In this document: in pieces, positions 1 through 64,000 of the stretch
Position numbering within the stretch: the stretch's first letter is position 1
Layout of the letters: every line of letters starts with the position of its first letter
Virus record (IMG/VR): IMGVR_UViG_3300028364_000014
Coordinates: 173,911 to 237,910 of that record
Reading direction: 5' to 3' (one strand)
DNA length: 64,000 bases
Translations under genes and position numbers: made by a program
Notes under the pieces: generated by a model
The model's input: only the letters and a program-made list of their open reading frames with translations
Databases searched by the model: none
What the model was told of the DNA's origin: nothing

Positions 1-93
1 ATAAGTAACCCAGGACCAATACGCCTTACAGCTTCGTCTTTTTTTATCGAGTCAGACAAAGTAATCTCCTATCCCTTTTTTAACTTCATTAAT

Positions 94-121
94 AATATAA
101 TACTTTTTCCTAAGTTGTCAA
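94..121 (-). promoter_or_regulatory. sigma70-like promoter TTGACA-N16-TATATT overlapping the 3' end of the YqeY gene
   Basis: + strand aatata 94-99 and tgtcaa 116-121; same geometry as 13 other copies. Confidence 0.75.
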
Positions 122-550
122 GTAATTATTTTTACTACTAACGCAACGTTCCATAAGCACCAATCTAACTAAGTTCCCATCAGCACTTCCTTTTAGCTCT
201 GACATAATAAAACCCATTGCTTTTATAGGAGTAGCATAAGAATCAAAGTCAACATTATTAAATATCCAACTCTCTATTTCTTTTTCTGTCATCATAGCAG
301 GTATAAAACTTTTCAATATATTTAGGTATTCAGATTTAGATTCATCAACCCCTGAATACTCTAAAACAATGAGCTCTGATTTAATTAACTTAGTAATAAT
401 ACCATTAATGTCGTCTTTAGTTACTTCTTCCCCTTTCTTCTTATTTAACCTAGGAATTTCCCCTAAGATCATCCTCAATGTGTATTTCTTATTAATATCT
501 TTAGCCTTAGTAGCTTTTTTTAGCATCACCTTTAAATCTTTTTCTTTCAT
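110..550 (-). CDS. GatB/YqeY domain protein
   Basis: LRMILGEI...KLIKSE...YLP/FIP-like MMTEKEI...MGFIM...ADG pattern of the YqeY family; 146 aa. Confidence 0.75.
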   Translation of the reverse strand: MKEKDLKVMLKKATKAKDINKKYTLRMILGEIPRLNKKKGEEVTKDDINGIITKLIKSELIVLEYSGVDESKSEYLNILKSFIPAMMTEKEIESWIFNNVDFDSYATPIKAMGFIMSELKGSADGNLVRLVLMERCVSSKNNYLTT

Positions 551-586
551 AATTATTCCTTTAGTATATATTTAAACTTTACACAT

Positions 587-614
587 AATATAATACATTT
601 ATTCAACTTGTCAA
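587..614 (-). promoter_or_regulatory. sigma70-like promoter TTGACA-N16-TATATT
   Basis: aatata 587-592, tgtcaa 609-614; intergenic, upstream of YqeY. Confidence 0.8.
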
Positions 615-622
615 GTAATTAT

Positions 623-1159
623 TTAAGAATCTGGGGTTTCAGAAACTACTGAGTTATCATCCGTATTTACTGAGTTATCATCTACTGCACTCGAATGATC
701 GTCTATAATAGTTGAATTATCATCGGTGTATTCTGACTTATCAGTTGTACTATGGTCTGAATGATTAGAACTATCTGGATTATAACTATCTTTATAAGTT
801 GTGTCCCCACTACTAGCATTAATCACACGTTCTAAAGCCTTACCTCCCTCTCTAATACCAAACACAGTACCTACGGATGTAATAGCTGTATTAACTGATT
901 TCCAAGCTGGGTGTGGTGGAGGATTATAAGGAGCCAATCTAATAACCTTACGTTCAGGATACATTTTTATCCCTTCTATTCTCCCATCTTCCCCTATTTG
1001 AAGGTCAATTAACGGTTTTGGTTCTTGATTTATTTGAGTAAGCATGGCTTGTTGATACGCGGCATAATTCGGGTCTATTAATGCGGTATTTCTCGAAGTA
1101 CATGATGGAAGTATAAATACAGATAATAAACAACCAATTAAAAAATAGTACCTTATCAT
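623..1159 (-). CDS. putative lipoprotein with Asp/Ser-rich heptad-repeat tail
   Basis: Signal peptide with lipobox-like LPSC; C-terminal DD(N/H)S repeats at 7-aa period. Confidence 0.6.
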   Translation of the reverse strand: MIRYYFLIGCLLSVFILPSCTSRNTALIDPNYAAYQQAMLTQINQEPKPLIDLQIGEDGRIEGIKMYPERKVIRLAPYNPPPHPAWKSVNTAITSVGTVFGIREGGKALERVINASSGDTTYKDSYNPDSSNHSDHSTTDKSEYTDDNSTIIDDHSSAVDDNSVNTDDNSVVSETPDS

Positions 1160-1195
1160 TTTATCACCCCCTTTCTTTTTGTAAGCTTTTAAATA

Positions 1196-1600
1196 CTAAC
1201 TTATTTCTCCTTCATATTGTCCCTCCCCAAAATGGTTTTTGTTTTTAGATCTTCTATGTTTACCGTCCGGAACAGTAGTCCCATCAGTATCTTCAGACGG
1301 TCTATTTCCTGAATCAGCCTCATGAAAATGTTCTTTATTTAAATCAGCGTGATTATTAGTCTCCGCTTGTCTAGAAAATTCCCTCTTACGTATAGAAGGG
1401 TCTGTCATTTCATCTATATCACGCGTAGTTTTATCTACTGGATTCACTTTAGTATTACAATTTCCTCCTACTACTTTTGTATAATCATGTTGTTTTCGTT
1501 GAATACCTGTAGTGTGTTTTCTATTGCCACCAAAATCTCCATCACTAGAATCACTAGATGAATTATTAACTGGATTATCATTAGGACTTAAAAAATTCAT
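1196..1600 (-). CDS. hypothetical hydrophilic, probably disordered protein
   Basis: 134 aa ORF with GGAG RBS; D/N/S/K/R-rich. Confidence 0.55.
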   Translation of the reverse strand: MNFLSPNDNPVNNSSSDSSDGDFGGNRKHTTGIQRKQHDYTKVVGGNCNTKVNPVDKTTRDIDEMTDPSIRKREFSRQAETNNHADLNKEHFHEADSGNRPSEDTDGTTVPDGKHRRSKNKNHFGEGQYEGEIS

Positions 1601-1612
1601 AGTATTACTCCT

Positions 1613-2194
1613 TTATTTTCGTTCTATTATTTCTTTACACCACGATAAATCATCAATAAATTTTTTATAAACTTTGTGCTTAATTCCTCCCAATCTTACT
1701 AGATAAGATGGGTGATAAGTAACTACTATACTTATTTTCTCTGTGAATTTATATCGTTTGCCCCGCATAGAACTAAGAGAAGTAGAAGGTGTTTTATTTA
1801 ATAGGGCTCTGCTTACGTCACCTCCAAGCGCTAGTATAATCATAGGCTCTATAGCATTTATTTGTTCTACTAAATAAGGAAAACAATTATTTATCCATTC
1901 TTCTTCTAATTTAAAACCGGGTTGAATAAAGCATTTAATTAAGTTTGTTATATAAACATCCCGTAAGGATAATTCAGAATCAATTAATGCTTTATCCAAC
2001 AACTTACCCGATCTTCCTATAAAAGGTAATCCAGCTTTATTTGTTATTGTATTTTCATCAGCTCCAGGACACATACCACATATCATTATCTTAGAATATG
2101 GATTTCCTTTAGCAAACACTAAGGATGCACGTGTTTTATATAAATCACATTTTTTACAAAATTTAATTTTTTCTTGTAGCTTGTTTAATTTCAT
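1613..2194 (-). CDS. uracil-DNA glycosylase superfamily protein (family 4-like, Fe-S cysteines) with atypical motif A (GMCPG)
   Basis: CKKC, PFIGRSGKLL, YITNLIKC, later Cys, YHPSY. Confidence 0.85.
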   Translation of the reverse strand: MKLNKLQEKIKFCKKCDLYKTRASLVFAKGNPYSKIMICGMCPGADENTITNKAGLPFIGRSGKLLDKALIDSELSLRDVYITNLIKCFIQPGFKLEEEWINNCFPYLVEQINAIEPMIILALGGDVSRALLNKTPSTSLSSMRGKRYKFTEKISIVVTYHPSYLVRLGGIKHKVYKKFIDDLSWCKEIIERK

Positions 2195-2217
2195 CTTACC
2201 CTACTTATAACAAATAA

Positions 2218-2766
2218 TTAAGAAAAGAATAACCCATAAAAAGGATTAACTAATTTTTCAGGTGTGCTCATATCCATCCAGCCTATTAAAACGCCTTTGT
2301 TTGAAACACATCGTTTGGCCGCGGCTACTAAATCCGCAATCATAGGCAATGTTTCATTAGTAATACGAGAATAACAATCAAGAAAAATAAAATCAAATTT
2401 TTGTTTAGTAGTGTATAGATAAGTAATATAGTTTTCCCTTACAGCGGTTAGCCTTTCATCATAAATTATACCATAATCTACTTGACTGTTTATAATATCT
2501 AAAGACTCTTCAACTACCGTTAATTTTTTCACCTTATTTAAAGATAGAATATATTTAGTAGCAACCCCGAGACCTAAACCTAGTACTAAACAATTACCAA
2601 AAGGCTTACTACTAATTTGCCATATATAGTCACTTAATTCTCGGTCGGAATAAATAAGTTGTTTATCTTGTTCCATGAATAACTCGTTATTCATACTATA
2701 AACTTTAATATTACCGTGTTGTGACACTAAATCACCTTCTATGTAATGAAAACTACCTTGGTCCAT
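2218..2766 (-). CDS. class I SAM-dependent methyltransferase-like protein (spermidine synthase-like fold)
   Basis: LVLGLGLG motif I, TVVE, FDFIFLDCY. Confidence 0.65.
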   Translation of the reverse strand: MDQGSFHYIEGDLVSQHGNIKVYSMNNELFMEQDKQLIYSDRELSDYIWQISSKPFGNCLVLGLGLGVATKYILSLNKVKKLTVVEESLDIINSQVDYGIIYDERLTAVRENYITYLYTTKQKFDFIFLDCYSRITNETLPMIADLVAAAKRCVSNKGVLIGWMDMSTPEKLVNPFYGLFFS

Positions 2767-2797
2767 AACGGTCTCCTACAAGTATTAAATTATATTA

Positions 2798-3157
2798 TTA
2801 AGTGAATTTCATTTCTTTTAGTTTTAAATTATCTGCAAATGTAAAAACTATACGTAACTCAGCACCGTTAGTTAAATCCTCATTATAAACTGTGTATGAC
2901 TCATATACTTCTTTAATTGGATTAAAATATCTGGTGCCCATATTACATTCTTTTGCTACACTCAATAAGTTATCAAGGTACTCATTAACTCGTTCCTTTA
3001 CAGAGAGTTCCCATTGTTCCTCAGAAGTAAGTAAAGCCTCAGTTTCCACAATTTTTTCCTTTTTTTTAGGTGGTATTGTTTTAGCATAGGACTCTTTAAT
3101 TACTTTTTTCTTAGTAATATTCTCAGTATTTGATTCTTTAGATGTAAGTTTTGTCAT
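2798..3157 (-). CDS. hypothetical protein
   Basis: 119 aa ORF within the co-directional gene array. Confidence 0.55.
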   Translation of the reverse strand: MTKLTSKESNTENITKKKVIKESYAKTIPPKKKEKIVETEALLTSEEQWELSVKERVNEYLDNLLSVAKECNMGTRYFNPIKEVYESYTVYNEDLTNGAELRIVFTFADNLKLKEMKFT

Positions 3158-3159
3158 AA

Positions 3160-3654
3160 TTAATTTCCTTTATTGGTTTTATCCAGTAACTTTTTAGCTT
3201 TTTCTGTTTCTTGTTCTTGATCATACACATCTGTAGTCAAACGAACAAGTTTTCTAGCCCATTCCGGATCATCCTCATTTCTTTTTATTTCTTGATAAAA
3301 ATCCTCAATTTCGTGCCCTACAATTTTAGCTTTGTCTTTTTCATCAATATAAATATGCTGCAATTCGTGAGAAATAATTCTTTGTTTGTCTTTTAAACTG
3401 GCTAAATCCCATGCCCTTTTATCTACAAATAAAATATAATCATATCCCTCTTCAGCAGTATTATCAGTAGTAAAAAATTTAATTTTAGCAGAGGCTAGCT
3501 CAATACAAGCTAGTACCATAGCGCCACCGCTCACTTTTTTCTTTAAGTCATAAACTAGTTTAAATTTTAAATAATTATACTGAGGGAATCTTTCAGCTAG
3601 TATATAATAAAATACTTTCTCTAGATCTTCATCCGATGTTTGATATCTTAACAT
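3160..3654 (-). CDS. putative phage metallopeptidase-domain protein
   Basis: HELQH zinc motif followed by GHEIEDF. Confidence 0.65.
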   Translation of the reverse strand: MLRYQTSDEDLEKVFYYILAERFPQYNYLKFKLVYDLKKKVSGGAMVLACIELASAKIKFFTTDNTAEEGYDYILFVDKRAWDLASLKDKQRIISHELQHIYIDEKDKAKIVGHEIEDFYQEIKRNEDDPEWARKLVRLTTDVYDQEQETEKAKKLLDKTNKGN

Positions 3655-3667
3655 AATTTAATACCTT

Positions 3668-3892
3668 TTAATTATTACTTCGTTGATTAAAATGCTCCGC
3701 CAAATTTATCAAACTGTCTGGGGAAGCAGGACCAAATTGTTTATTATTATTTCTATTATTTTTTTTATTACTATTTTTATAATGAGGATTTCCATTACTA
3801 TCGTAACAAATTTTTACTGTTTTGCCATTTTTTAACTTTTTTATTACTATCTTTCCACCGTCTTTTGCACACTCACTAAAATTTTTAACCAT
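3668..3892 (-). CDS. small hypothetical protein
   Basis: 74 aa, AGGAG RBS, C...GG...ICY pattern. Confidence 0.55.
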   Translation of the reverse strand: MVKNFSECAKDGGKIVIKKLKNGKTVKICYDSNGNPHYKNSNKKNNRNNNKQFGPASPDSLINLAEHFNQRSNN

Positions 3893-3955
3893 TTAGTTCT
3901 CCTTAATTAATAATAAAATCTTTTCTTACTGTATAAATATGTTTACTAACAAACC

Positions 3956-5749
3956 TCAAGGAAAATCTATATGGGTTAACTTATTTGCAACCTCAGGTTC
4001 TAACACCCAATAAATTTTAGCTGTATCCGAACTTCCTTTTAGTAATTGAACATTGCCAGTAACTAGTCCACGTTTAATGAGATTAAGTATAGAATCAGCA
4101 CTTTCTGTACAATTATTTGCAAATCCTAATACATTAGTACACTCACCAAATTCATTAAATATAGGTGTTTTTCTTACTCTTAAAATAAACCACTTTGAAT
4201 TACCCTTTTTATGCTCAATGTATCCAGCTTCTATATAATCACAAGGACAGCCTTGATCAATGCAATGCTGATCAGTAATAATACTTATGTCTTTAAATCC
4301 GTGTTCCCTGCCGTTCTTTTTAAACGATTGTAATAACTCTGAGGTAGTTTTACCAACCACTTCTTTACAAGTAGGACCACTTGTTGTTTTAATACCATAA
4401 AAATCTGTACAAAAACTAGAATCTATAAAGGCATATTCAAATTCCTCATTAGCACCGCGCTCTTTATCCCATATATATCCATCCACCGCCTCTGTTAAAA
4501 AATTAATTCTATTATAGGCACTAACCATTTTATTATAATACACTTCTCTATTTAATTTTTCATTCTTTAAATCAGTAATATCTCTTAAATGCTCAATTAC
4601 TTTAACTACTTGACCTTCTTCGTTTAAAATAGGATAAGATCTACAGTCGTACCAACCTTCGAGCCTTTCAATATATCTTTCAAGTTTTTCTGGTTTCTTA
4701 CTTATTTTACACTTAGCTGTTTGGCAGTCATCACAAGGAGCAGTACGACCTATTAACTCATAACACCTACGCTTAACTACAGTAGATTGGTCCTCACCAA
4801 ACATAGCTAAACCGGCTTTATTATAGGCTAATATATTACTATGAGCATCTTGTACACCTATTACATCAGGTATAGCGTCTAATATTCCTTTTATTAGGGC
4901 ACTTGTTTCATCGATTTCTTGTTGTATTAAAACACTCTTCGTAATATCTTGAACTGTACCTACGGATTTTATAGGGCAACCTTCTACAGTATATTCTGTT
5001 TCACACCATCCTACAACATACTTCAAGCGTCCATCAGGCATTGCCAATCTGTATGTAGTAATATAAGGGGTTTTATTGTCTAAAGAATTAATATAGGCAT
5101 CAGATATTTTGTCCCGATCCTCATGATAAACTGATGTTACAAACATACTCCATAAATTTATAGAAGTGTCTTCTTCTACTTCAAATATTTTATACATTTC
5201 ATCTGACCATATTAATTTACCGGGACATGCACCTTCTTTCCAAACATTATTTGGTGCAAGCAAAGACCAGCTACCTATCAAAGCCATTCTTTGTGATTCA
5301 GCTAGTAGATACGACATATCTTGAATTTTTGTATCCGCCTGTCTAATTTTAGTTATATCCTCAATAATAAACATATAACCAATTGTTACATCTCTGTCAT
5401 CCTTTATAGTAGACTTAGTCATATTAAACCATTTATTTATAGCTTGAATATAAAAGGAATCAAATGTATGTGGCTTGTTAATAGCAGGCTCAATTATTTC
5501 ACACTCTTCAGTTATAATTTGATTATTATATAAACCACTTAATTTTTTATTTATGAGTTCTTTTTGGGGGATATCTAAAAAAGCTAAGAAGGGTTTATTA
5601 ACAAATTTAATTTTACAAGAAGGATTAACAATGCAAATAAATTCCTTTACTGAATCGAATGCATATTTCCAGGAATCAGTCTGGTCTTTTAGATAACCAT
5701 TAGTAGTTAGAGTTCTAGTTAGATCTCTAAGTTTATTTAATTCATCCAT
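3956..5749 (-). CDS. multi-PAS/PAC domain protein with no recognisable output domain
   Basis: PAS-like segments at about aa 25-135, 150-270 (IGSW...WSDEMYKIF...VYHEDR...YRL..PDG..KYV), 285-395 (ILDAIPDVIGVQD...YN...G..CY) and a divergent fourth. Confidence 0.85.
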   Translation of the reverse strand: MDELNKLRDLTRTLTTNGYLKDQTDSWKYAFDSVKEFICIVNPSCKIKFVNKPFLAFLDIPQKELINKKLSGLYNNQIITEECEIIEPAINKPHTFDSFYIQAINKWFNMTKSTIKDDRDVTIGYMFIIEDITKIRQADTKIQDMSYLLAESQRMALIGSWSLLAPNNVWKEGACPGKLIWSDEMYKIFEVEEDTSINLWSMFVTSVYHEDRDKISDAYINSLDNKTPYITTYRLAMPDGRLKYVVGWCETEYTVEGCPIKSVGTVQDITKSVLIQQEIDETSALIKGILDAIPDVIGVQDAHSNILAYNKAGLAMFGEDQSTVVKRRCYELIGRTAPCDDCQTAKCKISKKPEKLERYIERLEGWYDCRSYPILNEEGQVVKVIEHLRDITDLKNEKLNREVYYNKMVSAYNRINFLTEAVDGYIWDKERGANEEFEYAFIDSSFCTDFYGIKTTSGPTCKEVVGKTTSELLQSFKKNGREHGFKDISIITDQHCIDQGCPCDYIEAGYIEHKKGNSKWFILRVRKTPIFNEFGECTNVLGFANNCTESADSILNLIKRGLVTGNVQLLKGSSDTAKIYWVLEPEVANKLTHIDFP

Positions 5750-5755
5750 TTTTAT

Positions 5756-6247
5756 CTAAGCTCCTATCCAAGCTTTAATTGCATCTTTAAAGACCATTAA
5801 CACCCCCGTAGCCATTACTCCTAACAAAGAAGTTACACCTATAGTAATCATAGCTATATAAGCGGTCAATTTAGTGCCTATTGCCGTTTGATTAATCGAT
5901 AATACATCCACTTTATTATCCAAACATTTAAAATCCTCTTTACAAAAAACATTTAATTGCCTTTCTACAGCCCTTATTATACATTGTAACCTAGTTTCTA
6001 ATTTTTCTAACTCTTTAGAACTAATAGCCGCATTAGCTTTCAAATCCAGTAAAAGATCTTCTTTAAGTTTTATAAGTTCTTGATGGATTTTATCTCTGTC
6101 TTTTTGTGATTGTCTAGAAGTTTCAGCTATCTGCTCATGAAGCCTATTAAGGGTTTCAAATACATAAGAAAACCATTGTTTTTTCATAATCTCGGCTTCT
6201 TCTAAATGCATGTGCACAATTGGATCAGAGAAATGATCTTCCCTCAT
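5756..6247 (-). CDS. coiled-coil protein with one C-terminal transmembrane helix (holin/XhlA-like architecture)
   Basis: Heptad-rich N-terminus; hydrophobic LTAYIAMITIGVTSLLGVMATGVLMVF. Confidence 0.55.
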   Translation of the reverse strand: MREDHFSDPIVHMHLEEAEIMKKQWFSYVFETLNRLHEQIAETSRQSQKDRDKIHQELIKLKEDLLLDLKANAAISSKELEKLETRLQCIIRAVERQLNVFCKEDFKCLDNKVDVLSINQTAIGTKLTAYIAMITIGVTSLLGVMATGVLMVFKDAIKAWIGA

Positions 6248-6263
6248 TACAGGTTATTTCCCC

Positions 6264-6464
6264 TTATGATTTGATTAACTTCTTACCACAACAGGGACAA
6301 AACGACATGGGTATACAGTATCTACTCACGTGAGTTATCCCGTCCTGGTCTTCTAGGTGTGTCCATTGAATATACCATTTATTAACGTCTGGATACCAAT
6401 AAAAAACCTCACTATAGTTTCTAACATAAGACTCAAAAATCTCACAACAAAAAGCATGTTTCAT
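6264..6464 (-). CDS. small Cys-containing hypothetical protein
   Basis: 66 aa with CC and FCPCCG. Confidence 0.55.
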   Translation of the reverse strand: MKHAFCCEIFESYVRNYSEVFYWYPDVNKWYIQWTHLEDQDGITHVSRYCIPMSFCPCCGKKLIKS

Positions 6465-6486
6465 TTTTTTTTAATCCTTAATTATA

Positions 6487-7026
6487 TTAATGTACACTTC
6501 CTCCACCAACATAAGGAGTAAAATCGTATTTGCCACCTAGAGAACGCCAACCTTCAGTAGGCCAATTCTTACCGGCAACCATACCACTTATAGTAACATT
6601 AGTATCCATAACATCAAAGCCAGGAAGTTCCATAGTAGCTCCAGTAGTACCAGACCCGCTAACAGTAGTAGCTGACAAACCTAGTCTAAAAAACTGGTCA
6701 TCTCTAACTCTATTTATTGTAGAGCCAACTATATAAGGATTATGATCAACATTGATCGCCCTACCACCAATATTTTGACCCATCCCAGTATCCTCCGTAA
6801 TAACATTGTGATCTAACAAGTTATCTTTTGATTCAAAATCAAGAACTGTTCTGGTATAATCCGCACCCATCCTATCTCCAACATTTAATGCGCCAAAATT
6901 AGCAATCTTTGAATCGAAAGTACGCCTGATAGAAGTACTTGTATCGGTTCTAGCAACACCAGACGCCGTAAGTTCAACCTCACTAACTCCTGTAGCATCT
7001 ATTTGATAAAAATCATACTCACTCAT
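6487..7026 (-). CDS. hypothetical, possibly structural protein with three T[AVI]SG motifs
   Basis: 179 aa, AGGAG RBS, G/T/D/S-rich. Confidence 0.55.
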   Translation of the reverse strand: MSEYDFYQIDATGVSEVELTASGVARTDTSTSIRRTFDSKIANFGALNVGDRMGADYTRTVLDFESKDNLLDHNVITEDTGMGQNIGGRAINVDHNPYIVGSTINRVRDDQFFRLGLSATTVSGSGTTGATMELPGFDVMDTNVTISGMVAGKNWPTEGWRSLGGKYDFTPYVGGGSVH

Positions 7027-7106
7027 AATATTTCTCCTTTATATTTTTTAATGAGGGCTACTCCCTCTATATATAGTATAGTACATAAAACAATAAATCT
7101 CAGATT

Positions 7107-8078
7107 TTATTTAAAATTATACAGTCTTACTTTAACTTTACTATTATTTAATAAAAATTCTGAGTTATCATCATAAAAGGTTACACCGGTTACTACCACT
7201 TCTGAAATGCCGGCGTTAATTATCTTAATAATGCATCTAAAACACGGTATTCCGCAACTTAAATAAAGAGTAGCTCCTTTAGTAGCTATACCATGCCAAG
7301 CAGCATTCAAGATTGCATTTTCTTCTGCATGACCTGCTATACATATGTCCAACATCTCACCGGATTTAGCGCCCATAGAGTGTCTAGGGCATATTGGATT
7401 ACATGGATCAATAGGTTTAATTACCTTATCTTTGTACTTATTTATAAAATTAGAATCTAACTCCCATCTACGCTCACAGCTTGGTATCCCTCTAGGAGGT
7501 CCATTATATCCAGTACTTACTATACTTTTATCTTTAACTAGGACAGCCCCTATTCGTCTAGATAAACACTTAGAATGTCTTGCTGCTTGTCTACACACAT
7601 TAAAAAAATACTCATCCCAGTTTTTAACTGGAGGGTCGGTAATAGAATAAACATCTACTGGGTTATTTAATAATTTATCCTTATCTTCATCAGTAACCAA
7701 CTCAACCGGTAAATGTAGCTTCTGAGCAGTAACTTCTGCTACAAAATCCCTACGTTTTTGTATAAAAGCACTAATACCTGTTACTTTAGTCATTATTAAA
7801 TATTTCAAAGTTAATGATAGTATAAATTTATCCAAAATTTCTTTGTCATCATGTAATCTTTCAATTAAAGTATCTTTAATTTCATTATAAGCTTCAGTAA
7901 AAGAATACCCTACTTCTTTTGATACTTTTAATATATTAGCTACGTCAATTATAACAGTAGAATCAAAAGTTAATATAAAACTATCGATTTTTTTTAAAGT
8001 TCTTTCTGTTACTGGACCTTTAAAATACTTATGAAATAAGGTCTTAAAAAAATCATCTAAAATTAATTGGTTTATCAT
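7107..8078 (-). CDS. dCMP deaminase with ~145-aa N-terminal extension
   Basis: WDEYF, SKCLSRRIGAVLV, GYNGPPRG, HAEENA, PCFRC. Confidence 0.85.
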   Translation of the reverse strand: MINQLILDDFFKTLFHKYFKGPVTERTLKKIDSFILTFDSTVIIDVANILKVSKEVGYSFTEAYNEIKDTLIERLHDDKEILDKFILSLTLKYLIMTKVTGISAFIQKRRDFVAEVTAQKLHLPVELVTDEDKDKLLNNPVDVYSITDPPVKNWDEYFFNVCRQAARHSKCLSRRIGAVLVKDKSIVSTGYNGPPRGIPSCERRWELDSNFINKYKDKVIKPIDPCNPICPRHSMGAKSGEMLDICIAGHAEENAILNAAWHGIATKGATLYLSCGIPCFRCIIKIINAGISEVVVTGVTFYDDNSEFLLNNSKVKVRLYNFK

Positions 8079-8091
8079 CTACTACTTATCC

Positions 8092-8346
8092 TTAAGTTAT
8101 ATTATTATCAATAATTATTGGCCAATAATAATCTACATCATTATTATCTTTACCTAGTCTTATTCTTTCTTCTTCCGTATCATACTGCATAATCTTGAGT
8201 CTTTTTTTATCGTTACATATTGGGCAAGTAATATCTAACACCATAATCAAACTACCTGACCTTGGTCTGAAGATACACTCCCCCTGTACTCCACAATCAC
8301 ATGAGTATTTAATCGTGTCGCCGTCTGTTTTAATTATTTTTAGCAT
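8092..8346 (-). CDS. small Zn-finger-like protein
   Basis: CDC ... CPIC. Confidence 0.5.
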   Translation of the reverse strand: MLKIIKTDGDTIKYSCDCGVQGECIFRPRSGSLIMVLDITCPICNDKKRLKIMQYDTEEERIRLGKDNNDVDYYWPIIIDNNIT

Positions 8347-9618
8347 TTAAAATCCTTTTTCATCTATTACAATATCTTTAGGTAACTTATCTTCATGTTT
8401 TTTACTATAAGATGGAAACTGGTAAGCCCCTGTAGGAAATCTTTGTGAATAGGAAATCTCTATAACACACGGTAGTTCCCAATAATCTATTTCGCATTCA
8501 CCTTGTTTAATTTTTAGCCCTGAACCTACTCTACCTAGAGGAATTATCTTACCTACCTGATTATATTTACCTATTAAAAGACTACCGACTTTACCTTGTT
8601 TAGCACCAGTACCTTCCTTCCAATCATAAGCTACAACATCATCTTCTTTAACAGCTTTTACCTTCCAACATGCCCTTCTTGTGGGTTTTCCTGTGTAGGT
8701 AATTTCTGCATTCTCATGAGCGTGCCAAAGAACTAATCCTTCATATTGCATTTTATTTTTATCTACCCACCCATATGCCTCATTATACGAATCAAATAGT
8801 TTCTCTTTGGGTAGTATTACAGAACTATTAGCTATTAAACTTTTTGTAAGAAATCCTAACGAATCCTCATAATTTTCTTCTGTAAAGTCCTCTCTATCTG
8901 AAAACAACACATTAAAAACTACAGCTATAACTTTATGTTTTTCCTGCAAAGCTAGTGATGTTTTAATATCTTCCTTCAATTCACCATTTAAAGTGTCAGA
9001 TTTAGAGATACTTTGCATCAACTTAAACCCTTCCATATGGGATATTTTTAACTCAGGATCGATTACAAATTCAGCAATCAATAAGGTATTATACGGCAAT
9101 TTCATATCTTCTATGGTTTTTACAATGTTTAAGTACTTTTTAGTATGGTCATTAATACGTCTAGTATATATTTTAACTTCTCCTATAGAAGTTACTAAAA
9201 TATAATGACACAAACCATTATATTTTAAAAAAAACCTTGCTAACTTATCCTTAATCAATTTATTACATTTTGTTTTAGAAATACTTGTATTAGGTTTAGA
9301 ACAACAAAACTGGACAGGTAAATTATTAAAATCCATTTGATTATTATTTAAGTCTGGTAAATCATCTAAAGATTTAGCTATTTGTAACCCTTCCTTTAAT
9401 CTAGTTTCAATTAATCTAGTATAGTCAGCTTTAGCAGCCTCATCTGGGTTAAGTTCATTAGCTTTACCTCTATTAATGTAGCCATAGGTATGAAAGGTGG
9501 TTTGAATTTTTCCACCAACTAGTCCCCACTTACGGGTAATTGTATCACCAACCAATGTTAAAATGACAAATTTTACTCTCCCAGTAGAGTGATTTTGTAC
9601 TAAAATTATTTCTTCCAT
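8347..9618 (-). CDS. ATP-dependent DNA ligase with N-terminal WGR domain
   Basis: RKWGLVGG (WGR-like), KYNG motif I, YEGLVL, WKVK, OB-fold GRVGSG. Confidence 0.8.
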   Translation of the reverse strand: MEEIILVQNHSTGRVKFVILTLVGDTITRKWGLVGGKIQTTFHTYGYINRGKANELNPDEAAKADYTRLIETRLKEGLQIAKSLDDLPDLNNNQMDFNNLPVQFCCSKPNTSISKTKCNKLIKDKLARFFLKYNGLCHYILVTSIGEVKIYTRRINDHTKKYLNIVKTIEDMKLPYNTLLIAEFVIDPELKISHMEGFKLMQSISKSDTLNGELKEDIKTSLALQEKHKVIAVVFNVLFSDREDFTEENYEDSLGFLTKSLIANSSVILPKEKLFDSYNEAYGWVDKNKMQYEGLVLWHAHENAEITYTGKPTRRACWKVKAVKEDDVVAYDWKEGTGAKQGKVGSLLIGKYNQVGKIIPLGRVGSGLKIKQGECEIDYWELPCVIEISYSQRFPTGAYQFPSYSKKHEDKLPKDIVIDEKGF

Positions 9619-9654
9619 TTTATAGCTCCTTTAATTTTCCTCAATCTTACACAT

Positions 9655-9682
9655 AATATAGTACATTTTATGGATTTGTCAA
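9655..9682 (-). promoter_or_regulatory. promoter TTGACA-N16-TATATT; the HNH stop codon TGA lies inside the -35 box
   Basis: aatata 9655-9660, tgtcaa 9677-9682. Confidence 0.8.
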
Positions 9683-10542
9683 GTAAATATTTGATCCTTA
9701 ACACATCTAAGTTCATAATACCCACAACCAGGGAGCTTGTGTACGTCCTTATGACATGTTTTGCATAAAGTAATGGTGTTAGCCACATCATTTCCTAAAC
9801 GTGGATTCTGGGTGTATCCTTCGATGTGATGGCAATGAAGCGGAGCTTCCTTTTGGATGGCTCCGCAAATTTGGCACTTCCAGTTGTCACGCTCAAAACA
9901 CATTTGTCTAACTAGAGGATTAACTTCGCGGGATGATGCAGGTTTGAATTCTTTAGGCCATAATTTTTGATTATACACAGGACAAGCTTCTTTACAATTA
10001 TCTGAACAGTATAATGAACATTCACCTTCCATCTGTCCTTTAATTGTTTTAATTCTTGAACTTACTTCTATATTTGTAGGTATAAAGTATTTACCACAGT
10101 ACCTACATTTAACTTCTAAAGAGATACCATCTTTAGAAAGTCTGGGTGACTCATCAACAGTGAGTTTATCTTTATAAGTTTTATAAATAGCAAAATTATT
10201 ATTGTATTCAATACTTCGTGCTTTTATTACTTCTTTATTCATTTCTTTATATATTTTATTTTGTTTGTTTATTTTTATTTTATTATGTGTTCTATATTTA
10301 TATTTTCTACTGCTTATTTCTTTTTTATTGTTATTATAATATTCTTTGTGTTGTTTATTTATTTTTTCTTTGTTATTTTGATAATATAATTTCATAAATA
10401 AAGAGTGTTCTTTTTTATTATTATAATAATAACCTTTCTTACAGTCTTTACATATTGTATAAATACCATCTTTGGAATTCTTATCCTTACTGAACTCACT
10501 AGAATCTTTAACTTCTTTACATTTTGTACACATTTTTTCCAT
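9679..10542 (-). CDS. HNH homing endonuclease (paralog of 48087-48938 and 15369-16394)
   Basis: CTKC..CTICKDC N-terminus; C-terminal CQIC...LHCHHI...N..TLCKTCHKDVH. Confidence 0.85.
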   Translation of the reverse strand: MEKMCTKCKEVKDSSEFSKDKNSKDGIYTICKDCKKGYYYNNKKEHSLFMKLYYQNNKEKINKQHKEYYNNNKKEISSRKYKYRTHNKIKINKQNKIYKEMNKEVIKARSIEYNNNFAIYKTYKDKLTVDESPRLSKDGISLEVKCRYCGKYFIPTNIEVSSRIKTIKGQMEGECSLYCSDNCKEACPVYNQKLWPKEFKPASSREVNPLVRQMCFERDNWKCQICGAIQKEAPLHCHHIEGYTQNPRLGNDVANTITLCKTCHKDVHKLPGCGYYELRCVKDQIFT

Positions 10543-10595
10543 GTAATTTCTCCTTATAAGATATCTAGTTACTCCACTATCTATAAGAAAGTTAG

Positions 10596-10757
10596 TTAAC
10601 TATCACTAAAAATAGGGTAAAGTTCTTGCATAATAACTATTAAATCATCTTGCATTTTTAGTTCCTCTATATTAGACCAACCCATACCATCACTTATAAT
10701 TACCACAGTGTAATCGTCGTAAGGTTCAAGACTTTTTATTAATTCTTTTTTTGTCAT
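10596..10757 (-). CDS. small hypothetical protein (53 aa, not in the ORF track)
   Basis: MTKKELIKSLEPYDDYTVVIISDGMGWSNIE...; fills the gap and starts 3 nt after the upstream stop. Confidence 0.6.
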   Translation of the reverse strand: MTKKELIKSLEPYDDYTVVIISDGMGWSNIEELKMQDDLIVIMQELYPIFSDS

Positions 10758-10759
10758 AC

Positions 10760-11536
10760 TTATTCCTTATAATTAGATGTAATATAATCATACATAATTT
10801 CTTCTACTAGTTTTTCAACTTTTTCTGTCTCTGGTTTTTCTGGTAAATCACACTTTTGATAAATTTCTTTGGTTTTTTCAAATAACATATCTGATTCACT
10901 TTTAACTTCGTCTAGAGTCCATTTACCATTCTTAATATCAATAAGTTCCTGAGAATCTTTAGTTCTATAAACAGTTAACTCGCCTGTGTCTAAGAACTCA
11001 TAACCCATACGAAGTAACCTAATACTATGACTTGCCATTTTTGAATCGTAACCTACTTTATCGACCAACCTCTTTCTTTTAGCCCCCATATAACCTTCAA
11101 ATTTTAACTTATTAACCCTTGCTAGTTGCCCATGAGCATAACCTACATAAGCATTGTACGCTCTCTTAGACGAGAATAAATCCCTATTATTTAGCAAAGC
11201 CTTACCATAAATATTTGTTTTTAAATAGTGGTCTTTGTGCAACCACAAAATAGGCATTACATTAGGGTTAGATTTTAATAACATACTTATCATTTTTTTA
11301 AATTCATAATGAACTACGTCATATTGTCCTATAAAACTTTCTTGTACCTCTTTAATTTTTCCTAAACCAAGATACTCTAATACGGGAGCAAAGTATACAC
11401 CCATAAGGTCAACATCATCAGAGCTGTTTGGTTGGTCAGGAGGTATAAACGTATTGTGGGAAACACTTCCTCTATATGTTGCCAATAAAGTTCTATCATT
11501 GAACATCTCCAACATCTTTTCTTTCTCTCCCATCAT
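10760..11536 (-). CDS. DNA pol beta-superfamily nucleotidyltransferase (RlaP / T4 NrdC.11-like)
   Basis: YRGSVSH...SDDVDLMGVY, KSNPN, YVGYAHGQ, YDSKMASHSIRLL. Confidence 0.8.
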   Translation of the reverse strand: MMGEKEKMLEMFNDRTLLATYRGSVSHNTFIPPDQPNSSDDVDLMGVYFAPVLEYLGLGKIKEVQESFIGQYDVVHYEFKKMISMLLKSNPNVMPILWLHKDHYLKTNIYGKALLNNRDLFSSKRAYNAYVGYAHGQLARVNKLKFEGYMGAKRKRLVDKVGYDSKMASHSIRLLRMGYEFLDTGELTVYRTKDSQELIDIKNGKWTLDEVKSESDMLFEKTKEIYQKCDLPEKPETEKVEKLVEEIMYDYITSNYKE

Positions 11537-11849
11537 TAATCACCTGTAATCCTTTACTATCTATTTTAAACCCATTATCCCTAGCCGCAAAAAACCGTGA
11601 GGTATGTTTAGATTTTTTTAAATTAGTAACATAATCAATTTTATCTTGAGACATTGCACTAGAACCAAAGAACAGTCCTTCGGGGTCATTTCTATAATCC
11701 CACACGCCTCCTAAACTTTCTGAACCATCTTCTTCAATAATTACTTCCAAAGCAAGACCCACGGGGTGAAAAAACTGTCTGTTAGCTTCTTGTAAAAACC
11801 CTAATTCTCTAAACTCCTTTATATTCATTCTTTTAATATCTTCGGGCAT
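11496..11849 (-). CDS. hypothetical protein
   Basis: 117 aa; LQEANRQFFHPVGLAL motif familiar from phage proteins. Confidence 0.6.
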   Translation of the reverse strand: MPEDIKRMNIKEFRELGFLQEANRQFFHPVGLALEVIIEEDGSESLGGVWDYRNDPEGLFFGSSAMSQDKIDYVTNLKKSKHTSRFFAARDNGFKIDSKGLQVINDGRERKDVGDVQ

Positions 11850-11851
11850 CC

Positions 11852-11998
11852 CTAATTCTCCTCATTTAAAATATCTATTGCGTAATCATATCCTTCCCAG
11901 TTATCTACCCCCGCTTGTTCTAAAGCCCTCATAAAACTTGAATCCTCTAAAAGACTTTCATACTCTTTAACTGTAATTGTTATAGTTTTTTCCGTCAT
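11852..11998 (-). CDS. small phage protein with LEQAGVDNWEGY motif (48 aa, not in the ORF track)
   Basis: Manual translation MTEKTITITVKEYESLLEDSSFMRALEQAGVDNWEGYDYAIDILNEEN; GGAG upstream. Confidence 0.7.
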   Translation of the reverse strand: MTEKTITITVKEYESLLEDSSFMRALEQAGVDNWEGYDYAIDILNEEN

Positions 11999-12036
11999 TC
12001 ACCCGTCTCCCTACATTTAAAATTTCCATTTTAACC

Positions 12037-12675
12037 CTATACATAATCTTTACAAATACCAAAAGTTTTTCTATGTAGTTTATTTAAACCATAAGTCTTA
12101 ATTGCGTCTCTATGTTTTTGGGTACCATATCCTTTATTGTTAGCTATGTCCCAAATATTGTAGTAATCGATATCAGGTAAATTTAAAATAGCATTATCTC
12201 TATAAGTTTTAGCTATTATAGAGGCCGCGGCTATTGATAACACTAAAGCATCTCCACCTACAATCGGCTGTTGATACTCATTTACCATCTTAAGATTAAT
12301 AGGACCGTCTATAAGCACACAGTCATAATTAATATCGTTATCCATATATAATTTAGAAAGAGCCAAAGCCATAGCCTGTTCTGTTGCTCTAAGAATATTT
12401 ATATCATCTATAACATCAGGACCAATTTCACCTATACCATAAAAACAATTATCTTTAATTAAATCAGCAAGTTCATTTCTTTTTTTAGCGGTAAGTTGTT
12501 TAGAATCATGCACTTTATTTAATAACTTGGGAATGTTTTGTTGAGGTATGTATACAGATGCGGCTACAACACTACCCCATAAAGTCCCTCTAGCACACTC
12601 ATCTATTCCTACCACACAGGAGAAACCCTTACCATACATCTCATTTTCTAAATCATATGTAGGATAAGCCTTCAA
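12037..12675 (-). CDS. rnhB: ribonuclease HII
   Basis: GIDECARG, DSK, LIDG, GGDA..LSIAAASIIAKTYRD, KGYGT, HRKTF. Confidence 0.92.
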   Translation of the reverse strand: MKAYPTYDLENEMYGKGFSCVVGIDECARGTLWGSVVAASVYIPQQNIPKLLNKVHDSKQLTAKKRNELADLIKDNCFYGIGEIGPDVIDDINILRATEQAMALALSKLYMDNDINYDCVLIDGPINLKMVNEYQQPIVGGDALVLSIAAASIIAKTYRDNAILNLPDIDYYNIWDIANNKGYGTQKHRDAIKTYGLNKLHRKTFGICKDYV

Positions 12676-12680
12676 TATAA

Positions 12681-12917
12681 TTATCCAGCCACATTGGATC
12701 TAAATCTGCTCAAAACATCTGGTTTGCTATAAGCATTAGAAACTGCTTCATCTCTGCGGTCAGCTGTATGTACAACTCTATCTGTTTTATTTATTTCTCT
12801 CTGAACATCAAACACATAGTCATCGCACTTTCTACTCTTATTAAGTTTAATTGTTGTTTTTTTAATAAGGCATTTTCTATTAGATTCGTTCTTACAAAAA
12901 GCACATTTAATTTTCAT
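12681..12917 (-). CDS. small Cys-rich hypothetical protein
   Basis: 78 aa directly downstream of a promoter copy. Confidence 0.5.
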   Translation of the reverse strand: MKIKCAFCKNESNRKCLIKKTTIKLNKSRKCDDYVFDVQREINKTDRVVHTADRRDEAVSNAYSKPDVLSRFRSNVAG

Positions 12918-12961
12918 TATCTATCTCCAATATTTAAAAATGTCATTTAATCTTATGTTAT

Positions 12962-12989
12962 AATATAATACTTAAGTTTAATTTGTCAA
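12962..12989 (-). promoter_or_regulatory. promoter TTGACA-N16-TATATT
   Basis: aatata 12962-12967, tgtcaa 12984-12989. Confidence 0.8.
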
Positions 12990-13002
12990 GTATTTATTTT
13001 TT

Positions 13003-13128
13003 TTAATACCTCATAATATACACAGGTGAGTCATTCATAATACTAAAGTATAAAACAGGTAATTCTATAAACGCTATAAGAAACGTTAATACTAGTATAG
13101 CAATCAACACACTACATGCTTTAGTCAT
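13003..13128 (-). CDS. small membrane protein (41 aa, not in the ORF track)
   Basis: MTKACSVLIAILVLTFLIAFIELPVLYF...; AAGGAGG upstream. Confidence 0.5.
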   Translation of the reverse strand: MTKACSVLIAILVLTFLIAFIELPVLYFSIMNDSPVYIMRY

Positions 13129-13145
13129 TAGAAATTTAACCCTCC

Positions 13146-13748
13146 TTACTTCAATCTATTACCAATCTCAATATTTCGTATAATATCTTGCCAAGTATTT
13201 ACCCTAGTAATAATATCCGGGTTAAAATTAAGCCAACTATTCCAAGGACGAGTAAGCACCATTAACCCTTTACGCCATCTAAGCTGTGCTTGTGCCATTT
13301 CTTCTAAATTAGGAAGACAATCATCGACATAACAATCAAGTTTATATTTCTTAATATGTTGTCCTTTCTCATTACCGTCAGTCATAACCAACTTAGTAAA
13401 CGGTATATTATTATGACATAACCAAGTAGCAGTAGAGTCTTTAAAATCATGCTCACGTTTAGTTATAATATAAATTTTATGACCTGATTTATTTAATATA
13501 TTTAAACACTTAACTGCATTTTTATAGGGCTTTACTGTAGCCAACATATCCTCTGAGTGAACAGCCCATGTCATAGCACTACACATAGCTTTCTGTTTTT
13601 CCTCATTCGCTGTAAATATGTTTTTTTGAAACCAAAAATGATTCAAATCTTCTACCTTAGCATTTGTACCAAGCTCATAATTACAATAATCTATAGCCAT
13701 GTGAGCTGTCTTACTTATTACTTCATCCAAATCAAAACCTAGATTCAT
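13146..13748 (-). CDS. HAD-family 5'(3')-deoxyribonucleotidase (NT5C-like)
   Basis: GFDLDEVI, IITKR, YVDD, TRPWN. Confidence 0.8.
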   Translation of the reverse strand: MNLGFDLDEVISKTAHMAIDYCNYELGTNAKVEDLNHFWFQKNIFTANEEKQKAMCSAMTWAVHSEDMLATVKPYKNAVKCLNILNKSGHKIYIITKREHDFKDSTATWLCHNNIPFTKLVMTDGNEKGQHIKKYKLDCYVDDCLPNLEEMAQAQLRWRKGLMVLTRPWNSWLNFNPDIITRVNTWQDIIRNIEIGNRLK

Positions 13749-13757
13749 TTAATCTCC

Positions 13758-14078
13758 TTAAACATCAGCGTTATAAATATTAGAACCATCTTCGTCTGCT
13801 ACAACCAATCTACCGTTATATTCAATATTTCTTTTATAAGGTCTTGGGTTAAATGAATCTGTTTTAACAGCATAATGTATCTGACATCCTGCCACTAGCA
13901 TGTTACCAATCTCAAGATACCAATTAGTTGACCCTTTATTAGTTTTAATTCCTAAAGTTTCTTCATCGTTTCTAATACCTTTAACCGTACCGAATACAGC
14001 TCTGTACATTTGACCATCTGGAGCAAAAAACCAACCATCAGTAGTCACTACTGCTTTTTGTCCTTCTTCTATTTTCAT
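13758..14078 (-). CDS. hypothetical protein
   Basis: 106 aa; WFFAPDG...Y.AVFG motif. Confidence 0.6.
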   Translation of the reverse strand: MKIEEGQKAVVTTDGWFFAPDGQMYRAVFGTVKGIRNDEETLGIKTNKGSTNWYLEIGNMLVAGCQIHYAVKTDSFNPRPYKRNIEYNGRLVVADEDGSNIYNADV

Positions 14079-15007
14079 TTTAATCCCTCTTCCCTATATT
14101 TCTTTACGTCTAGTAAAAATGTTTTTACACCGGCATTTGGAATAGAAAAACATTTCCCTAAGCGAATCTGCTCCATTACCCACTTATGGCGCATAGGCTC
14201 TCTGCCTTTTACTTGCCCAGTTTCTATCCAATAATTCATAAAACCACCTTTAGAATAATTAACAAACTCAAAACCTAAAACATCCATACTATTACCAATA
14301 TTATGATCATAATCTGAATAAAATTTTAATGTCTCTACATTTACTGTATGTTTTCCTATTTCTATAGTTTTATAATTTTTTATAAAATGTTTTAGTAATT
14401 TAGAAGCACCACCCATAACGTAATAAAATTTTAAAGTACCAACTCTAAGTACTTCTATCATAACATTTGTTTTCCCAAAGAAATTTCTTCCAAAGGTATA
14501 TAACATTAATAGGGTACCTTTTTTTACTCCATTTTTATCTTTTTTAGCATACAAACCTAAACTTAAGCTAGCTCCTCTTTTACCATAAAAACAATTTTCT
14601 GCTTCAAAAGCCCTACCCTCTTTTGTACCTACCTCTTTAATTATACAGTCCCTAGCATAAAATTTATTGGGGGTTACTCCGTAAACATGAAGTATTTGCG
14701 ACTGTAAAACTGATTTTTTTCTTGGGTCATTCCATTCGAAGTCTTTAATCCACAATTTAAATGAATTATTATCTTCGGCTTCCTTGGATTTATTATAAAA
14801 GTAATCCTTATTTACACCTTCAATTCCATACTTAGGATACTCTATGGCAAAATCCAACGAGGGTACATACTCAATTTCGTATCTTCTTTTTTCAGGACCC
14901 GCATCATAAAATAAACAAAAATTCCCATACTCAGTACTATACTCCACCCCATTGTCTTCTAAAAATGTCTTTATTTCTTCCAAATTTTTAATATCGTTTT
15001 CTGTCAT
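14075..15007 (-). CDS. hypothetical phage protein, degenerate nuclease-like N-terminus plus GNAT/Mom-like C-terminus
   Basis: FYARDC..KEV...F..N...G...LGLY...GGASKLLKHF...YSDYD...G...LGF; family assignment from memory only. Confidence 0.45.
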   Translation of the reverse strand: MTENDIKNLEEIKTFLEDNGVEYSTEYGNFCLFYDAGPEKRRYEIEYVPSLDFAIEYPKYGIEGVNKDYFYNKSKEAEDNNSFKLWIKDFEWNDPRKKSVLQSQILHVYGVTPNKFYARDCIIKEVGTKEGRAFEAENCFYGKRGASLSLGLYAKKDKNGVKKGTLLMLYTFGRNFFGKTNVMIEVLRVGTLKFYYVMGGASKLLKHFIKNYKTIEIGKHTVNVETLKFYSDYDHNIGNSMDVLGFEFVNYSKGGFMNYWIETGQVKGREPMRHKWVMEQIRLGKCFSIPNAGVKTFLLDVKKYREEGLK

Positions 15008-15079
15008 AAGCCCCTCTAGTAATTAAAAGTTATAATAGATAATTATATTATAGTGTTATTTTACTTAACGTACTCACAC

Positions 15080-15107
15080 ATTATAAGCATCTTTTTAGTT
15101 TTGTCAA
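15080..15107 (-). promoter_or_regulatory. promoter TTGACA-N16-TATAAT
   Basis: attata 15080-15085, tgtcaa 15102-15107. Confidence 0.8.
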
Positions 15108-15240
15108 GGTTTGTTTATTCTTATATTTAAACCCCTCTACAAACCTTATAAATATTTTATGGAGTAACCCCGATAACTCTGCGGATTCAGTTACTAAGAA
15201 GAATTCCTTAATAAAATAAATTCAGCACAGTAATATTAAA

Positions 15241-15332
15241 GGGGGAGTGAGGGGTTCGATACCCACATACGGTAACTGTACGACCTCTACATTCTGCCCG
15301 TCTCATTTAAGTAACCTCTTGTTAAACTCCCC
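15241..15332 (-). ncRNA. 92-nt tRNA-like element (degenerate class II, tRNA-Tyr-like)
   Basis: Perfect 7-bp GGGGAGT/ACTCCCC terminal stem, T-arm-like GTGGG-TATCGAAC-CCCTC, variable-arm-like hairpin, GCAGA-AT-GTA-GA; GC-rich island just downstream of a promoter; anticodon stem does not pair canonically. Confidence 0.45.
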
Positions 15333-15354
15333 ATTTATATTTTCACATGACTTT

Positions 15355-15382
15355 AATATAAACATCCTTTATGTTTTGTCAA
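15355..15382 (-). promoter_or_regulatory. promoter TTGACA-N16-TATATT encoded in the last codons (LDKT*) of the HNH gene
   Basis: aatata 15355-15360, tgtcaa 15377-15382. Confidence 0.75.
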
Positions 15383-16394
15383 GTATTTTATTTTCTGTTC
15401 TACAGTTATTAACACTTTTCTTCTTTAGTTCCGGCAGCGTACACCCGTATAGTTGATGTGCCACATTATAATGACAGTCTTCACACAAGCCCCATAAATT
15501 ATCTTTATCAAGCTGTAAATGGGGATGAGTAGATACTGCTTTTTCATGGTGTAGATCTGTTATTTTATTTTCACCACACATTTCACATATACCATTAGCT
15601 CTTTTTATTATTTCTTCACGCAGTTCTTGTGGTATAAATTCTCTAAGAGATTTAGTAGGTATAGCCCCATGACTGGCATATATCGGACAAGCTAACTTAC
15701 ACTCTTCAGAACAATAAAGACTATGTTCACCTTGACCTATATTTTCTAAAGCATACACTCTATGATATACCTGTTGTTTAGTTGGAATAAAATAATTTCT
15801 ACAGAACCTACATTTTACCTTTAACGAATTACCGTCTTTAGCTAGTTTAGGGGATTCTTCTTTAGTTAATTTATAATGAGTATTAGTATATATAGCAGAA
15901 GAATTTTTATATAATTTTTTGTATTCTGTTAGATCTTTTGCAATACTTATTTTTTTATTACCAGATAAACATTTTTTAGAACAATTTTTAGAGCAAAATA
16001 ACCATCGTTCTGATCTACCTATTGAATTTAATGCATTTAGTCTATTTGATACCCTTACTGTAGTTGGAATAAAGTAGTTTCTACAATATTTACATTTTAC
16101 TTCTAGAGATACTTCATCTTTAGCACATCTTGGTTGTTCATCTATTGTTAATTTTAACCCATATAAATTATATTCAGCAGGTTTTGTTTGAAAAGATTTT
16201 TGACTTTGTCTTCTAAACAATTTTTGTTTTTTTGTTAAAATCCTAGGATTATTCTGCCGATTTTCTTTTTGTTTTTTGGCTTCACATACTTTACACCAAC
16301 TTCCTACACTGAAAGATCTCTTCGCATATGAACCTACTTTCCAAAATTCCCACAGTGCTTTATGTTTTTTACATTTTGTACAAATTTTCCACAT
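15369..16394 (-). CDS. HNH endonuclease with a duplicated Zn-binding module
   Basis: Two copies of P..AKD..SL.VKC..CRNYFIPT...C...C; C-terminal CEMC...LHHE...N...LCEDCH...H. Confidence 0.85.
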   Translation of the reverse strand: MWKICTKCKKHKALWEFWKVGSYAKRSFSVGSWCKVCEAKKQKENRQNNPRILTKKQKLFRRQSQKSFQTKPAEYNLYGLKLTIDEQPRCAKDEVSLEVKCKYCRNYFIPTTVRVSNRLNALNSIGRSERWLFCSKNCSKKCLSGNKKISIAKDLTEYKKLYKNSSAIYTNTHYKLTKEESPKLAKDGNSLKVKCRFCRNYFIPTKQQVYHRVYALENIGQGEHSLYCSEECKLACPIYASHGAIPTKSLREFIPQELREEIIKRANGICEMCGENKITDLHHEKAVSTHPHLQLDKDNLWGLCEDCHYNVAHQLYGCTLPELKKKSVNNCRTENKILDKT

Positions 16395-17410
16395 TATTTA
16401 TATCCCCATTTAAATCCACCTGCGGTTTTTTGTTTCCCTCTACACACCTTATAAATACCTTCATAATGAATACCAATTATTTTAGCAGCTTTCATTGCAG
16501 ATGGGTATTCTTTAATGAAATTTCCTTCCAGGTCGTACTGTATTGTAGGTTTACTCACAGCTTTTTTTAATTTATTAATATTATCTTTACTTGGTGTTCT
16601 TTTAATATATTCTGGAACGTTTTGTTTTTCTAATGGGTCATCTATATACCGCCATAAAAATTCTTTAGGTAATCTGGTCTTCCCTTCACAGTTATTTAAT
16701 ATTAAAGTAGCACTTAAACCAGTGTCTTGTGAAGCTTTTGTAATAGATGAGTACCCTTTAATTAAATCCCCATCTAAATCATATTGTAAAACAGCCTTTG
16801 GTTTTAGTAAAGTATTCCTAATTAAATTAATATCTAATTTTTTCTTAAAGCCATCAGATTTTAATCGCCACACAAACCCACCAACCTGTTTAACTTTTTT
16901 ACCGTTACAACAATTAGATATATTTGGTCTATCAAGTCCTAATTTTTCAGCCGCACATCTAATAGACTTCCAAGCCTTAATAAAATTACCATTTAAATCA
17001 TATTGTAGTACCGCTTTATTATTCTTTCTAACTCTACTGTTTATAGTATTTTCAGATTGTTTATGTCCTGAACAACCTCCGCCCCCTGACGTAGAGTTAT
17101 ACCCGAAATGTTTATTAAAAGTATTATATTTATTTATATAGTAACACTCAAAAGTATTTAATTCAGCAATATTGTTACATCTAATTATAATATCAATCTT
17201 AAAAGCGTCCAGTCCGTACTTCTTCATTGCCCTATACAAATAGTAATCTTCTCCATTTATTGCGGATCTACGATGTTCATTCATACGTTTTGTAAAATTA
17301 ATAGTTTGCCCTATGTATGACTTACTATTTATTGTATTAGTTAATTTGTAAATAACTCCAAATATTTTCATAATATTTAACTCCTTATTAGTAATATTTA
17401 TATAACACAT
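16394..17410 (-). CDS. GIY-YIG homing endonuclease with NUMOD1 repeats
   Basis: VIYKLTN...YIGQT...R...H...E...GYN; three VLQYDL.G.FIK...S...A repeats. Confidence 0.9.
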   Translation of the reverse strand: MCYINITNKELNIMKIFGVIYKLTNTINSKSYIGQTINFTKRMNEHRRSAINGEDYYLYRAMKKYGLDAFKIDIIIRCNNIAELNTFECYYINKYNTFNKHFGYNSTSGGGGCSGHKQSENTINSRVRKNNKAVLQYDLNGNFIKAWKSIRCAAEKLGLDRPNISNCCNGKKVKQVGGFVWRLKSDGFKKKLDINLIRNTLLKPKAVLQYDLDGDLIKGYSSITKASQDTGLSATLILNNCEGKTRLPKEFLWRYIDDPLEKQNVPEYIKRTPSKDNINKLKKAVSKPTIQYDLEGNFIKEYPSAMKAAKIIGIHYEGIYKVCRGKQKTAGGFKWGYK

Positions 17411-17455
17411 ACCTACTACTAATAAGGAAGTTAGTTAAATATATATATATATATA

Positions 17456-20400
17456 CTAACTACACCCAGCATATCCACAAGAGGGACAAGTAAAGCATCC
17501 ACTCTGAAATATAATGTCTTTAGATCCGCAATCTGGGCAGGACATACCCAGTTCTCCATTTAAATCTGTTACATAGCCCATAAGGTGTTTTTTTAATCTA
17601 AAAACAAGAGTGCCTGGTCCAGCATTGTCTACTCCACCTAACGCCTTAACAATGTCAATCATAGGAGTATTATGACGAAAAAGAAACCCAAGCATACGTC
17701 CTATTTTTACATGATTAGATTGTCTAGCAAACTTCTTTTCTACCTCTTCTAATTTCTCATCATCTAATTTATATTTTTTAGCTACTTTTTTTAACTCATC
17801 AATTGCATCCATAGTTATTTCTGTCTTAGAAACAGTGTTTGTTGAAATAAAACACGCAAATGGTTTTCTCATCTCAATATCCATAAATGAAAAATGTACG
17901 TACCATTTAGAACCATTACCACGTAAAATGACCCCTTTGGATGGGTACTCTTCAGGAAGTTTAACAACATCATGTATAATATTACCATTTTCATGTCCCT
18001 TAAAAGCATCCAAAAACTCTTCTTGCCTTTCTTTAATCTCTTTAACCTTATCTTTCTTTTTAGACTCAAGAACAGCTATAGAAGTACCTTCACGATAAGT
18101 AGTACACCCTTTAATTCCTTGCTTATGGACCTTACTATACAACGCTTTAAAATCATCAAAAGATATGTCATTGGGTAAGTTGATCGTTTTACTACTTGAC
18201 TGATCAATATACTTACTTACAGTATTCAAAATAGTAAAATGTTCTTGTACAGACAGCTTTGTAGCGGTAGTAAATTCAGTTTTGCCGTGCTTCAAAGCCT
18301 GATAATATCCATAATCTCTAATAGTTTCAGCTTTACATAATCCTTGATTCTTATCTATTCTATATTCACCATCTGTAGATATAAGAACAATTTCATCAGC
18401 AATACTTTCTTCTTTTAAATAATCTGTTTCAAACCATTCTCCTTTATGTATAGATGGGTATTTAAAATCCATAGGCTTTCCTTCTATCCTATTCCATCTA
18501 GTATACTCTGTAGAAAATACTGGTTCTAACCCACCAGATACATTGCCAGCAAGAATTGCTAGAGTACCAGTAGGAGCTATAGCAGCAACGGCACTATTAC
18601 GTAAACCGTATTTTCTAATAAGGTCGAGTGTCTCCTCGTCTAAAACTTCCCCATGTTTCACATAACCAGTCTCTAATAATTTTTCATCATAAAGGGCAAA
18701 AGGACCCCTTTCTTTAGCAAGCATGGCGGACTTTTTATATGCGGTATTCATAAACAAATGGAGCATCCATTCTGTAAACTCAACACTTTCTTTTCCACCA
18801 TAACGAATGCCCATCATCATAAACAAAGAAGCTAGTCCACAAAAACCAAGACCAATCTTTCGTTTCATCTTAGAAGCATCTTCATACATAGGCAATGGGT
18901 AATCTGATATGTCGATTATATTATCTAAAGCTTCAACCATAATATTTATATCTAACATAAGAAGTTGGTCATTAAATATACCTGTTTCAATGTCGTAGTA
19001 ACGCACCAAATTTAAGGACCCTAAATTACATACATCACCAAGGTCGTACAAAGCCCCTTTGTGTTCTACAATACCGGTGTTTCCGGGTACTTCTCCACAT
19101 TGTCTGGTACTAAACCCATTACAAATAACAGAGTGATAATCTTCTTGGGTTAAACAATACACATCTTCTTTTCCTATAAACTCTATTGCCTTAATTTTTT
19201 CATAGAATTTTTGTTTGTGTATAATTTTGTCTTCTTTCCAAGAAAAAAACTTATCATTTTTATACGGAAGCATGAATCCTATTTGGCTCATAAAACTATC
19301 TCTACTACCGCTAAAAAGTATCAACTCATAATTATCTTTACACCAATATTTCTTTAGCCCTCCCAGTCCATCAGGAAGTTTTCTATAGTCAGCTTTTCTA
19401 CGTAAGTTAATATTAGATCTAATACCAAAATTAGATAGTAAAATTTGTACATCTTTAATTAGGCTTGGCATAGAACTATTTAATCTAATAGAACAACCTG
19501 ACCTAATAGAACTAATGTTCACAGTACCGTCCGCCTGAAATAACCCCTGAAGATACCCTTTTACAAAATCCTTAGTTCCCTTAAATATAAATTCTGGGAC
19601 TTCTTCTTTAATAGACAATAAACCAAACTCTTCAAAAATTCTGTAAAGAACCGCTGATTTAATCTCATACATATCTTTACTCTTAATATAACGAGCTTTT
19701 ACTGTAGTATCTGAATAGTGTCCTCCGTATTCTCTTATCAAAGTATTAGTGGTCTCTACAAGTTCATCTATTAATACATTATCTTTCCCCCACAATCTAA
19801 TGTAAACTTTATTATTCTTACAATTGTATTTTTTATCCCAACCTTCGTATATAGTACCATCACCTGCTATTATTCCTATAAGTCTCCCAAAAGATAAATT
19901 ACCGTTCTTCCCAAAACCACATAACCCAGAACAAATATCTACGCTATCCCCAACCTTAAGGTCCTTTAATTCTTTTGGACCTTCGGGGGTATTAAACTCG
20001 TGGTAATCTGTAGTTTTAATTTCATATCCCGCAGAAGTAGTCAATTTAAATACATCTCTATCTTCACCAGTCTTATATACATGAGTAGTCTTTAGCAGTG
20101 TGGTGCCTATAGAACCATCTATTTGTCTATTATCAGCATAAACCTCATTAGACCCACCTTCTTTATACAAGTCATATATACGCTCCATACCTTTAGATGT
20201 ATGTAATAACATGTCTCCTGTAAAACAAGGATTAGTTGCGCTAATACTACTACTCAAGTAATTAACATTATCCATTTTTCTAATTGTGTCAATAAACAAT
20301 AACCCTGGTTCATTTCTATTATAACTACTCTTCAAAAGAAGTTCCCACAAATAATTAGCTTTTACTGTACGATATACTACAGTAGGATAACCTTTATCTG

Positions 20401-21124
20401 CCCACTTCTCGAAGTTACCATCCCACTCTTTCTCATACTTTTCAAAATTAATATCTGGAAACCAAAGATCCCAATCAAGATCATTTTCCACACAGTACAT
20501 AAATGCGTCTGATATTAAAACCGACATATTCATTTTAGTCAGTCTATTAGGAGTGGATTTAGTTGTAATAAACTCCTCAATGTCTGGGTGATTTACATTC
20601 ATCGTTACCATAGTAGCACCTTTTCTAATACTATTTTTAGACGGCACCCCTTGATACGAATCATTTTTATCAACACTACCTGATGTAATAACTTCAGAAA
20701 CTTTATCAAAAATCTCTAGGAACTTTATTGCTCCTGGTGAAGCTACACCTATCTTCCTAATCAACGTCTTAGCTGGCCTAAAAAAATTGGCACAGAACCC
20801 AACTCCTCCTTCTGTTTTCAGCGTGCACGCATACTTAGTAACCATATCCATAATCCCTTCTAATGAGTCTGGATCTTTTGTCACAGACTCAATGAAGCAA
20901 TTAAAAAGTGTCAACCCTTTTTCATCTACACCTATATTAGAATTAATTCTTCCACCAAATAAAGTCCTAAAATCTAAAATTGACCCTTTTAGTTGGTGCT
21001 TTTTATCCCCGTCATCTGGGAAAATAGAGGACGAAATCCGTTCACAAAAACCATCGTATGTCTCATCTTTATACTTATACTTATTCTCCCAAATCTTTTC
21101 TTGAAAACTGTCTACAAATGTCAT
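17456..21124 (-). CDS. nrdJ: class II (B12-dependent) ribonucleotide reductase with intein
   Basis: FGGRI, TLFNC, NEPGLLF, TNP|CGE, CNLGSLNL, IGLG, APTGT, DQSSSKTIN, KGCTTYR, C-terminal Zn ribbon. Confidence 0.92.
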   Translation of the reverse strand: MTFVDSFQEKIWENKYKYKDETYDGFCERISSSIFPDDGDKKHQLKGSILDFRTLFGGRINSNIGVDEKGLTLFNCFIESVTKDPDSLEGIMDMVTKYACTLKTEGGVGFCANFFRPAKTLIRKIGVASPGAIKFLEIFDKVSEVITSGSVDKNDSYQGVPSKNSIRKGATMVTMNVNHPDIEEFITTKSTPNRLTKMNMSVLISDAFMYCVENDLDWDLWFPDINFEKYEKEWDGNFEKWADKGYPTVVYRTVKANYLWELLLKSSYNRNEPGLLFIDTIRKMDNVNYLSSSISATNPCFTGDMLLHTSKGMERIYDLYKEGGSNEVYADNRQIDGSIGTTLLKTTHVYKTGEDRDVFKLTTSAGYEIKTTDYHEFNTPEGPKELKDLKVGDSVDICSGLCGFGKNGNLSFGRLIGIIAGDGTIYEGWDKKYNCKNNKVYIRLWGKDNVLIDELVETTNTLIREYGGHYSDTTVKARYIKSKDMYEIKSAVLYRIFEEFGLLSIKEEVPEFIFKGTKDFVKGYLQGLFQADGTVNISSIRSGCSIRLNSSMPSLIKDVQILLSNFGIRSNINLRRKADYRKLPDGLGGLKKYWCKDNYELILFSGSRDSFMSQIGFMLPYKNDKFFSWKEDKIIHKQKFYEKIKAIEFIGKEDVYCLTQEDYHSVICNGFSTRQCGEVPGNTGIVEHKGALYDLGDVCNLGSLNLVRYYDIETGIFNDQLLMLDINIMVEALDNIIDISDYPLPMYEDASKMKRKIGLGFCGLASLFMMMGIRYGGKESVEFTEWMLHLFMNTAYKKSAMLAKERGPFALYDEKLLETGYVKHGEVLDEETLDLIRKYGLRNSAVAAIAPTGTLAILAGNVSGGLEPVFSTEYTRWNRIEGKPMDFKYPSIHKGEWFETDYLKEESIADEIVLISTDGEYRIDKNQGLCKAETIRDYGYYQALKHGKTEFTTATKLSVQEHFTILNTVSKYIDQSSSKTINLPNDISFDDFKALYSKVHKQGIKGCTTYREGTSIAVLESKKKDKVKEIKERQEEFLDAFKGHENGNIIHDVVKLPEEYPSKGVILRGNGSKWYVHFSFMDIEMRKPFACFISTNTVSKTEITMDAIDELKKVAKKYKLDDEKLEEVEKKFARQSNHVKIGRMLGFLFRHNTPMIDIVKALGGVDNAGPGTLVFRLKKHLMGYVTDLNGELGMSCPDCGSKDIIFQSGCFTCPSCGYAGCS
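19100..20227 (-). mobile_element. intein (376 aa) with LAGLIDADG endonuclease in NrdJ, C-terminal Gln
   Basis: Starts CFTGD after NP; IIAGDG and LFQADG blocks; ends NGFSTRQ followed by CGE. Confidence 0.9.
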
Positions 21125-21133
21125 ATTCTTCTC

Positions 21134-22345
21134 CTAATATCTTTTATTTACTATTGCTTGATACCACGCTTTATGCCAGCTCCTATCTTTGTTCGCTTTA
21201 CTATTACAAGAACGACATATGGTTATTAAATTACTAGGTTTACAGTCTTTCTTGTCGTAATTAATGTGATGGATAGTTAAATCGTTTGGATTTTTAGAAT
21301 TACAGTACGGATTTAAACATTTATTTCCATCACGATTTCTTATATCTTTTTTATAATCTAAGTCTTTCCAGACTTCACAATAAAGCTCGAAGGATTTACC
21401 TCCTCTCCATTGTTGATTACCAGCACCAAAACTATCCAAGTGTGAACAAACCGGACACCTATGACCATCCGCCCAATCATAAAACCTAATTGTACCTTTA
21501 TGTCCTAAAGGGCATATATAGTTTAGCTTTGTTTTATTGTTTTTATATTCACCACTTAAAAGGGTATAACCCTCCAATTCAAAAAAACTTCTTACCTCTT
21601 TAATAGTTTTCTTCATTTTACCAGAACATTCTGGGCATCTATTACCTTGTTTCCAATTACCCCAAACCATACTACAGTGATGCCCTTTATCACAAACATA
21701 ATCAAGTTTAGAGTTATTGTTAATATATTCAGTGCTTAGTAATATGTAGCCTGCCTCCTTAAAAGAATTTTTTACAAGATCATAGGATGGTTTAACATTA
21801 TCACTACAATAAAAACATCTTTTACCTTGTTGCCAATCATTCCACATAATACTGTGATGATGCCCTTTTGGGCATTTAAAAATCAATTTAGTATGTGCAT
21901 TTTTATACTTTTCACTAAGTAAAATGTAACCTTCTTTTTTAAAAGAATTTTTAATAAAAGAAAGGCTATGTCTTCTGTTATTTATTGAGCACTTATTACA
22001 TCTACTACCAGACTTCCAATTTTTCCAACTTATCGAACCTACATGCCCATTAACACATCTATAATCTAACTTTGTGTGTGCATTTTTATAACACTCACTC
22101 AATAAAAAGTAGCCTTCTTTATTAAAGGCGGTTTTTATATCACGTATATCAGGCTTAATAACTCCTGAACAGTACGGACATCTATAACATGTTTGCCAAT
22201 TTGCCCAAGTAATACTGTGTTTATGTCCATTAGGGCATATATAATTTAATTTAGTGTGAGCATTTACATACTCCTCACTAAGGAGGGTATAGCCCTCCTT
22301 CTCAAAAGATTTTTTAACAAAACTATATGTTAATTTTTTTGACAT
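21134..22345 (-). CDS. Zn-ribbon-repeat HNH endonuclease (5 repeats)
   Basis: Five ~60-aa EGY.LLS..Y.N...KL...C..GH...W....RC..C repeats; C-terminal IHHI...N...C..CN. Confidence 0.85.
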   Translation of the reverse strand: MSKKLTYSFVKKSFEKEGYTLLSEEYVNAHTKLNYICPNGHKHSITWANWQTCYRCPYCSGVIKPDIRDIKTAFNKEGYFLLSECYKNAHTKLDYRCVNGHVGSISWKNWKSGSRCNKCSINNRRHSLSFIKNSFKKEGYILLSEKYKNAHTKLIFKCPKGHHHSIMWNDWQQGKRCFYCSDNVKPSYDLVKNSFKEAGYILLSTEYINNNSKLDYVCDKGHHCSMVWGNWKQGNRCPECSGKMKKTIKEVRSFFELEGYTLLSGEYKNNKTKLNYICPLGHKGTIRFYDWADGHRCPVCSHLDSFGAGNQQWRGGKSFELYCEVWKDLDYKKDIRNRDGNKCLNPYCNSKNPNDLTIHHINYDKKDCKPSNLITICRSCNSKANKDRSWHKAWYQAIVNKRY

Positions 22346-22926
22346 TACTTATCAGTAGACCCAGAACCTCCAACCCTTGTAACATCGCTATTACAATTAT
22401 CTGATTCAAGGAACTTTTTGAATATACCTTGCACTACCGCATCACCTTTATTAAATACCCTAGTTCTATCACCGAAGTTCCAAAGAAAAATACCTATATT
22501 ACCATCATTTTTTACATTACTATAGTAATCACTATCAATAATTCCTACAATATTTTTAATCCTTATCTCATTTTTATTTGCAAGAGATGACCTAGGGTAA
22601 ACCTCAAGTACTTCATCATCTAGCATATATGCTTTTACATCTGTCCAAATAAACGCACCTTCTCCAGGTAGAATTTCTACATCAGTGGGCAGAAAAAAAT
22701 CGTACCCTGCTGATTTAGCAGTACCTCTCAACGGAAGTGTAACTTCTTCACATACTGAATAAGCCTTCAGGTAATCTTTTGCTACTACTTCAAATCCTCT
22801 AGTTCTTTTTACTTCTTTCATAATTAATTTTCCTTTTACGTCCAAGTTAATTGTATTTGTACCCTGGTAATCTGTATATACTTCTATAGTCTTTTTTTCT
22901 ACTGAATTTTTAATACCTATAATCAT
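22345..22926 (-). CDS. dut: trimeric dUTPase (probable start 22821)
   Basis: SAGYDF, PRSS, GIIDSDY, VVQGIF, RVGGSGSTD. Confidence 0.92.
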   Translation of the reverse strand: MIIGIKNSVEKKTIEVYTDYQGTNTINLDVKGKLIMKEVKRTRGFEVVAKDYLKAYSVCEEVTLPLRGTAKSAGYDFFLPTDVEILPGEGAFIWTDVKAYMLDDEVLEVYPRSSLANKNEIRIKNIVGIIDSDYYSNVKNDGNIGIFLWNFGDRTRVFNKGDAVVQGIFKKFLESDNCNSDVTRVGGSGSTDK

Positions 22927-23998
22927 ATCGTCTATACAATAGCGCTTGATACCAAGACTTATGCCAGTTCCTGTCTGTATTTGCTTTAGAGTTACAAGAA
23001 CGGCACACCGTAATTAAATTACTAGGCTTGCAGTTCTTTTTATTATAATCAATGTGGTGAATTGTTAGGTCGTTTTTATTCGATGAATTACAATATGGAT
23101 TCAAACATTTATTATCATCCCTATTTCTTATATCCTGTTTGTATTCTTTGTCTTTCCAGGCTTCACAATAAGGTTCGAAGGATTTTCCACCTTGCCAATT
23201 AGGGTGCCCTGAACCACATCTAGTTATTGATAGGTTTATACCTTTACAGGTAGGGCACCTATAACCAGTTCTCCAATTACCCCAAGTAATACTATGTCCG
23301 TGCCCTTCAGAACAAACATACTCAAGTTTAATATGTGCATTTTCATACTTTTTACTTAATAAGATATAACCTTCTTTTTTAAACTCCTCTTTTATATATT
23401 CAATTGTTTTTTTATTATTACCAACACAATAAGGACATCTACAACCTGATACCCAATCCCTATAAGTGATACTATGAGAGTGCTTATTAGGACATATGTA
23501 ATCAAGTTTAGTACTGCTATTTTTATACTCCTCACTCAGAAGAATGTACCCCTCTTTTTCTAAAGAATTCCTAACTGTATCAAAACTCGGCTTCAAGTTA
23601 CCATGACAGTAGTAACAACGGTTTCCCGAAGCCCAATCATCCCATCTTATTGAGTGTTTATGCCCTTTAGGACAAATATATTCTAGTTTTTGTTTATTAT
23701 TTTTATAAACAGTAGTTAATAAAGTGTACCCTTCATTATAGAAAGCCTCTCTTATCTTATCTAATGACAGTTTTCTCTTATCGAAGTTACAAAACCTACA
23801 CCTATGTCCTAATAACCAATTACCCCAAGTAATACTATGATAATGACCTCTGGGACACCTATAATCAAGTTTGTTGGTATACCCCTCGTATTCAGTACTA
23901 AGTAAGGTGTATCCTTCTTTTTTAAAATACTCTTTAATGAGTGTAATATTGTACTTCTTATTAGCCATACTATTCCTGGGGTGCACCACATTTAGCAC
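22910..23998 (-). CDS. Zn-ribbon-repeat HNH endonuclease (4 repeats)
   Basis: Same repeat and C-terminal nuclease domain as 21134-22345. Confidence 0.85.
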   Translation of the reverse strand: MLNVVHPRNSMANKKYNITLIKEYFKKEGYTLLSTEYEGYTNKLDYRCPRGHYHSITWGNWLLGHRCRFCNFDKRKLSLDKIREAFYNEGYTLLTTVYKNNKQKLEYICPKGHKHSIRWDDWASGNRCYYCHGNLKPSFDTVRNSLEKEGYILLSEEYKNSSTKLDYICPNKHSHSITYRDWVSGCRCPYCVGNNKKTIEYIKEEFKKEGYILLSKKYENAHIKLEYVCSEGHGHSITWGNWRTGYRCPTCKGINLSITRCGSGHPNWQGGKSFEPYCEAWKDKEYKQDIRNRDDNKCLNPYCNSSNKNDLTIHHIDYNKKNCKPSNLITVCRSCNSKANTDRNWHKSWYQALLYRRYDYRY

Positions 23999-26900
23999 AC
24001 ACTAATTTAGTCCCATAATGGGCATCATTTACAAACTCCATATCACAACACCCACATTCTTCACCATCAATTTTATTTTCACAAGATCCTTTTAACCAGC
24101 AAGGACCTAAAAGCGCATCAGTCTCCATAGTAATTTTACTAAAGTATTTACCAAAACCATCTATTAAAGAATTAGCTACAAGTTCTCTTACAGCATCTAC
24201 TTGATCATTTCTTACCTCTACAACTACTTCATCATGTACTGTTAATAAAAGTTTTGCATCATAATCACTAGCTTCTAACCTATTCACCGTCAAAATCATC
24301 GCTTCTTTAACAGTGTCGGCATTCGCACCTTGCACCCCTGCGTTTTTAGCCGCTCTTTCAACTGCACGTTGTTTAGTTACCCTATCTGGATGTCCATATG
24401 GGGGTATATTATAATATCTTTTTCTCCCACTTATAGTCTGCGAAAAACCATTTTTAACTGCACCCCGTGCCGCGTGCTCTAAATAAGTTTTAACCCCACT
24501 ATACCGTTCAAAATAAGTATTAATCATATTATCTGCTTCTTTTTCTTTTATTTTAAGTCTAGCTGCCAATCCATATTTTGATAGCCCATAACAATTATGA
24601 ACTACAAACCCATTGGCTGAAAAATACGGGTGCTCATTTACTGATATATCATATACTTTAGCAATACCAACCCTTTTAATGCTTTTAATATCTAAAGGAA
24701 TAATATTATTGGAGTAAATAAAATCTAAAAATTTATCTAATTTGTGCAGTCTTTTAATACATATATTTCCTATAGCATTATTAGTGTATTTACTACAATT
24801 ATATAGTGTATCATAATAAACCCTGTTAGACTTTAAATCACTAGGGATAGATTTAATCATTTTATTTAATATCTTAGATTGATTACGTAATGAATAAGAA
24901 GACTCGTTATATTTACTTTTTACTTTATATTTATTATTTTTGTAAGCCGTTACAAAACCGATATCGTTAATAAATTTTTGCCTAAACTTATTGGTAATTA
25001 TGTCTAATGTATAATATAACTCTCCCGGATAATTTTTTCTTGTTTCTTTTAAAATAGAAGAAACATAACCAAAATTTAAAAACATTAATTGGATATCCTT
25101 TATAAGGGCTATAGATTTACTACTGTATTGAATTTTTACTGTATTACCATTTTTCTTTATAGTACCATCACCCTCCATTAACCAACGTAAAAACATTACT
25201 TGCACATCTTTTTTACTACATTTTACACACTCCGGTACACATACTGAATCTGTTTTTAATTTCTCAGAGTACTTAAAAATACTATACAACCATTCACAAA
25301 ATAATACTGAGTTAATACTATATTGTATTTTTTCAGCACTACTCACTCTTGAAAATCTAGTACTAAACAATTTAACAAATAGTTTATCTATATTTTGTAT
25401 GAATTCTGAAGACGCTTTTTTAGAAAAACAAAAAGACACTAAACTATATTTATCCCTACCTCTAACTTTTATTAAAGAACCTTCTGAAACAAACAGCCCT
25501 AAGAAGGCCGCCCAATCTTTAGTTAGGTATTTAGGTAAATTAAAGTGCTTATAATTCGTATTTTTTTGCACATCAAATTTATCATACTTATATAAACTAT
25601 TATTAAATAAATTAGAATTATTTTTTATACAAAGTTGCTCTGTACTAATATCAATATCTTTTAATTTTTTATCTACATAGTTCCCCTCCTTATCAATAAC
25701 CTTCATTACATGATCTAAGGTAGTTTTTAATGTATATCCAAATTGGGTTTCAATTTCGAATACTTCTTTTTTGCCCATATATCTATGAGCTTTTACACTA
25801 TTAGACCCTTTATCGTGAGATACCACATCACCTATTTCTACGTCTTTAATTGCTTTAATCCCACTATCCGTGATAATCTCAGTATCTCCATGAATACAAA
25901 GACCAAAATTAATTGCTTTAGCCTTACTTCTACTATCATGCTTAACTTCCTCTATAGGAATACTAAATACTTCAGAAGCAGTTCTAGTATGTAAGTCGAT
26001 CCCATGAGCATAACACTCAATAAAAACAGGATCTTCTGAAAGATTACCAAGAATCCTAAGCTCGGCACCAGACATATCTGCAGTAACTAAACTATACCCT
26101 GGCTTAGCGATAAAACAACTTCTAAATCTTTGTTTCTTTGGTATATTCTGTAAATTTGGAGCACTAGAACTCATACGCCCAGTTTGTACCATCTGCCTAA
26201 AACGAGTATGAAGTCTACCAGTTAAAGGATGAATCTTTTCTAGCAACGTTTCACCGTACGTAGACATTAATTTATTAAGTTTTCTATAAGAAAGAATTTT
26301 TTCAATAATAGGGATATCTTTATACTTTTCTAGTGAGCTGGCAGAAGTACTATCTAGTTTTACCCCTTGAGTTCTTAGTGCTTTTAATAATTGGGAAGGG
26401 CTATCTATATTAACAACAGGTATACCAAATAATATATTTTGTCCATGGTCAGTAGATAATAACTGATTGATGTCTTCTTGAGCCTCATCACGTTCTTGCT
26501 CAATATCTTTCATCATTATTCGCCACTTATCTATATCTAATGTTATCCCATTTAACTCCATCTCACACATTGGTTTAGTAAACTCAAACTCTAATCTACA
26601 AACATTATCAAATCCTTCCGCGTGTATACGAGGTAATTGTAATTCTCTAATTAAAGCAAGAATCGCAACATCATTAGCAGCGTATTCAATCTGGTAAGGT
26701 TTAAACACCTGATTATAATCCTGAAAAGTTCCGCCAGGCTCTTTAGCCATAGAAAGACCTAAATATTTTTTAACTAGGTCCTTCAAACTAGCTCCCTTCG
26801 CATTAACTCCTAAATTAAATAACTGCTCTACCAGCATAGTATCATAAATATTCTCAAGATAGTACCCAGCGTGTACCTTTAACATTTTCATATCAAATAC

Positions 26901-27200
26901 AGCATTCTGTAATAATTTAAGTATCTTAGGATTATTAAGAACTGGTGCCAATTGGTCAAGATGTACAGTTGAATGTTCTGTGTCACTTCTCACATCAAAA
27001 ACAAATGACTTATTTGGAATACCTATTTGTACTAAAACAATCTTCTTTGTATAAGGGTCAAAACCTGTTGTTTCTGTATCTACCTCTATCATAGGATGTC
27101 TAAGAATCTCAGCTATTACTGAGGCTACATCCTCTGCCCTAGTAATATAAGCAAAGTTCGGCTTAGGTAGAAAAAATTCTTCTACATCAAAAGTACTCAT
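23970..27200 (-). CDS. polA: family A DNA polymerase (3'-5' exonuclease plus polymerase) with intein
   Basis: VDTETTG, RMSSSAPNLQNIP, ADMSGAELR, KAINFGL|CYG, TVHDEV. Confidence 0.93.
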   Translation of the reverse strand: MSTFDVEEFFLPKPNFAYITRAEDVASVIAEILRHPMIEVDTETTGFDPYTKKIVLVQIGIPNKSFVFDVRSDTEHSTVHLDQLAPVLNNPKILKLLQNAVFDMKMLKVHAGYYLENIYDTMLVEQLFNLGVNAKGASLKDLVKKYLGLSMAKEPGGTFQDYNQVFKPYQIEYAANDVAILALIRELQLPRIHAEGFDNVCRLEFEFTKPMCEMELNGITLDIDKWRIMMKDIEQERDEAQEDINQLLSTDHGQNILFGIPVVNIDSPSQLLKALRTQGVKLDSTSASSLEKYKDIPIIEKILSYRKLNKLMSTYGETLLEKIHPLTGRLHTRFRQMVQTGRMSSSAPNLQNIPKKQRFRSCFIAKPGYSLVTADMSGAELRILGNLSEDPVFIECYAHGIDLHTRTASEVFSIPIEEVKHDSRSKAKAINFGLCIHGDTEIITDSGIKAIKDVEIGDVVSHDKGSNSVKAHRYMGKKEVFEIETQFGYTLKTTLDHVMKVIDKEGNYVDKKLKDIDISTEQLCIKNNSNLFNNSLYKYDKFDVQKNTNYKHFNLPKYLTKDWAAFLGLFVSEGSLIKVRGRDKYSLVSFCFSKKASSEFIQNIDKLFVKLFSTRFSRVSSAEKIQYSINSVLFCEWLYSIFKYSEKLKTDSVCVPECVKCSKKDVQVMFLRWLMEGDGTIKKNGNTVKIQYSSKSIALIKDIQLMFLNFGYVSSILKETRKNYPGELYYTLDIITNKFRQKFINDIGFVTAYKNNKYKVKSKYNESSYSLRNQSKILNKMIKSIPSDLKSNRVYYDTLYNCSKYTNNAIGNICIKRLHKLDKFLDFIYSNNIIPLDIKSIKRVGIAKVYDISVNEHPYFSANGFVVHNCYGLSKYGLAARLKIKEKEADNMINTYFERYSGVKTYLEHAARGAVKNGFSQTISGRKRYYNIPPYGHPDRVTKQRAVERAAKNAGVQGANADTVKEAMILTVNRLEASDYDAKLLLTVHDEVVVEVRNDQVDAVRELVANSLIDGFGKYFSKITMETDALLGPCWLKGSCENKIDGEECGCCDMEFVNDAHYGTKLVCAKCGAPQE
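24594..25898 (-). mobile_element. intein (435 aa) with LAGLIDADG endonuclease in PolA motif B
   Basis: Starts CIHGD; LFVSEG and LMEGDG blocks; ends NGFVVHN followed by C. Confidence 0.92.
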
Positions 27201-27203
27201 AAG

Positions 27204-28259
27204 TTATCCTCTCATTATTTTAGTTATCTTGTAGAAATAATTCACTAAGATATGGTGTGCAGGTTTTCCTGTATAAAGTATAGGAGTTGTGATTACATCT
27301 AAAACAGCAGAAAGCTTGTCGCCCTCAGTAGTAGTCTTGCACCACTTTAAACGGGCAGTAAAAAATCCAGCAGTAGCAATTCTAATTTGTTCTTCTGGAA
27401 TACTTTTTAACTTTGTTAATATGGCGACAGCATCTTTAAATTTTCTACCATAAAGGCACTTACCTATTTCCATTATATTAGGATGCTCTTCGTCCAAAGC
27501 GTGATTCTCTAGTATAAGCTTCACATTTTCAAGCTCCCAACTTTCTTCGTCAATTACCTTTTTTAAATTAGCAATTGCCTCTCTTGGGACACCTTTAGCT
27601 GTAGCAACTATGTACTCCACAATATCAAGCTTATAAGTAATACCCTCAAAATCACAAATATTAATGAGGGCACCTCTAATTAAATCATCTGTCATATACC
27701 CAAAATGCATATTAATATTTCTGCCTGTGAACTCAACTAAAAGTTTTTCAGGTTTATTAGTACAAAAAATAAAATACACATGGCTAAATCCATCTTCAAT
27801 TTTCTTAAGTAATAAATCCTGAGCAGCAGTAGTAAGTTTATGTGCCTCATCAAAAATTAAAACTTTATTTCTACTCATAACAGGACTATATGAAAGATCT
27901 TGTGTTATCTTGTCTACTGAATCCTTACCCCCAGCCTCACCCACATTAATTTCAAGTACGTCAAAACTAGCGTGGTTTAATATACTCACACAACTGTCGC
28001 AAGTTAAACACGGCTCGGCTGTTGAACCTTCTTTTATTGACTCACAATTTAATCCAAGAGCAACTACTCTAGCGGCAGTAGTTTTCCCACACCCTGAAGG
28101 ACCAGTAAGTAATAAATTATGCGGTGTAGTCCCCTTAGTAAGATTATTTTTAATAATTTTTTTATTTATTTCTTGCCCGATAACTTCATCTATTGTGCAA
28201 GGTCTATAAATAGTAATTAAATCGTTTGCTCCACTTTCTGTCATTCTTCTAATTAACAT
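27204..28259 (-). CDS. dnaX: DNA polymerase III gamma/tau-like clamp loader subunit
   Basis: YRP...GQE, GPSGCGKTT, CLTCDSC, FDEAH, LLKKIE. Confidence 0.88.
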   Translation of the reverse strand: MLIRRMTESGANDLITIYRPCTIDEVIGQEINKKIIKNNLTKGTTPHNLLLTGPSGCGKTTAARVVALGLNCESIKEGSTAEPCLTCDSCVSILNHASFDVLEINVGEAGGKDSVDKITQDLSYSPVMSRNKVLIFDEAHKLTTAAQDLLLKKIEDGFSHVYFIFCTNKPEKLLVEFTGRNINMHFGYMTDDLIRGALINICDFEGITYKLDIVEYIVATAKGVPREAIANLKKVIDEESWELENVKLILENHALDEEHPNIMEIGKCLYGRKFKDAVAILTKLKSIPEEQIRIATAGFFTARLKWCKTTTEGDKLSAVLDVITTPILYTGKPAHHILVNYFYKITKIMRG

Positions 28260-28296
28260 TATTACTCCTTTTATTTCTTGGTCATAAGGTTAATAT

Positions 28297-28324
28297 AATA
28301 TAATACATAAAACTAATTTGTCAA
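28297..28324 (-). promoter_or_regulatory. promoter TTGACA-N16-TATATT upstream of dnaX
   Basis: aatata 28297-28302, tgtcaa 28319-28324. Confidence 0.8.
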
Positions 28325-28330
28325 GTTATT

Positions 28331-28831
28331 TTACATTAACCTCAGTCTTCTATCTATTTCAGGAGTTAATAAATGGAGCACATCAGATAATACACCCTTA
28401 CCTTCTGAACAGTTTATCATTTCACTATTATCAACTTTAAATAATCCTTTAGGAGCACTAATAGTATAACAGCTAGCTTCAGCTAAATTCATACATTCTA
28501 TATCAGATAACTTACTTCCAATGTACAGTAAGTCCTCAGGCTGCATATTATATCTTGGTAATATATTACTTGTTAAAATCTTACGTTTCGAATCTCTAGA
28601 TTTTACGTAGAAGAAAGGAATACTCCTTTTCTGCATAACCCCTAAAGATATATTAGGGTCGGTAGAAAGAAAAACAAAAGTAAATACCTTTTTTAACTCA
28701 TTAATAGCCTCAAAGTCCCTTTCGCAGTAATTTTTAAACAATACATTATTTAAATTATCCAAAGCTAATACACCATCAGTTATAATCCCGTCTACCTCAC
28801 TAACTATTATATCTATTTTAGTTAAATCCAT
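28331..28831 (-). CDS. KdsC/YrbI-like HAD protein with degenerate catalytic motifs
   Basis: SEVDGIITDG (canonical DxDG), YIGSKLSD (canonical GDDxxD), GKGVL. Confidence 0.7.
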   Translation of the reverse strand: MDLTKIDIIVSEVDGIITDGVLALDNLNNVLFKNYCERDFEAINELKKVFTFVFLSTDPNISLGVMQKRSIPFFYVKSRDSKRKILTSNILPRYNMQPEDLLYIGSKLSDIECMNLAEASCYTISAPKGLFKVDNSEMINCSEGKGVLSDVLHLLTPEIDRRLRLM

Positions 28832-28836
28832 TATAT

Positions 28837-29016
28837 TTAATCTCCAATATTATACTTTTCTTTAACCCTTCTAAGTTTTAAGAGTACCTCTTCTTTTTCT
28901 CTATTAATACGTGCTGAATACTCTCTTAAAACAACTCCAGCCCGTAGGCTTAATTCTTTGGTCTTTTGTAATTTTTTAAGCTGTTCATCTGTATAACCAT
29001 ATTTATTTTTGCCCAT
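28837..29016 (-). CDS. small basic hypothetical protein (59 aa, not in the ORF track)
   Basis: MGKNKYGYTDEQLKKLQK...; fills the gap exactly; GAGG upstream. Confidence 0.55.
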   Translation of the reverse strand: MGKNKYGYTDEQLKKLQKTKELSLRAGVVLREYSARINREKEEVLLKLRRVKEKYNIGD

Positions 29017-29019
29017 AGT

Positions 29020-29958
29020 TTACCTCTTCTTTATTCCTGTAGGACTAACTTCCTTCAAACGTCTACCGCATTTATTACAATTTACTCTCTTTTGAAAACC
29101 ATCAATTACTTCTTTACCACAACTACTACATACGTAATTTACTTCCAAATTTTCGTAAACCAATTGATTCATTTTTAAAAACTCTTTTTGTTCTTTTAAT
29201 TGCGTCATTAATTCTGAAATTTTAAAATCAATATCAGGGATAATAGTTGCTAGTGTTCTATCACAAAGAGACGAAGTCTCAATAGGTATAACTTTAATAT
29301 TTAAATCATAAACTTTTGAAATCATTTTTACCAACTCATATTTTGATACAGAAGATGGTGAGTAAATATGTCTTACACCGCACCAAAATAAATCATGTTT
29401 AATTATTTTTTCACATATTTTCGCAAACTGAAGACAAGTAATCCCATTCCAATAATGATTAGTAAAACCATTTACTTTTTTATTTTTGTTTGACTTTACC
29501 CATTCTAATAAAGAAAGTTTATTATTTATCTCTTCCCCTAGGATTGATGTACGTATTACAGTAGAATTAAGAGGCTCACCTAATGATTTTGACTTACCAT
29601 AGTCATCTAAAGAAGTATGATCCGAAACTTCTGTGTAACTCCCTTCTGAGCCATCAAACACACAATCTGATGTAGGATGAATTAACTTAGCTTCCCTATT
29701 GTAACAAAACTCTTGTACCTTCAAAGGAAATGCAGTATTAATTATAGAAAATTGTTGTTGACTAGTATTACCCCTCTGCGGAATCCTTCCTATACAATTT
29801 ATAACTACATCACCACTTTTAACATCCAGTTCATATAAACTATTGTCATCAGCCCTCAAAGTTTGTCTCGTTGTGCCGATGGTATTAAAGTTTTTTTTCA
29901 AATAGGTATATACATATCTTCCTAACATACCGTTTTTACCTAAAACTATAATTTTCAT
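29020..29958 (-). CDS. RmlD-like NDP-sugar 4-reductase (SDR) with C-terminal Zn ribbon
   Basis: GKNGMLG, INCIG, TSDCVFDG, YGKSK, IRTS; C-terminal CSSC...CNKC. Confidence 0.85.
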   Translation of the reverse strand: MKIIVLGKNGMLGRYVYTYLKKNFNTIGTTRQTLRADDNSLYELDVKSGDVVINCIGRIPQRGNTSQQQFSIINTAFPLKVQEFCYNREAKLIHPTSDCVFDGSEGSYTEVSDHTSLDDYGKSKSLGEPLNSTVIRTSILGEEINNKLSLLEWVKSNKNKKVNGFTNHYWNGITCLQFAKICEKIIKHDLFWCGVRHIYSPSSVSKYELVKMISKVYDLNIKVIPIETSSLCDRTLATIIPDIDFKISELMTQLKEQKEFLKMNQLVYENLEVNYVCSSCGKEVIDGFQKRVNCNKCGRRLKEVSPTGIKKR

Positions 29959-32045
29959 ACTAAAAATCCCCCATTATTAAGCAACTTCGTTAAGTATTCT
30001 TGGGACTGTACATCGTCAGAAGAAGAAAAACTATCAAAAAGCACTTTAGGTTTTGAGCTTAAATGACTATAGTCTCTACCCATATCAAGCTCTGGCAACA
30101 TAATGTAATAATCCTCATTAAACACATGTGCTCTATGCGACTCATGCTCAGAAATTAAAACCTCGTGTTTCTTTTCTCCTTCACGTAAACCTATTATATC
30201 TATTGAAGTATGTTCATTACCGTAATGATTTATTAACACTTTAGCTAAATCACCGATATAGAACCTAGGCATATTCATTACAAACGTCTCTCCACCCACA
30301 CTATTTTCTGTGGCCTGAAATAATAAAGTTATAGCCTCAGGCAGTGTAAGAAAAAATCTTGTCATGTCAGCATCTGTGACTGTTATTTTATTAAACTGTT
30401 TTATCTGATCTATAAACAAAGGTACTACACTTCCATTAGACCCAAGCACATTACCACCTCTAATGCACACGAAGTCTGTATCTTTAGATAATGTGTTGGC
30501 ATGAATGATTAATTTTTCTCCTACGGCTTTTGTGAAACCATAGGTGTTGGTTGGGGCTACAGCCTTATCTGTACTAACATCAATGACCTTCTTTATCTTA
30601 TGTTTAATAGCTGAATTTATCACATTTATTGTACCAGTTATATTAGTTTTTATAGCTTCCTGTGGCTGATTTTCACATACAGGTACATGTTTTAGGGCTG
30701 CACAATTATGTGTAGCATAACCATACACATTGTAGGTATGATCTCCAGATACACTTAAATTATATACTACGACCTTTTTCTTTTTTTTACTTACGCTTTT
30801 GACAAGATAAAAAATATAATCATCAGTTATAAAATGTTTATAACTATTGGTTGAGCCATCAACATAAAAATTTTTATTTTTATTACTACTACCTATAGAA
30901 ATTTGATAAGTTTGTTTAAGATTTTCTTTTTTAACAGTTCTTCCACCTATAATTAAATCTTTTTTCGCTCTTGGTAATTTCATAAACCCTGTAGGAATAT
31001 TAATCATGCCAAACAATAATCTTAATTGATATGCCAAATTTTCAGATACTGTAGACATTTTACCATTAGAATAACACCCATCACCACAGAAGTACCCTAG
31101 CAATAACTGTTCAATTTTATTCATATCTTTTAATTTAAAAACCCACGATGGAATTATTTTATTTTCTGCCCCTTTACCAAACTCTTCAAATTTTTTTACT
31201 ATGTCTTTACCACACACCGTAATGGTACAAGAATTGTGATTAGTGTAGTAACGACTTCCTTTTTTTCCAAAATTTTCCAATAAAATATTTTCAACATCAG
31301 TAAGATAATCATCTTCTTTACTGTTAAAAGTAAATCTAACCGCATATTTACGTAAGTCTCCTTCCGCAAGGTAATATCCGAACAACCTCATCATTGCACT
31401 GTTATATTTTGTGTCTTCAGAATTTATTCTTACCTTTGGTATCGCAATATAATCACCTTTTTGTATTTCACCTGCCTTAATCCACTCAGCGCTATCTTTT
31501 TTATAATGTTCTGGGCATTCTCCCTTTAATTTATTATTACATGCAGGAGAACACGCAGTTCTATATGATTTTGGACACTGTTTAGAAGGTTTCCATACAA
31601 AATGTGTATGATCACTTGTAGATGTTATAGGAATATTAGAAAAATAAGAAGCAACATCTACCATCTCTTCATCAATTTTACGACTTATTAAGTTTTCAAC
31701 TTTATTTAGTCGCCCATCAGATGAAAAAACATAATCATTTATTTTAACATCCTCTATATTTTTAACTTCATTTTCACAAACAACTTTAGTTTTAACTGGA
31801 AAACAATGATACACATAATCTATACCCATACTAAATAATCTATCAATAGCTTCTGCATCTCTAACATCTCCTATTATAAACTTAAGTCTATCATCATTGA
31901 ACTTTCTATCAGTAGTCACTTGAGCTAATTCCCCTCTTGACAATAATATAATCATCTTTGGATCTTTGTCAAGCAACTGCTTTGTTAATTCATGAGCCCA
32001 TGAACCTGTCCCACCTGTAATCAATATTGTTTTATCTTTAAACAT
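29955..32045 (-). CDS. UDP-GlcNAc 4,6-dehydratase (FnlA/CapE/PseB-like) with intein
   Basis: ITGGTGS, GDVRD, H|CAALKHVP, STDKAV...YG.TK, RGGNVLGSNGSVVPLF, MTRFFL, GLREGEK.HE. Confidence 0.9.
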   Translation of the reverse strand: MFKDKTILITGGTGSWAHELTKQLLDKDPKMIILLSRGELAQVTTDRKFNDDRLKFIIGDVRDAEAIDRLFSMGIDYVYHCFPVKTKVVCENEVKNIEDVKINDYVFSSDGRLNKVENLISRKIDEEMVDVASYFSNIPITSTSDHTHFVWKPSKQCPKSYRTACSPACNNKLKGECPEHYKKDSAEWIKAGEIQKGDYIAIPKVRINSEDTKYNSAMMRLFGYYLAEGDLRKYAVRFTFNSKEDDYLTDVENILLENFGKKGSRYYTNHNSCTITVCGKDIVKKFEEFGKGAENKIIPSWVFKLKDMNKIEQLLLGYFCGDGCYSNGKMSTVSENLAYQLRLLFGMINIPTGFMKLPRAKKDLIIGGRTVKKENLKQTYQISIGSSNKNKNFYVDGSTNSYKHFITDDYIFYLVKSVSKKKKKVVVYNLSVSGDHTYNVYGYATHNCAALKHVPVCENQPQEAIKTNITGTINVINSAIKHKIKKVIDVSTDKAVAPTNTYGFTKAVGEKLIIHANTLSKDTDFVCIRGGNVLGSNGSVVPLFIDQIKQFNKITVTDADMTRFFLTLPEAITLLFQATENSVGGETFVMNMPRFYIGDLAKVLINHYGNEHTSIDIIGLREGEKKHEVLISEHESHRAHVFNEDYYIMLPELDMGRDYSHLSSKPKVLFDSFSSSDDVQSQEYLTKLLNNGGFLV
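30705..31805 (-). mobile_element. intein (367 aa) with LAGLIDADG endonuclease in the dehydratase
   Basis: Starts CFPVKT; YYLAEGD and YFCGDG blocks; ends VYNLSV...YATHN followed by C. Confidence 0.9.
31945..31972 (-). promoter_or_regulatory. promoter-motif copy inside the dehydratase CDS
   Basis: aatata 31945-31950, tgtcaa 31967-31972, N16 spacing. Confidence 0.55.
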
Positions 32046-32514
32046 TGTATACTCCTACAAAATAATTATCCAAACCAGTTAAACCAGTAATTCTATTCCA
32101 TCCTATAAAATCGTCTGTAACCCAAAGAGATTTATGATGATCGTACTCATTTTTATAACACCACAACTTAGGATTATTTACATTTATTGAATTATCCGTC
32201 CACCATAATGGTGTCAATAATATAATATTTCTACATGTAATATTTTTTGCTTGTTCTAATATAATACATCCCCGCTCTTTGTCAAGGTGCTCTATAAAAT
32301 CTATCATTAATACGACATCAAAACTATTTTTCAAAAAAGGTAAATCTTTTTCTGTTAAATCTAATAAAATATCAGGATTAACCTTGTCCCAAGCATCTAA
32401 CGTAATTACTTTATTACATACTAAATCAGAAGAACGTCGCTTGTCTCCACATCCTACATCAATAACATTATCTTCCTTCTGTACATAAGCCTTAATCAAA
32501 TCATTTATATTCAT
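32038..32514 (-). CDS. class I SAM-dependent methyltransferase
   Basis: VIDVGCG, FDVV...IEHL. Confidence 0.8.
   Translation of the reverse strand: MNINDLIKAYVQKEDNVIDVGCGDKRRSSDLVCNKVITLDAWDKVNPDILLDLTEKDLPFLKNSFDVVLMIDFIEHLDKERGCIILEQAKNITCRNIILLTPLWWTDNSINVNNPKLWCYKNEYDHHKSLWVTDDFIGWNRITGLTGLDNYFVGVYNV
32258..32285 (-). promoter_or_regulatory. promoter-motif copy inside the methyltransferase CDS
   Basis: aatata 32258-32263, tgtcaa 32280-32285, N16 spacing. Confidence 0.6.
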
Positions 32515-32517
32515 AGT

Positions 32518-33315
32518 TTATTCTCCTATAAAACTATTTTTAACTTTATAATTAGATGATTTTACACACTCATCGTACAACCTTCTATTAGTAGCTTCCT
32601 TACTAGGTATAGCGTTATGCTTATGAAATTGGTGAATACAAAAAGGACTCTCTATAAATTTAATGTCCATATTCTTTTTACTAACCCTAGCAGCAAACTC
32701 AGTGTCATCGTAACCATAACCATTAGCGAACCGTTCATCAAATCCTCCTAGGTCTAGTAAGTCTTTAGTAGGTATGGATGTAAGAAAATTATAATGTGCT
32801 GGCCTATAAATAGGATGTATAAACCAAGAATTATCTTTACCCACCTCAATAGTACTTTTAGCACGTAGTTTTACAACTATATTATCCACATCTAATTTGT
32901 TCGAAGCCTCTTCACTTAATGAATAGCAACAAAATACAAGGTATTGATTATCCTTAGAATTATTGTTAACAAAAGATAAAACGTCACCAACATGTAAGCA
33001 TTCTGGTGCTTGTATTATTACTATATCCCCTCTAATTAAACTAAATCCCATGTTGAATGGTATACAAGGATTTATATGGTGCTTATCTTCAGGTTCTATT
33101 CTTACTAATTTAACGAAACTAAATTCATCAGCAAAGTCTTCTATACGTTGGGAAGGTTCACTCGCATCATCCACTATTATATATTCAAAATCCTTATATA
33201 CTGACTGCTTCATAGTTTTCAAAGTCTTTAATAAAACCTCTTTACGATTATGATAAGCAGACACTATTGATATTTTTGTCATATTAATTAAACACCTTAT
33301 ATAAAATTTTTTCAA
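32518..33315 (-). CDS. GT2-family glycosyltransferase (probable start 33282)
   Basis: ISIVSAYHNR, IVDDAS, GGFDERF..GYGYDD. Confidence 0.85.
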   Translation of the reverse strand: MKKFYIRCLINMTKISIVSAYHNRKEVLLKTLKTMKQSVYKDFEYIIVDDASEPSQRIEDFADEFSFVKLVRIEPEDKHHINPCIPFNMGFSLIRGDIVIIQAPECLHVGDVLSFVNNNSKDNQYLVFCCYSLSEEASNKLDVDNIVVKLRAKSTIEVGKDNSWFIHPIYRPAHYNFLTSIPTKDLLDLGGFDERFANGYGYDDTEFAARVSKKNMDIKFIESPFCIHQFHKHNAIPSKEATNRRLYDECVKSSNYKVKNSFIGE

Positions 33316-34190
33316 ACTGATCTACTCTATTCATTACACTGTGGTTCTCATGAACAAACCTCAGGCCCTCTTCTCTAACATCCATATTAGTTATTTGGAT
33401 TTTTTAAACACTCATCCACTACACTCAAAACATTCTCTTTTGTTATTGGTATATAATGTTTATGAGCAAGCATTCCAGATAGTTTAAAATCTTCCGTCTC
33501 TTCGGCAAATAATAAAGACCCTGTTGCAGGTATTTCAAAATATTTTGCTAGTACATACTTAAATATAGAGGCTGTGGCTATACCACAGTAGTAAGAATGT
33601 AATAAATTAGAATAAGAATCACCCTGGTATTGTGGCGGTCTGTAATCAATAGTACTATGTTTCTTATTAACTATAAACTGTCGAAAAGTATATACTTCTT
33701 TATTGAGGGACCCAGACAACAAACACTTCATTATAGGCTTTTCATTTAACTTAAAATTAATATATCTTTCATGTGGAGAAAAAAAATGCAACATAGTTTC
33801 ATTTTTTGCTAGAAATTGAGGGTACATCTGCTTAAAATACTCAGCTGTCTGCGATAGTATAATATCACACCTATTAAATACTTTTATTTTATTTACTAGA
33901 CAGTCTTTATTACCATAACATTGTAAATCTCCTGACCACATTATTAATTTTATACGCTTATTAAGTTCTAAAAGTCCAGGTATCAACCCTGGTCTATTAT
34001 GATAAGGAACTGCCCACATCAAGACCACATCAGTATCATCATCTACGTAAACCTTATTAGCAAATCTTATTTCAAAATTAAATCGTTTTTGTATTTCATA
34101 CCATAAAGGAGCCATAACACTTAGCGTACTTTTATAGTCAGGTGTCCACAAATTCTCATAGAATTTAGGAATTATTATTACACCTTTCAT
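33284..34190 (-). pseudogene. CgeB/Glyco_trans_1_2-like glycosyltransferase with apparent +1 frameshift near 33387
   Basis: KYFEIPATG motif; ORF stops at NPNN*, while the expected tail MDVREEGLRFVHENHSVMNRVDQF continues in another frame (33385-33284); real or an assembly error. Confidence 0.7.
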
Positions 34191-34191
34191 A

Positions 34192-34737
34192 TTATAACTC
34201 TCCTATTATTGTATAAAGAGAAGTTCGGTCATCTTTTACATACGGCTCTACGGTAACTTTTCCCTGACTACGTAATTCTCTAAACTCCTCTCTACTACTA
34301 GTGGTGTGTTGAAAATCTATAATATTTATTTTTCCATTACCAACTAAAATTTCTTCTATTTTAATATCATTATGACTAACCTCTATTCTATTTAAAGCAT
34401 CAAGTATGTATTCAACCTGATCCTGCCAATCAATAGGTCTTGAATGTTTATTTATCTCCATCCCCATGTAATCCATTACTATTGAATTAGTGTTAAAACT
34501 AATTACTTTAGGCACCCTATCAAAATCTTTCATCTTGTTCAACCAAAAAACTTCTTTATTAACAAAGTCATAATGGCTATACTTATCATGTATAACTTTT
34601 TTAACAAAGACAGCTTTAACTTGAGAAGTAACTTGTAAAGATGCATCAAGGTAATATATTATAGACGTATTATTAGATCGCATTACAGATGTATAACCTC
34701 CTATCATGCTGTCCGGGATCATCCAAAGATTTAGCAT
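34192..34737 (-). CDS. protein-kinase-like sugar/LPS kinase (probable start 34683)
   Basis: VFVKK, E..WL, HNDIKIEEIL, IIDF. Confidence 0.65.
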   Translation of the reverse strand: MLNLWMIPDSMIGGYTSVMRSNNTSIIYYLDASLQVTSQVKAVFVKKVIHDKYSHYDFVNKEVFWLNKMKDFDRVPKVISFNTNSIVMDYMGMEINKHSRPIDWQDQVEYILDALNRIEVSHNDIKIEEILVGNGKINIIDFQHTTSSREEFRELRSQGKVTVEPYVKDDRTSLYTIIGEL

Positions 34738-35317
34738 AAATTAAATCAACATTAGTATAAATAGTTTTTATAACTTCTAACTGAGCGTCTTGATTTTCAC
34801 CATTAAGTTCTATTAGTAGATGATTAGAAATTGATTTTATATAATTTAATACTTCTCTCCAATTTTTAATCCACATTATCATAGATAGAAAAAAACATAT
34901 ATCAATTTTTTCTGAAAGTACAAAATCACTTACGTTTGAAATGGGCCTATTGTCTAAGTCAAAGTTATAAAAATTAATATTATGTGTATCATTATAATCT
35001 CGTATAAGATTAGCAGTATTAATACAATTAAAATCTCGATCAATTCCTACACCGTAGCGTATAACTGGTGCCAGCTCATGTAACATTCCTCCAACATTGC
35101 AGCCTATATCTAACACGGTTTTATCTTTAAAATCAAATTTTACATCTACTAATCTCATTTGATTATCTCTTTGTCCCTTATACACTTCTCCCTTCAATTT
35201 CAAAGTATGGTAGCCAGCATCATATTTGGTACCACCATAAGGTTGTTTTGGGTTTTTAGCATGCATAGCCATCCTTAATACTTTTTCTTTTGTCATATCT
35301 CCTATTCTATAAGTCAT
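34673..35317 (-). CDS. class I SAM-dependent methyltransferase
   Basis: VLDIGCNVGG, GIDRD. Confidence 0.8.
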   Translation of the reverse strand: MTYRIGDMTKEKVLRMAMHAKNPKQPYGGTKYDAGYHTLKLKGEVYKGQRDNQMRLVDVKFDFKDKTVLDIGCNVGGMLHELAPVIRYGVGIDRDFNCINTANLIRDYNDTHNINFYNFDLDNRPISNVSDFVLSEKIDICFFLSMIMWIKNWREVLNYIKSISNHLLIELNGENQDAQLEVIKTIYTNVDLIYAKSLDDPGQHDRRLYICNAI

Positions 35318-36150
35318 TATATATACCCCTCCTGTTTTAATAGAGTAGTCATGCTACAATTTCTTTTAAATCCATTAGTATTAACATATTGCTTACTCTC
35401 TTTTCTTCCATTATACCAATGAACACACATAACATTATTATTTATACAACTTAAATCTACACCCCTGTAAAGCTTCTGTATCGTAACATTTGGTGGATGA
35501 ATGTTATATGGGTAATAAGTCTCAAACCTAGTACCTATAACATTACCAAACTTATATAAAGAATCTAACGTAGGGTAATGAGTATTAAGCAGACTAGCCC
35601 CAAAAACTTCATGAGTATGCGGAGGTTTAACATTTTTAACAGCTTTAATCACAGACTGCAAATATACCGTATTCTTGGCGTGTATCATGATTCCTATACT
35701 ATGCCCTCCACCTGTACCGTATATGAACGAAACAATATCAGTAACCTCTTCTATCGGGACATTACCATGGTATTCTATGTTACGAAAATGTTCCATAGGC
35801 TTTAACCAAAGAACATCAAAGTCAGACCACACACCCCCTATGGTATAAAGTATGTAATACCTAAATATATCAGACCTTAGTATACCATGAAGTGCTGATG
35901 ATATACCATAATCATCTAAATCTATAGTTACTATATTCACATAGCCTAGTTTTTTTACTTCCTGAAAATAATCTTGGCCTGTATAATCGGGAATGTACCT
36001 AGCTTTCCCTTTGTAACCTTGTTTCGCAATGTAAACATTTATTTTCCATTCAGGATTATATTTATGAAATGAAACTACAGTAAGCATCTGTAGTTTTGAC
36101 ATTGGACTTCCGTCCCAATATAAGTGTAATTCGTGAGGTATAAGATCCAT
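35317..36150 (-). CDS. DXD glycosyltransferase (GT32/Gb3-synthase/Och1-like)
   Basis: LHLYW, SDIFRY..LY..GGVWSDFD, HWYNG. Confidence 0.82.
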   Translation of the reverse strand: MDLIPHELHLYWDGSPMSKLQMLTVVSFHKYNPEWKINVYIAKQGYKGKARYIPDYTGQDYFQEVKKLGYVNIVTIDLDDYGISSALHGILRSDIFRYYILYTIGGVWSDFDVLWLKPMEHFRNIEYHGNVPIEEVTDIVSFIYGTGGGHSIGIMIHAKNTVYLQSVIKAVKNVKPPHTHEVFGASLLNTHYPTLDSLYKFGNVIGTRFETYYPYNIHPPNVTIQKLYRGVDLSCINNNVMCVHWYNGRKESKQYVNTNGFKRNCSMTTLLKQEGYI

Positions 36151-36725
36151 TATATCACTAGCTCCTCTAAAATCCCCTCTAAATCATACGTACGTTGTTC
36201 ATGCACACACTCATAAAACCCTTTTCTATCTACCTCTTCTAATTTTTGGATAAGATATGTTTCTACTCTACCACTTAATTTTTTAGAAGACTCAATCATA
36301 TGTGCAGGACGTTTATTAGTATTAAAGTCTTCCCGTTTAATAGTTTCAATAGATAATCTATCCATCATCTCACCAACACTGTATACTATATCATCACTCA
36401 TCCAGTTCTCAAGAGAAGGAATTTCTTTAGATGTTCTCACATTATGAATAAATCTATTAATATTAGCCTTAGATGCTACACGATATTCACCCACACTGCG
36501 AGCCACCCACTCCATTGCCGCGATTGATTCATAACCCTTTGTACCAGATTTTCTAATATCAATCACAACAGCATTGGCAACATAACAACGGAAATTAGCA
36601 TCGGCCAGTATATAAACGAACTCCATTATATTTTTTGTTTCTTCTGCCGAAAAATGATTACAAAAAATACCTTCTATGTGTTTAAAAAAATCTGTAAAAT
36701 CTAAATCTTCTAATATCATTATCAA
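36150..36725 (-). CDS. hypothetical protein, DUF4254-like
   Basis: GEMMDRLSIE.IK motif. Confidence 0.45.
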   Translation of the reverse strand: MIMILEDLDFTDFFKHIEGIFCNHFSAEETKNIMEFVYILADANFRCYVANAVVIDIRKSGTKGYESIAAMEWVARSVGEYRVASKANINRFIHNVRTSKEIPSLENWMSDDIVYSVGEMMDRLSIETIKREDFNTNKRPAHMIESSKKLSGRVETYLIQKLEEVDRKGFYECVHEQRTYDLEGILEELVI

Positions 36726-36734
36726 CTGCCCCCT

Positions 36735-37802
36735 TTATTTCCCTAAAAGTATGTTTATTACTGTGTCTGATACATCGTCTTTTGTATAGTCCTCGGGAGG
36801 AACCCAAAAATATGTCCTATCTTTAATAACATTAAACACATTTACTATTTGAGCAGTATCTGTGCCTACTAAAATATTAGAGCCGCACTCTATTGTTTCT
36901 TGTCTTTCTGTACTCTCTCTAATAGTAATAGAGGGTACATTAAAAAGGCAAGCTTCTTCTTGGCAGGTGCCAGAGTCAGAAATAATAACTTTTGCACTTT
37001 GTTCTAGTTTTATAAAATCAAAGAAGCCAAAAGGCTCGGACATTAATACACCATCAGCCACAGTAATCTTAAATTTATCAATTTTATCTTTAGTTCTAGG
37101 ATGCACAGAAAAAATTACTTTCATCTGCTTACTGATAATATTCAAAGCACTCACTATACCTAGTAACGACTCTTTATTGTCTACGTTCTCAGTTCTGTGT
37201 GCGGTCACAAGCACAAAATCCCTATACCCAAGACCTAGTTTATTAAGTATATCACTATTATCTATCTCATTAATATAACTCTGAATAACTTCATTAATAG
37301 GATTACCTATTTTAAACACAAAATTCTTATGGAAACCTTCAGCCAATAAGTTTTGTTTACTATTATCTGTGTATGGTAAATTGTACTTCGACACATGATC
37401 TATAATACGCCTATTAGTTTCTTCTGGAAGACGTTCATCATAGCATCTATTCCCCGCTTCCATATGATAGACAGGTATATTATATTTTTCTGCTATTATA
37501 GATAGTAAGCCAGAATTAGTGTCGCCTAACAATAATACCTTATCTGGTTTCTCTTTTAATAAAACTCGTTCAAATTGAATGATGGCACTGGATAAGAAGG
37601 TTCCAATAGAGTGCCCTTCGTTAGTAAAATAATAATCAGGCTTACGTATTTTTAGCTCATCAAAAAATTTACCACTCAAATTATAATCATAGTTCTGATT
37701 TGTGTAAATAAATATATGATCTACTACCCCATCCAACTTATTTATTAACACACTAAGGCGGATTAATTCTGGTCTTGTCCCCGCTACTGTTAAAATTTTC
37801 AT
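36735..37802 (-). CDS. non-hydrolysing UDP-HexNAc 2-epimerase (FnlC/CapG/WbjD-like)
   Basis: GTRPELIRLS, QNYDYNL, LGDTNS, HMEAGNRC, HRTENVD, SDSGT.QEE. Confidence 0.92.
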   Translation of the reverse strand: MKILTVAGTRPELIRLSVLINKLDGVVDHIFIYTNQNYDYNLSGKFFDELKIRKPDYYFTNEGHSIGTFLSSAIIQFERVLLKEKPDKVLLLGDTNSGLLSIIAEKYNIPVYHMEAGNRCYDERLPEETNRRIIDHVSKYNLPYTDNSKQNLLAEGFHKNFVFKIGNPINEVIQSYINEIDNSDILNKLGLGYRDFVLVTAHRTENVDNKESLLGIVSALNIISKQMKVIFSVHPRTKDKIDKFKITVADGVLMSEPFGFFDFIKLEQSAKVIISDSGTCQEEACLFNVPSITIRESTERQETIECGSNILVGTDTAQIVNVFNVIKDRTYFWVPPEDYTKDDVSDTVINILLGK

Positions 37803-37803
37803 A

Positions 37804-38019
37804 TTAACTCCACATATGTTCTTGGTATAAATATTCTTTTGGCATTGACAAATTCAAGCTAACATAGTTAATTTTTCCACATTTTCTACATTTTTCTATG
37901 ACCCTACATCCAGGGCAATTACCAATACCAAAACCTATTCTTTTTGTCATTTGTATTTTAATTTCCTTGTAGTCATGCCAACAGAATTTAAAAAAATTAT
38001 TAATCATTACTTTATCCAA
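37804..38019 (-). CDS. small Cys-rich hypothetical protein
   Basis: CWHDY...CPGC...CRKC. Confidence 0.5.
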   Translation of the reverse strand: MDKVMINNFFKFCWHDYKEIKIQMTKRIGFGIGNCPGCRVIEKCRKCGKINYVSLNLSMPKEYLYQEHMWS

Positions 38020-38759
38020 TCCGCTGTCTCCCTTGACATACCTACCAAATTAAAATCTGTTATACGTTCAGTAGTATTCCATTTTAACGGAGTATAATGT
38101 GTGTCATGATGTAACACAGTACAACAAGTACCACCTAACCTACCATTATGCTGTGTTCTATTTATAAGGGGACGTAAAGCTTTATAACCATACTCTTTAA
38201 AAAACGCTTGTACTGACCAATCCCAACCCCAAGCTTTATAATATTTTTTAACTAGTGTAGTATCATTCCATGCTTTCTGAAAACAGCCCTCCCAACCTTC
38301 CTTAAATGTACACCAACCGAGCCCTTCAAAAAAAGGTACCTCTTCTAAAGCAGAGTAATCCTCACCTCTAGGGTTAAACCCAAACAGCCCATAGGACATA
38401 AATGTAGTAGGCTTATCTCTAAAATTATTATAATACCAATTAGCTAAATCAATAGCATCAGGAGCTAATAAAAAATCATCCTCTAAATGAACATTAAATG
38501 TAGACCCTGCTGCAAAGGCAGAACTCAGCACATTAAACATATTATCAATAGCACCTTGATGATCGTTTCTACCAATGGAGTTTTTTTTATACAAAATATT
38601 TAAAGCTAATTTAGACTCTTTTAATATTTTAATACATTCCGGAGAATTTTCGGCGCTACAAAAAATTGTATAATCATCCAGCTTTTGTTTTTCTAAACAT
38701 ATTAAAAACTCTTTCAAGTAATTTGGTCTATATCCAACAGGAAAAGTTATAGTTTTCAT
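38007..38759 (-). CDS. GT-A fold glycosyltransferase
   Basis: YRPNYL, HLEDD, GWDW, RTQHNG. Confidence 0.7.
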   Translation of the reverse strand: MKTITFPVGYRPNYLKEFLICLEKQKLDDYTIFCSAENSPECIKILKESKLALNILYKKNSIGRNDHQGAIDNMFNVLSSAFAAGSTFNVHLEDDFLLAPDAIDLANWYYNNFRDKPTTFMSYGLFGFNPRGEDYSALEEVPFFEGLGWCTFKEGWEGCFQKAWNDTTLVKKYYKAWGWDWSVQAFFKEYGYKALRPLINRTQHNGRLGGTCCTVLHHDTHYTPLKWNTTERITDFNLVGMSRETADWIK

Positions 38760-39394
38760 ATTTTTATCCTTATTTTTTTATATTTATCAATTATATCCGT
38801 AGCGTAAATACACTTTTTCAGCCCCACTAAATTAGCCTTTATAGGATCAGTTAATAAGGGTTGAACTGCCAGCCAAGGCATCAGTCCGAGAATAAATACC
38901 TCATTACATAATAAATCATGTACATAAATAAACGCTGTTAGTGCCTCTAGCTCCTTATTTTTAAACAATGAGTCTTCTCCATACTTATTATGGAGATTGG
39001 ATTTTTGATAAGTCCAAGAAGGGTTGTCATTACCTGTATAAATTAAAGTAGATTTACTGCATGTTTTTATATGTATGCCAGGAAAAGTACTTTTTGGGTA
39101 TGGTAAGTCACAAGACCAACTTTTCTTACCAACAGGAAGCACTGTTAAATCAGGAGCCGCACTTGGATAGCCGAGCTTTTTTTCCAAATATTCGGCCACA
39201 ATAAACTCTCCAACTTTACCAATTACAATATCGTGGTGTGCTTTTAACGCTCTTCTTTCATTTTTATAATAAGTTTTACTTTGTAAACTCGCACTGGCAA
39301 ACCTACGTGATTTTTCTACATAGTCATTAAATTTTAATTTATCTACCGTATATGGGTCTAAAAATAATACAGTGTTATCGCTATAACAATACAT
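38756..39394 (-). CDS. PD-(D/E)xK-like hypothetical nuclease
   Basis: GKVGEFIV..YL...PD...HIKT. Confidence 0.45.
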   Translation of the reverse strand: MYCYSDNTVLFLDPYTVDKLKFNDYVEKSRRFASASLQSKTYYKNERRALKAHHDIVIGKVGEFIVAEYLEKKLGYPSAAPDLTVLPVGKKSWSCDLPYPKSTFPGIHIKTCSKSTLIYTGNDNPSWTYQKSNLHNKYGEDSLFKNKELEALTAFIYVHDLLCNEVFILGLMPWLAVQPLLTDPIKANLVGLKKCIYATDIIDKYKKIRIKI

Positions 39395-39401
39395 AATTCC
39401 C

Positions 39402-40241
39402 TTAAAAATTACTTATAAGTAGTTCTGTTTTAAAATTACGGGCTGTGTTTATAGAGTAATTTATATTATTAATAATTTCTATATTTGCCCAACCCATATA
39501 CAACGAACTTATTTCTTCACAATTATCGTAAGACAAGGTCCAAAAATGCTTAGTGTTTTTTAAAGAGTCAGCCAATCTTATATGATCTTGATAATTAAAC
39601 CCACACTGATATAACTCTTGCCCCTTAACAAAATAAGGTGGGTCTAAGTACAACAAAGCAGTAACTTCGTCATCAGTAATCAACTCAGAAAAATCCAAAG
39701 ACGAACATTTTATATGTTTGTTTTTAAATAATGAATTTAATTTATTAATATTTTTAGATAAATGCCCTGGGGACCATCTACAATCTATTTTATATTTAGA
39801 TTTCTGTTCTTTTCCGCCTAAAGGACCTCCGGATTTAGTTCCTAGTCCTGAAAAAGAAAGTTGATGAATAGTTAATTTCTTAAACCCATACAGTAACCTT
39901 TCTTCGTTGGTCAAGTCATTAAATTTTATATCTTCCAATAGTTGTTTCTTAGCAGTATAAAAATAATCCACAGAAGGGGTAAACTTCTGTATCAATTCTA
40001 TTAACCCGATAGGGTTATTTATAACAGTAAACCACAAACAAGCTATCCCAAAATCAAAATCATTTATCCAAAAACTATTTATACCTGATATAGTGAGTAA
40101 CTCAGTGGTAATTTTTCCACCACCTAAAAAAGGTTCCCTGTATTCAATTATTGTATCATCCTTGCTCAATCCTTCACATAACTTACTAAGTATCTGGTCC
40201 CTTAGTTTAGCTTTACCTCCTGGGTATCTAAAAAACGACAT
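39402..40241 (-). CDS. Dam-like (D12 class) N6-adenine DNA methyltransferase
   Basis: RYPGGK, EPFLGGG, INDFD, YLDPPY, LSYD, ELLISN. Confidence 0.9.
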   Translation of the reverse strand: MSFFRYPGGKAKLRDQILSKLCEGLSKDDTIIEYREPFLGGGKITTELLTISGINSFWINDFDFGIACLWFTVINNPIGLIELIQKFTPSVDYFYTAKKQLLEDIKFNDLTNEERLLYGFKKLTIHQLSFSGLGTKSGGPLGGKEQKSKYKIDCRWSPGHLSKNINKLNSLFKNKHIKCSSLDFSELITDDEVTALLYLDPPYFVKGQELYQCGFNYQDHIRLADSLKNTKHFWTLSYDNCEEISSLYMGWANIEIINNINYSINTARNFKTELLISNF

Positions 40242-40245
40242 AAAA

Positions 40246-41364
40246 TTAAATATCCTTTATTTCAGTAATAATTTTATCTGCTATAACTTCCCAAGAAAAA
40301 TTCTCTTTAATATAATTCTTTAGGGTCATTCCTTTCTCTTTTGCTTTATTTTGATTTTCATATACATACTTCATTTTGTTAGCCCCGTCTAATACATCAG
40401 GCTCAGCCCATAACTGTGTTCCATCATACCACGGACTCCAAGGCATGCTATGTACGGGCGTCAACATATGGTTTACTAGATAACTATTGTCTTCTTTTGC
40501 ATACTCTGTTGCGCCGCCAAATCCGGTAACTACGATTGGATTACCAGCAGCTCCAGCAGTAAAACTGGAGAGTCCAAAACCTTCACCCCTATCTAAAGAC
40601 ACATAACAATCACCCCTAGTATGTAAAGAGGTTATTTCATCCTCAGACAGCATATTACCAATAAGAACCATCTTAGGAAAATCAGACATAGGCATATTAT
40701 ACTTTAGAGATTTGATCATTCTAATCACACCTTCTTTTTGCTGATCCGAGTAGTCATTACCGTATGTTTTTAAAACCAGTACTACATCTTTATTACCATT
40801 AAATGCGTGGTAATAAGCCCTTATGAGTGCTTGAGGGCACTTTCGTTCAGTCCACTGACAGATATTATAAAAAACAAAATCAGTGTCTTTTACACCAGCA
40901 ATTTTAAAAGAATCAAAAGAATCAAAAGCTTTAGTACTAATTCCGTGAGGAACTACCCCTATCGGAATAGTCACACCACTATCTTTAAATATCTCCCTAT
41001 TCCACTCACAGCCTACTAATACTTTATCAACAGAATTATTTATAAAAGGCGTCCAATCAGAATGTAACTTAGTAGTCTCCCAAATTGTAAACCCACAATT
41101 TATTTTACCCACTTGTCTATACTTAGACCAAAATTCTGGAGTAGTGTGTATAAAATTAATATTATATAGAATTGAATTTTCAACTAAACTTTTTAATAGT
41201 TTACCATCTTCTCCTAAGTCTGGCTTGCTGTTTTCAAAAGAAATAGGATTGATAGTAATAGGCACACCGGCTTGGTGTAACGCTAGTATATTACCCCTAC
41301 ACGCTTTACCATAACCGCTTGAATCAAAAACCGGTCCTGTATATCTAATTCCTGTTATATCCAT
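40246..41364 (-). CDS. GT4 (GT-B) glycosyltransferase
   Basis: SGYGKA, PHG, RGEGFGL...A..G.P. Confidence 0.85.
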   Translation of the reverse strand: MDITGIRYTGPVFDSSGYGKACRGNILALHQAGVPITINPISFENSKPDLGEDGKLLKSLVENSILYNINFIHTTPEFWSKYRQVGKINCGFTIWETTKLHSDWTPFINNSVDKVLVGCEWNREIFKDSGVTIPIGVVPHGISTKAFDSFDSFKIAGVKDTDFVFYNICQWTERKCPQALIRAYYHAFNGNKDVVLVLKTYGNDYSDQQKEGVIRMIKSLKYNMPMSDFPKMVLIGNMLSEDEITSLHTRGDCYVSLDRGEGFGLSSFTAGAAGNPIVVTGFGGATEYAKEDNSYLVNHMLTPVHSMPWSPWYDGTQLWAEPDVLDGANKMKYVYENQNKAKEKGMTLKNYIKENFSWEVIADKIITEIKDI

Positions 41365-41985
41365 TTATACCTTCTCCTTCGTTATAAAATATGGATGGTC
41401 TACTTGAGCTAGTACTTGCTTACAAAATGAAGGCCATTCAGGCTCTTTATGTTTATATCGTTGGTGTACCATATGCTGTAAATTCATATAATTTAAATGA
41501 ATAGTTCTTATGTACATATAACCAGATGGTAGATTACGTTTTAATTTAATTAAGTCAGCTCCTTCTTCAAGCAGTTCTTTATACCTATTTAAAATCACCT
41601 CATCTACTAAATGATCTATACCATTAGCTAGTTCTGATTTCTTTAACATATGCATAGTAGATGTTGATTGGACCGCTGCTATAGTAGTGTAAGTAGCTTG
41701 TTGCTGCCACCAATCGCAGGGGGCTTGGACAATAAGGTCTACATTCATAGCTCTAAGAAATTTATTATGTCCCATACCTTTAAAGGCCATTTTTTTAGCC
41801 CGCTCTAACATTTGATAATACAACTCATTATAATTACCAACACCGTCTAAAAAAATAGAGACGCCTTCATCCAAACCCTTTACTGTCTTATCAAAAGCTA
41901 ACCCCATTCCTACCAGAGCAGACAAGAAATTACCTGATGATTCATGTAATTTTTTAACTTTAATCATATTGTCCTCCATAACCAT
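41365..41985 (-). CDS. divergent ThyX-fold protein (probable start 41967)
   Basis: GH.KFLR...AP..WW.Q..TY...STSTMH, RNLP, NY...R..H...EW; lacks the RHRX7S motif. Confidence 0.5.
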   Translation of the reverse strand: MVMEDNMIKVKKLHESSGNFLSALVGMGLAFDKTVKGLDEGVSIFLDGVGNYNELYYQMLERAKKMAFKGMGHNKFLRAMNVDLIVQAPCDWWQQQATYTTIAAVQSTSTMHMLKKSELANGIDHLVDEVILNRYKELLEEGADLIKLKRNLPSGYMYIRTIHLNYMNLQHMVHQRYKHKEPEWPSFCKQVLAQVDHPYFITKEKV

Positions 41986-42020
41986 CAGTTACACCGGACG
42001 GAACCTATGCAACTGATGGT
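41981..42020 (-). promoter_or_regulatory. leader hairpin between a promoter and the RBS of the ThyX-fold gene
   Basis: Perfect 10-bp inverted repeat ACCATCAGTT/AACTGATGGT with a partly pairable 20-nt interior. Confidence 0.6.
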
Positions 42021-42036
42021 GTTATTATTACTATAT

Positions 42037-42064
42037 AATATAATACATTTTTCTAGTTTGTCAA
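42037..42064 (-). promoter_or_regulatory. promoter TTGACA-N16-TATATT
   Basis: aatata 42037-42042, tgtcaa 42059-42064. Confidence 0.8.
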
Positions 42065-42065
42065 T

Positions 42066-43358
42066 CTAAAAAGTTTCAGCTGTTATAACCTTTCTGTCTA
42101 TACCAATTTCATTGACCGCAGTAGGATTTTTAAGGTCTCTTACAGCCTTATCAAAAATACTAACCCAAGCTTTGGCTATCTTACCCTGCCAATTCAATTC
42201 CGACTTCACCCACCCATAGGCTGTCTCCGCTTTCGCCTCAGCTTCTACGTAATTGTTGTAAATATACACCATCTTCTTCGCCATATCTTCGACATCAACA
42301 AGCGGCCTAATAACTTCATTGTCATTTGGTAGAACAGTATGTAATCCAGGAGTAGTCCCACTATCAATTAGGTAGCCCTTATCTTCAGTAATGTATTCTC
42401 CCATAGCTGTATTATTAGGCATTAAAACAGGGGTCTTAGTAGCCATAGCCTCTACCCAAGAAAGACCAAAACCCTCCCCTAAAGTCGTACTAACAACAAG
42501 ATCAGAGACATTGTATATTAAATTAACAATTTCTTTAGGATACCCTTGATTAGGCCCAAAATTCTCTGGAAAAACAACATCTTCTCCAACAACTAGACCA
42601 TAGGACTTACAAACCTCATCCAGACTCCAACCCTGGTCTTTCATTGCCATATGTAGATATAAAATAGAAGTTGGCACTTCCTTTCTAAACTCCACAAATG
42701 CAGCTATAGTTCTAGGTATATCTTTTCTATGCTGATTTCGATTAACATTAGTAATAATAAATTTATCTGCGTGCTTACCAAAATACTGTGCCTTAAACTT
42801 TTTAATAATATCCTTAGGTAGAGGTTTAAAATCATCAATATTAGCGCCATGAGGCACTACTTGCATGTCTTGTACAGCAGGGTATACTTTCTTAGCCTCG
42901 TTAGCTCCAAACTTGGAATAAGCCACTAAGTAATCAACGGCATCCACATTTTTAATCCATTGCTCTTTAGGAACACCATCAATAGGAAAATAACAAATTG
43001 ATTTAAAGGCTTTCCCACTCGCTATTAGGGCTGGTATAAGTTTAGGTAAAAAATCTAAAATAAAAGTATCCTGCAAACAAAACAAGATGTCATACTCCAT
43101 TTGCTGGGCCATGCTTACAAATTTCTGTCTTCCGTATGGGTCCTTTTGTGTGTTAGTACCGGCTGGGAACTGGCGATAAGGGAAGGTATGCGGATCGCCC
43201 CAGTAGTTGATAGCAAATATATCGATATCATATCTTCCAGTTTTAAATAACGCTTCACAAATATTTCTAGACACAGATCCAAAACCTGTTGCACATGAGA
43301 CTGCATCAGCATATACAAGTACTTTAGTTTTCTTATTTACTTTTTTGTTTTTTGCCAT
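42066..43358 (-). CDS. GT4 (GT-B) glycosyltransferase
   Basis: TGFG, PHG, NRNQHRKD, GEGFGL..VEAMA. Confidence 0.88.
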   Translation of the reverse strand: MAKNKKVNKKTKVLVYADAVSCATGFGSVSRNICEALFKTGRYDIDIFAINYWGDPHTFPYRQFPAGTNTQKDPYGRQKFVSMAQQMEYDILFCLQDTFILDFLPKLIPALIASGKAFKSICYFPIDGVPKEQWIKNVDAVDYLVAYSKFGANEAKKVYPAVQDMQVVPHGANIDDFKPLPKDIIKKFKAQYFGKHADKFIITNVNRNQHRKDIPRTIAAFVEFRKEVPTSILYLHMAMKDQGWSLDEVCKSYGLVVGEDVVFPENFGPNQGYPKEIVNLIYNVSDLVVSTTLGEGFGLSWVEAMATKTPVLMPNNTAMGEYITEDKGYLIDSGTTPGLHTVLPNDNEVIRPLVDVEDMAKKMVYIYNNYVEAEAKAETAYGWVKSELNWQGKIAKAWVSIFDKAVRDLKNPTAVNEIGIDRKVITAETF

Positions 43359-43377
43359 AATTTATTTTATTTCCTTT

Positions 43378-44418
43378 TTAATAATTATAATTATATCGTT
43401 TATTTAATACCGCCCGATACCAAGCTTTGTGCCAGTTTCTATCTTTATTGGCCTTAGAATTACACGAACGGCATACTGTAATTAAATTTGACGGACTACA
43501 ATTCTTTTTATTATAATCAACATGATGTATTGTTAAATCATTTGGATTTTTAGAATTACAGTATGGGTTTAAACATTTATTTCCATCTCTATCACGAATG
43601 TCTTGTTTGTATTCTTGGTCTTTCCAAGCTTCACAGTAAGGTTCAAAGGATATTCCACCTTTCCAAGAGTTATTACCAGAACCAGATATCCTAATAGACC
43701 AACAAGTAGGACATCTATATCCAGTTTTCCAATCACTCCATGTAATATAATGCACATGACCAAAAGAACATCTATAACTCAACTTGGTTTTATTATTTAC
43801 ATAATTTTTACTCAGGAGGACATATCCCTCCTTTTCAAATTCATTTTTAATATAATATATATCGTGTCTAACATTTCCTGCACAATACTTGCACCTATAT
43901 CCTTGCTTAAAATTACCAAACGTCATAGAAGTTTCATGACCATTAGGGCATACACACTCCAATTTAGTATTAATATTTACATACACATTAGATTTTAATA
44001 TATAACCTTCTAATTTAAAAGCAAGTTTAACATCTTCTATAGTAGATTTCCCTTGTCCAGTACAATAAGGGCATCTATGTCCTGTTGACCAATTAAACCA
44101 AGTAGTACCGTGTTCGTGCCCATTTGGGCAAGTATAATTAAGTTTTTGTCTATTATTTATATACTCTTCACTAAGTAAAGTGTACCCCTCATCTTCAAAA
44201 GATTTTTTTATAAATTCTATATGTAATTTTATATTTCCAGCACACGAAGGGCATCTATGATTTGCTGACCAATTTTGCCATGTAATATTATGACGATGAC
44301 CCTCAGGACAAATATATTTCAGCTTTGTTTTCGAATTAACATACTCACTACTTAATAATTCATAACCCTCCTTCTCAAAACTTCCCTTAACAAATTCATA
44401 GGTTAACTTTTTTGGCAT
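43378..44418 (-). CDS. Zn-ribbon-repeat HNH endonuclease (4 repeats)
   Basis: Same family as 21134-22345. Confidence 0.85.
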   Translation of the reverse strand: MPKKLTYEFVKGSFEKEGYELLSSEYVNSKTKLKYICPEGHRHNITWQNWSANHRCPSCAGNIKLHIEFIKKSFEDEGYTLLSEEYINNRQKLNYTCPNGHEHGTTWFNWSTGHRCPYCTGQGKSTIEDVKLAFKLEGYILKSNVYVNINTKLECVCPNGHETSMTFGNFKQGYRCKYCAGNVRHDIYYIKNEFEKEGYVLLSKNYVNNKTKLSYRCSFGHVHYITWSDWKTGYRCPTCWSIRISGSGNNSWKGGISFEPYCEAWKDQEYKQDIRDRDGNKCLNPYCNSKNPNDLTIHHVDYNKKNCSPSNLITVCRSCNSKANKDRNWHKAWYRAVLNKRYNYNY

Positions 44419-44427
44419 ACCTTATAC

Positions 44428-45585
44428 CTACTTTTTAATTGCTTTAGTTGCCAAAAAAGGCATAGTGAAATTAGTTACAGCACCTTCTTCTATCTTTTCT
44501 CTAGCTCTAGGATTTTTTGAACAATAATTATCTACATCTTTTTTCTTAAGATTAACCATTTCCACAAACTCCTCAGCTGATGTATTCTCCTGCACCACCT
44601 TAGGGTCGTAATTAACTCTAGCGTTCTGTCTTATATAAACCTGCTTGTTCTCCCCATATAAATTAGTTCCAGCCTCCTTAATCTTTTCCATAATTACCAT
44701 TGCAATTTCTCTTTTCCTTGTATCAAGAATCCTAGCTGTACTAGAAATCTGGTCGTACTCTTCAATTAATTGATCATTTGTAAGTTTAGCTGTAGGTAAA
44801 AATTCAAACTTTTTATTACTACAAGCCTTTTGATATTTATCGCAGTAATCCCGAAAATCACACCAAGGACAAAAAATATTCAAAGAAGCTACAGCATCCT
44901 TTTCTTTTATATTACACATCTCATCATACACAGTAACTAAATAATTATTAGTCTCATTACGTTGCTCATCTGTACGATAACTAAATACTGGAGAAGATCT
45001 CAACATATCTAGACAAAGTATTATCCTCTCATACTTAGGCCATAGTTTATGCGCTACTAAATCATATAAAGATAACTGCAAATCATCCTGTAATTGATCT
45101 GGAGTAGGGGCAGTTTTAGATGTTTTATAATCCACAATCATAAGTGTTTCATCATCTAGCTTAACTACTTTATCCATAGCACCAATCAAAGGCACACCCA
45201 TATCTGTCTCTAGATCTGGCCACCTACTATCTGCAAAACCAAAAGTCTCCTCTAAACTAATAATCTCTCTACCTAAAGCAAAATCCTCTACTCTATTTTT
45301 TACGAGTGCTTTACCCTCAACATGTACTTGCATCGATTCAATGCCTTCCCTAACTGACACTTTATCGTACACATCATATATTTTTTTGTAATCACTTTCA
45401 TCAAACTTCCCCTTCTCTGCCCAAATATGACCAGCAAATTCTAAAGCCTCATGACAAGTAGTACCCAACTTAAACGCTGGATTAGACAACTTTGGCATAT
45501 GCTCAACATACTGAAACCAGTACTTCCTTTTACAGCGCATATATGAACTAACTCTTGTAGCACTTAATTTAATCGGTCTTGCCAT
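44428..45585 (-). CDS. PD-(D/E)xK nuclease (RecB/Cas4-like exonuclease)
   Basis: LSAT...C.RKY, G.MD, VDYKT, QL.LY, CPWCDF...C. Confidence 0.85.
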   Translation of the reverse strand: MARPIKLSATRVSSYMRCKRKYWFQYVEHMPKLSNPAFKLGTTCHEALEFAGHIWAEKGKFDESDYKKIYDVYDKVSVREGIESMQVHVEGKALVKNRVEDFALGREIISLEETFGFADSRWPDLETDMGVPLIGAMDKVVKLDDETLMIVDYKTSKTAPTPDQLQDDLQLSLYDLVAHKLWPKYERIILCLDMLRSSPVFSYRTDEQRNETNNYLVTVYDEMCNIKEKDAVASLNIFCPWCDFRDYCDKYQKACSNKKFEFLPTAKLTNDQLIEEYDQISSTARILDTRKREIAMVIMEKIKEAGTNLYGENKQVYIRQNARVNYDPKVVQENTSAEEFVEMVNLKKKDVDNYCSKNPRAREKIEEGAVTNFTMPFLATKAIKK

Positions 45586-45588
45586 ATT

Positions 45589-45996
45589 TTATCCTTCCTT
45601 TTTTACTTCTTCAATGTGTGCGGCTAATTCGTAAGAAATAACTTGCAACATAAGCTTAGCGATGGCAGTTCTAAAAAGATCTGACACCTCATCAAATTCG
45701 TCCATACTTACAAAAAATTCCTTTTCTCCTGTAGTATCAGAAACTACTTTATATTTAGTAATAGCAAGACTAGAATCCATTTTATTCTCTCTCATTAACT
45801 GTTCTGTTGCTTGAATTACAAAATCTTTTGAGTCACCTGCCATTGTAATACCAGCCTCATTAAACATCCCTACAAAAACATCTAACATACTTGATTTCAT
45901 ATTTTCTACAGTAATATGCGCCTTAAAATCGTTTGTTAAAATCATACCCATAATCATACTCCTCCCTATATTTTTCAATTTGTAAAATCTCATCAC
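45589..45996 (-). CDS. hypothetical protein
   Basis: 135 aa ORF; true start may be downstream. Confidence 0.5.
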   Translation of the reverse strand: MMRFYKLKNIGRSMIMGMILTNDFKAHITVENMKSSMLDVFVGMFNEAGITMAGDSKDFVIQATEQLMRENKMDSSLAITKYKVVSDTTGEKEFFVSMDEFDEVSDLFRTAIAKLMLQVISYELAAHIEEVKKEG

Positions 45997-46456
45997 AATA
46001 ACAAAGTAATTGAGCTACGCTATCTGTTATATCATTCCAATCTTTAAACCTAATGTCTTGATTTCCAAAATTAATAAGGTCTTTTATTAAAACAAACAAT
46101 AAATCCTTAGACTTAGCTTTAAAAAAAGCCTTTGGTTTAGTATTACTCATTATATAAGGGGCTTTATTACAATACTCAAACACGGTTTGCTCTGCTATGC
46201 CCCCAAATTTAGCTAAAAGTTTTGTAACTTTAGGGTTTAATCCCACAAATGTATCTTCAAGTACTATATCAGTAGGTTTATATTTTTTTAATACCTTTAT
46301 TAGTTCTTTACGGAAATAAGTAAGTTTCTCTGTAAGTTCTGATTTCTTATTAGGAACAATTTTACCATACTTTAGAATATTATCATCAGTAGAAATAAAA
46401 GACCATCCTGTAGAAGTAGAAGACACATCTAGGCTCATTACTCGGCGTATTTTCAT
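45923..46456 (-). CDS. RuvC-like Holliday junction resolvase
   Basis: [19 protein letters not shown]. Confidence 0.8.
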
Positions 46457-47214
46457 AGCTTCTTAAGCATCTCAAGCTCTTCCTCAGTTAGATTAGTCGT
46501 GTCTGGCCAAACAATTCTTACTTGTACCACAACATCCCCTCTTGGGCCACCAAAAATACCATTACCCCCAGCCCCAGATAGTAAAAGTTGCTTACCCTCT
46601 GGGGATCTAGCTGGAACTGTAATACTTAATTCCTTATCTCGTACATTAATACGCCCAGTACCACCACAGCTATCACAGGTATTTTTAGGAATTTGCCCTG
46701 TTCCCCTACACTTATTACACGGAACATGGGTAGACATAAACATACCATTAATTCGCTCTTGTTTTAAAAATATACCCTCTCCGTCACACTCTGAACACGT
46801 CTCAAACTCAGTAGCCCCCTTAGCGTTGCATTTAATACAAATATCTTGATAAGAAACCGTAAACGCCTCTTTGCCACCAAAAATAGAAGTATAAATACTA
46901 ATAGGAACTACAACCCTTAAAGAGGCACCTTTTTGAGGAGCATTAGCTCTTCGTTGAAATCCACCAAAAGGATTATGCATACCAAATCCTTCGAAAGGGT
47001 TAAATCCACGAGATTGTTGTTGTTGATGTTTTTCTGGATTATTTAATACCTCGTACGCTTCTGAAATCTCTTTGAACTTTTCTTCAGCTTTATTGTCATC
47101 AGGATTTTTATCTGGATGGTACTTTAAAGCTAGTTTTCTATAAGCTTTTTTAATATCATCTTTAGAAGCCTCTAGAGACACTCCTAAAATATCATAATAT
47201 TTTTTAAGATTCAC
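46453..47214 (-). CDS. dnaJ: DnaJ chaperone (J domain, Zn finger, short C-terminal domain)
   Basis: YYDILGV, HPD, CxxCxGxG repeats, G.GG...GP.GD. Confidence 0.9.
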
Positions 47215-47350
47215 AATCTATAATCCTCCATATTAAACCACACTCTTCACTAGAGCATTTAAATTCATTAGGCGCTACCTCATAAGCAGGGCTTCCACAA
47301 AATAAACATTTGTGTATCGTATCCACCATCTGCATTTCATTGCTTTCCAT
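47204..47350 (-). CDS. small Zn-finger protein (48 aa, not in the ORF track)
   Basis: [20 protein letters not shown]...KCSSEECG...; GGAG upstream. Confidence 0.5.
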
Positions 47351-47359
47351 AATTATCTC

Positions 47360-47689
47360 CTATGGTTTAGTATCAATGATCTCCAATATACTACCAGGAA
47401 TTTTTACAACATCTTCCCCAAGTTCAAGACCTACTGGAGTAAATACTTGATTAGCTTCTAAATCTGGGTACTGTTTAGTTGCGAGTAATACCTTAGTAAC
47501 TGCAGGAAAATAAATAAAATCTTGAGAAAAATCAAACTCACCAGACTCATCAGGAAAAACCCCTGGCGCAATTTCATTATAGTCTCCTCTTACTGGAATT
47601 TCCAATTCGATCTGCCGTACCACTTTAAATTTACATGGTTTCATTGGAAAAAGTGATAAGGTGGGTACTCCTGTGTATACTTCAGTCAT
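47360..47689 (-). CDS. hypothetical protein
   Basis: 109 aa, stop/start overlap with the SSB-like gene. Confidence 0.55.
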   Translation of the reverse strand: MTEVYTGVPTLSLFPMKPCKFKVVRQIELEIPVRGDYNEIAPGVFPDESGEFDFSQDFIYFPAVTKVLLATKQYPDLEANQVFTPVGLELGEDVVKIPGSILEIIDTKP

Positions 47690-48015
47690 TAGTCTTCTCC
47701 TTTTATTATAATAAATGTGTCCACAAAAACTTCAGTCCAGTACTTTTTATCGGGTCCATTACAGTGCCTACACTTCCCATTAAAAGAACTCTCTTCGATA
47801 TGTCCGTGCAATTTTATGTACGAATTTTTAGGTACTTCATCCAACGCATCGGCTAAATCATTCCAAGCTGCTATTTTTATATATTGATAAGTATTATCTG
47901 GCGTAGGTATAGCCAAACTTCCTTTAAATAAACTAGTATTGTATTGACCAACCTGCTGTAACTTAGGTCTTGTTATCTTACCTTGTAGAATTACAAAATT
48001 TTCACCTTGTGGCAT
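47689..48015 (-). CDS. ssb: single-stranded DNA-binding (OB-fold) protein
   Basis: NFVILQGKI...P...AW..LA...K...I.L.G...TEV. Confidence 0.7.
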   Translation of the reverse strand: MPQGENFVILQGKITRPKLQQVGQYNTSLFKGSLAIPTPDNTYQYIKIAAWNDLADALDEVPKNSYIKLHGHIEESSFNGKCRHCNGPDKKYWTEVFVDTFIIIKGED

Positions 48016-48050
48016 TATTCGTCTCCTTTAATTAATCTTAATTATAGTAT

Positions 48051-48078
48051 AATATAGTACATTTTATGGATTTGTCAA
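48051..48078 (-). promoter_or_regulatory. promoter TTGACA-N16-TATATT, identical over 36 bp to the copy at 9653-9688
   Basis: 48049-48084 equals 9653-9688. Confidence 0.8.
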
Positions 48079-48086
48079 GTAAATCT

Positions 48087-48938
48087 TTAGGCTTTATTAC
48101 ACCTAAGTTCATAATACCCACAGCCAGGTAATTTATGCACCTTTTTATGGCACGTTTTACAAAGTGTGACGGTATTAGTTACATCATTGCCCAAACGTAG
48201 ATTTTGGGCATATCCTTCAATATGATGACAGTGTAGTGGTGCATTTTCTTGACTAGCTCCGCAGATCTGACATCTCCAATTGTCTCGTTCAAAACACATT
48301 TGTCTAACTAAAGGGTTGACTTCACGAGATGTTACTTTTTTAAAACCTTTAGGGTACTTCTTTTGATTGTATATTGGGCAAGACGTTTTACAACTATCTG
48401 AACAATAAATAAACACATCACCAAGTTTAACACTATTCAATGCATTAATCCTGTGCCTTACTGCTATATTAGTAGGTATAAAATACTTACCACAATACTT
48501 ACATTTAACTTCTAAAGAGATACCATCTTTAGAAAGTCTGGGTGATTCAGCTACTGTTAGCTTTTTACCATAAGTCTCATACACAGCCTTAGAAAGTCTA
48601 TAGTCATCAGCCATTTTAATAATTTTTTCTTTATTAGCTTGATAATATTTCTTTTTATACTTGGTATAAACTTCTTTATTATTCTTATAATGTTGTTTAA
48701 TACGAATAAGTATTTTTTCTTTGTTTTCTTGTCTATATATTTTTGACTGTAGAGCTATTGACCTCTTATTCCTTTCATAATAACGTTTACTATATTCCCT
48801 CATTTCTTCTCTTTTTTCTTTCCTGTCTTCTTTTCTACACTCTTTACATCTATTAGCAATACCAGAACTACGTGACTTATTTTTATTAAATTCATTTTCA
48901 TCCTTATGAATTTTACACTTCGAACATCTTTTTCTCAT
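48087..48938 (-). CDS. HNH homing endonuclease (paralog of 9679-10542)
   Basis: SREVNPLVRQMCFERDNW.CQICG...LHCHHIEGY...LCKTCH..VH. Confidence 0.85.
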   Translation of the reverse strand: MRKRCSKCKIHKDENEFNKNKSRSSGIANRCKECRKEDRKEKREEMREYSKRYYERNKRSIALQSKIYRQENKEKILIRIKQHYKNNKEVYTKYKKKYYQANKEKIIKMADDYRLSKAVYETYGKKLTVAESPRLSKDGISLEVKCKYCGKYFIPTNIAVRHRINALNSVKLGDVFIYCSDSCKTSCPIYNQKKYPKGFKKVTSREVNPLVRQMCFERDNWRCQICGASQENAPLHCHHIEGYAQNLRLGNDVTNTVTLCKTCHKKVHKLPGCGYYELRCNKA

Positions 48939-49988
48939 TCAAACGGTTTTCCTCCTCATATAACTCTCTAGGTAGTAAAATATTTGTTCATCAGTTAAAT
49001 CGGCTGGATCAAGCCCTTTGCCTTGTTTATCTACCTCTGTTATTATTTCTGCATATATAGGTAACTTACCTTCTAGTAGATCTATAGACCGCCCAATAGC
49101 GGAAACCCCAGCCACATCACCATCATAAAATAAAGCTACCCCTTTATGCGCGTATGAACATAATAAATCAGCTTGTCCTGTGGTTATACCTGCGCCCATA
49201 CAAGCCACTACATTCTTAATACCTAAACTATACAGTCTCCAAACACTCTTAAACCCCTCCACTATAATAATAGGCACCTCTGCCCCAAGCTCTTTAATAT
49301 TATGTAAGTTATAAAGCACGGTATTTTTGTCGAATCCTGGAGTAAGTTTATATTTTTGGTCTGTATTGATAGGGTTAGCCCGTATATCTCTTAAACTATA
49401 CGCGACTAATAAACTCTTATCATCTCTAATAGGTATAATATCTCTTACAAGCCCATCACGATCAGTATACCCACCAGCTATTTCAAAAAAATCTAGAGTG
49501 TCTACACTAAATCCATCCTCTATAAAAAAAGAAGATCTGTATGGTTTATAATATTTTAATTTAATCTCATCTACTACAGAAGGGCGCTCAGTTGAATTAC
49601 CGTAAGTATTAATAAAATCTTTTCTTTCTTTTTGTTCTTTAAATCGTATCAAATCAGTTTTATTAATGCTTTTACTACCAGTTAAATCCTCTAAATAATC
49701 TAATGCGTCCATAAACCCGCAGTCATTTACTGATCTTACTAAACCAAACATATCATTTCCATAAGCCTTCTGACACCCGTGAGTGAAACAAACCCAAGTT
49801 TTTAAATCCTTATTAAGTCTAAAACTAGTAGTATTATCACCACCATGTATTATACAAGCGGCTCTTAATTCCTTAGAAGTTTCTCTCGCAACTGTAAATC
49901 CAAGCTGACTAACTAGATAAGCTGGATCAATTAATTGTTTAACTGTGGCTACTCTGTCTTTAAAACTACTGTCTTTAGGAAAGCTCAT
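48939..49988 (-). CDS. dnaG: DNA primase (CHC2 Zn finger plus TOPRIM)
   Basis: CIIHGGDN...CFTHGC; IVEG; YDGD.AG. Confidence 0.88.
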   Translation of the reverse strand: MSFPKDSSFKDRVATVKQLIDPAYLVSQLGFTVARETSKELRAACIIHGGDNTTSFRLNKDLKTWVCFTHGCQKAYGNDMFGLVRSVNDCGFMDALDYLEDLTGSKSINKTDLIRFKEQKERKDFINTYGNSTERPSVVDEIKLKYYKPYRSSFFIEDGFSVDTLDFFEIAGGYTDRDGLVRDIIPIRDDKSLLVAYSLRDIRANPINTDQKYKLTPGFDKNTVLYNLHNIKELGAEVPIIIVEGFKSVWRLYSLGIKNVVACMGAGITTGQADLLCSYAHKGVALFYDGDVAGVSAIGRSIDLLEGKLPIYAEIITEVDKQGKGLDPADLTDEQIFYYLESYMRRKTV

Positions 49989-51390
49989 CTAGTACCTCCG
50001 TATTATACCTAGCCTCATCAGCATCTTCATGGTTGGTTACCTCATCCCCTGAAGTTATAAAGTATTGATCTGGTGCTTTAACTTCTCTAATATCTAGATG
50101 CTGTTTAAAAAACCAGTAACCTATACCTTCTGGACCAGTACTTCCACCTCGTCTAGTATCTTTAATGGTAAGCTTATAGTTACCACACTCAAGCCCACCC
50201 ATCTTACGCTCTTCTTCTGTACGCGCGCCCCATAAAGCAATAACATCACCAAAACGCGCTATTCTATCACTATCGGCAATATCATTTTGCCTATTGAGCT
50301 GTACCGCAGTCAGTGCAGGTATATCCAGAGAACCCGCTAAATCCTTAAGTTTTGTAGTAATATCACCAAGTAACTGATGTTCTTTCCTATTACCATCAGT
50401 CGTAGATAAATCAGGTTCTTTAATGTAGTCAAATACAATTAATCCAATGTTTTCTTTAATTTTCATTTTTTTACACATAGCCACTACCTTATCTACACTA
50501 TACCCTGGCATATACATATGAAATAATTTACCATTAGCAGTCAAATTTTGAGCATATTTCATCTTAGAATACTGCTCAGGGTTCCATCCTCCGTGCTTAA
50601 CGTCTCTTTCTTTAACACCAGACAGTTTAGATAAAGCCCTAGTTCGCCATTCACTAAAAGTTAACTCAGTATCAATATATAAAACAGGTACATGCTCATT
50701 GAACGCGGCGTGAATGGCTATATTAGTTAGATAAGCACTCTTACCCATCTTCTTTCTTGCTGCTATTACAGTTAAAGTTCCTGGTATTAATCCATCTATT
50801 TGTCTGTCTAAAATAGGAAATCCCGAAGATAAGCCGGTCATAGTTATTTTTGAATTAAGCCTATCCTCCATAAATTTATCTAAACCATTACCTAAATCTA
50901 CAGGGTCTCCATTATTTTTAAAGCCAGTGGTCATATCTAACATACTTGTTTCTACATGACCAATCAAATCATTTCCAGAGACGCCGTCTTTAGCATTACC
51001 CTCTACTAAAGTTATATGCTGTTTAAGAGCTACGTATAACTTAAATTTAGTACTTGCCTCGGTAATATTATCTAAATACACATTAAAATTGGAATCCGAA
51101 GTAACAATATTTCCTATGGATTGCAGATATCCGACACCACCTAGCATGTCTAGAACTTCGTTATTCTGAGCTTGGGTAATGACCATTGCCAAATCAATAG
51201 AAGTTATCCCCCTGTTAACTAAATCCTTCATCAAAGCAAATAATAACTGATGCGGTTCAGAAAGAAAATCAAACTCATTTATTTTAGACGAAAGATCATA
51301 AAAATAGTCTACACTTTTAAAACAGTATGATAGTACAATCCTTTCATCCGCCGGTCTACAAAATTTATTTTTTATTTCGTCTATATTCAA
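49975..51390 (-). CDS. dnaB: replicative DNA helicase DnaB-like
   Basis: G...LD...G..PG.L.VIAARKKMGKS, IDTE, VFDYI, QLNR. Confidence 0.9.
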   Translation of the reverse strand: MNIDEIKNKFCRPADERIVLSYCFKSVDYFYDLSSKINEFDFLSEPHQLLFALMKDLVNRGITSIDLAMVITQAQNNEVLDMLGGVGYLQSIGNIVTSDSNFNVYLDNITEASTKFKLYVALKQHITLVEGNAKDGVSGNDLIGHVETSMLDMTTGFKNNGDPVDLGNGLDKFMEDRLNSKITMTGLSSGFPILDRQIDGLIPGTLTVIAARKKMGKSAYLTNIAIHAAFNEHVPVLYIDTELTFSEWRTRALSKLSGVKERDVKHGGWNPEQYSKMKYAQNLTANGKLFHMYMPGYSVDKVVAMCKKMKIKENIGLIVFDYIKEPDLSTTDGNRKEHQLLGDITTKLKDLAGSLDIPALTAVQLNRQNDIADSDRIARFGDVIALWGARTEEERKMGGLECGNYKLTIKDTRRGGSTGPEGIGYWFFKQHLDIREVKAPDQYFITSGDEVTNHEDADEARYNTEVLDELS

Positions 51391-51392
51391 TA

Positions 51393-51851
51393 TTATTTCC
51401 TCTCTGCTCTTATAGCGTATAATTCGTTCTCTCTTCTTGTCAATTCTCTTTTAAATGTAGCAATATACTCACTTATCGTTTTATCAATTCCATCTAATTT
51501 TATTAACTCTAACTTTAATTCGTCTATTTGATCATTTAGCCTAGATAAATCCACATTAGTACTAATAAGATAGTCTGTAGCGGCAGATTTAGTCTTATAT
51601 TGTTTTAGTACTTCTTTGTCGAGAACTATAGCTATAGAGGACTCAAAGAGTTTATTTTTTTTAGCAATTTCAGCTTTAGTTTGATTTTGTTCAGACTTAA
51701 AATAAATTAAAAACTGAGCTAGTGCAATTGAGTACATACTAATAGTTGCCCCATCTAGATTATTAAGACTTCTAGGGTTAAAATTCCAAATCTCATCAAC
51801 AAGGGTGTTATTTATTTTTATATTTTGAAAGGATGTTATTGCTTGGTCCAT
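51393..51851 (-). CDS. coiled-coil hypothetical protein (possibly UvsY-like)
   Basis: Helical, heptad-rich, lies between RecA and DnaB. Confidence 0.4.
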   Translation of the reverse strand: MDQAITSFQNIKINNTLVDEIWNFNPRSLNNLDGATISMYSIALAQFLIYFKSEQNQTKAEIAKKNKLFESSIAIVLDKEVLKQYKTKSAATDYLISTNVDLSRLNDQIDELKLELIKLDGIDKTISEYIATFKRELTRRENELYAIRAERK

Positions 51852-51859
51852 ACTACCTC

Positions 51860-52162
51860 CTATGATGCTTTATCATCACCATCTATTCTTTCTTCGTATG
51901 ATCTGTGGTCATGTTTACCAGTGCAATAATAGTCCCATTCCACTACTTTATTAGTTTTAGGATCAATTACAGGGCAGTAATGATTCTCCATTGGTACCGC
52001 TACCCCGTTCACATAATCAGCTTGTATACAAAACTTACTAAGGTCGCAATATTTACTATCCCCGAGGATTGTTCCATCCCTGAGACAACAGAAGTCTTTA
52101 CAGTCTTTATTGTACTTAGTAGAATCAGACGTAATTAAAGTATTTACATCGTATTTATTCAT
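51860..52162 (-). CDS. Cys-rich hypothetical protein
   Basis: 100 aa with seven Cys. Confidence 0.5.
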   Translation of the reverse strand: MNKYDVNTLITSDSTKYNKDCKDFCCLRDGTILGDSKYCDLSKFCIQADYVNGVAVPMENHYCPVIDPKTNKVVEWDYYCTGKHDHRSYEERIDGDDKAS

Positions 52163-52166
52163 AACA

Positions 52167-53210
52167 TTATCCTTTATCGTTAAAATATCTTCTATATATA
52201 ACAGCCTGATACCAGGCTTTATGCCATGTTCTATCTTTATTGGCCTTAGAATTACACGAACGGCACACAGTTATTAAATTATTTGGTTTACAGTTCTTTT
52301 TATTATAATCAATGTGATGGATGGTTAGATCCCTTGAATCAGGTGAGTCACAGTAGGGGTTTAAACATTTATTCCCGTCTCTATTTCTTATATCTTTTTT
52401 ATATTCTAAATCTTTCCAAGCTTCGCAATACGGTTCAAAAGAAATACCTCCTTTCCAAGACGGATGATTTTCTCCCATATTATTAATACAGTAACAAGTA
52501 GGACATCTAACCCCTCTAGCCCAATCAGTCCATATTATACTATGCTTGTGACCGTTATGACAAATATATTTTAACTTAGTGTGATTATTAATATATTTAG
52601 TACTTAGTAATATGTAGCCCGCAGACTCGAACGAATTTCTCACATCTTTAATAGTTTTTTTTATTTTTTTAGAGCAATAAGGACATCTCCTACCAATGCC
52701 CCATTTACCAAATGATATGGAATGTCTGTGCCCTTTAGGACAAACATACTTTAACTTAGTTCTATTATTTATATACTCTTTACTAAGTAATATATACCCT
52801 TCTTTCTCAAAAGAATATTTTACAAAATCATATGTGGGTTTTATATTTCCATTACAATACCAACATCTTTTACCATAATGCCAATCAGTCCAAGTAATAG
52901 AATGCTTATGCCCCTTAGAACAAATATAATCTAACTTAGTGTAAGCGTTTTTATACTCATTGCTAAGAAGTACATAACCCTCTTTCTCAAAAGATTTTCT
53001 AACTTGTTCTATATCTAATTTAGTATTTCCGTAACAATAAGGACATCTATTACCTAAGGTATTCCAACAGTTCCAAGATACCCTATGTATATGTCCTTTA
53101 GGACAAAGATAATCTAGCTTAGTCTTATTATTTTTATACTCCTTACTAAGGAGGGTGTACCCCTCCTTTTCAAAAGATTTTTTAATAAAATCATAGGTTA
53201 ATTTCTTCAT
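52167..53210 (-). CDS. Zn-ribbon-repeat HNH endonuclease (4 repeats)
   Basis: Same family as 21134-22345. Confidence 0.85.
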   Translation of the reverse strand: MKKLTYDFIKKSFEKEGYTLLSKEYKNNKTKLDYLCPKGHIHRVSWNCWNTLGNRCPYCYGNTKLDIEQVRKSFEKEGYVLLSNEYKNAYTKLDYICSKGHKHSITWTDWHYGKRCWYCNGNIKPTYDFVKYSFEKEGYILLSKEYINNRTKLKYVCPKGHRHSISFGKWGIGRRCPYCSKKIKKTIKDVRNSFESAGYILLSTKYINNHTKLKYICHNGHKHSIIWTDWARGVRCPTCYCINNMGENHPSWKGGISFEPYCEAWKDLEYKKDIRNRDGNKCLNPYCDSPDSRDLTIHHIDYNKKNCKPNNLITVCRSCNSKANKDRTWHKAWYQAVIYRRYFNDKG

Positions 53211-53587
53211 TTCTTTTTTCTACCTGAATAATTTGTTCCATTGTTCATAGCTTCAGTAATTCTGGTAAGCATAAGGTCTTCCGTAATTTCATCATCGTAG
53301 TTTATATAAACTAAATAAAAATCTTCTTCTTGTATATATTCTATCTTTAGATTATCCCTGTTTACTTGCCCTTGAAATTTTTCTTTGTCCCCATGAAAAT
53401 GACTAACAAATTTAAAATGCTGTTGCCCCTGTACTTCCACGAATAAACGCAGTTCTCTCACATAAAAATCAAAAAACAGTTTATGCTTTTTGTAATTAAT
53501 AAAATGCTCTTCAAAAATACGTTTATTTGGTACTGCCGGAAAAAGCTTCACCAGTATAGATTGGACCAGTTTGGCAATGTAGCTCAT
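53207..53587 (-). CDS. Vsr/DUF559-like PD-(D/E)xK endonuclease
   Basis: FDFY...FVEVQG.QH...D..K. Confidence 0.7.
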   Translation of the reverse strand: MSYIAKLVQSILVKLFPAVPNKRIFEEHFINYKKHKLFFDFYVRELRLFVEVQGQQHFKFVSHFHGDKEKFQGQVNRDNLKIEYIQEEDFYLVYINYDDEITEDLMLTRITEAMNNGTNYSGRKKK

Positions 53588-54680
53588 AAGCCTCTTTTAA
53601 ACCAGAAAGATTTTTAATTTCTTCAACCACTTTATTAAATAACTCTTCATTGGTTCTTAATGTTTCTAATACATTGATTTCACCTTGGCCTATATTTTCA
53701 TCATTGTACTTAAACCAAGAACCAGCTTTCTCAATTATATTAAGACTGGTTGCCATAGACAAAACTTCCCAATACATATCGTACCCTTTACCATAAACCA
53801 ACCGCAATGTGGCTTTTCTGAATGGCTCACCAAGTTTATTTTTTACTACTTCGTGTATAGCCTCATGCCCTATAATCTCCCCAGTTACTGGATCGGCGAT
53901 TCTACGAGATCTTGCTTCTGGACCTTTCAAAGAAATCCTACCTGTAGCATAAAAGCCTAAACTTTCACCACCACTTGTAGTATCCGGTGGAGCATACGGA
54001 GATAGATTTTTCCTAATCTGATTAACAAAAATTAATAACGTCTGTGTTTCAGCGGCTTGAGGAGATATCTTTCGTAATGCTTTACTCATCAACCTAGCCT
54101 GTAAAGCCATAGTATCTTTCTCAATTTCTGCTTGAGCTTCGGCATTGGGGATCAGCGCAGAGACACTATCAACTACAATAACATCGTATGCCCCTGTCTT
54201 AATCAACCTCTCAAGAATATCTAGGTTAGGTTCTCCGCCATATACCTGAACTAGCTCAAGTTTTTCAGAATCAACTCCGTACCTTTCAAAAAGTTTAGGA
54301 TCAACAGCCTGTTCGGCATCCAAATAAGCACACTTCATACCCCTTTTCTGAGCCTGTATAACCACACTGACACCCAGTGTACTCTTTCCACTTGAATTGG
54401 GACCATACACCTCATAAACGCGCCCTAATGCCATACCCCCTCTACCTAATGCCAAGTCAAGACTTAATGAGCCAGTACTAATTGTCCTAATACTGTTTTG
54501 ACTCTCAGAAAGCGGTTTTAATATGTCACCATACTTCTTTTTAATGGCAGCTAAAGCGAACTCTCTAGTTTTATCCATTATAACAAGCTCTACTTTCTTT
54601 TTTGTATCTGTGTCTATTTTCTTTTTAACTTTAGCTTCTTCAGCTTTAGTAAGCTTCTCAACATTTTTTTTATCACTCAT
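53523..54680 (-). CDS. recA: RecA-family recombinase
   Basis: STGSLSLDLALG, YGPNSSGKST, DAEQA, VVDSV, QARLMSKALRK, NQIR, GSWF. Confidence 0.95.
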   Translation of the reverse strand: MSDKKNVEKLTKAEEAKVKKKIDTDTKKKVELVIMDKTREFALAAIKKKYGDILKPLSESQNSIRTISTGSLSLDLALGRGGMALGRVYEVYGPNSSGKSTLGVSVVIQAQKRGMKCAYLDAEQAVDPKLFERYGVDSEKLELVQVYGGEPNLDILERLIKTGAYDVIVVDSVSALIPNAEAQAEIEKDTMALQARLMSKALRKISPQAAETQTLLIFVNQIRKNLSPYAPPDTTSGGESLGFYATGRISLKGPEARSRRIADPVTGEIIGHEAIHEVVKNKLGEPFRKATLRLVYGKGYDMYWEVLSMATSLNIIEKAGSWFKYNDENIGQGEINVLETLRTNEELFNKVVEEIKNLSGLKEAYELHCQTGPIYTGEAFSGSTK

Positions 54681-55288
54681 CTATGGCTATCTATCTCCTC
54701 TGATATTTGTTGTAAATTCGGTAAACCAAACTCCACCTCGTGGGTTCTTAAATATTCTTCTGCCTGTAAATCAGCCAACCATACTAAACGGTCCTCGTTC
54801 TTATTAAAATTATTCATAATCTGTAAAGCTTTTTCAGTAATCCAACCTAACTTATCTTGACCGAACATTGCAAAAGATACAAATATTTCATTATTAAATT
54901 TAAATTCCTCTTCATTATTAAACACTGTAGTAACAATCATAGCACACTTAATTAACGACTCTTTATACCCTAATCCAGTAGAATCACTAATCTTTTTTAC
55001 AAAGTGCTTTGCAATAGATCCATCCTTCTTGGTATCCCGATATGCAGTAAGTTCTGGATGTTTATGGTATAAGACACAATAAAAGTGCTCAATTAAATCA
55101 GATAATTTTTTTATATCTTTATAACCTTTAGGAGGGGAAATAATAGCCATCCCTTCATCTTTTAATATTTTCCTACAGGTACTAATCAACATATTAAGTT
55201 TATCTTCTTCTGGGATCATAACCAACTGAGTTAACTCCGCTAACATCGCATATAATTCTACTGAATACCTATCTAAATTAGTCGTCAC
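54677..55288 (-). CDS. hypothetical protein (GTG start)
   Basis: 203 aa ORF between dnaN and recA. Confidence 0.55.
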   Translation of the reverse strand: MTTNLDRYSVELYAMLAELTQLVMIPEEDKLNMLISTCRKILKDEGMAIISPPKGYKDIKKLSDLIEHFYCVLYHKHPELTAYRDTKKDGSIAKHFVKKISDSTGLGYKESLIKCAMIVTTVFNNEEEFKFNNEIFVSFAMFGQDKLGWITEKALQIMNNFNKNEDRLVWLADLQAEEYLRTHEVEFGLPNLQQISEEIDSHR

Positions 55289-55289
55289 A

Positions 55290-56513
55290 TTATCTCCTGA
55301 CTAAGTTTACTACATAAGCTTTTTGATCGTCATAGCCTTTAGAAACTACAATCAGCCCATTTTTTTCATCTAAACACTTTAATTCCACATTATCATCTGT
55401 CATAGAATGCAGTGTATTCAATAAATCTTTACCGTCCACGTCTAAAATAAAATCAATATCCTTATTACCTACATTATCATACTCAAATAAAGAATTATCA
55501 GTACTCAACGATAGTTTATTATCGTTAACTTTTAAACTTACCCTATTATAATCCTCACCATTAAGTACGTCTACAAAAGAAGATAAACCATTAACTAACA
55601 TCTCTCTATTAATTTCCACAGTTTTATCAAAAACATCAAACATTTTTTGGTAATTAGGGTAGGTTTTTAGTACATTACTTTCTCCCCAAAATAAAACGTT
55701 ATCAAACGATACTTTAATCGATCTATCACTAAATTCCATAAAAAGTTGTGCGTCATCTATAAGTACACGGCGGAGCCCCATAATAAAACTGTGTTTTAAT
55801 AAGTATTCTTGATCTTCAATAGTATTTTCATTTTTAACTATAAACTCAGAAATAAGTTTACCGTTAGTACTCACAAAATTTATCTTATCCTTAGAAAAAG
55901 CCATACGAATCCCTTTAATATACGCCGTAGGGCCATTAGGATCTACAGCATATAAGACTTTATCAATCGCTGACTTAATTATGCTTGAATTTAAAATGAG
56001 ATTGGGTTGATCTATCGTAGATATAGCAATAAATCTAGCAGCTTTAATAGTATCTAATTTAAGGTTAGACTTAGAAGTGCTGTCATCTAAATGACTGTTT
56101 ATAACCTTAACATGTAGGCGTGGAGGTTTAGAAATAAAATGAAAATCTTTAACTCCAATCTCCCCATCCCAAGACGCAAATGTCATAATATAAGATTTAA
56201 TTTTACTAAAAATTACAGTTTGTTCACCGGGCTTTACTACTTTGGCAGGAACTTTACAAGAAATGCCTGTTTTACCATTGTTTGAAAGAAAAAGGACAGA
56301 GTCTTCTTCAGCTTTTATAACAATCTGCCCCTCAAATGAAGTAGTGTTCATTTTAGCTGTAACACTTAACAGCTTAATAGCACGCTGAGCTTCGTGCGTT
56401 TTAACAAAAAATTCCATTAATACCCCTTTTAAATTAATTATCTCTATTAGTATATCCATAGATAAACTAGTTAAATATGGATACTCCAAAACCATACATA
56501 CAATATAACTCAC
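55290..56513 (-). CDS. dnaN: DNA polymerase III beta sliding clamp (probable start 56417)
   Basis: Three-domain clamp pattern: STNG..IS, YPNY..MF, F.LDV..K.L...L; about 375 aa from 56417. Confidence 0.85.
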   Translation of the reverse strand: MSYIVCMVLEYPYLTSLSMDILIEIINLKGVLMEFFVKTHEAQRAIKLLSVTAKMNTTSFEGQIVIKAEEDSVLFLSNNGKTGISCKVPAKVVKPGEQTVIFSKIKSYIMTFASWDGEIGVKDFHFISKPPRLHVKVINSHLDDSTSKSNLKLDTIKAARFIAISTIDQPNLILNSSIIKSAIDKVLYAVDPNGPTAYIKGIRMAFSKDKINFVSTNGKLISEFIVKNENTIEDQEYLLKHSFIMGLRRVLIDDAQLFMEFSDRSIKVSFDNVLFWGESNVLKTYPNYQKMFDVFDKTVEINREMLVNGLSSFVDVLNGEDYNRVSLKVNDNKLSLSTDNSLFEYDNVGNKDIDFILDVDGKDLLNTLHSMTDDNVELKCLDEKNGLIVVSKGYDDQKAYVVNLVRR

Positions 56514-56698
56514 TTTTTAGATTTGTCAAGTAGTTACTTTAATTTAATTAAATAGTATATATATAGATATATATATTGAAATAAACAGGTATAATATAAT
56601 CACCTTTTCTAGTTTGTCAAGAACTTATTTTAGACTTAGCTAAATAATGTATGTCGAGGTGAACAGGTATAATATAACACAGAAATGCTACTTGTCAA
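56502..56698 (-). promoter_or_regulatory. three tandem TTGACA-N16-TATATT promoters heading the replication block
   Basis: Copies at 56502-56529, 56593-56620, 56671-56698. Confidence 0.85.
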
Positions 56699-56701
56699 GA
56701 G

Positions 56702-58570
56702 CTAACCAGAAATAGTTACCCAAGGTATTACCCCATCAAACCAAACCTCCTTATGGTCAAAATTATGAGATTTTAATATAACATCCACGTATCTTGTACC
56801 AGATACTAAAGTGGTATCAAATTCATCATAAGTCCAATATACTTCTGTCGGTAATGTGTACCAAACTGTTCCAGAAACAGTAAGAGGGTTATTAACACTT
56901 CTTATACCTAGATAGGCAGACGCAGAGTAGGTTTTGTATTCAGCTTTAAAATGAAAAGTCGCTTTACCTTGATCAATATCCGAACCACTTATACCCCCTA
57001 ATAATAAATCCACCCTCTGTGATAAAATATAATCCGCATTAATATAATCTGAAAAAAACACAGAACCATGAGAGGCTGCTGACGCTATTCCAAAATTTTG
57101 GTCTCCTTCATTAGTCCAGCCAGCAAGACTATTGTAATCAGCTGATGAGTTAATTAACTCTATATATTTTAATTTATCTAACTCTTCATAAGAGGTGCTC
57201 GGAATACGTATAAAAGTTTCAACATCATCAAAATAAGTAACACGTGACCAATCAGGGTGGTATGCTTTACATAACAAATCTACATACCGAGTGCCTGAAG
57301 TAAGGGTACGTCTATAGTAGGACTCTGTCCAAGAACTAGCAGACGCTGCTTGAACAACATAATTATCACTTCCAATCACAACTCTATTTTCATCTAAAAG
57401 TCTAGAGCCTATATACATACTACCACTTTGTTTCTGAAGAGTGGTAACAAATGAATATAATTCACTATCTATACCTGAAGCCGTAACACCTTGGGCAATC
57501 AAATCAATTTGTTGTGTCATAATATGAGTACCAGGAGCATTAACAGCCCTACCAAATTTATATGCGCTATTATACCCTTCACTATAAGTAGATATACTTC
57601 CCTCCTCTTTCTCCCAACCTACCAAACTTCTTTGCTCCGCACCCGGGTTAGCTAATGAAAACTTTTTATTAATAAAAGCATGAGAAATAGCATCTCCCGA
57701 CTCTACTGGATAACAATCAGACTTAAGAAGATCATTATAATAAGGAGAAATTGAATCATCTAAACAAATCATATAGTGTGGGCCTCCAAAAGATGTGCCT
57801 ATTTCATAGGCGCCATCACTTGAAGTAACAGCACCTAGAAAAACATCATTGTCTTGCCTAAATATCCTAAGTTCCCTATTAACTAAAAGGTCATCTTGCC
57901 TTATATTTCCAGTAAATTCATATAAAGGAGGATTAATAACAACTAAAGAAGTCCCATACTTAGCGCCATAGCCGTGGAACTTCTTAGAAGTACTTATGTA
58001 ATCACTATCTCCCGATCCAAAAGCTGTAACACCCACAGCGACAGAAGAAGCGTCTACTCGGCACTTTATCATTTGTCTATTATCAATAGAATAAAAGTAA
58101 CTTGCTCCTAAATTGCCTTCAAATAAATAACAGTCACAGTTCTGTATAACTAATGATTCTATACTATGGACAGAATTACTAAAAAAAGAACCTCTACTAG
58201 AGGACGAAGAATCTAAAATACATTGACTAAAAATAGTGTCAAACGTAGGAGAACCATCCCCTGCCCTAAACCTAACCGCAGAATACGCATCAGTACGAGT
58301 CGTTCTAATTTTAACTTTATCAATTAAAATAGGGTTACTTCCGTTATATACTATATCTAGTACACCAAAATAATTATTACTAGTAAGTTCTACCTTACCT
58401 TCAGCAGGGTAATCAGTGTTTCCTACTAAATTAACCACTTTATACTCCATAATTATATGCTCATCATAAACCCCTTCATCAATCCATAGGGTGTCACCAT
58501 CAGCCGCCTCATTATACGCTGAAATAATAGTAGTGTATAATTTATCTGGTCCTACGGGTAATATCGCCAT
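56702..58570 (-). CDS. putative virion/tail protein: beta-helix-like N-terminus plus two FBA/CBM-like domains
   Basis: YTTIISA...GDTLWIDEGVY; two N.GAE/SAD...GW...Q..DL repeats. Confidence 0.6.
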   Translation of the reverse strand: MAILPVGPDKLYTTIISAYNEAADGDTLWIDEGVYDEHIIMEYKVVNLVGNTDYPAEGKVELTSNNYFGVLDIVYNGSNPILIDKVKIRTTRTDAYSAVRFRAGDGSPTFDTIFSQCILDSSSSSRGSFFSNSVHSIESLVIQNCDCYLFEGNLGASYFYSIDNRQMIKCRVDASSVAVGVTAFGSGDSDYISTSKKFHGYGAKYGTSLVVINPPLYEFTGNIRQDDLLVNRELRIFRQDNDVFLGAVTSSDGAYEIGTSFGGPHYMICLDDSISPYYNDLLKSDCYPVESGDAISHAFINKKFSLANPGAEQRSLVGWEKEEGSISTYSEGYNSAYKFGRAVNAPGTHIMTQQIDLIAQGVTASGIDSELYSFVTTLQKQSGSMYIGSRLLDENRVVIGSDNYVVQAASASSWTESYYRRTLTSGTRYVDLLCKAYHPDWSRVTYFDDVETFIRIPSTSYEELDKLKYIELINSSADYNSLAGWTNEGDQNFGIASAASHGSVFFSDYINADYILSQRVDLLLGGISGSDIDQGKATFHFKAEYKTYSASAYLGIRSVNNPLTVSGTVWYTLPTEVYWTYDEFDTTLVSGTRYVDVILKSHNFDHKEVWFDGVIPWVTISG

Positions 58571-60498
58571 TAGTATAACTCCTTTGGTATTAATCTTCCT
58601 AGAATTAAATCATCATAGATAGGCTCACTTGCAACATCCTCACAAATAACAAAATGCTCCCCACTATACGTAGTTACCACCTGGTAATCAGTAGTTAGTG
58701 GTTCAGAAAGAGCTATACCTTCAACTTGATTTGTTACAGCATTAATGGCTTTAACATTCCAAAGTGAATTAGTACCATAAAAACTAAACCCTTCAGGTAT
58801 AGGGTGAGATAACTTAGTGTATGAAGTTAAAAAGTCTACTTTAGAAGCGTAACCGTCAGAAGAATATAAAGAAAACATAGGAAATAATTCCGCATTATCA
58901 ATCTCAAATATAGGATTGGTACCCATACTAGGATCTCCACCTAACATCCACTCACCATTCTTCGACCACCAAAGCCTACTATTAAAAGCATCATAAGCTA
59001 TACCTATCACATCAGCAGGACTGCTGGATTCTCCTACTTTTACTCTTACATTATCCGTATAAAAACCACCATCTCTAGGACGATACGCCCAACTTTTAGT
59101 ATCTACACCTAAGGCACCATATAAACTAGAGCTATCAGTACCTAAACCACACCTACATTCACCATAAGTGTCATCAATAACTACTTCCCAATACCACTTG
59201 CCCGTAGCTCTACCAACCGTAGCCCTGATACCGTGATGTTCATACCTATAAGTGGTAGGAAGTGTTGCCTGCTTAGCATCTACTAAAGAAATTCGATTAG
59301 ACTTATCATAAAAATTTAAAACTACACTATCAATTAAAGTGTTAGTACTAAATATATCAGATATATTTCCTGCAAAATAATATTGCTTAGGTATATCAAA
59401 TAAAGATTCACCATAATTAGGCCCATAACTATACTCTTCTCTTTGTATAACAAAATCATGTGTTGAAAGGTCTTTAGCGCTGTCCTCTTTGTTCATTAAG
59501 TAATAAATATAAAATCCCATAGGGTAACTTGAACCATCACCATAAAGGGTATCCAATACTTCAAACTTATAATATCTATAAGCAGTGTCATTAGCAAACC
59601 GAAACATAGCATTCTGTTCATTACAATCCACAGTTTCAAAAAGTATATTCCAACTAATAAAGTCATTAGATGCACTTAGACGAAACCTATCATAATAAGT
59701 TGTTCTATTCCTAAAAACCAATGTTGTTGCGATCTCCTCTAATCCCAGACCAAAATCAGTAATAATACTATATTCAGCAGCCGCAATAGGCATACTACTA
59801 TAACTATTATAAACATTCTGATCAAACATATTACCAATCGAAGTAAAAGCGGCACTCGTAGTGTTAGATGTATTTAATAAATTATATAAGAAACCAGTAG
59901 AGTAAGGAAGAGAGTAATAGTTAACAAACATAAGGTCTATAGGAGCTATTGATTTTTCTATTATAAAATCAGTAACTTGCATACCAAGTGCAAAAAAGTC
60001 TGGATATAATGGGGAATAAGAATCAGAATCATTTCCAGTATAGCATATAAACCTACAATTTCGAAGCCTCACACCTCTAGCATATGTGTCATAACCGGAA
60101 AATAAATAAAAATTTTTGTTAGAAGCGCTTATTATACAACGATTAAAAATAAAATCAACAGTCTCACATGAATAAAAATAAACTGCTTCATCATATCTGC
60201 CAGGATTACTTACAGGCGGAAATTGAATATTTATATTTTCTATATACACTGATTGTGTGGCTAACCAGACATTTTTAAAATATAATACCGGTTTACTAAC
60301 TATACTATTCGTTAGTATTACCTTGCCCTCACCAGGATACCTGGTGTTCCCAATCAAATGAACAACCTTACCGTCCATCCGTATATCTTCATCATAGACA
60401 CCTTCATCAATCCATAAGGCATCCCCATTAGCAGCTCTATTAAAAGCACTAATTATTGTTGTATAAGCCCGTGTAGGCCCCACTCTAATCATCGTCAT
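58570..60498 (-). CDS. putative virion/tail protein: paralogous N-terminus, discoidin-like and SPRY/ConA-like domains
   Basis: N-terminus paralogous to 56702-58570; F.LSASND...W...YRYYKF; GKWYWEV...GLG...DVIGIAYD...W..KNG. Confidence 0.65.
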   Translation of the reverse strand: MTMIRVGPTRAYTTIISAFNRAANGDALWIDEGVYDEDIRMDGKVVHLIGNTRYPGEGKVILTNSIVSKPVLYFKNVWLATQSVYIENINIQFPPVSNPGRYDEAVYFYSCETVDFIFNRCIISASNKNFYLFSGYDTYARGVRLRNCRFICYTGNDSDSYSPLYPDFFALGMQVTDFIIEKSIAPIDLMFVNYYSLPYSTGFLYNLLNTSNTTSAAFTSIGNMFDQNVYNSYSSMPIAAAEYSIITDFGLGLEEIATTLVFRNRTTYYDRFRLSASNDFISWNILFETVDCNEQNAMFRFANDTAYRYYKFEVLDTLYGDGSSYPMGFYIYYLMNKEDSAKDLSTHDFVIQREEYSYGPNYGESLFDIPKQYYFAGNISDIFSTNTLIDSVVLNFYDKSNRISLVDAKQATLPTTYRYEHHGIRATVGRATGKWYWEVVIDDTYGECRCGLGTDSSSLYGALGVDTKSWAYRPRDGGFYTDNVRVKVGESSSPADVIGIAYDAFNSRLWWSKNGEWMLGGDPSMGTNPIFEIDNAELFPMFSLYSSDGYASKVDFLTSYTKLSHPIPEGFSFYGTNSLWNVKAINAVTNQVEGIALSEPLTTDYQVVTTYSGEHFVICEDVASEPIYDDLILGRLIPKELY

Positions 60499-62671
60499 CG
60501 ATATCTCCTAAACCAAATATGAAAGAAGCGTCGTCACTCTCTGGTGGACCTACTTCAGTGTTTAAAAAAGTAAAATCAATATGCCCTTGATTCGGTGAGA
60601 GGTAATCTAAACCGGTTATTGTTGAAAAAAGATCTGTAGTGGCTTTTAATGCTATAGGCACAACTACTAAAGGTAAATTAGATTCTACTGAATACCCCGG
60701 TTTTATTACACCTCTTAAAACTCTATTAGTTTTGTATATTCTTTTTATAGAAATTCTCATATTTAAATTAGAGCACCTATCATTAGTACCTTCTATACTC
60801 ATAGGTAAATCTAAAATCTTTAACTGAGTTACTCTATCAACCATATCCTTTATAGCTGCATCTATACTCTCGTAGGCTTTTAGGTTGAAAATATATTTAC
60901 GTTTTACTTTTGTCTTTTCATACCCTTTACCTACAGGAAGTAGCTTGTGACCTTCAACTCTGATAACCCAATGATCGCCACTAAAATCTCTATATGCCTG
61001 CTTATTCCTTGAGAAATAAGAATAACTTTTAGCGTAACTATTAAAAGTTAATTCTGCGTAACGTCTGAAGTCTTCCTTATTATTTTTTAACTTAAGAGTC
61101 ATAAATTTTTCTCTAACATTCACAGCTGGATAATGCCTATTAGAGTAGGCTCTAATAAATACAGGTAAATCTCGTTGTATAAACGCACCATTTATACTAG
61201 TACCCAAATCAAAATAAGTTCTATTATTAGAAAAAGCAGCCAATAAAATAATATTACTAGTTTGATAGACAGTCTTCTTTTCATACTTTAAAGTAGTATA
61301 TGTAGTAGGTTTTTCTAAGTGAAGATATTTAACAGTAATAGTATCTTGGGCTAAATAGGCTGAAGCATTGATACTACACGATAAGTCCACTACGTTACTA
61401 TTATCAAAGGCATAAATAAGTGCCCTTAAGTCTTTATTATTATTAACAGCTATCATAAAAGATAAATCTCTAAAAGCAGAACCAAAGCATGGGAAATTAA
61501 TTACAGCGGCCAAGTCTCTATTCTCTAGAAAAGAAATATTTATACGATGTTTTACATTTATTACTTTTGGATATATTTTAACTATTAAATCCACAACTTG
61601 TCTTGAAGAAGCAAGCATAAAATTTAAATCCATATACTGCATGACATTTAGATAAGAAACTAGATCATACACCTTTAAATTGGTCAATCTAGCATTAAGA
61701 TCACTTATGATTTCAAAACCCTTCCTAACATATAAACTAATATTTAAATCTTTTGGAGCTATACCATAAATATATTTATTCAAATCTCCTGGATGAGAAA
61801 TTTCTTTAATAGATATACTTAAGTCATTAAAATCCCAAGCACTTATACTGGCTTGTATATCTACTGGCTGTATTGTATTTAAATACGCACCAATGTTCAT
61901 AAAATAAGTTGATCTAACAAGTACAGGAAGGTCCACTATATGTAATGGCTGAAGGAGCTTTTGAAGCTGTACCTCTTGCCAGCCATGCAATAAGAAGTCA
62001 ACAGAGTCTTGGCTAGTCTGCCATATTTTAAATATATCCATAGGCAAATCTGCGGCTTGCTCTATAAATGATTTTAAGTACCCTGACAAATTAGTAGTAT
62101 CTTTACGCCATATACGAATAGTATTTATAATATCTATTACATTACCTGTTCGCCAACCTTTAACAGTGTTAAATAAGTCCACCTGTTGCTCTGTAAAACT
62201 CTTTATATAAGTAAGTATATTAGTTTCTGTAGAATACCCTTGTTTAATAAGAGCAGCTAAATCCTCTGTAGCTACTGTCCAACCCTTTACTACTATTGGA
62301 AAATCGATGTACTGAGGAGCCCAACCCTTAATGGTCTTAGTTACATCTATTTGGCCTGTATATACTTGTTTTATATAAGCGGCTAAATCATTAAGGTGCG
62401 AGGCAATAGACAATGTAGCAGCTAGATCTCGTATACCACCATAAATGCAATTTGATCTAAGAATCTGTACATTATTTTGAGTAAACCCTAAAACATATGT
62501 TTCGCAGTGTTTTAAATAATCTCTTTGTAAATCCATACCTACAATCGTAGACTTTAAATTCACATTATTTGCAGCAAAACTAAAATTTACAGCACTAAAG
62601 TCTGGAGGAGAATATCCAGAACTGCTAAATTTAAAAGGTATGTCGCTATTTGGTGGGTTACTACTATACAT
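60485..62671 (-). CDS. large hypothetical, probably virion structural protein
   Basis: 728 aa with many short DL...I/V repeats, within the structural block. Confidence 0.5.
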   Translation of the reverse strand: MYSSNPPNSDIPFKFSSSGYSPPDFSAVNFSFAANNVNLKSTIVGMDLQRDYLKHCETYVLGFTQNNVQILRSNCIYGGIRDLAATLSIASHLNDLAAYIKQVYTGQIDVTKTIKGWAPQYIDFPIVVKGWTVATEDLAALIKQGYSTETNILTYIKSFTEQQVDLFNTVKGWRTGNVIDIINTIRIWRKDTTNLSGYLKSFIEQAADLPMDIFKIWQTSQDSVDFLLHGWQEVQLQKLLQPLHIVDLPVLVRSTYFMNIGAYLNTIQPVDIQASISAWDFNDLSISIKEISHPGDLNKYIYGIAPKDLNISLYVRKGFEIISDLNARLTNLKVYDLVSYLNVMQYMDLNFMLASSRQVVDLIVKIYPKVINVKHRINISFLENRDLAAVINFPCFGSAFRDLSFMIAVNNNKDLRALIYAFDNSNVVDLSCSINASAYLAQDTITVKYLHLEKPTTYTTLKYEKKTVYQTSNIILLAAFSNNRTYFDLGTSINGAFIQRDLPVFIRAYSNRHYPAVNVREKFMTLKLKNNKEDFRRYAELTFNSYAKSYSYFSRNKQAYRDFSGDHWVIRVEGHKLLPVGKGYEKTKVKRKYIFNLKAYESIDAAIKDMVDRVTQLKILDLPMSIEGTNDRCSNLNMRISIKRIYKTNRVLRGVIKPGYSVESNLPLVVVPIALKATTDLFSTITGLDYLSPNQGHIDFTFLNTEVGPPESDDASFIFGLGDIDDDD

Positions 62672-63999
62672 TAGCTACCACTCTCAATAGGACTAATATA
62701 GTCAAATATAAGGGCATTAAAATCGTTGTCTGGATTTAATGCAACTATAAAATGATCTTCAGCATAAACAGCTTCAATGGAAAACACCCCAGAAGAATTA
62801 GTTACCGTTCTTCCAACAAGACTTCCATCCGATCTTCTATATAAATTCACTCCTACATCGGCTAAATTAATATCAGTCGAATCTTTAACTACACCTTCGC
62901 AGGTCATTGAACTTACATCTGCATAGTATTGGCCATAGGTAGGCCCATAACTAAAGGTAGGTGTAGTTACAACGTTTAGTAAATCTAAATTACCAACACA
63001 AGAAGTATATAAATAATTAGTATCTAATTGAGTATACGTAATACCTTTCTCATTAACATTATCCCAACTAGCATTAGATACATGTTCAAAACCATTAGAG
63101 TTTATATAACCATTTTTAATAAAAAATTTATTAAGAAGCATATTATTCAAATTAACCGCCCCATCAGCATCAATTGCTCCCGAAATATGGCATTTATTTA
63201 TATAAACACCTAATTTATTATTTGTCTCATGAAAATAAACAGGGGCATAACTATTATAATCACTTTTAGATATACCAAAGCCTTCTATATTTATATCCTC
63301 ACTTACTTCTGGGGAATACATCACTTTAATAGTCTTATTTGCTGCTGTAGATAGCCTTACATTATCTACCCAACAACAGTCACTACCGGTGTCTGCACTA
63401 CGATCCTTTGAGTAACACCACTTTAAGTCATGATCTCCTGCTGGCAAAATATACATTTTATTAACCCAATCAACCGTTCCTGATATTTTTCCAACCTGTT
63501 CAACATCATCAATATAAAATTTTAACCAATCACAATTAACCTCAGAACTAATTTTACCATAAAACGAAATAAGCCCATCTTCTGACGTAGTAATAATCTT
63601 ATGCATGCATGTTAGTTGGTTATGTGTTATATCTCCGCTTTTAGCAGCAAAAGCACTCCCATACCCATTTCCACTAGCAGTAACTACCCAATCTAAGTTC
63701 CCAGAGAAACTAAAGCCATCTAAAGTCCCATCCTCAAAAGTACTCTCATCAAACAAAGAAAACTTATCAATTATAATATTATCTACCCAACAACAGTCAC
63801 TACCAGCACTTACACTACTATCCTTTGAGTAACACCACTTTAAAACATGGCTTCCCGCCGGTAAAAGAAACAATATTTTAGCCCAATCAACCGTTCCTGA
63901 TATTTTCCCATCCTGCTCAACATCATCAATATAAAATTTTAACCAATCACAATTAGCCTCAGAACTAATTTTACCATAAAACGAAACAATCGCGTCTAC
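62671..63999 (-). CDS. putative virion protein with tandem beta-sandwich (ConA/MAM-like) repeats; 5' end lies outside the window
   Basis: Frame stays open from 63873 to the right edge; repeat ISSE.NCDWLKFYIDD...WCYSKD...WVDN. Confidence 0.65.
   Translation of the reverse strand, partial: VDAIVSFYGKISSEANCDWLKFYIDDVEQDGKISGTVDWAKILFLLPAGSHVLKWCYSKDSSVSAGSDCCWVDNIIIDKFSLFDESTFEDGTLDGFSFSGNLDWVVTASGNGYGSAFAAKSGDITHNQLTCMHKIITTSEDGLISFYGKISSEVNCDWLKFYIDDVEQVGKISGTVDWVNKMYILPAGDHDLKWCYSKDRSADTGSDCCWVDNVRLSTAANKTIKVMYSPEVSEDINIEGFGISKSDYNSYAPVYFHETNNKLGVYINKCHISGAIDADGAVNLNNMLLNKFFIKNGYINSNGFEHVSNASWDNVNEKGITYTQLDTNYLYTSCVGNLDLLNVVTTPTFSYGPTYGQYYADVSSMTCEGVVKDSTDINLADVGVNLYRRSDGSLVGRTVTNSSGVFSIEAVYAEDHFIVALNPDNDFNALIFDYISPIESGS
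63361..63990. repeat. 417-bp-period intragenic direct repeat (139-aa domain duplication)
   Basis: 63361 onward and 63778 onward begin attatctacccaacaacagtcactacc and stay highly similar for about 210 bp. Confidence 0.9.
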
Positions 64000-64000
64000 A

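What the first reader, a model, noticed from the sequence alone, without database searches (positions are those of the whole stretch)
30705..31805. Full-length homing intein in a nucleotide-sugar dehydratase
Seen: 367-aa LAGLIDADG intein inserted at VYH|CAALKHVP, a conserved motif of the FnlA/CapD family. Known: most inteins sit in replication, recombination and nucleotide-metabolism proteins at conserved sites. Inference: the glycan pathway is under strong purifying selection and shared among co-infecting relatives; splicing could also gate glycan synthesis.
Basis: partly seen in the sequence, partly recalled or inferred. Interest (0 to 1): 0.65.

Follow-up and report, generated by a model that had tools for sequence, protein, structure and literature searches.

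The report
Homing intein in phage sugar dehydratase
A salt-lake jumbo phage carries a complete, apparently mobile self-splicing protein element (intein) inside a sugar-modifying enzyme gene; it is a standard intein in a host gene and position that I found in no paper of the held library.

Summary
ORF 29955..32045 (-) encodes 696 aa. Residues 81-447 (window 30705..31805) are a 367-aa class-1 intein with a double-motif LAGLIDADG endonuclease. It splits a Polysacc_synt_2 (PseB/FnlA/CapE-type) UDP-GlcNAc 4,6-dehydratase at DYVYH|C...HN|CAALKHVP.

All splicing landmarks are present. The predicted fold (pLDDT 88) matches the TliVMA, PI-SceI and PI-PfuI inteins. A syntenic relative (L008) has the same gene without the insert, and its DNA alignment breaks exactly at the intein ends.

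More than 120 intein-free alleles at 65% identity or more exist, against about five intein-bearing clusters. The bearers sit in three separate clades of the host-gene tree (AU p = 0.0003).

In a sister strain the intein plus short flanks is base-identical while the outer parts of the gene differ, mostly by silent changes.

Related phages carry a different intein at a second site (STDKA|C). One also has an intein in the neighbouring 2-epimerase.

The genome holds six inteins. The nearest relatives of this one often sit in other glycan enzymes.

No cellular genome showed the junction, but that scan was narrow.

Verdict: a real, probably active homing intein and a new member of a known kind. Regulated splicing that gates glycan synthesis has no support.

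The parts
29955..32045 (-). Precursor ORF, 696 aa: UDP-GlcNAc 4,6-dehydratase-like SDR (Polysacc_synt_2) interrupted by an intein
31806..32045 (-). N-extein, residues 1-80; Rossmann TGGTGSWA at 31995..32018; ends DYVYH
   Evidence: aligns to L008 6028-6243
30705..31805 (-). Intein, 367 aa, from Cys1 to His366-Asn367
31788..31805 (-). Block A, CFPVKT, with the Cys1 nucleophile
31602..31625 (-). Block B, T63-x-x-H66 within TSTSDHTH
31506..31580 (-). Cys-rich loop (C77, C85, C89, C97, H100) between the Hint N-lobe and the endonuclease. Four Cys are present in every full-length family member. Low model confidence; possible metal site (inferred).
31356..31385 (-). LAGLIDADG motif 1, LFGYYLAEGD; E148 invariant
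31074..31106 (-). LAGLIDADG motif 2, LLLGYFCGDGC; D242 invariant. K216 and P219 upstream at 31143..31163
30705..30773 (-). Blocks F and G, VVVYNLSVSGDHTYNV and YGYATHN
29955..30704 (-). C-extein, residues 448-696 plus stop. +1 Cys at 30702..30704 replaces the Leu/Met of intein-free alleles. Catalytic T492-D493-K494 ... Y502-x3-K506 at 30528..30572
29020..29958 (-). Downstream RmlD-like reductase (FnlB-like partner) with a C-terminal CxxC...CxxC tail
36735..37802 (-). WecB-like non-hydrolysing UDP-GlcNAc 2-epimerase, intein-free here. The empty site VIISD|SGTCQEE lies at 36974/36975; sister strain L021 has a 438-aa intein there
24594..25895 (-). Separate intein in DNA polymerase A (residues 436-869 of ORF 23970..27200), absent from the PolA of L008
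17456..21124 (-). Ribonucleotide reductase large subunit carrying another LAGLIDADG intein (boundaries not mapped)

Best explanation
This is a genuine class-1 intein with an intact double-motif LAGLIDADG homing endonuclease. It sits in the UDP-GlcNAc 4,6-dehydratase gene (PseB/FnlA/CapE type) of a tailed jumbo phage from salt lakes.

Inferred mechanism. The 696-aa precursor is translated. The Hint domain then excises itself using Cys1, T63xxH66, H366-N367 and the +1 Cys, and ligates residues 1-80 to 448-696. The product is a 329-aa enzyme that carries Cys where intein-free alleles have Leu or Met.

Inferred spread. During mixed infection the freed endonuclease cuts the intein-less HxAALKHV site of a related phage. 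Repair then copies the intein, together with the adjacent Cys codon and short flanks.

Shown here: the anatomy, the exact absence from an orthologous allele, the predicted fold, the patchy distribution on the host-gene tree, and the identical intein tract between strains. Splicing and DNA cleavage themselves are inferred.
For: Coordinates and junctions are exact, and Polysacc_synt_2 is split at profile positions 81/82.

The catalytic and structural intein residues are invariant across relatives 32-74% identical: C1, T..H, E148, K216, P219, D242, H366, N367.

The AlphaFold model has pLDDT 87.8 and pTM 0.87. Its best Foldseek hits are full-length endonuclease-bearing inteins: 7qsu (E 7e-20), 1vde, 2cw7 and 1dq3.

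The intein-free syntenic allele L008 has a precise breakpoint. More than 120 intein-free clusters at 65% identity or more exist, the closest 89% identical in the C-extein.

Intein-bearing alleles fall in three starred clades, and the AU test rejects their monophyly at p = 0.0003.

Against sister strain L021, window 31973..30343 (the intein plus 168 and 362 bp of flank) is base-identical. The outer gene parts hold 27 differences, mostly silent. Run X3 shows the same picture.

Intein-bearing alleles keep TDK...YxxxK and the Rossmann motif over about 35% divergence, which implies a functional, spliced product.
Against: No experiment shows splicing or cleavage.

Intein and extein pairwise identities are about equal. 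Old vertical residence with repeated precise loss therefore fits the tree as well as repeated gain does.

The identical tract in L021 lies in a generally mosaic region, with a further 3.6 kb identical downstream. It is not specific proof of homing.

No near-identical intein-less form was seen in the four runs laid.

The block F position that is Asp in the genome's ClpB-like intein is Asn here.
Confidence: 0.8

Rival explanations
1. An old resident intein whose endonuclease no longer homes. It is inherited vertically and lost repeatedly by recombination with intein-less alleles. It splices but is not currently mobile.
For: Intein and extein identities between bearers are nearly equal: 74/74/68, 68/65/67 and 63/59/64 %. 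No intein-less near-identical form was found in four runs.
Against: The endonuclease acidic residues, the conserved Lys-x-x-Pro and both LAGLIDADG motifs are invariant across 32-74% identical relatives, which argues for continued selection on nuclease function. The intein DNA is 1101/1101 identical between strains whose extein ends differ.
Confidence: 0.13
2. A domesticated conditional switch. Splicing responds to redox state or metal (Cys1/Cys+1 pair, Cys4 loop) and times virion or host glycan synthesis during infection.
For: The precursor separates the cofactor-binding N-extein from the catalytic C-extein. A conserved four-Cys loop is present. Related phages carry inteins at a second site of the same enzyme and in the neighbouring 2-epimerase.
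Against: More than 95% of close alleles work without any intein. The distribution is sporadic, as for a selfish element. No feature specific to regulated splicing was found.
Confidence: 0.05
3. A non-splicing insertion that inactivates the gene (pseudogene), or an assembly chimera.
For: None beyond the absence of experimental data.
Against: The frame is open across 696 codons. Extein differences from the sister strain are mostly silent. Catalytic motifs are kept in all bearers. The same junctions were recovered in independent samples from 2017 and 2019.
Confidence: 0.02

Closest known systems
Endonuclease-bearing class-1 inteins with solved structures (TliVMA 7qsu, PI-SceI 1vde, PI-TkoII 2cw7, PI-PfuI 1dq3)
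   Same: Hint splicing domain interrupted by a two-motif LAGLIDADG endonuclease. Cys1, TxxH, HN and a +1 nucleophile. Foldseek E 7e-20 to 4e-14, TM 0.55-0.67.
   Different: Only 14-18% sequence identity. The host is a sugar-nucleotide dehydratase of a phage, not a V-ATPase, polymerase or RNR. It carries an extra four-Cys loop after block B.
UDP-glucose/GDP-mannose dehydrogenase inteins of Euryarchaeota (Novikova et al. 2016, PMC4760082, table 2; 'Mja UDP GD' of InBase from my own knowledge)
   Same: An intein inside a nucleotide-sugar enzyme, COG category M. Relatives of the present intein also sit in UDPG_MGDP_dh proteins.
   Different: Different enzyme family and insertion site, and archaeal chromosomes rather than a phage.
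Phage inteins in terminase, RNR, polymerase and helicase (Novikova 2016 table 3; mycobacteriophage surveys, from my own knowledge)
   Same: The same genome carries inteins in TerL, a helicase, RNR, PolA and a ClpB-like ATPase. The ClpB-like one is 29% identical to the dehydratase intein and shares the Cys loop.
   Different: The dehydratase is not a nucleic-acid or ATPase protein. I found no record of this host family or site in the held literature.
PseB/FlaA1 (2gn4), Pen (6bwc), CapE (3vvb), FnlA (4j2o)
   Same: The intein-free allele P0122 matches them at E 3e-70 to 2e-64. [quoted passage not shown]
   Different: Scores are below the NCBIfam equivalog cut-offs: PseB 299.5 against 407.75, FnlA 231.5 against 730. 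None of the solved enzymes carries an intein.
Megavirus chilensis UDP-L-RhaNAc/QuiNAc genes Mg534-536 (my own knowledge, not checked here)
   Same: A virus-encoded trio of FnlA-like dehydratase, reductase and 2-epimerase for 2-acetamido-2,6-dideoxy-L-hexoses.
   Different: A eukaryotic giant virus, with no inteins reported in those genes.

Membership tests
Intein (class 1 protein-splicing element) | Cys/Ser at position 1 and block B TxxH | tested here: met
   C81 of the precursor; T63-x-x-H66 conserved in all 7 full-length relatives
Intein (class 1 protein-splicing element) | C-terminal His-Asn followed by a Cys/Ser/Thr +1 nucleophile | tested here: met
   H366-N367 invariant, +1 Cys448
Intein (class 1 protein-splicing element) | In-frame insertion exactly absent from orthologous alleles | tested here: met
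   L008 allele: the alignment breaks at window 31806/30701. More than 120 intein-free clusters exist.
Intein (class 1 protein-splicing element) | Hint fold | tested here: met
   Model pLDDT 87.8; top Foldseek hits are inteins
Intein (class 1 protein-splicing element) | Protein splicing actually occurs | not testable with these tools
   Only indirect evidence: exteins under purifying selection and catalytic motifs kept in bearers
LAGLIDADG homing endonuclease (two-motif, monomeric) | Two LAGLIDADG motifs, each with the catalytic acidic residue | tested here: met
   LFGYYLAEGD (E148) and LLLGYFCGDGC (D242), both invariant. Pfam LAGLIDADG_3 E 1e-8. I-DmoI-like fold hits.
LAGLIDADG homing endonuclease (two-motif, monomeric) | Cleaves the intein-less allele and spreads horizontally | tested here: inconclusive
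   Patchy on the extein tree (3 changes; AU p 0.0003) and an identical tract between strains. However, intein and extein divergence are equal, and cleavage cannot be tested here.
PseB (TIGR03589) / FnlA (TIGR04130) equivalogs | Score above the curated equivalog cut-off | tested here: not met
   For P0122: PseB 299.5 against 407.75; FnlA 231.5 against 730. It is filed only at the Polysacc_synt_2 / PseB-FnlA-CapE clade level.
[quoted passage not shown] | [ST]DKxnYx3K catalytic signature and a GxxGxxG Rossmann motif | tested here: met
   T492-D493-K494 ... Y502-x3-K506 and TGGTGSWA. The signature is taken from PMC8987622.
[quoted passage not shown] | Enzymatic conversion of UDP-GlcNAc | not testable with these tools
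   Not assayed

The most novel reading that the evidence does not exclude
Glycan-biosynthesis genes of this jumbo-phage lineage are a preferred niche of one intein clade. That clade carries a conserved four-Cys loop. Its members act as redox- or metal-sensitive switches that delay sugar-nucleotide synthesis until a set stage of infection.
Probability: 0.05. Interest if true: 0.8.

Novelty: new member of a known kind. Interest (0 to 1): 0.4.

Why it matters
Inteins are usually described as residents of replication, repair and nucleotide-metabolism proteins. Here a canonical homing intein occupies the cofactor-site motif of a sugar-nucleotide dehydratase in a phage. Relatives of that phage hold a second, unrelated intein next to the catalytic Asp-Lys of the same enzyme, and a third in the neighbouring 2-epimerase.

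The nearest relatives of this intein recur in glycosyltransferases, UDP-sugar dehydrogenases and a DegT aminotransferase. This widens the known host range of inteins to conserved glycan enzymes.

It also gives a natural population in which to study the homing cycle. That population holds bearers, more than 120 empty alleles and near-identical strains from salt lakes.

Finally, it supplies new compact inteins whose +1 residue and flanks are defined, for possible engineering use. It does not change how inteins are thought to work.

Tried and rejected
1. A megablast of the gene against 50,697 phage records gave no match. By tblastn, cultured phages share only the intein part (25% identity, in thymidylate synthase, methylase, RNR and other hosts) or only the extein part. 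None has both.

2. The junction pattern for HN|C-AA-x-KHV gave 5 hits in the genome collection, all out of frame or with stops. That is about the number expected by chance (my estimate, about 4). In viral contigs it found only the same phage. In JGI metagenomes 3 of 11 hits were real, all the same intein. The pattern proved too narrow: it misses P0264, which reads HN|CSALKHV. The absence in cellular genomes is therefore weak evidence.

3. Laying contigs of four runs to look for an intein-less joint found none.

4. Nine literature searches found no paper linking an intein to PseB, FnlA, CapE, WecB or an NAD-dependent epimerase/dehydratase. The supplement of Novikova 2016 is not held.

5. A Terminase_6N search of the genome gave no hit. 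TerL was found by PHROGs instead.

6. A Pfam scan of six long multi-intein relatives showed no recognisable exteins.

7. The in-silico spliced extein was written only to a scratch file and was never sent to any search tool. The N- and C-exteins were used by reference, and the natural intein-free allele P0122 stood in for the joined product.

8. I considered and rejected another genetic code, a BIL/Hint-only domain (the endonuclease and HN|C are present) and an assembly chimera.

Full report
**1.

ORF window 29955..32045 on the minus strand encodes 696 aa. Residues 81-447 (367 aa) map to window 30705..31805.

Pfam finds Polysacc_synt_2 (E 6.6e-91) in two pieces that meet at profile positions 81/82. 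Between them lie LAGLIDADG_3 (E 1e-8) and sub-threshold Intein_splicing and Hom_end_hint hits.

**2. The genome**

The window is the last 64 kb of a 237,910-bp IMG/VR virus record that CheckV rates 87% complete.

- It encodes a DnaB-like helicase, a clamp loader, PolA, RNR and a ligase.
- It encodes a large terminase subunit (phrog_2), so it is a tailed jumbo phage.
- Its nearest cultured relatives are distant: the clamp loader is at most 33% identical.
- The gene is held by 24 lake-water and salt-lake metagenome runs from 2017 and 2019.

**3. The host protein**

The natural intein-free allele P0122 scores best with the NCBIfam model PseB (299.5 bits, cut-off 407.75), then FnlA (231.5 bits, cut-off 730). 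Among solved structures it matches Pen 6bwc, FlaA1 2gn4, CapE 3vvb and FnlA 4j2o at E 3e-70 to 2e-64.

The C-extein carries T492-D493-K494 ... Y502-x3-K506. [quoted passage not shown] The N-extein carries the Rossmann motif TGGTGSWA.

The surrounding genes are:

- an RmlD-like reductase immediately downstream;
- a WecB-like non-hydrolysing 2-epimerase (TIGR00236, 251 bits) 4.7 kb upstream;
- between them, glycosyltransferases, methyltransferases and a RIO1-like kinase, with a KdsC-like phosphatase further downstream.

The trio of dehydratase, reductase and 2-epimerase resembles FnlA/B/C. That pathway assignment is my inference. I therefore file the enzyme at the level of the PseB/FnlA/CapE clade, not as an equivalog of either.

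**4. The intein's anatomy**

An alignment of seven full-length relatives that are 32-74% identical (A2) shows these residues as invariant or conserved:

- Cys1 and T63-x-x-H66 (block B);
- LAGLIDADG motif 1 with E148;
- K216-x-x-P219;
- LAGLIDADG motif 2 with D242;
- block F, then H366-N367;
- Cys at +1 in every bearer.

A model built on that alignment has mean pLDDT 87.8 and pTM 0.87. Its best Foldseek matches in the PDB are full-length endonuclease-bearing inteins: TliVMA 7qsu (E 7e-20), PI-SceI 1vde, PI-TkoII 2cw7, PhoVMA 7qst and PI-PfuI 1dq3. I-DmoI-type endonucleases match the central domain.

One unusual feature is a loop after block B with four conserved Cys (C77, C85, C89, C97, plus H100). 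The model is uncertain there (pLDDT about 45). The loop is shared with the ClpB-like intein of the same genome and with P0264. A metal site is possible but untested.

**5. Empty alleles**

IMG/VR contig 3300022188_000229 (L008, 92.9 kb) has the same gene order: dehydratase, RmlD-like gene, phosphatase-like gene, clamp loader, PolA. Its dehydratase is 330 aa and reads DYVFH-M-AALKHV. The DNA alignment to the window stops at 31806 and resumes at 30701.

A search with that allele returned more than 120 clusters at 65% identity or more. All are intein-free, and several lie on contigs of 128-318 kb. The closest are 89% identical to the window's C-extein and 95% identical to its N-extein.

At the +1 position these alleles have Leu (90) or Met (12), never Cys. 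The Cys therefore travels with the intein.

**6. Bearers and distribution**

Intein-bearing relatives at this site are few.

- P0002: 99% identical overall, intein 100% identical.
- P0003, P0004 and P0005: 62-71% identical overall, in syntenic phage contexts.
- More distant: P0006, P0008 and P0264, in other Polysacc_synt_2 proteins within glycan clusters.
- P0042: a different extended SDR, with the intein at the homologous HxAA position.

On an 80-row tree built from extein columns only, the phage bearers fall in three separately supported clades among empty alleles, which needs three changes of state. The AU test rejects a tree that holds them together (p = 0.0003).

Pairwise intein and extein identities are about equal. 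Repeated gain and repeated precise loss therefore cannot be told apart.

**7. Recent exchange between strains**

Against the sister contig L021 (ENA), window 31973..30343 is base-identical. This tract is the 1101-bp intein plus 168 bp of N-side flank and 362 bp of C-side flank. The first 72 bp of the gene hold 12 differences, and the last 370 bp hold 15.

These differences fall in 25 codons, 21 of them silent and 4 replacement. Contigs from run X3 show the same boundaries.

This pattern fits co-conversion during homing. However, the whole region is mosaic: the next 3.6 kb are identical, and then the PolA intein region diverges. So it shows recombination among co-occurring relatives rather than homing specifically.

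The four runs laid showed contigs bridging both junctions and no intein-less joint.

**8. Other inteins in the same pathway and genome**

- Five related phage proteins (P0007, P0009-P0012) lack the site-a intein. They carry a different intein, of LAGLIDADG_2 type, at STDKA|C...HN|CSPTNLYG. That site lies between the catalytic Asp-Lys and Y-x3-K.
- L021 also has a 438-aa intein in the 2-epimerase at VISD|C...SHN|SGTCQEE. The window's epimerase has that site empty at 36974/36975.
- The genome itself has six inteins: in TerL, a ResIII helicase, a ClpB-like ATPase, RNR, PolA and the dehydratase.

**9. Wider relatives**

The exhaustive search with the intein alone found 4,995 representatives at E <= 1e-3, but only 21 at E <= 1e-30. 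The top three are the SDR-hosted P0006, P0042 and P0264.

I scanned the 67 other representatives of up to 900 aa. Their host domains were:

- Glycos_transf_1: 9;
- UDP-glucose/GDP-mannose dehydrogenase: 4;
- Glycos_transf_2, RGP, DegT and Polysacc_synt_2: 1 each;
- Pyr_redox_2: 4;
- DNA methylase: 2;
- SufB: 1.

Longer hits are multi-intein proteins without recognisable exteins. At least 19 of the 150 best representatives therefore sit in glycan enzymes. This sample was chosen by length, so I do not claim enrichment.

**10. Comparison with the literature**

Novikova et al. 2016 (PMC4760082) list UDP-GlcDH as an intein host in Euryarchaeota, and terminases as phage hosts. 'Dehydratase' and 'epimerase' do not occur in the main text. 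No held paper links an intein to PseB, FnlA, CapE, FlaA1 or WecB.

The DNA scan for the junction found no case in one genome each of 185,579 prokaryote species. The pattern was narrow, so this is weak evidence of absence.

**11. Verdict**

This is a real, complete and probably splicing-competent intein, plausibly still mobile (confidence 0.8). It is a new host family and site for a known kind of element.

The idea that splicing gates glycan synthesis has no specific support.

The in-silico joined extein was not sent to any search tool. The exteins were searched by reference, and the natural empty allele stood in for the joined product.

Noticed in passing
L021:372-2750 (sister strain); empty site at window 36974/36975: A 438-aa LAGLIDADG intein sits in the WecB-like UDP-GlcNAc 2-epimerase at the conserved VISD|SGTCQEE motif in a near-identical strain. 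The window's copy lacks it. It is only marginally similar to the dehydratase intein (36% over 50 aa).
   Followed up: partly
P0007, P0009-P0012; L010:5844-7928: A second, unrelated intein (LAGLIDADG_2 type, about 362 aa) occupies another site of the same dehydratase family, STDKA|C...HN|CSPTNLYG, next to the catalytic Asp-Lys, in related phages.
   Followed up: partly
G000:C1 30832-33849, 119443-121959, 167342-170512; window 17456-21124 and 23970-27200: The phage has six inteins in 238 kb: in TerL, a ResIII helicase, a ClpB-like AAA+ ATPase, the RNR large subunit, PolA and the dehydratase. The ClpB-like intein is the closest paralogue (29% identity, E 1e-29).
   Followed up: partly
window 31506-31580 (intein residues 76-100): A conserved four-Cys (plus His) loop lies between block B and the endonuclease domain. 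It is shared by all family members and by the ClpB-like intein, and has low model confidence. A metal site is possible.
   Followed up: no
window 24594-25895: The PolA intein is absent from the PolA of L008 and L010 (643 and 639 aa). In L021 the intein region is much more diverged (the 5' part of PolA is 83.5% identical at DNA level) than the identical 3.6 kb just before it. This suggests a different intein allele at the same site.
   Followed up: partly
P0270, P0279, P0297, P0304, P0315, P0332 and members of alignment A3: Nearest relatives of this intein (28-39% identity) recur in Glycos_transf_1, Glycos_transf_2, UDP-sugar dehydrogenase, RGP and DegT proteins of metagenomes. At least 19 of the 150 best representatives sit in glycan enzymes.
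   Followed up: partly
window 29020-29958: The RmlD-like reductase ends in a CxxC...CxxC tail (CSSCGK...CNKCGR; weak HypA-like Pfam hit).
   Followed up: no
window 34192-34737: A small RIO1-like kinase gene lies inside the glycosyltransferase/methyltransferase cluster. It is conserved in L021.
   Followed up: no
P0013-P0028: Many metagenomic homologues of 528-532 aa are fusions of a methyltransferase with the dehydratase. In the window the methyltransferase (32038-32514) is a separate ORF that overlaps the dehydratase start by 8 bp.
   Followed up: no
window 1-64000: 55 of the 56 ORFs of 150 aa or more lie on the minus strand. GC skew is negative throughout, GC is 30-35%, and there are no tRNA genes in the window.
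   Followed up: no

What the first reader, a model, noticed from the sequence alone, without database searches (positions are those of the whole stretch)
41365..41967. ThyX-fold protein lacking the ThyX catalytic motif, sandwiched between two GT4 genes
Seen: GH, LP, N, R and EW positions line up with ThyX, but RHR...SQRY is replaced by ATY...STMH; neighbours are GT4, GT4 and a Dam-like MTase. Known: phage DNA hypermodification often pairs a thymidylate-synthase homolog with a glycosyltransferase. The window also has dCMP deaminase, dUTPase, a 5'-nucleotidase and an atypical UDG, with no canonical thyA/thyX. Inference: either a divergent dTMP synthase or a pyrimidine-modifying enzyme that creates a glycosylation handle.
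Basis: inference. Interest (0 to 1): 0.6.

Follow-up and report, generated by a model that had tools for sequence, protein, structure and literature searches.

The report
Phage ThyX-fold protein without ThyX motif
This lake jumbo-phage gene encodes a protein with the fold and four-subunit assembly of the flavin-dependent thymidylate synthase ThyX but without its signature motif; it belongs to a large, unnamed phage family that occupies the ThyX position in phage genomes, and the link to the neighbouring sugar transferases is probably only local gene order.

Summary
The gene at window 41365-41967 (minus strand, 200 aa) is real and under purifying selection (dN/dS about 0.1). A high-confidence model (pLDDT 93.6) matches only ThyX and PolB structures (Z 15.5, rmsd 2.7 A over 180 of 200 residues). 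It is modelled as a ThyX-like homotetramer.

It is not a canonical ThyX. Pfam Thy1 scores 14.6 bits against a cut-off of 24.8, and the RHRxxSxxxxSxR arginines are missing. It belongs to a large, almost purely viral family with no Pfam model (phrog_6721, at least 1573 clusters at 50% identity). That family keeps the GH histidine and the counterparts of S88, R147 (as Lys), N163 and R174, and adds its own TY...SxSTMH signature.

Family members sit next to 5'-3' exonuclease, dUTPase, ribonucleotide reductase and DNA polymerase genes. They almost never share a genome with ThyX or ThyA. In one T7-like lineage a member fills the exact slot that ThyX fills in sister genomes.

The most likely role is a ThyX-derived enzyme acting on dUMP in thymidylate metabolism, with changed cofactor handling. 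The GT4-X-GT4 order is confined to this jumbo-phage lineage, and the GT4 relatives lie in glycan cassettes. The DNA-glycosylation idea is therefore possible but weakly supported.

The parts
41365..41967 (-). ThyX-fold protein 'X' (200 aa, P0001), a member of the unnamed phage family phrog_6721. It has the GH motif (G66-H67), T92-Y93, S101-x-S103-T-M-H106, K143, L146-P147, R154, N159-Y160, Q169-R170, H173 and W178.
   Evidence: dN/dS is 0.09-0.11 against orthologs.
41968..42065 (-). Intergenic leader of X. It holds a sigma-70-like TTGACA-16-TATATT (42064-42037), a perfect 10-bp inverted repeat ACCATCAGTT/AACTGATGGT (42020-41981) and a GGAGG ribosome-binding site 6 nt before the ATG.
   Evidence: These are consensus and sequence matches only; function was not tested.
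42066..43358 (-). GT4 glycosyltransferase 1 (430 aa), upstream neighbour.
   Evidence: Pfam Glycos_transf_1 at 9e-11 and GT4-conflict at 2e-8. phrog_2170 at 4.5e-51. Relatives occur in phages TJE1, S-CBS4 and S-EIVl, inside sugar cassettes in the two regions examined.
40246..41364 (-). GT4 glycosyltransferase 2 (372 aa), a paralog of GT4 1. Its start codon abuts the stop codon of X.
   Evidence: The same tight junction is seen in L008.
39402..40241 (-). D12-class N6-adenine DNA methyltransferase (Dam-like).
   Evidence: Pfam MethyltransfD12 at 2.7e-22. PADLOC PD-Lambda-5_B at 4.7e-55.
44428..45585 (-). PD-(D/E)xK exonuclease, the end of the replication/recombination block that precedes GT4-X-GT4 in all relatives.
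   Evidence: phrog_69 at 2.4e-29. PF12705 in L006 and L008. 52-62% identity in L062 and L048.
7107..8078 (-). dCMP deaminase, a source of dUMP.
   Evidence: Pfam dCMP_cyt_deam_1 at 2e-17.
22345..22926 (-). dUTPase, a source of dUMP that also keeps dUTP low.
   Evidence: PF00692 at 51.5 bits at G000 196315-196656, which is window 22405-22746.
13146..13748 (-). NT5C-type 5'(3')-deoxyribonucleotidase.
   Evidence: Pfam NT5C at 3.2e-9.

Best explanation
Shown. The gene encodes a member of a large, phage-specific sister family of ThyX. The family has no Pfam model, PHROG 6721 lists it as 'unknown function', and I call it X. X has the ThyX fold. It is modelled as a ThyX-like homotetramer whose conserved residues lie at subunit interfaces, where ThyX builds its active sites. 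X keeps the counterparts of the histidine that stacks on folate (GH) and of four dUMP-site or pocket residues: S88, R147 (as Lys), N163 and the uracil-polarising R174 (invariant R170). It has lost the arginines that ThyX uses to hold FAD phosphate and dUMP (R78, R90, R165; in this subclade also R70 and R80). It has gained its own near-invariant signature: WW, TY, SxSTMH, QR..HK, W.

Inferred. X binds a uracil nucleotide, most likely dUMP fed by the phage's dCMP deaminase and dUTPase. It acts at or near C5 in thymidylate-type metabolism and stands in for ThyX, but handles its cofactor differently and may not use a canonically bound FAD. Whether the product is dTMP or another C5-substituted dUMP is open.

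The two flanking GT4 genes are most likely part of a separate glycan cassette that abuts the replication block in this jumbo-phage lineage.
For: Fold: Z 15.5, rmsd 2.7 A over 180 of 200 residues, TM 0.73, ThyX or PolB hits only.

Remote sequence homology: hhalign of X against ThyX gives E 1e-3 over 118 columns, and some members reach the Thy1 cut-off at 26-27.5 bits.

Tetramer: ipSAE 0.88 against a best control of 0.00; at least 97% of contacts shared between runs; partner pLDDT at least 85. The mark was reached by 20 of 30 proteins solved as pairs and 1 of 23 solved as single chains, and the calibration used two copies rather than four. Interfaces include residues 64-67, 92, 94-107, 143-150, 153-155, 159 and 165-169.

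Family size and conservation: 1573 clusters at E<=1e-3. S101 and R170 are invariant, and Y93, S103, H106, R154, H173 and W178 are conserved in at least 93% of 132 representatives. Members are mostly viral.

Context in 80 viral loci: 5'-3' exonuclease 20, dUTPase 17, class II RNR 15, NrdD 15, PolA 13+6, MazG-like 10.

Complementary distribution:
- Canonical ThyX in 1 and a ThyA-like gene in 1 of 41 X-bearing records.
- Neither in 4 cultured phages.
- Among 49 NrdD-bearing records, X in 17, ThyX in 11, overlap 0.

Same slot: between PolA and the exonuclease, sister genomes hold ThyX and G087 holds X.

Own genome: RNR, dUTPase, dCMP deaminase and NT5C are present, with no ThyA, ThyX or DHFR. Most jumbo phages carry TS or ThyX (PMC7824862).

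Selection: dN/dS is about 0.1.
Against: - The defining ThyX motif is absent, so canonical FAD binding and catalysis are doubtful.
- The P0001 subclade additionally lacks family-consensus R84, D91, R/K94 and N165, so it may differ in function from the rest of X.
- The distribution test is not corrected for relatedness. Only about 4-6 independent lineages lie on each side, and many records are incomplete.
- About 40% of the NrdD phages have neither gene, so the slot is a variable accessory site.
- One complete 92-kb genome (G040) carries both X and a canonical ThyX, which argues against simple redundancy.
- No biochemical data exist for any member. Residue roles come from my knowledge of T. maritima ThyX, not from a structure of X.
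Confidence: 0.5

Rival explanations
1. Handle-maker for glycosylated DNA. X converts dUMP to a C5-hydroxymethyl or similar derivative that replaces T. The two flanking GT4 enzymes then glycosylate it in DNA, giving a base-J-like hypermodification. NT5C and dUTPase keep dTTP and dUTP out of the pool.
For: - PDDEXK-GT4-X-GT4 order is kept in five related jumbo-phage contigs, even where X is only 31-35% identical while its flanks are 52-68% identical.
- The stop codon of X abuts the GT4 2 start, and a promoter-like site precedes X.
- DNA-modification genes sit in the same cluster: Dam here, Mom-like in L006.
- The genome has dCMP deaminase, dUTPase and NT5C but no thymidylate synthase.
- Loss of the flavin-binding arginines would fit a transfer that needs no reduction step. 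This last point is inference.
Against: - A GT4 lies near X in only 2 of 80 family loci, both from this lineage.
- Subclade member P0023 has no glycosyltransferase nearby.
- GT4 relatives in the two cultured phages examined sit in sugar-epimerase, methyltransferase and glycosyltransferase cassettes, one between portal and head genes.
- The cluster here and in L006 has an epimerase, an oxidoreductase, an acetyltransferase and three or more further glycosyltransferases, which is typical of glycan synthesis.
- The colinearity extends over the whole replication block, so it can be plain shared ancestry.
- Small temperate phages that carry only X could not replace T.
Confidence: 0.1
2. Non-catalytic ThyX-derived protein (pseudoenzyme). 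X is a tetramer that binds dUMP or dTMP as a sensor or buffer, or that interferes with a host enzyme. It does not make a nucleotide.
For: Loss of R78, H79, R90, R165 and the QWEIR glutamate and arginine, which are invariant in 42 canonical ThyX. X co-exists with a canonical ThyX in G040. It occurs in small temperate phages with no other nucleotide-metabolism genes, for example XP41-N3.
Against: X has a new near-invariant polar signature (S101, S103, H106, H173, Y93) at the predicted inter-subunit pocket, which looks like a remodelled active site rather than decay. Purifying selection is strong. The distribution is complementary to ThyX.
Confidence: 0.22
3. Ordinary, merely fast-evolving flavin-dependent thymidylate synthase that still binds FAD and makes dTMP by the ThyX mechanism.
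For: Same fold, tetramer, slot and phyletic complementarity as above. No DHFR in 41 X-bearing records or in this genome, as expected for ThyX-type chemistry. An Atlas cluster of relatives is auto-named 'FAD-dependent thymidylate synthase family'.
Against: Pfam Thy1 scores 14.6 bits against 24.8, and TIGR02170 gives no hit for P0001. The X and ThyX groups are separated by a very long, fully supported branch. The residues ThyX uses for FAD phosphate and dUMP phosphate are replaced across 132 representatives, and most completely in this subclade.
Confidence: 0.13
4. Component of the glycan cassette. In this subclade the uracil-binding pocket has been re-used to bind UDP-sugar or UMP.
For: Tight operon-like packing with GT4 2. 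The subclade shows accelerated divergence from the family consensus.
Against: P0023 of the same subclade lies away from any sugar gene and close to dCMP deaminase and NUDIX genes. There is no precedent, and nothing else points this way.
Confidence: 0.05

Closest known systems
ThyX / Thy1, flavin-dependent thymidylate synthase (Pfam PF02511, TIGR02170; e.g. T. maritima 1O26, H. pylori 3N3Y)
   Same: Same fold (Z 15.5), similar length and a predicted homotetramer with composite interfaces. Shared positions are the GH histidine, LP, N158/163, R169/174 and W176. The genomic niche is the same (next to PolA, exonuclease, RNR, dUTPase), and so is the lack of a DHFR partner.
   Different: The RHRxxSxxxxSxR motif is absent. 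R78, R90 and R165 (with H79 replaced by Tyr) and the E and R of QWEIR are replaced. Scores fall below the family cut-offs. X has its own signature, WW...TY...SxSTMH...QR..HK. It forms a separate clade on a very long branch and is almost exclusively viral.
PolB, the ThyX-type UMP/dUMP C5-methylase of polyoxin biosynthesis (PDB 4P5A/4P5B)
   Same: It is a precedent for a ThyX-fold enzyme recruited to a different nucleotide-modification pathway. It is a structural match at Z 12.6-13.2.
   Different: From my knowledge, PolB keeps the ThyX motif and FAD-dependent chemistry. X does not keep the motif.
ThyA-type dUMP/dCMP hydroxymethylases of hypermodifying phages (SPO1, T4; pathway reviewed in PMC8989533)
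   Same: In those phages, too, a canonical thymidylate synthase is lacking.
   Different: The fold is unrelated (ThyA). No ThyA homolog is present in this genome. No ThyX-fold hydroxymethylase turned up in the papers I searched, and I know of none.
Phage glycan cassettes with GT4 (Tetrasphaera phage TJE1, Synechococcus phage S-CBS4; jumbo-phage polysaccharide clusters in PMC7824862)
   Same: GT4 1 is 31-41% identical to their GT4. They have similar partners (sugar epimerase, methyltransferase, second glycosyltransferase).
   Different: No X-family gene is annotated beside the GT4 in the two regions examined. Their cassettes lie by virion genes.

Membership tests
ThyX (flavin-dependent thymidylate synthase) | ThyX/Thy1 three-dimensional fold | tested here: met
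   AF2 model with pLDDT 93.6. VIA-align Z 15.5, rmsd 2.7 A over 180 of 200 residues. Foldseek TM 0.73. ThyX or PolB hits only.
ThyX (flavin-dependent thymidylate synthase) | Score above curated family cut-offs (Pfam PF02511 at 24.8 bits; TIGR02170 at 87.9 bits) | tested here: not met
   Thy1 scores 14.6 bits, C-terminal half only. NCBIfam gives no hit for P0001.
ThyX (flavin-dependent thymidylate synthase) | ThyX motif RHRxxSxxxxSxR (R78, H79, R80, S83, S88, R90, invariant in 42 canonical sequences) | tested here: not met
   hhalign pairs the motif with TYT......STST; a gapless register gives YTT.......STMH. Only the S88 counterpart survives.
ThyX (flavin-dependent thymidylate synthase) | dUMP-site residues R147 and R174 (T. 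maritima numbering) and pocket residue N163 | tested here: inconclusive
   R170 equals R174 and is invariant. K143 stands at R147. N159 equals N163. The R165 counterpart is M161. The mapping comes from a profile alignment with E 1e-3, not from a complex structure.
ThyX (flavin-dependent thymidylate synthase) | Homotetramer with active sites at subunit interfaces | tested here: met
   In silico only. ipSAE 0.88 against a best control of 0.00, with conserved residues in three interfaces. The pass may reflect likeness to solved ThyX tetramers.
ThyX (flavin-dependent thymidylate synthase) | Bound FAD and NAD(P)H/CH2-THF-dependent dTMP synthesis; thyA complementation | not testable with these tools
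   Needs protein purification, spectroscopy, an activity assay and genetics.
X family (phrog_6721; unnamed ThyX-like phage family) | Significant match to the family profile, plus the signature GH.KFL ... WW ... TY ... SxSTMH ... LP.G ... R....NY ... QR..HK..W | tested here: met
   phrog_6721 at E 1.1e-28. 417 representatives at E<=1e-10. The signature positions are present in P0001, except family-consensus R84, D91 and R/K94. The tree nests the P0001 clade inside X.
Phage DNA hypermodification module (TS-homolog handle-maker plus DNA glycosyltransferase) | A known handle-making enzyme (ThyA-type hydroxymethylase or TET/JBP dioxygenase) in the genome | tested here: not met
   No PF00303 or PF12851 match in the 237,910-bp record, which is about 87% complete.
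Phage DNA hypermodification module (TS-homolog handle-maker plus DNA glycosyltransferase) | Handle-maker and glycosyltransferase co-occur across independent lineages | tested here: not met
   GT4 lies within 10 kb of X in 2 of 80 loci, both relatives of this phage. P0023 has none.
Phage DNA hypermodification module (TS-homolog handle-maker plus DNA glycosyltransferase) | Modified base in virion DNA | not testable with these tools
   Only assembled contigs of lake and salt-lake metagenomes are available. No raw signal or chemistry is available.

The most novel reading that the evidence does not exclude
X is a flavin-independent ThyX-fold enzyme. It uses the conserved R170 to activate dUMP and transfers a one-carbon unit without the reduction step, giving 5-hydroxymethyl-dUMP or a similar product. 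In this lake jumbo-phage lineage the two flanking GT4 enzymes then glycosylate that base in DNA. The result would be a phage counterpart of base J made by an entirely new enzyme pair.
Probability: 0.08. Interest if true: 0.9.

Novelty: new variant of a known kind. Interest (0 to 1): 0.62.

Why it matters
Only two thymidylate synthase families are known, ThyA and ThyX. ThyX is defined by one motif and one flavin mechanism.

This gene belongs to a large viral family (at least 1573 clusters at 50% identity) that keeps the ThyX scaffold, the tetramer and half of the nucleotide pocket, but has rebuilt the other half. The family takes the place of ThyX in phage genomes.

- If it makes dTMP, it is a third mechanistic solution, or a flavin-binding mode that nobody has described.
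- If it makes something else from dUMP, it opens a new route to modified phage DNA.

Either result would also correct genome annotation. Members are currently labelled either 'hypothetical' or, wrongly by the criteria of the motif and family cut-offs, 'FAD-dependent thymidylate synthase'. Cultured carriers make it directly testable: Desulfovibrio phage ProddE, Fusobacterium phage Fnu1, Clostridioides phage phiCD211 and Clostridium phage XP41-N3.

Tried and rejected
- Single-sequence search of PDB sequences gave only chance hits. The 132-sequence profile reached ThyX only at E 0.18. Sequence alone would not have settled the fold.
- hhalign of the family against a single ThyX was uninformative (probability 1.9%). 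A 42-sequence ThyX profile was needed.
A 19-sequence subset worked.
- Megablast of the 10-kb region against cultured phages found nothing.
- Literature searches for a ThyX-like protein without the motif, for a ThyX pseudoenzyme, or for ThyX in hypermodification found nothing relevant.
- Domain fusions of longer family members showed only zinc ribbons, which give no functional hint.
- PADLOC gave no hit for X or the GT4s.
- The 228-aa gene beside ThyX in the T7-like slot is not an X relative.
- DHFR was sought as a sign of ThyA-like chemistry and was absent from all 41 X-bearing records and from this genome.
- Public runs hold the phage only as contigs, so base modification could not be read from them. 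They do show that the GT4-X-GT4-Dam stretch is colinear in an independent salt-lake sample.
- An anaerobe-specific reading was considered and rejected. Cultured carriers infect Clostridia, Fusobacterium and Desulfovibrio, and NrdD is a frequent neighbour. However, this phage comes from lake water and lacks NrdD.
- The careful maximum-likelihood search did not finish in time. The tree cited is the quick one, and its deep nodes inside X are unresolved.
Full report
**1. What is there**

The window is the last 64 kb of a 237,910-bp IMG/VR virus record, estimated about 87% complete. It is about 32% G+C, with nearly all genes on the minus strand. The same DNA occurs in lake and salt-lake metagenomes.

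The finding is an ORF at 41365-41985 (-). Against orthologs in two related contigs, dN/dS is 0.09-0.11. It is therefore a real gene under purifying selection.

The neighbours on the same strand are:
- a PD-(D/E)xK exonuclease (44428-45585);
- a CapR-repeat/HNH protein (43378-44418);
- GT4 1 (42066-43358), then X, then GT4 2 (40246-41364, whose start abuts the stop of X);
- a D12 Dam-like methyltransferase (39402-40241);
- a 212-aa unknown, a 250-aa weakly GT-A-like protein, UDP-GlcNAc 2-epimerase (36735-37802), and a DXD glycosyltransferase (35317-36150).

**2. Fold**

Pfam sees only a sub-threshold Thy1 match to the C-terminal half (14.6 bits, cut-off 24.8). NCBIfam sees nothing.

A first AlphaFold model from 16 sequences was mediocre (pLDDT 71) but already hit only ThyX. 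With 132 family representatives the model reached pLDDT 93.6 and pTM 0.88. Foldseek then gave TM 0.73 to H. pylori ThyX. VIA-align gave Z 15.5, rmsd 2.7 A over 180 of 200 residues, and all 47 listed entries were ThyX or the ThyX-type methylase PolB. The ThyX fold is established.

A four-copy model scored ipSAE 0.88 against 0.00 for the best of three controls. At least 97% of contacts were shared between runs and the partner pLDDT was at least 85. The mark was reached by 20 of 30 proteins solved as pairs and by 1 of 23 solved as single chains. The calibration used two copies, so those counts hold only roughly here, and the pass may partly reflect likeness to solved ThyX tetramers. Each subunit touches three others. 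The interfaces contain the conserved positions 64-67, 92, 94-107, 143-150, 153-155, 159 and 165-169, which is the arrangement ThyX uses to build its active sites.

**3. It is not a canonical ThyX**

I aligned 42 canonical ThyX sequences. Their invariant columns include G51, H52, S69, R70, Q75, R78, H79, R80, S83, S88, R90, R142, P146, N158, R160, R169 and Q175-W-E-I-R179.

Profile-profile alignment of the X family to this set is weak but full-length in its core (E 1.1e-3, 118 columns). It pairs:
- H67 with H52;
- T92-Y93-T94 with R78-H79-R80;
- S101 with S88 and S103 with R90;
- K143 with R142 (T. maritima R147);
- L146-P147 with L145-P146;
- N159 with N158, and M161 with R160 (T. maritima R165);
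- R170 with R169 (T. maritima R174), and W178 with W176.

A gapless register from GH, read by eye against the ThyX sequence, instead pairs Y93-T94-T95 with RHR and S103-T-M105-H106 with S-Q-R-Y. In either register the motif arginines are missing.

From my knowledge of T. maritima ThyX, R78, H79, R80 and R165 hold the FAD phosphates. R90 and R147 hold the dUMP phosphate. R174 polarises the uracil. H53 stacks on the folate.

X therefore keeps the uracil-activating arginine, a basic residue at the phosphate position, the serine loop and the folate histidine. It has lost most of the flavin-phosphate cradle.

**4. The family**

An exhaustive search of 1.84 billion representatives found 1573 clusters at E<=1e-3 and 417 at E<=1e-10. 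The nearest Atlas clusters are 77-100% viral. PHROGs lists the family as phrog_6721, function unknown.

In 132 representatives S101 and R170 are invariant. W87, Y93, S103, H106, P147, R154, H173 and W178 are at or above 93%. The consensus signature is GH(N)KFL...AP(R)xWW..(D)TY(R/K)......(Q)S(E)STMH(T)...K..LP(E)G(F)...R....NY..L.N...QR..HK..(E)W.

P0001 and its close relatives (50-82% identity) form a supported subclade (SH-aLRT 98, quick tree). This subclade departs from the consensus at R84C, D91A, R/K94T, T107M, F117I, E148S and Q152Y.

Canonical ThyX and X are separated by a fully supported branch of more than 5 changes per column. A few longer members just reach the Thy1 cut-off, which independently supports homology.

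**5. Genomic company of the family**

In 80 viral loci I called ORFs, clustered the neighbours, and annotated the commonest clusters. Counts of loci are:
- 5'-3' exonuclease: 20, median 0.9 kb away, in places overlapping X;
- dUTPase: 17;
- class II RNR: 15;
- anaerobic RNR NrdD: 15, with NrdG in 9;
- PolA: 13, plus 6 UDG-PolA fusions;
- clamp loader: 11;
- MazG-like and dGTP_diPhyd_N pyrophosphohydrolases: 10 each;
- DnaB: 10;
- Dam: 7.

No glycosyltransferase cluster appears among the top 40. Cultured carriers show the same pattern: ProddE (X directly before the T3-like exonuclease, then MazG, a kinase and NrdDG), XP41-N3, Fnu1 and phiCD211.

**6. Relation to thymidylate synthases**

- Among the 41 longest X-bearing records (21 at least 90% complete), one has a canonical ThyX (G040, 210 bits) and one a ThyA-like gene. 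Every other Thy1 hit at E<=1e-3 is X itself.
- Four complete cultured carriers have neither.
- As a control I collected 49 viral records through their NrdD. X is present in 17, canonical ThyX (at least 120 bits) in 11, both in none, and ThyA in none. The chance of no overlap is about 0.004 if records were independent. They are not, since there are perhaps 4-6 lineages per side, so the result is suggestive only.
- In a T7-like lineage of about 39 kb the gene order is primase/helicase-NrdG-NrdD-PolA-[slot]-5'-3' exonuclease-...-portal. The slot holds ThyX plus two small genes in G080 and G085. It holds X in G087 (hhalign probability 99.5% to the family). It holds only an 83-aa ORF in G088 and G076.
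- The window's own genome has RNR, dUTPase, dCMP deaminase and an NT5C nucleotidase, but no ThyA, ThyX, DHFR, TET/JBP or NrdD.
- A comparative study reports that most jumbo phages have TS or ThyX (PMC7824862).
- No DHFR was found in the 41 X-bearing records. That fits chemistry that does not oxidise tetrahydrofolate.

**7. The glycosyltransferase question**

The order PDDEXK-GT4 1-X-GT4 2 is found in the window and in L006, L008, L062 and L048. An independent salt-lake contig is colinear across 39400-43400.

In L062 and L048 the flanks are 52-68% identical to the window's, but X is only 31-35% identical. That X is of the consensus type and does not group with the P0001 subclade. The slot therefore keeps an X gene while the gene itself has diverged sharply or been exchanged.

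That is the best argument for a link. Against it:
- The colinearity covers the whole replication block.
- P0023, of the same subclade, lies among Macro, ADP-ribosyltransferase, dCMP deaminase and NUDIX genes with no sugar genes nearby.
- GT4 occurs near X in only those 2 of 80 loci.
- GT4 1's relatives in TJE1 and S-CBS4 sit with sugar epimerase, methyltransferase and galactosyltransferase genes, and in S-CBS4 between portal and head protease.
- The clusters here and in L006 carry an epimerase, an oxidoreductase, an acetyltransferase, methyltransferases and several GT2s. The jumbo-phage study reads such clusters as polysaccharide synthesis.

Dam here and a Mom-like gene in L006 do show that DNA-modification genes are interleaved, so the idea cannot be dismissed.

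**8. Verdict**

Shown:
- a ThyX fold and a ThyX-like tetramer model;
- absence of the ThyX motif;
- membership of a large unnamed viral family with its own signature;
- a nucleotide-metabolism and replication context;
- near-exclusion with ThyX and ThyA, and shared slot use with ThyX.

Inferred: X binds dUMP through the retained R170, K143 and Ser loop, and works in thymidylate-type metabolism in place of ThyX, with altered cofactor handling (confidence 0.5).

Rivals are a non-catalytic nucleotide-binding derivative (0.22), an ordinary FAD-dependent ThyX (0.13), a handle-maker for GT4-glycosylated DNA (0.10) and a component of the glycan pathway (0.05).

It is a new variant of a known kind. 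It is not a ThyX by that family's defining features, but it is clearly derived from ThyX.

Noticed in passing
window 41981-42064 (-): The 98-nt leader of X holds a strong sigma-70-like promoter match (TTGACA-16-TATATT, 11 of 12) followed by a perfect 10-bp inverted repeat (ACCATCAGTT ... AACTGATGGT, 20-nt loop). The repeat ends just before the ribosome-binding site. It could be an operator or a 5'-UTR hairpin.
   Followed up: partly
window 38756-40241 (-): The Dam-like methyltransferase matches the PADLOC model PD-Lambda-5_B at E 4.7e-55. The adjacent 212-aa protein (38756-39394) has no family hit and might be its nuclease partner, which would make this a phage-borne restriction-modification-like pair inside the sugar cluster.
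   Followed up: partly
window 43378-44418 (-): A 346-aa protein with four CapR-type zinc repeats and a C-terminal HNH nuclease sits between the PD-(D/E)xK exonuclease and GT4 1. In L006, L008, L062 and L048 those two genes are adjacent, so this looks like a mobile homing-endonuclease insertion.
   Followed up: partly
L006 9823-11235: In a related 189-kb contig the position of Dam is taken by a Mom-like gene (PF25680). L008 has a class I methyltransferase there. The site after GT4 2 therefore seems to be a swap point for modification genes.
   Followed up: no
L008 5660-8000 and L062 8171-10000: In two relatives, 1.8-2.3 kb of small ORFs, some on the opposite strand, are inserted between GT4 1 and X. 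Together with the non-sister X genes, this suggests a recombination-prone junction.
   Followed up: no
G069:C1:18232-18363 and G065:C1:28101-28232: Two NrdD-bearing viral records have 185-195-aa frames with weak Thy1 matches (24-35 bits when neighbouring stretches are added) that the X profile does not pick up. They may be a third divergent ThyX-like group.
   Followed up: no
L171 6862-7726 (G080) and L172 6477-7350 (G085): In the T7-like lineage the canonical ThyX is accompanied by a conserved 228-231-aa protein and a 57-68-aa protein with no family hits. The larger one is not related to X.
   Followed up: partly
window 3956-5749 (-): A 597-aa phage protein made almost entirely of PAS domains (at least three), an unusual sensory-type protein for a phage.
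   Followed up: no
window 17456-21124 (-): The ribonucleotide reductase large-subunit ORF is 1222 aa. The 523-position barrel model is spread over about 936 residues, which suggests an intein or another large insertion.
   Followed up: no
window 110-550, 10760-11536, 12037-12675, 46453-47214 (-): The phage carries YqeY-like, RlaP-type nucleotidyltransferase, RNase HII and DnaJ-like genes. The first three were identified by Pfam. The DnaJ-like call rests on reading the J-domain sequence and on PF00226 in the L008 ortholog. These are host-like auxiliary functions, recorded for annotation only.
   Followed up: no
phage records: All cultured phages carrying X infect strict anaerobes or come from gut samples (Clostridioides, Clostridium, Enterocloster, Fusobacterium, Desulfovibrio). 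NrdD and NrdG are frequent neighbours. Yet the window's phage is from lake water and lacks NrdD.
   Followed up: partly
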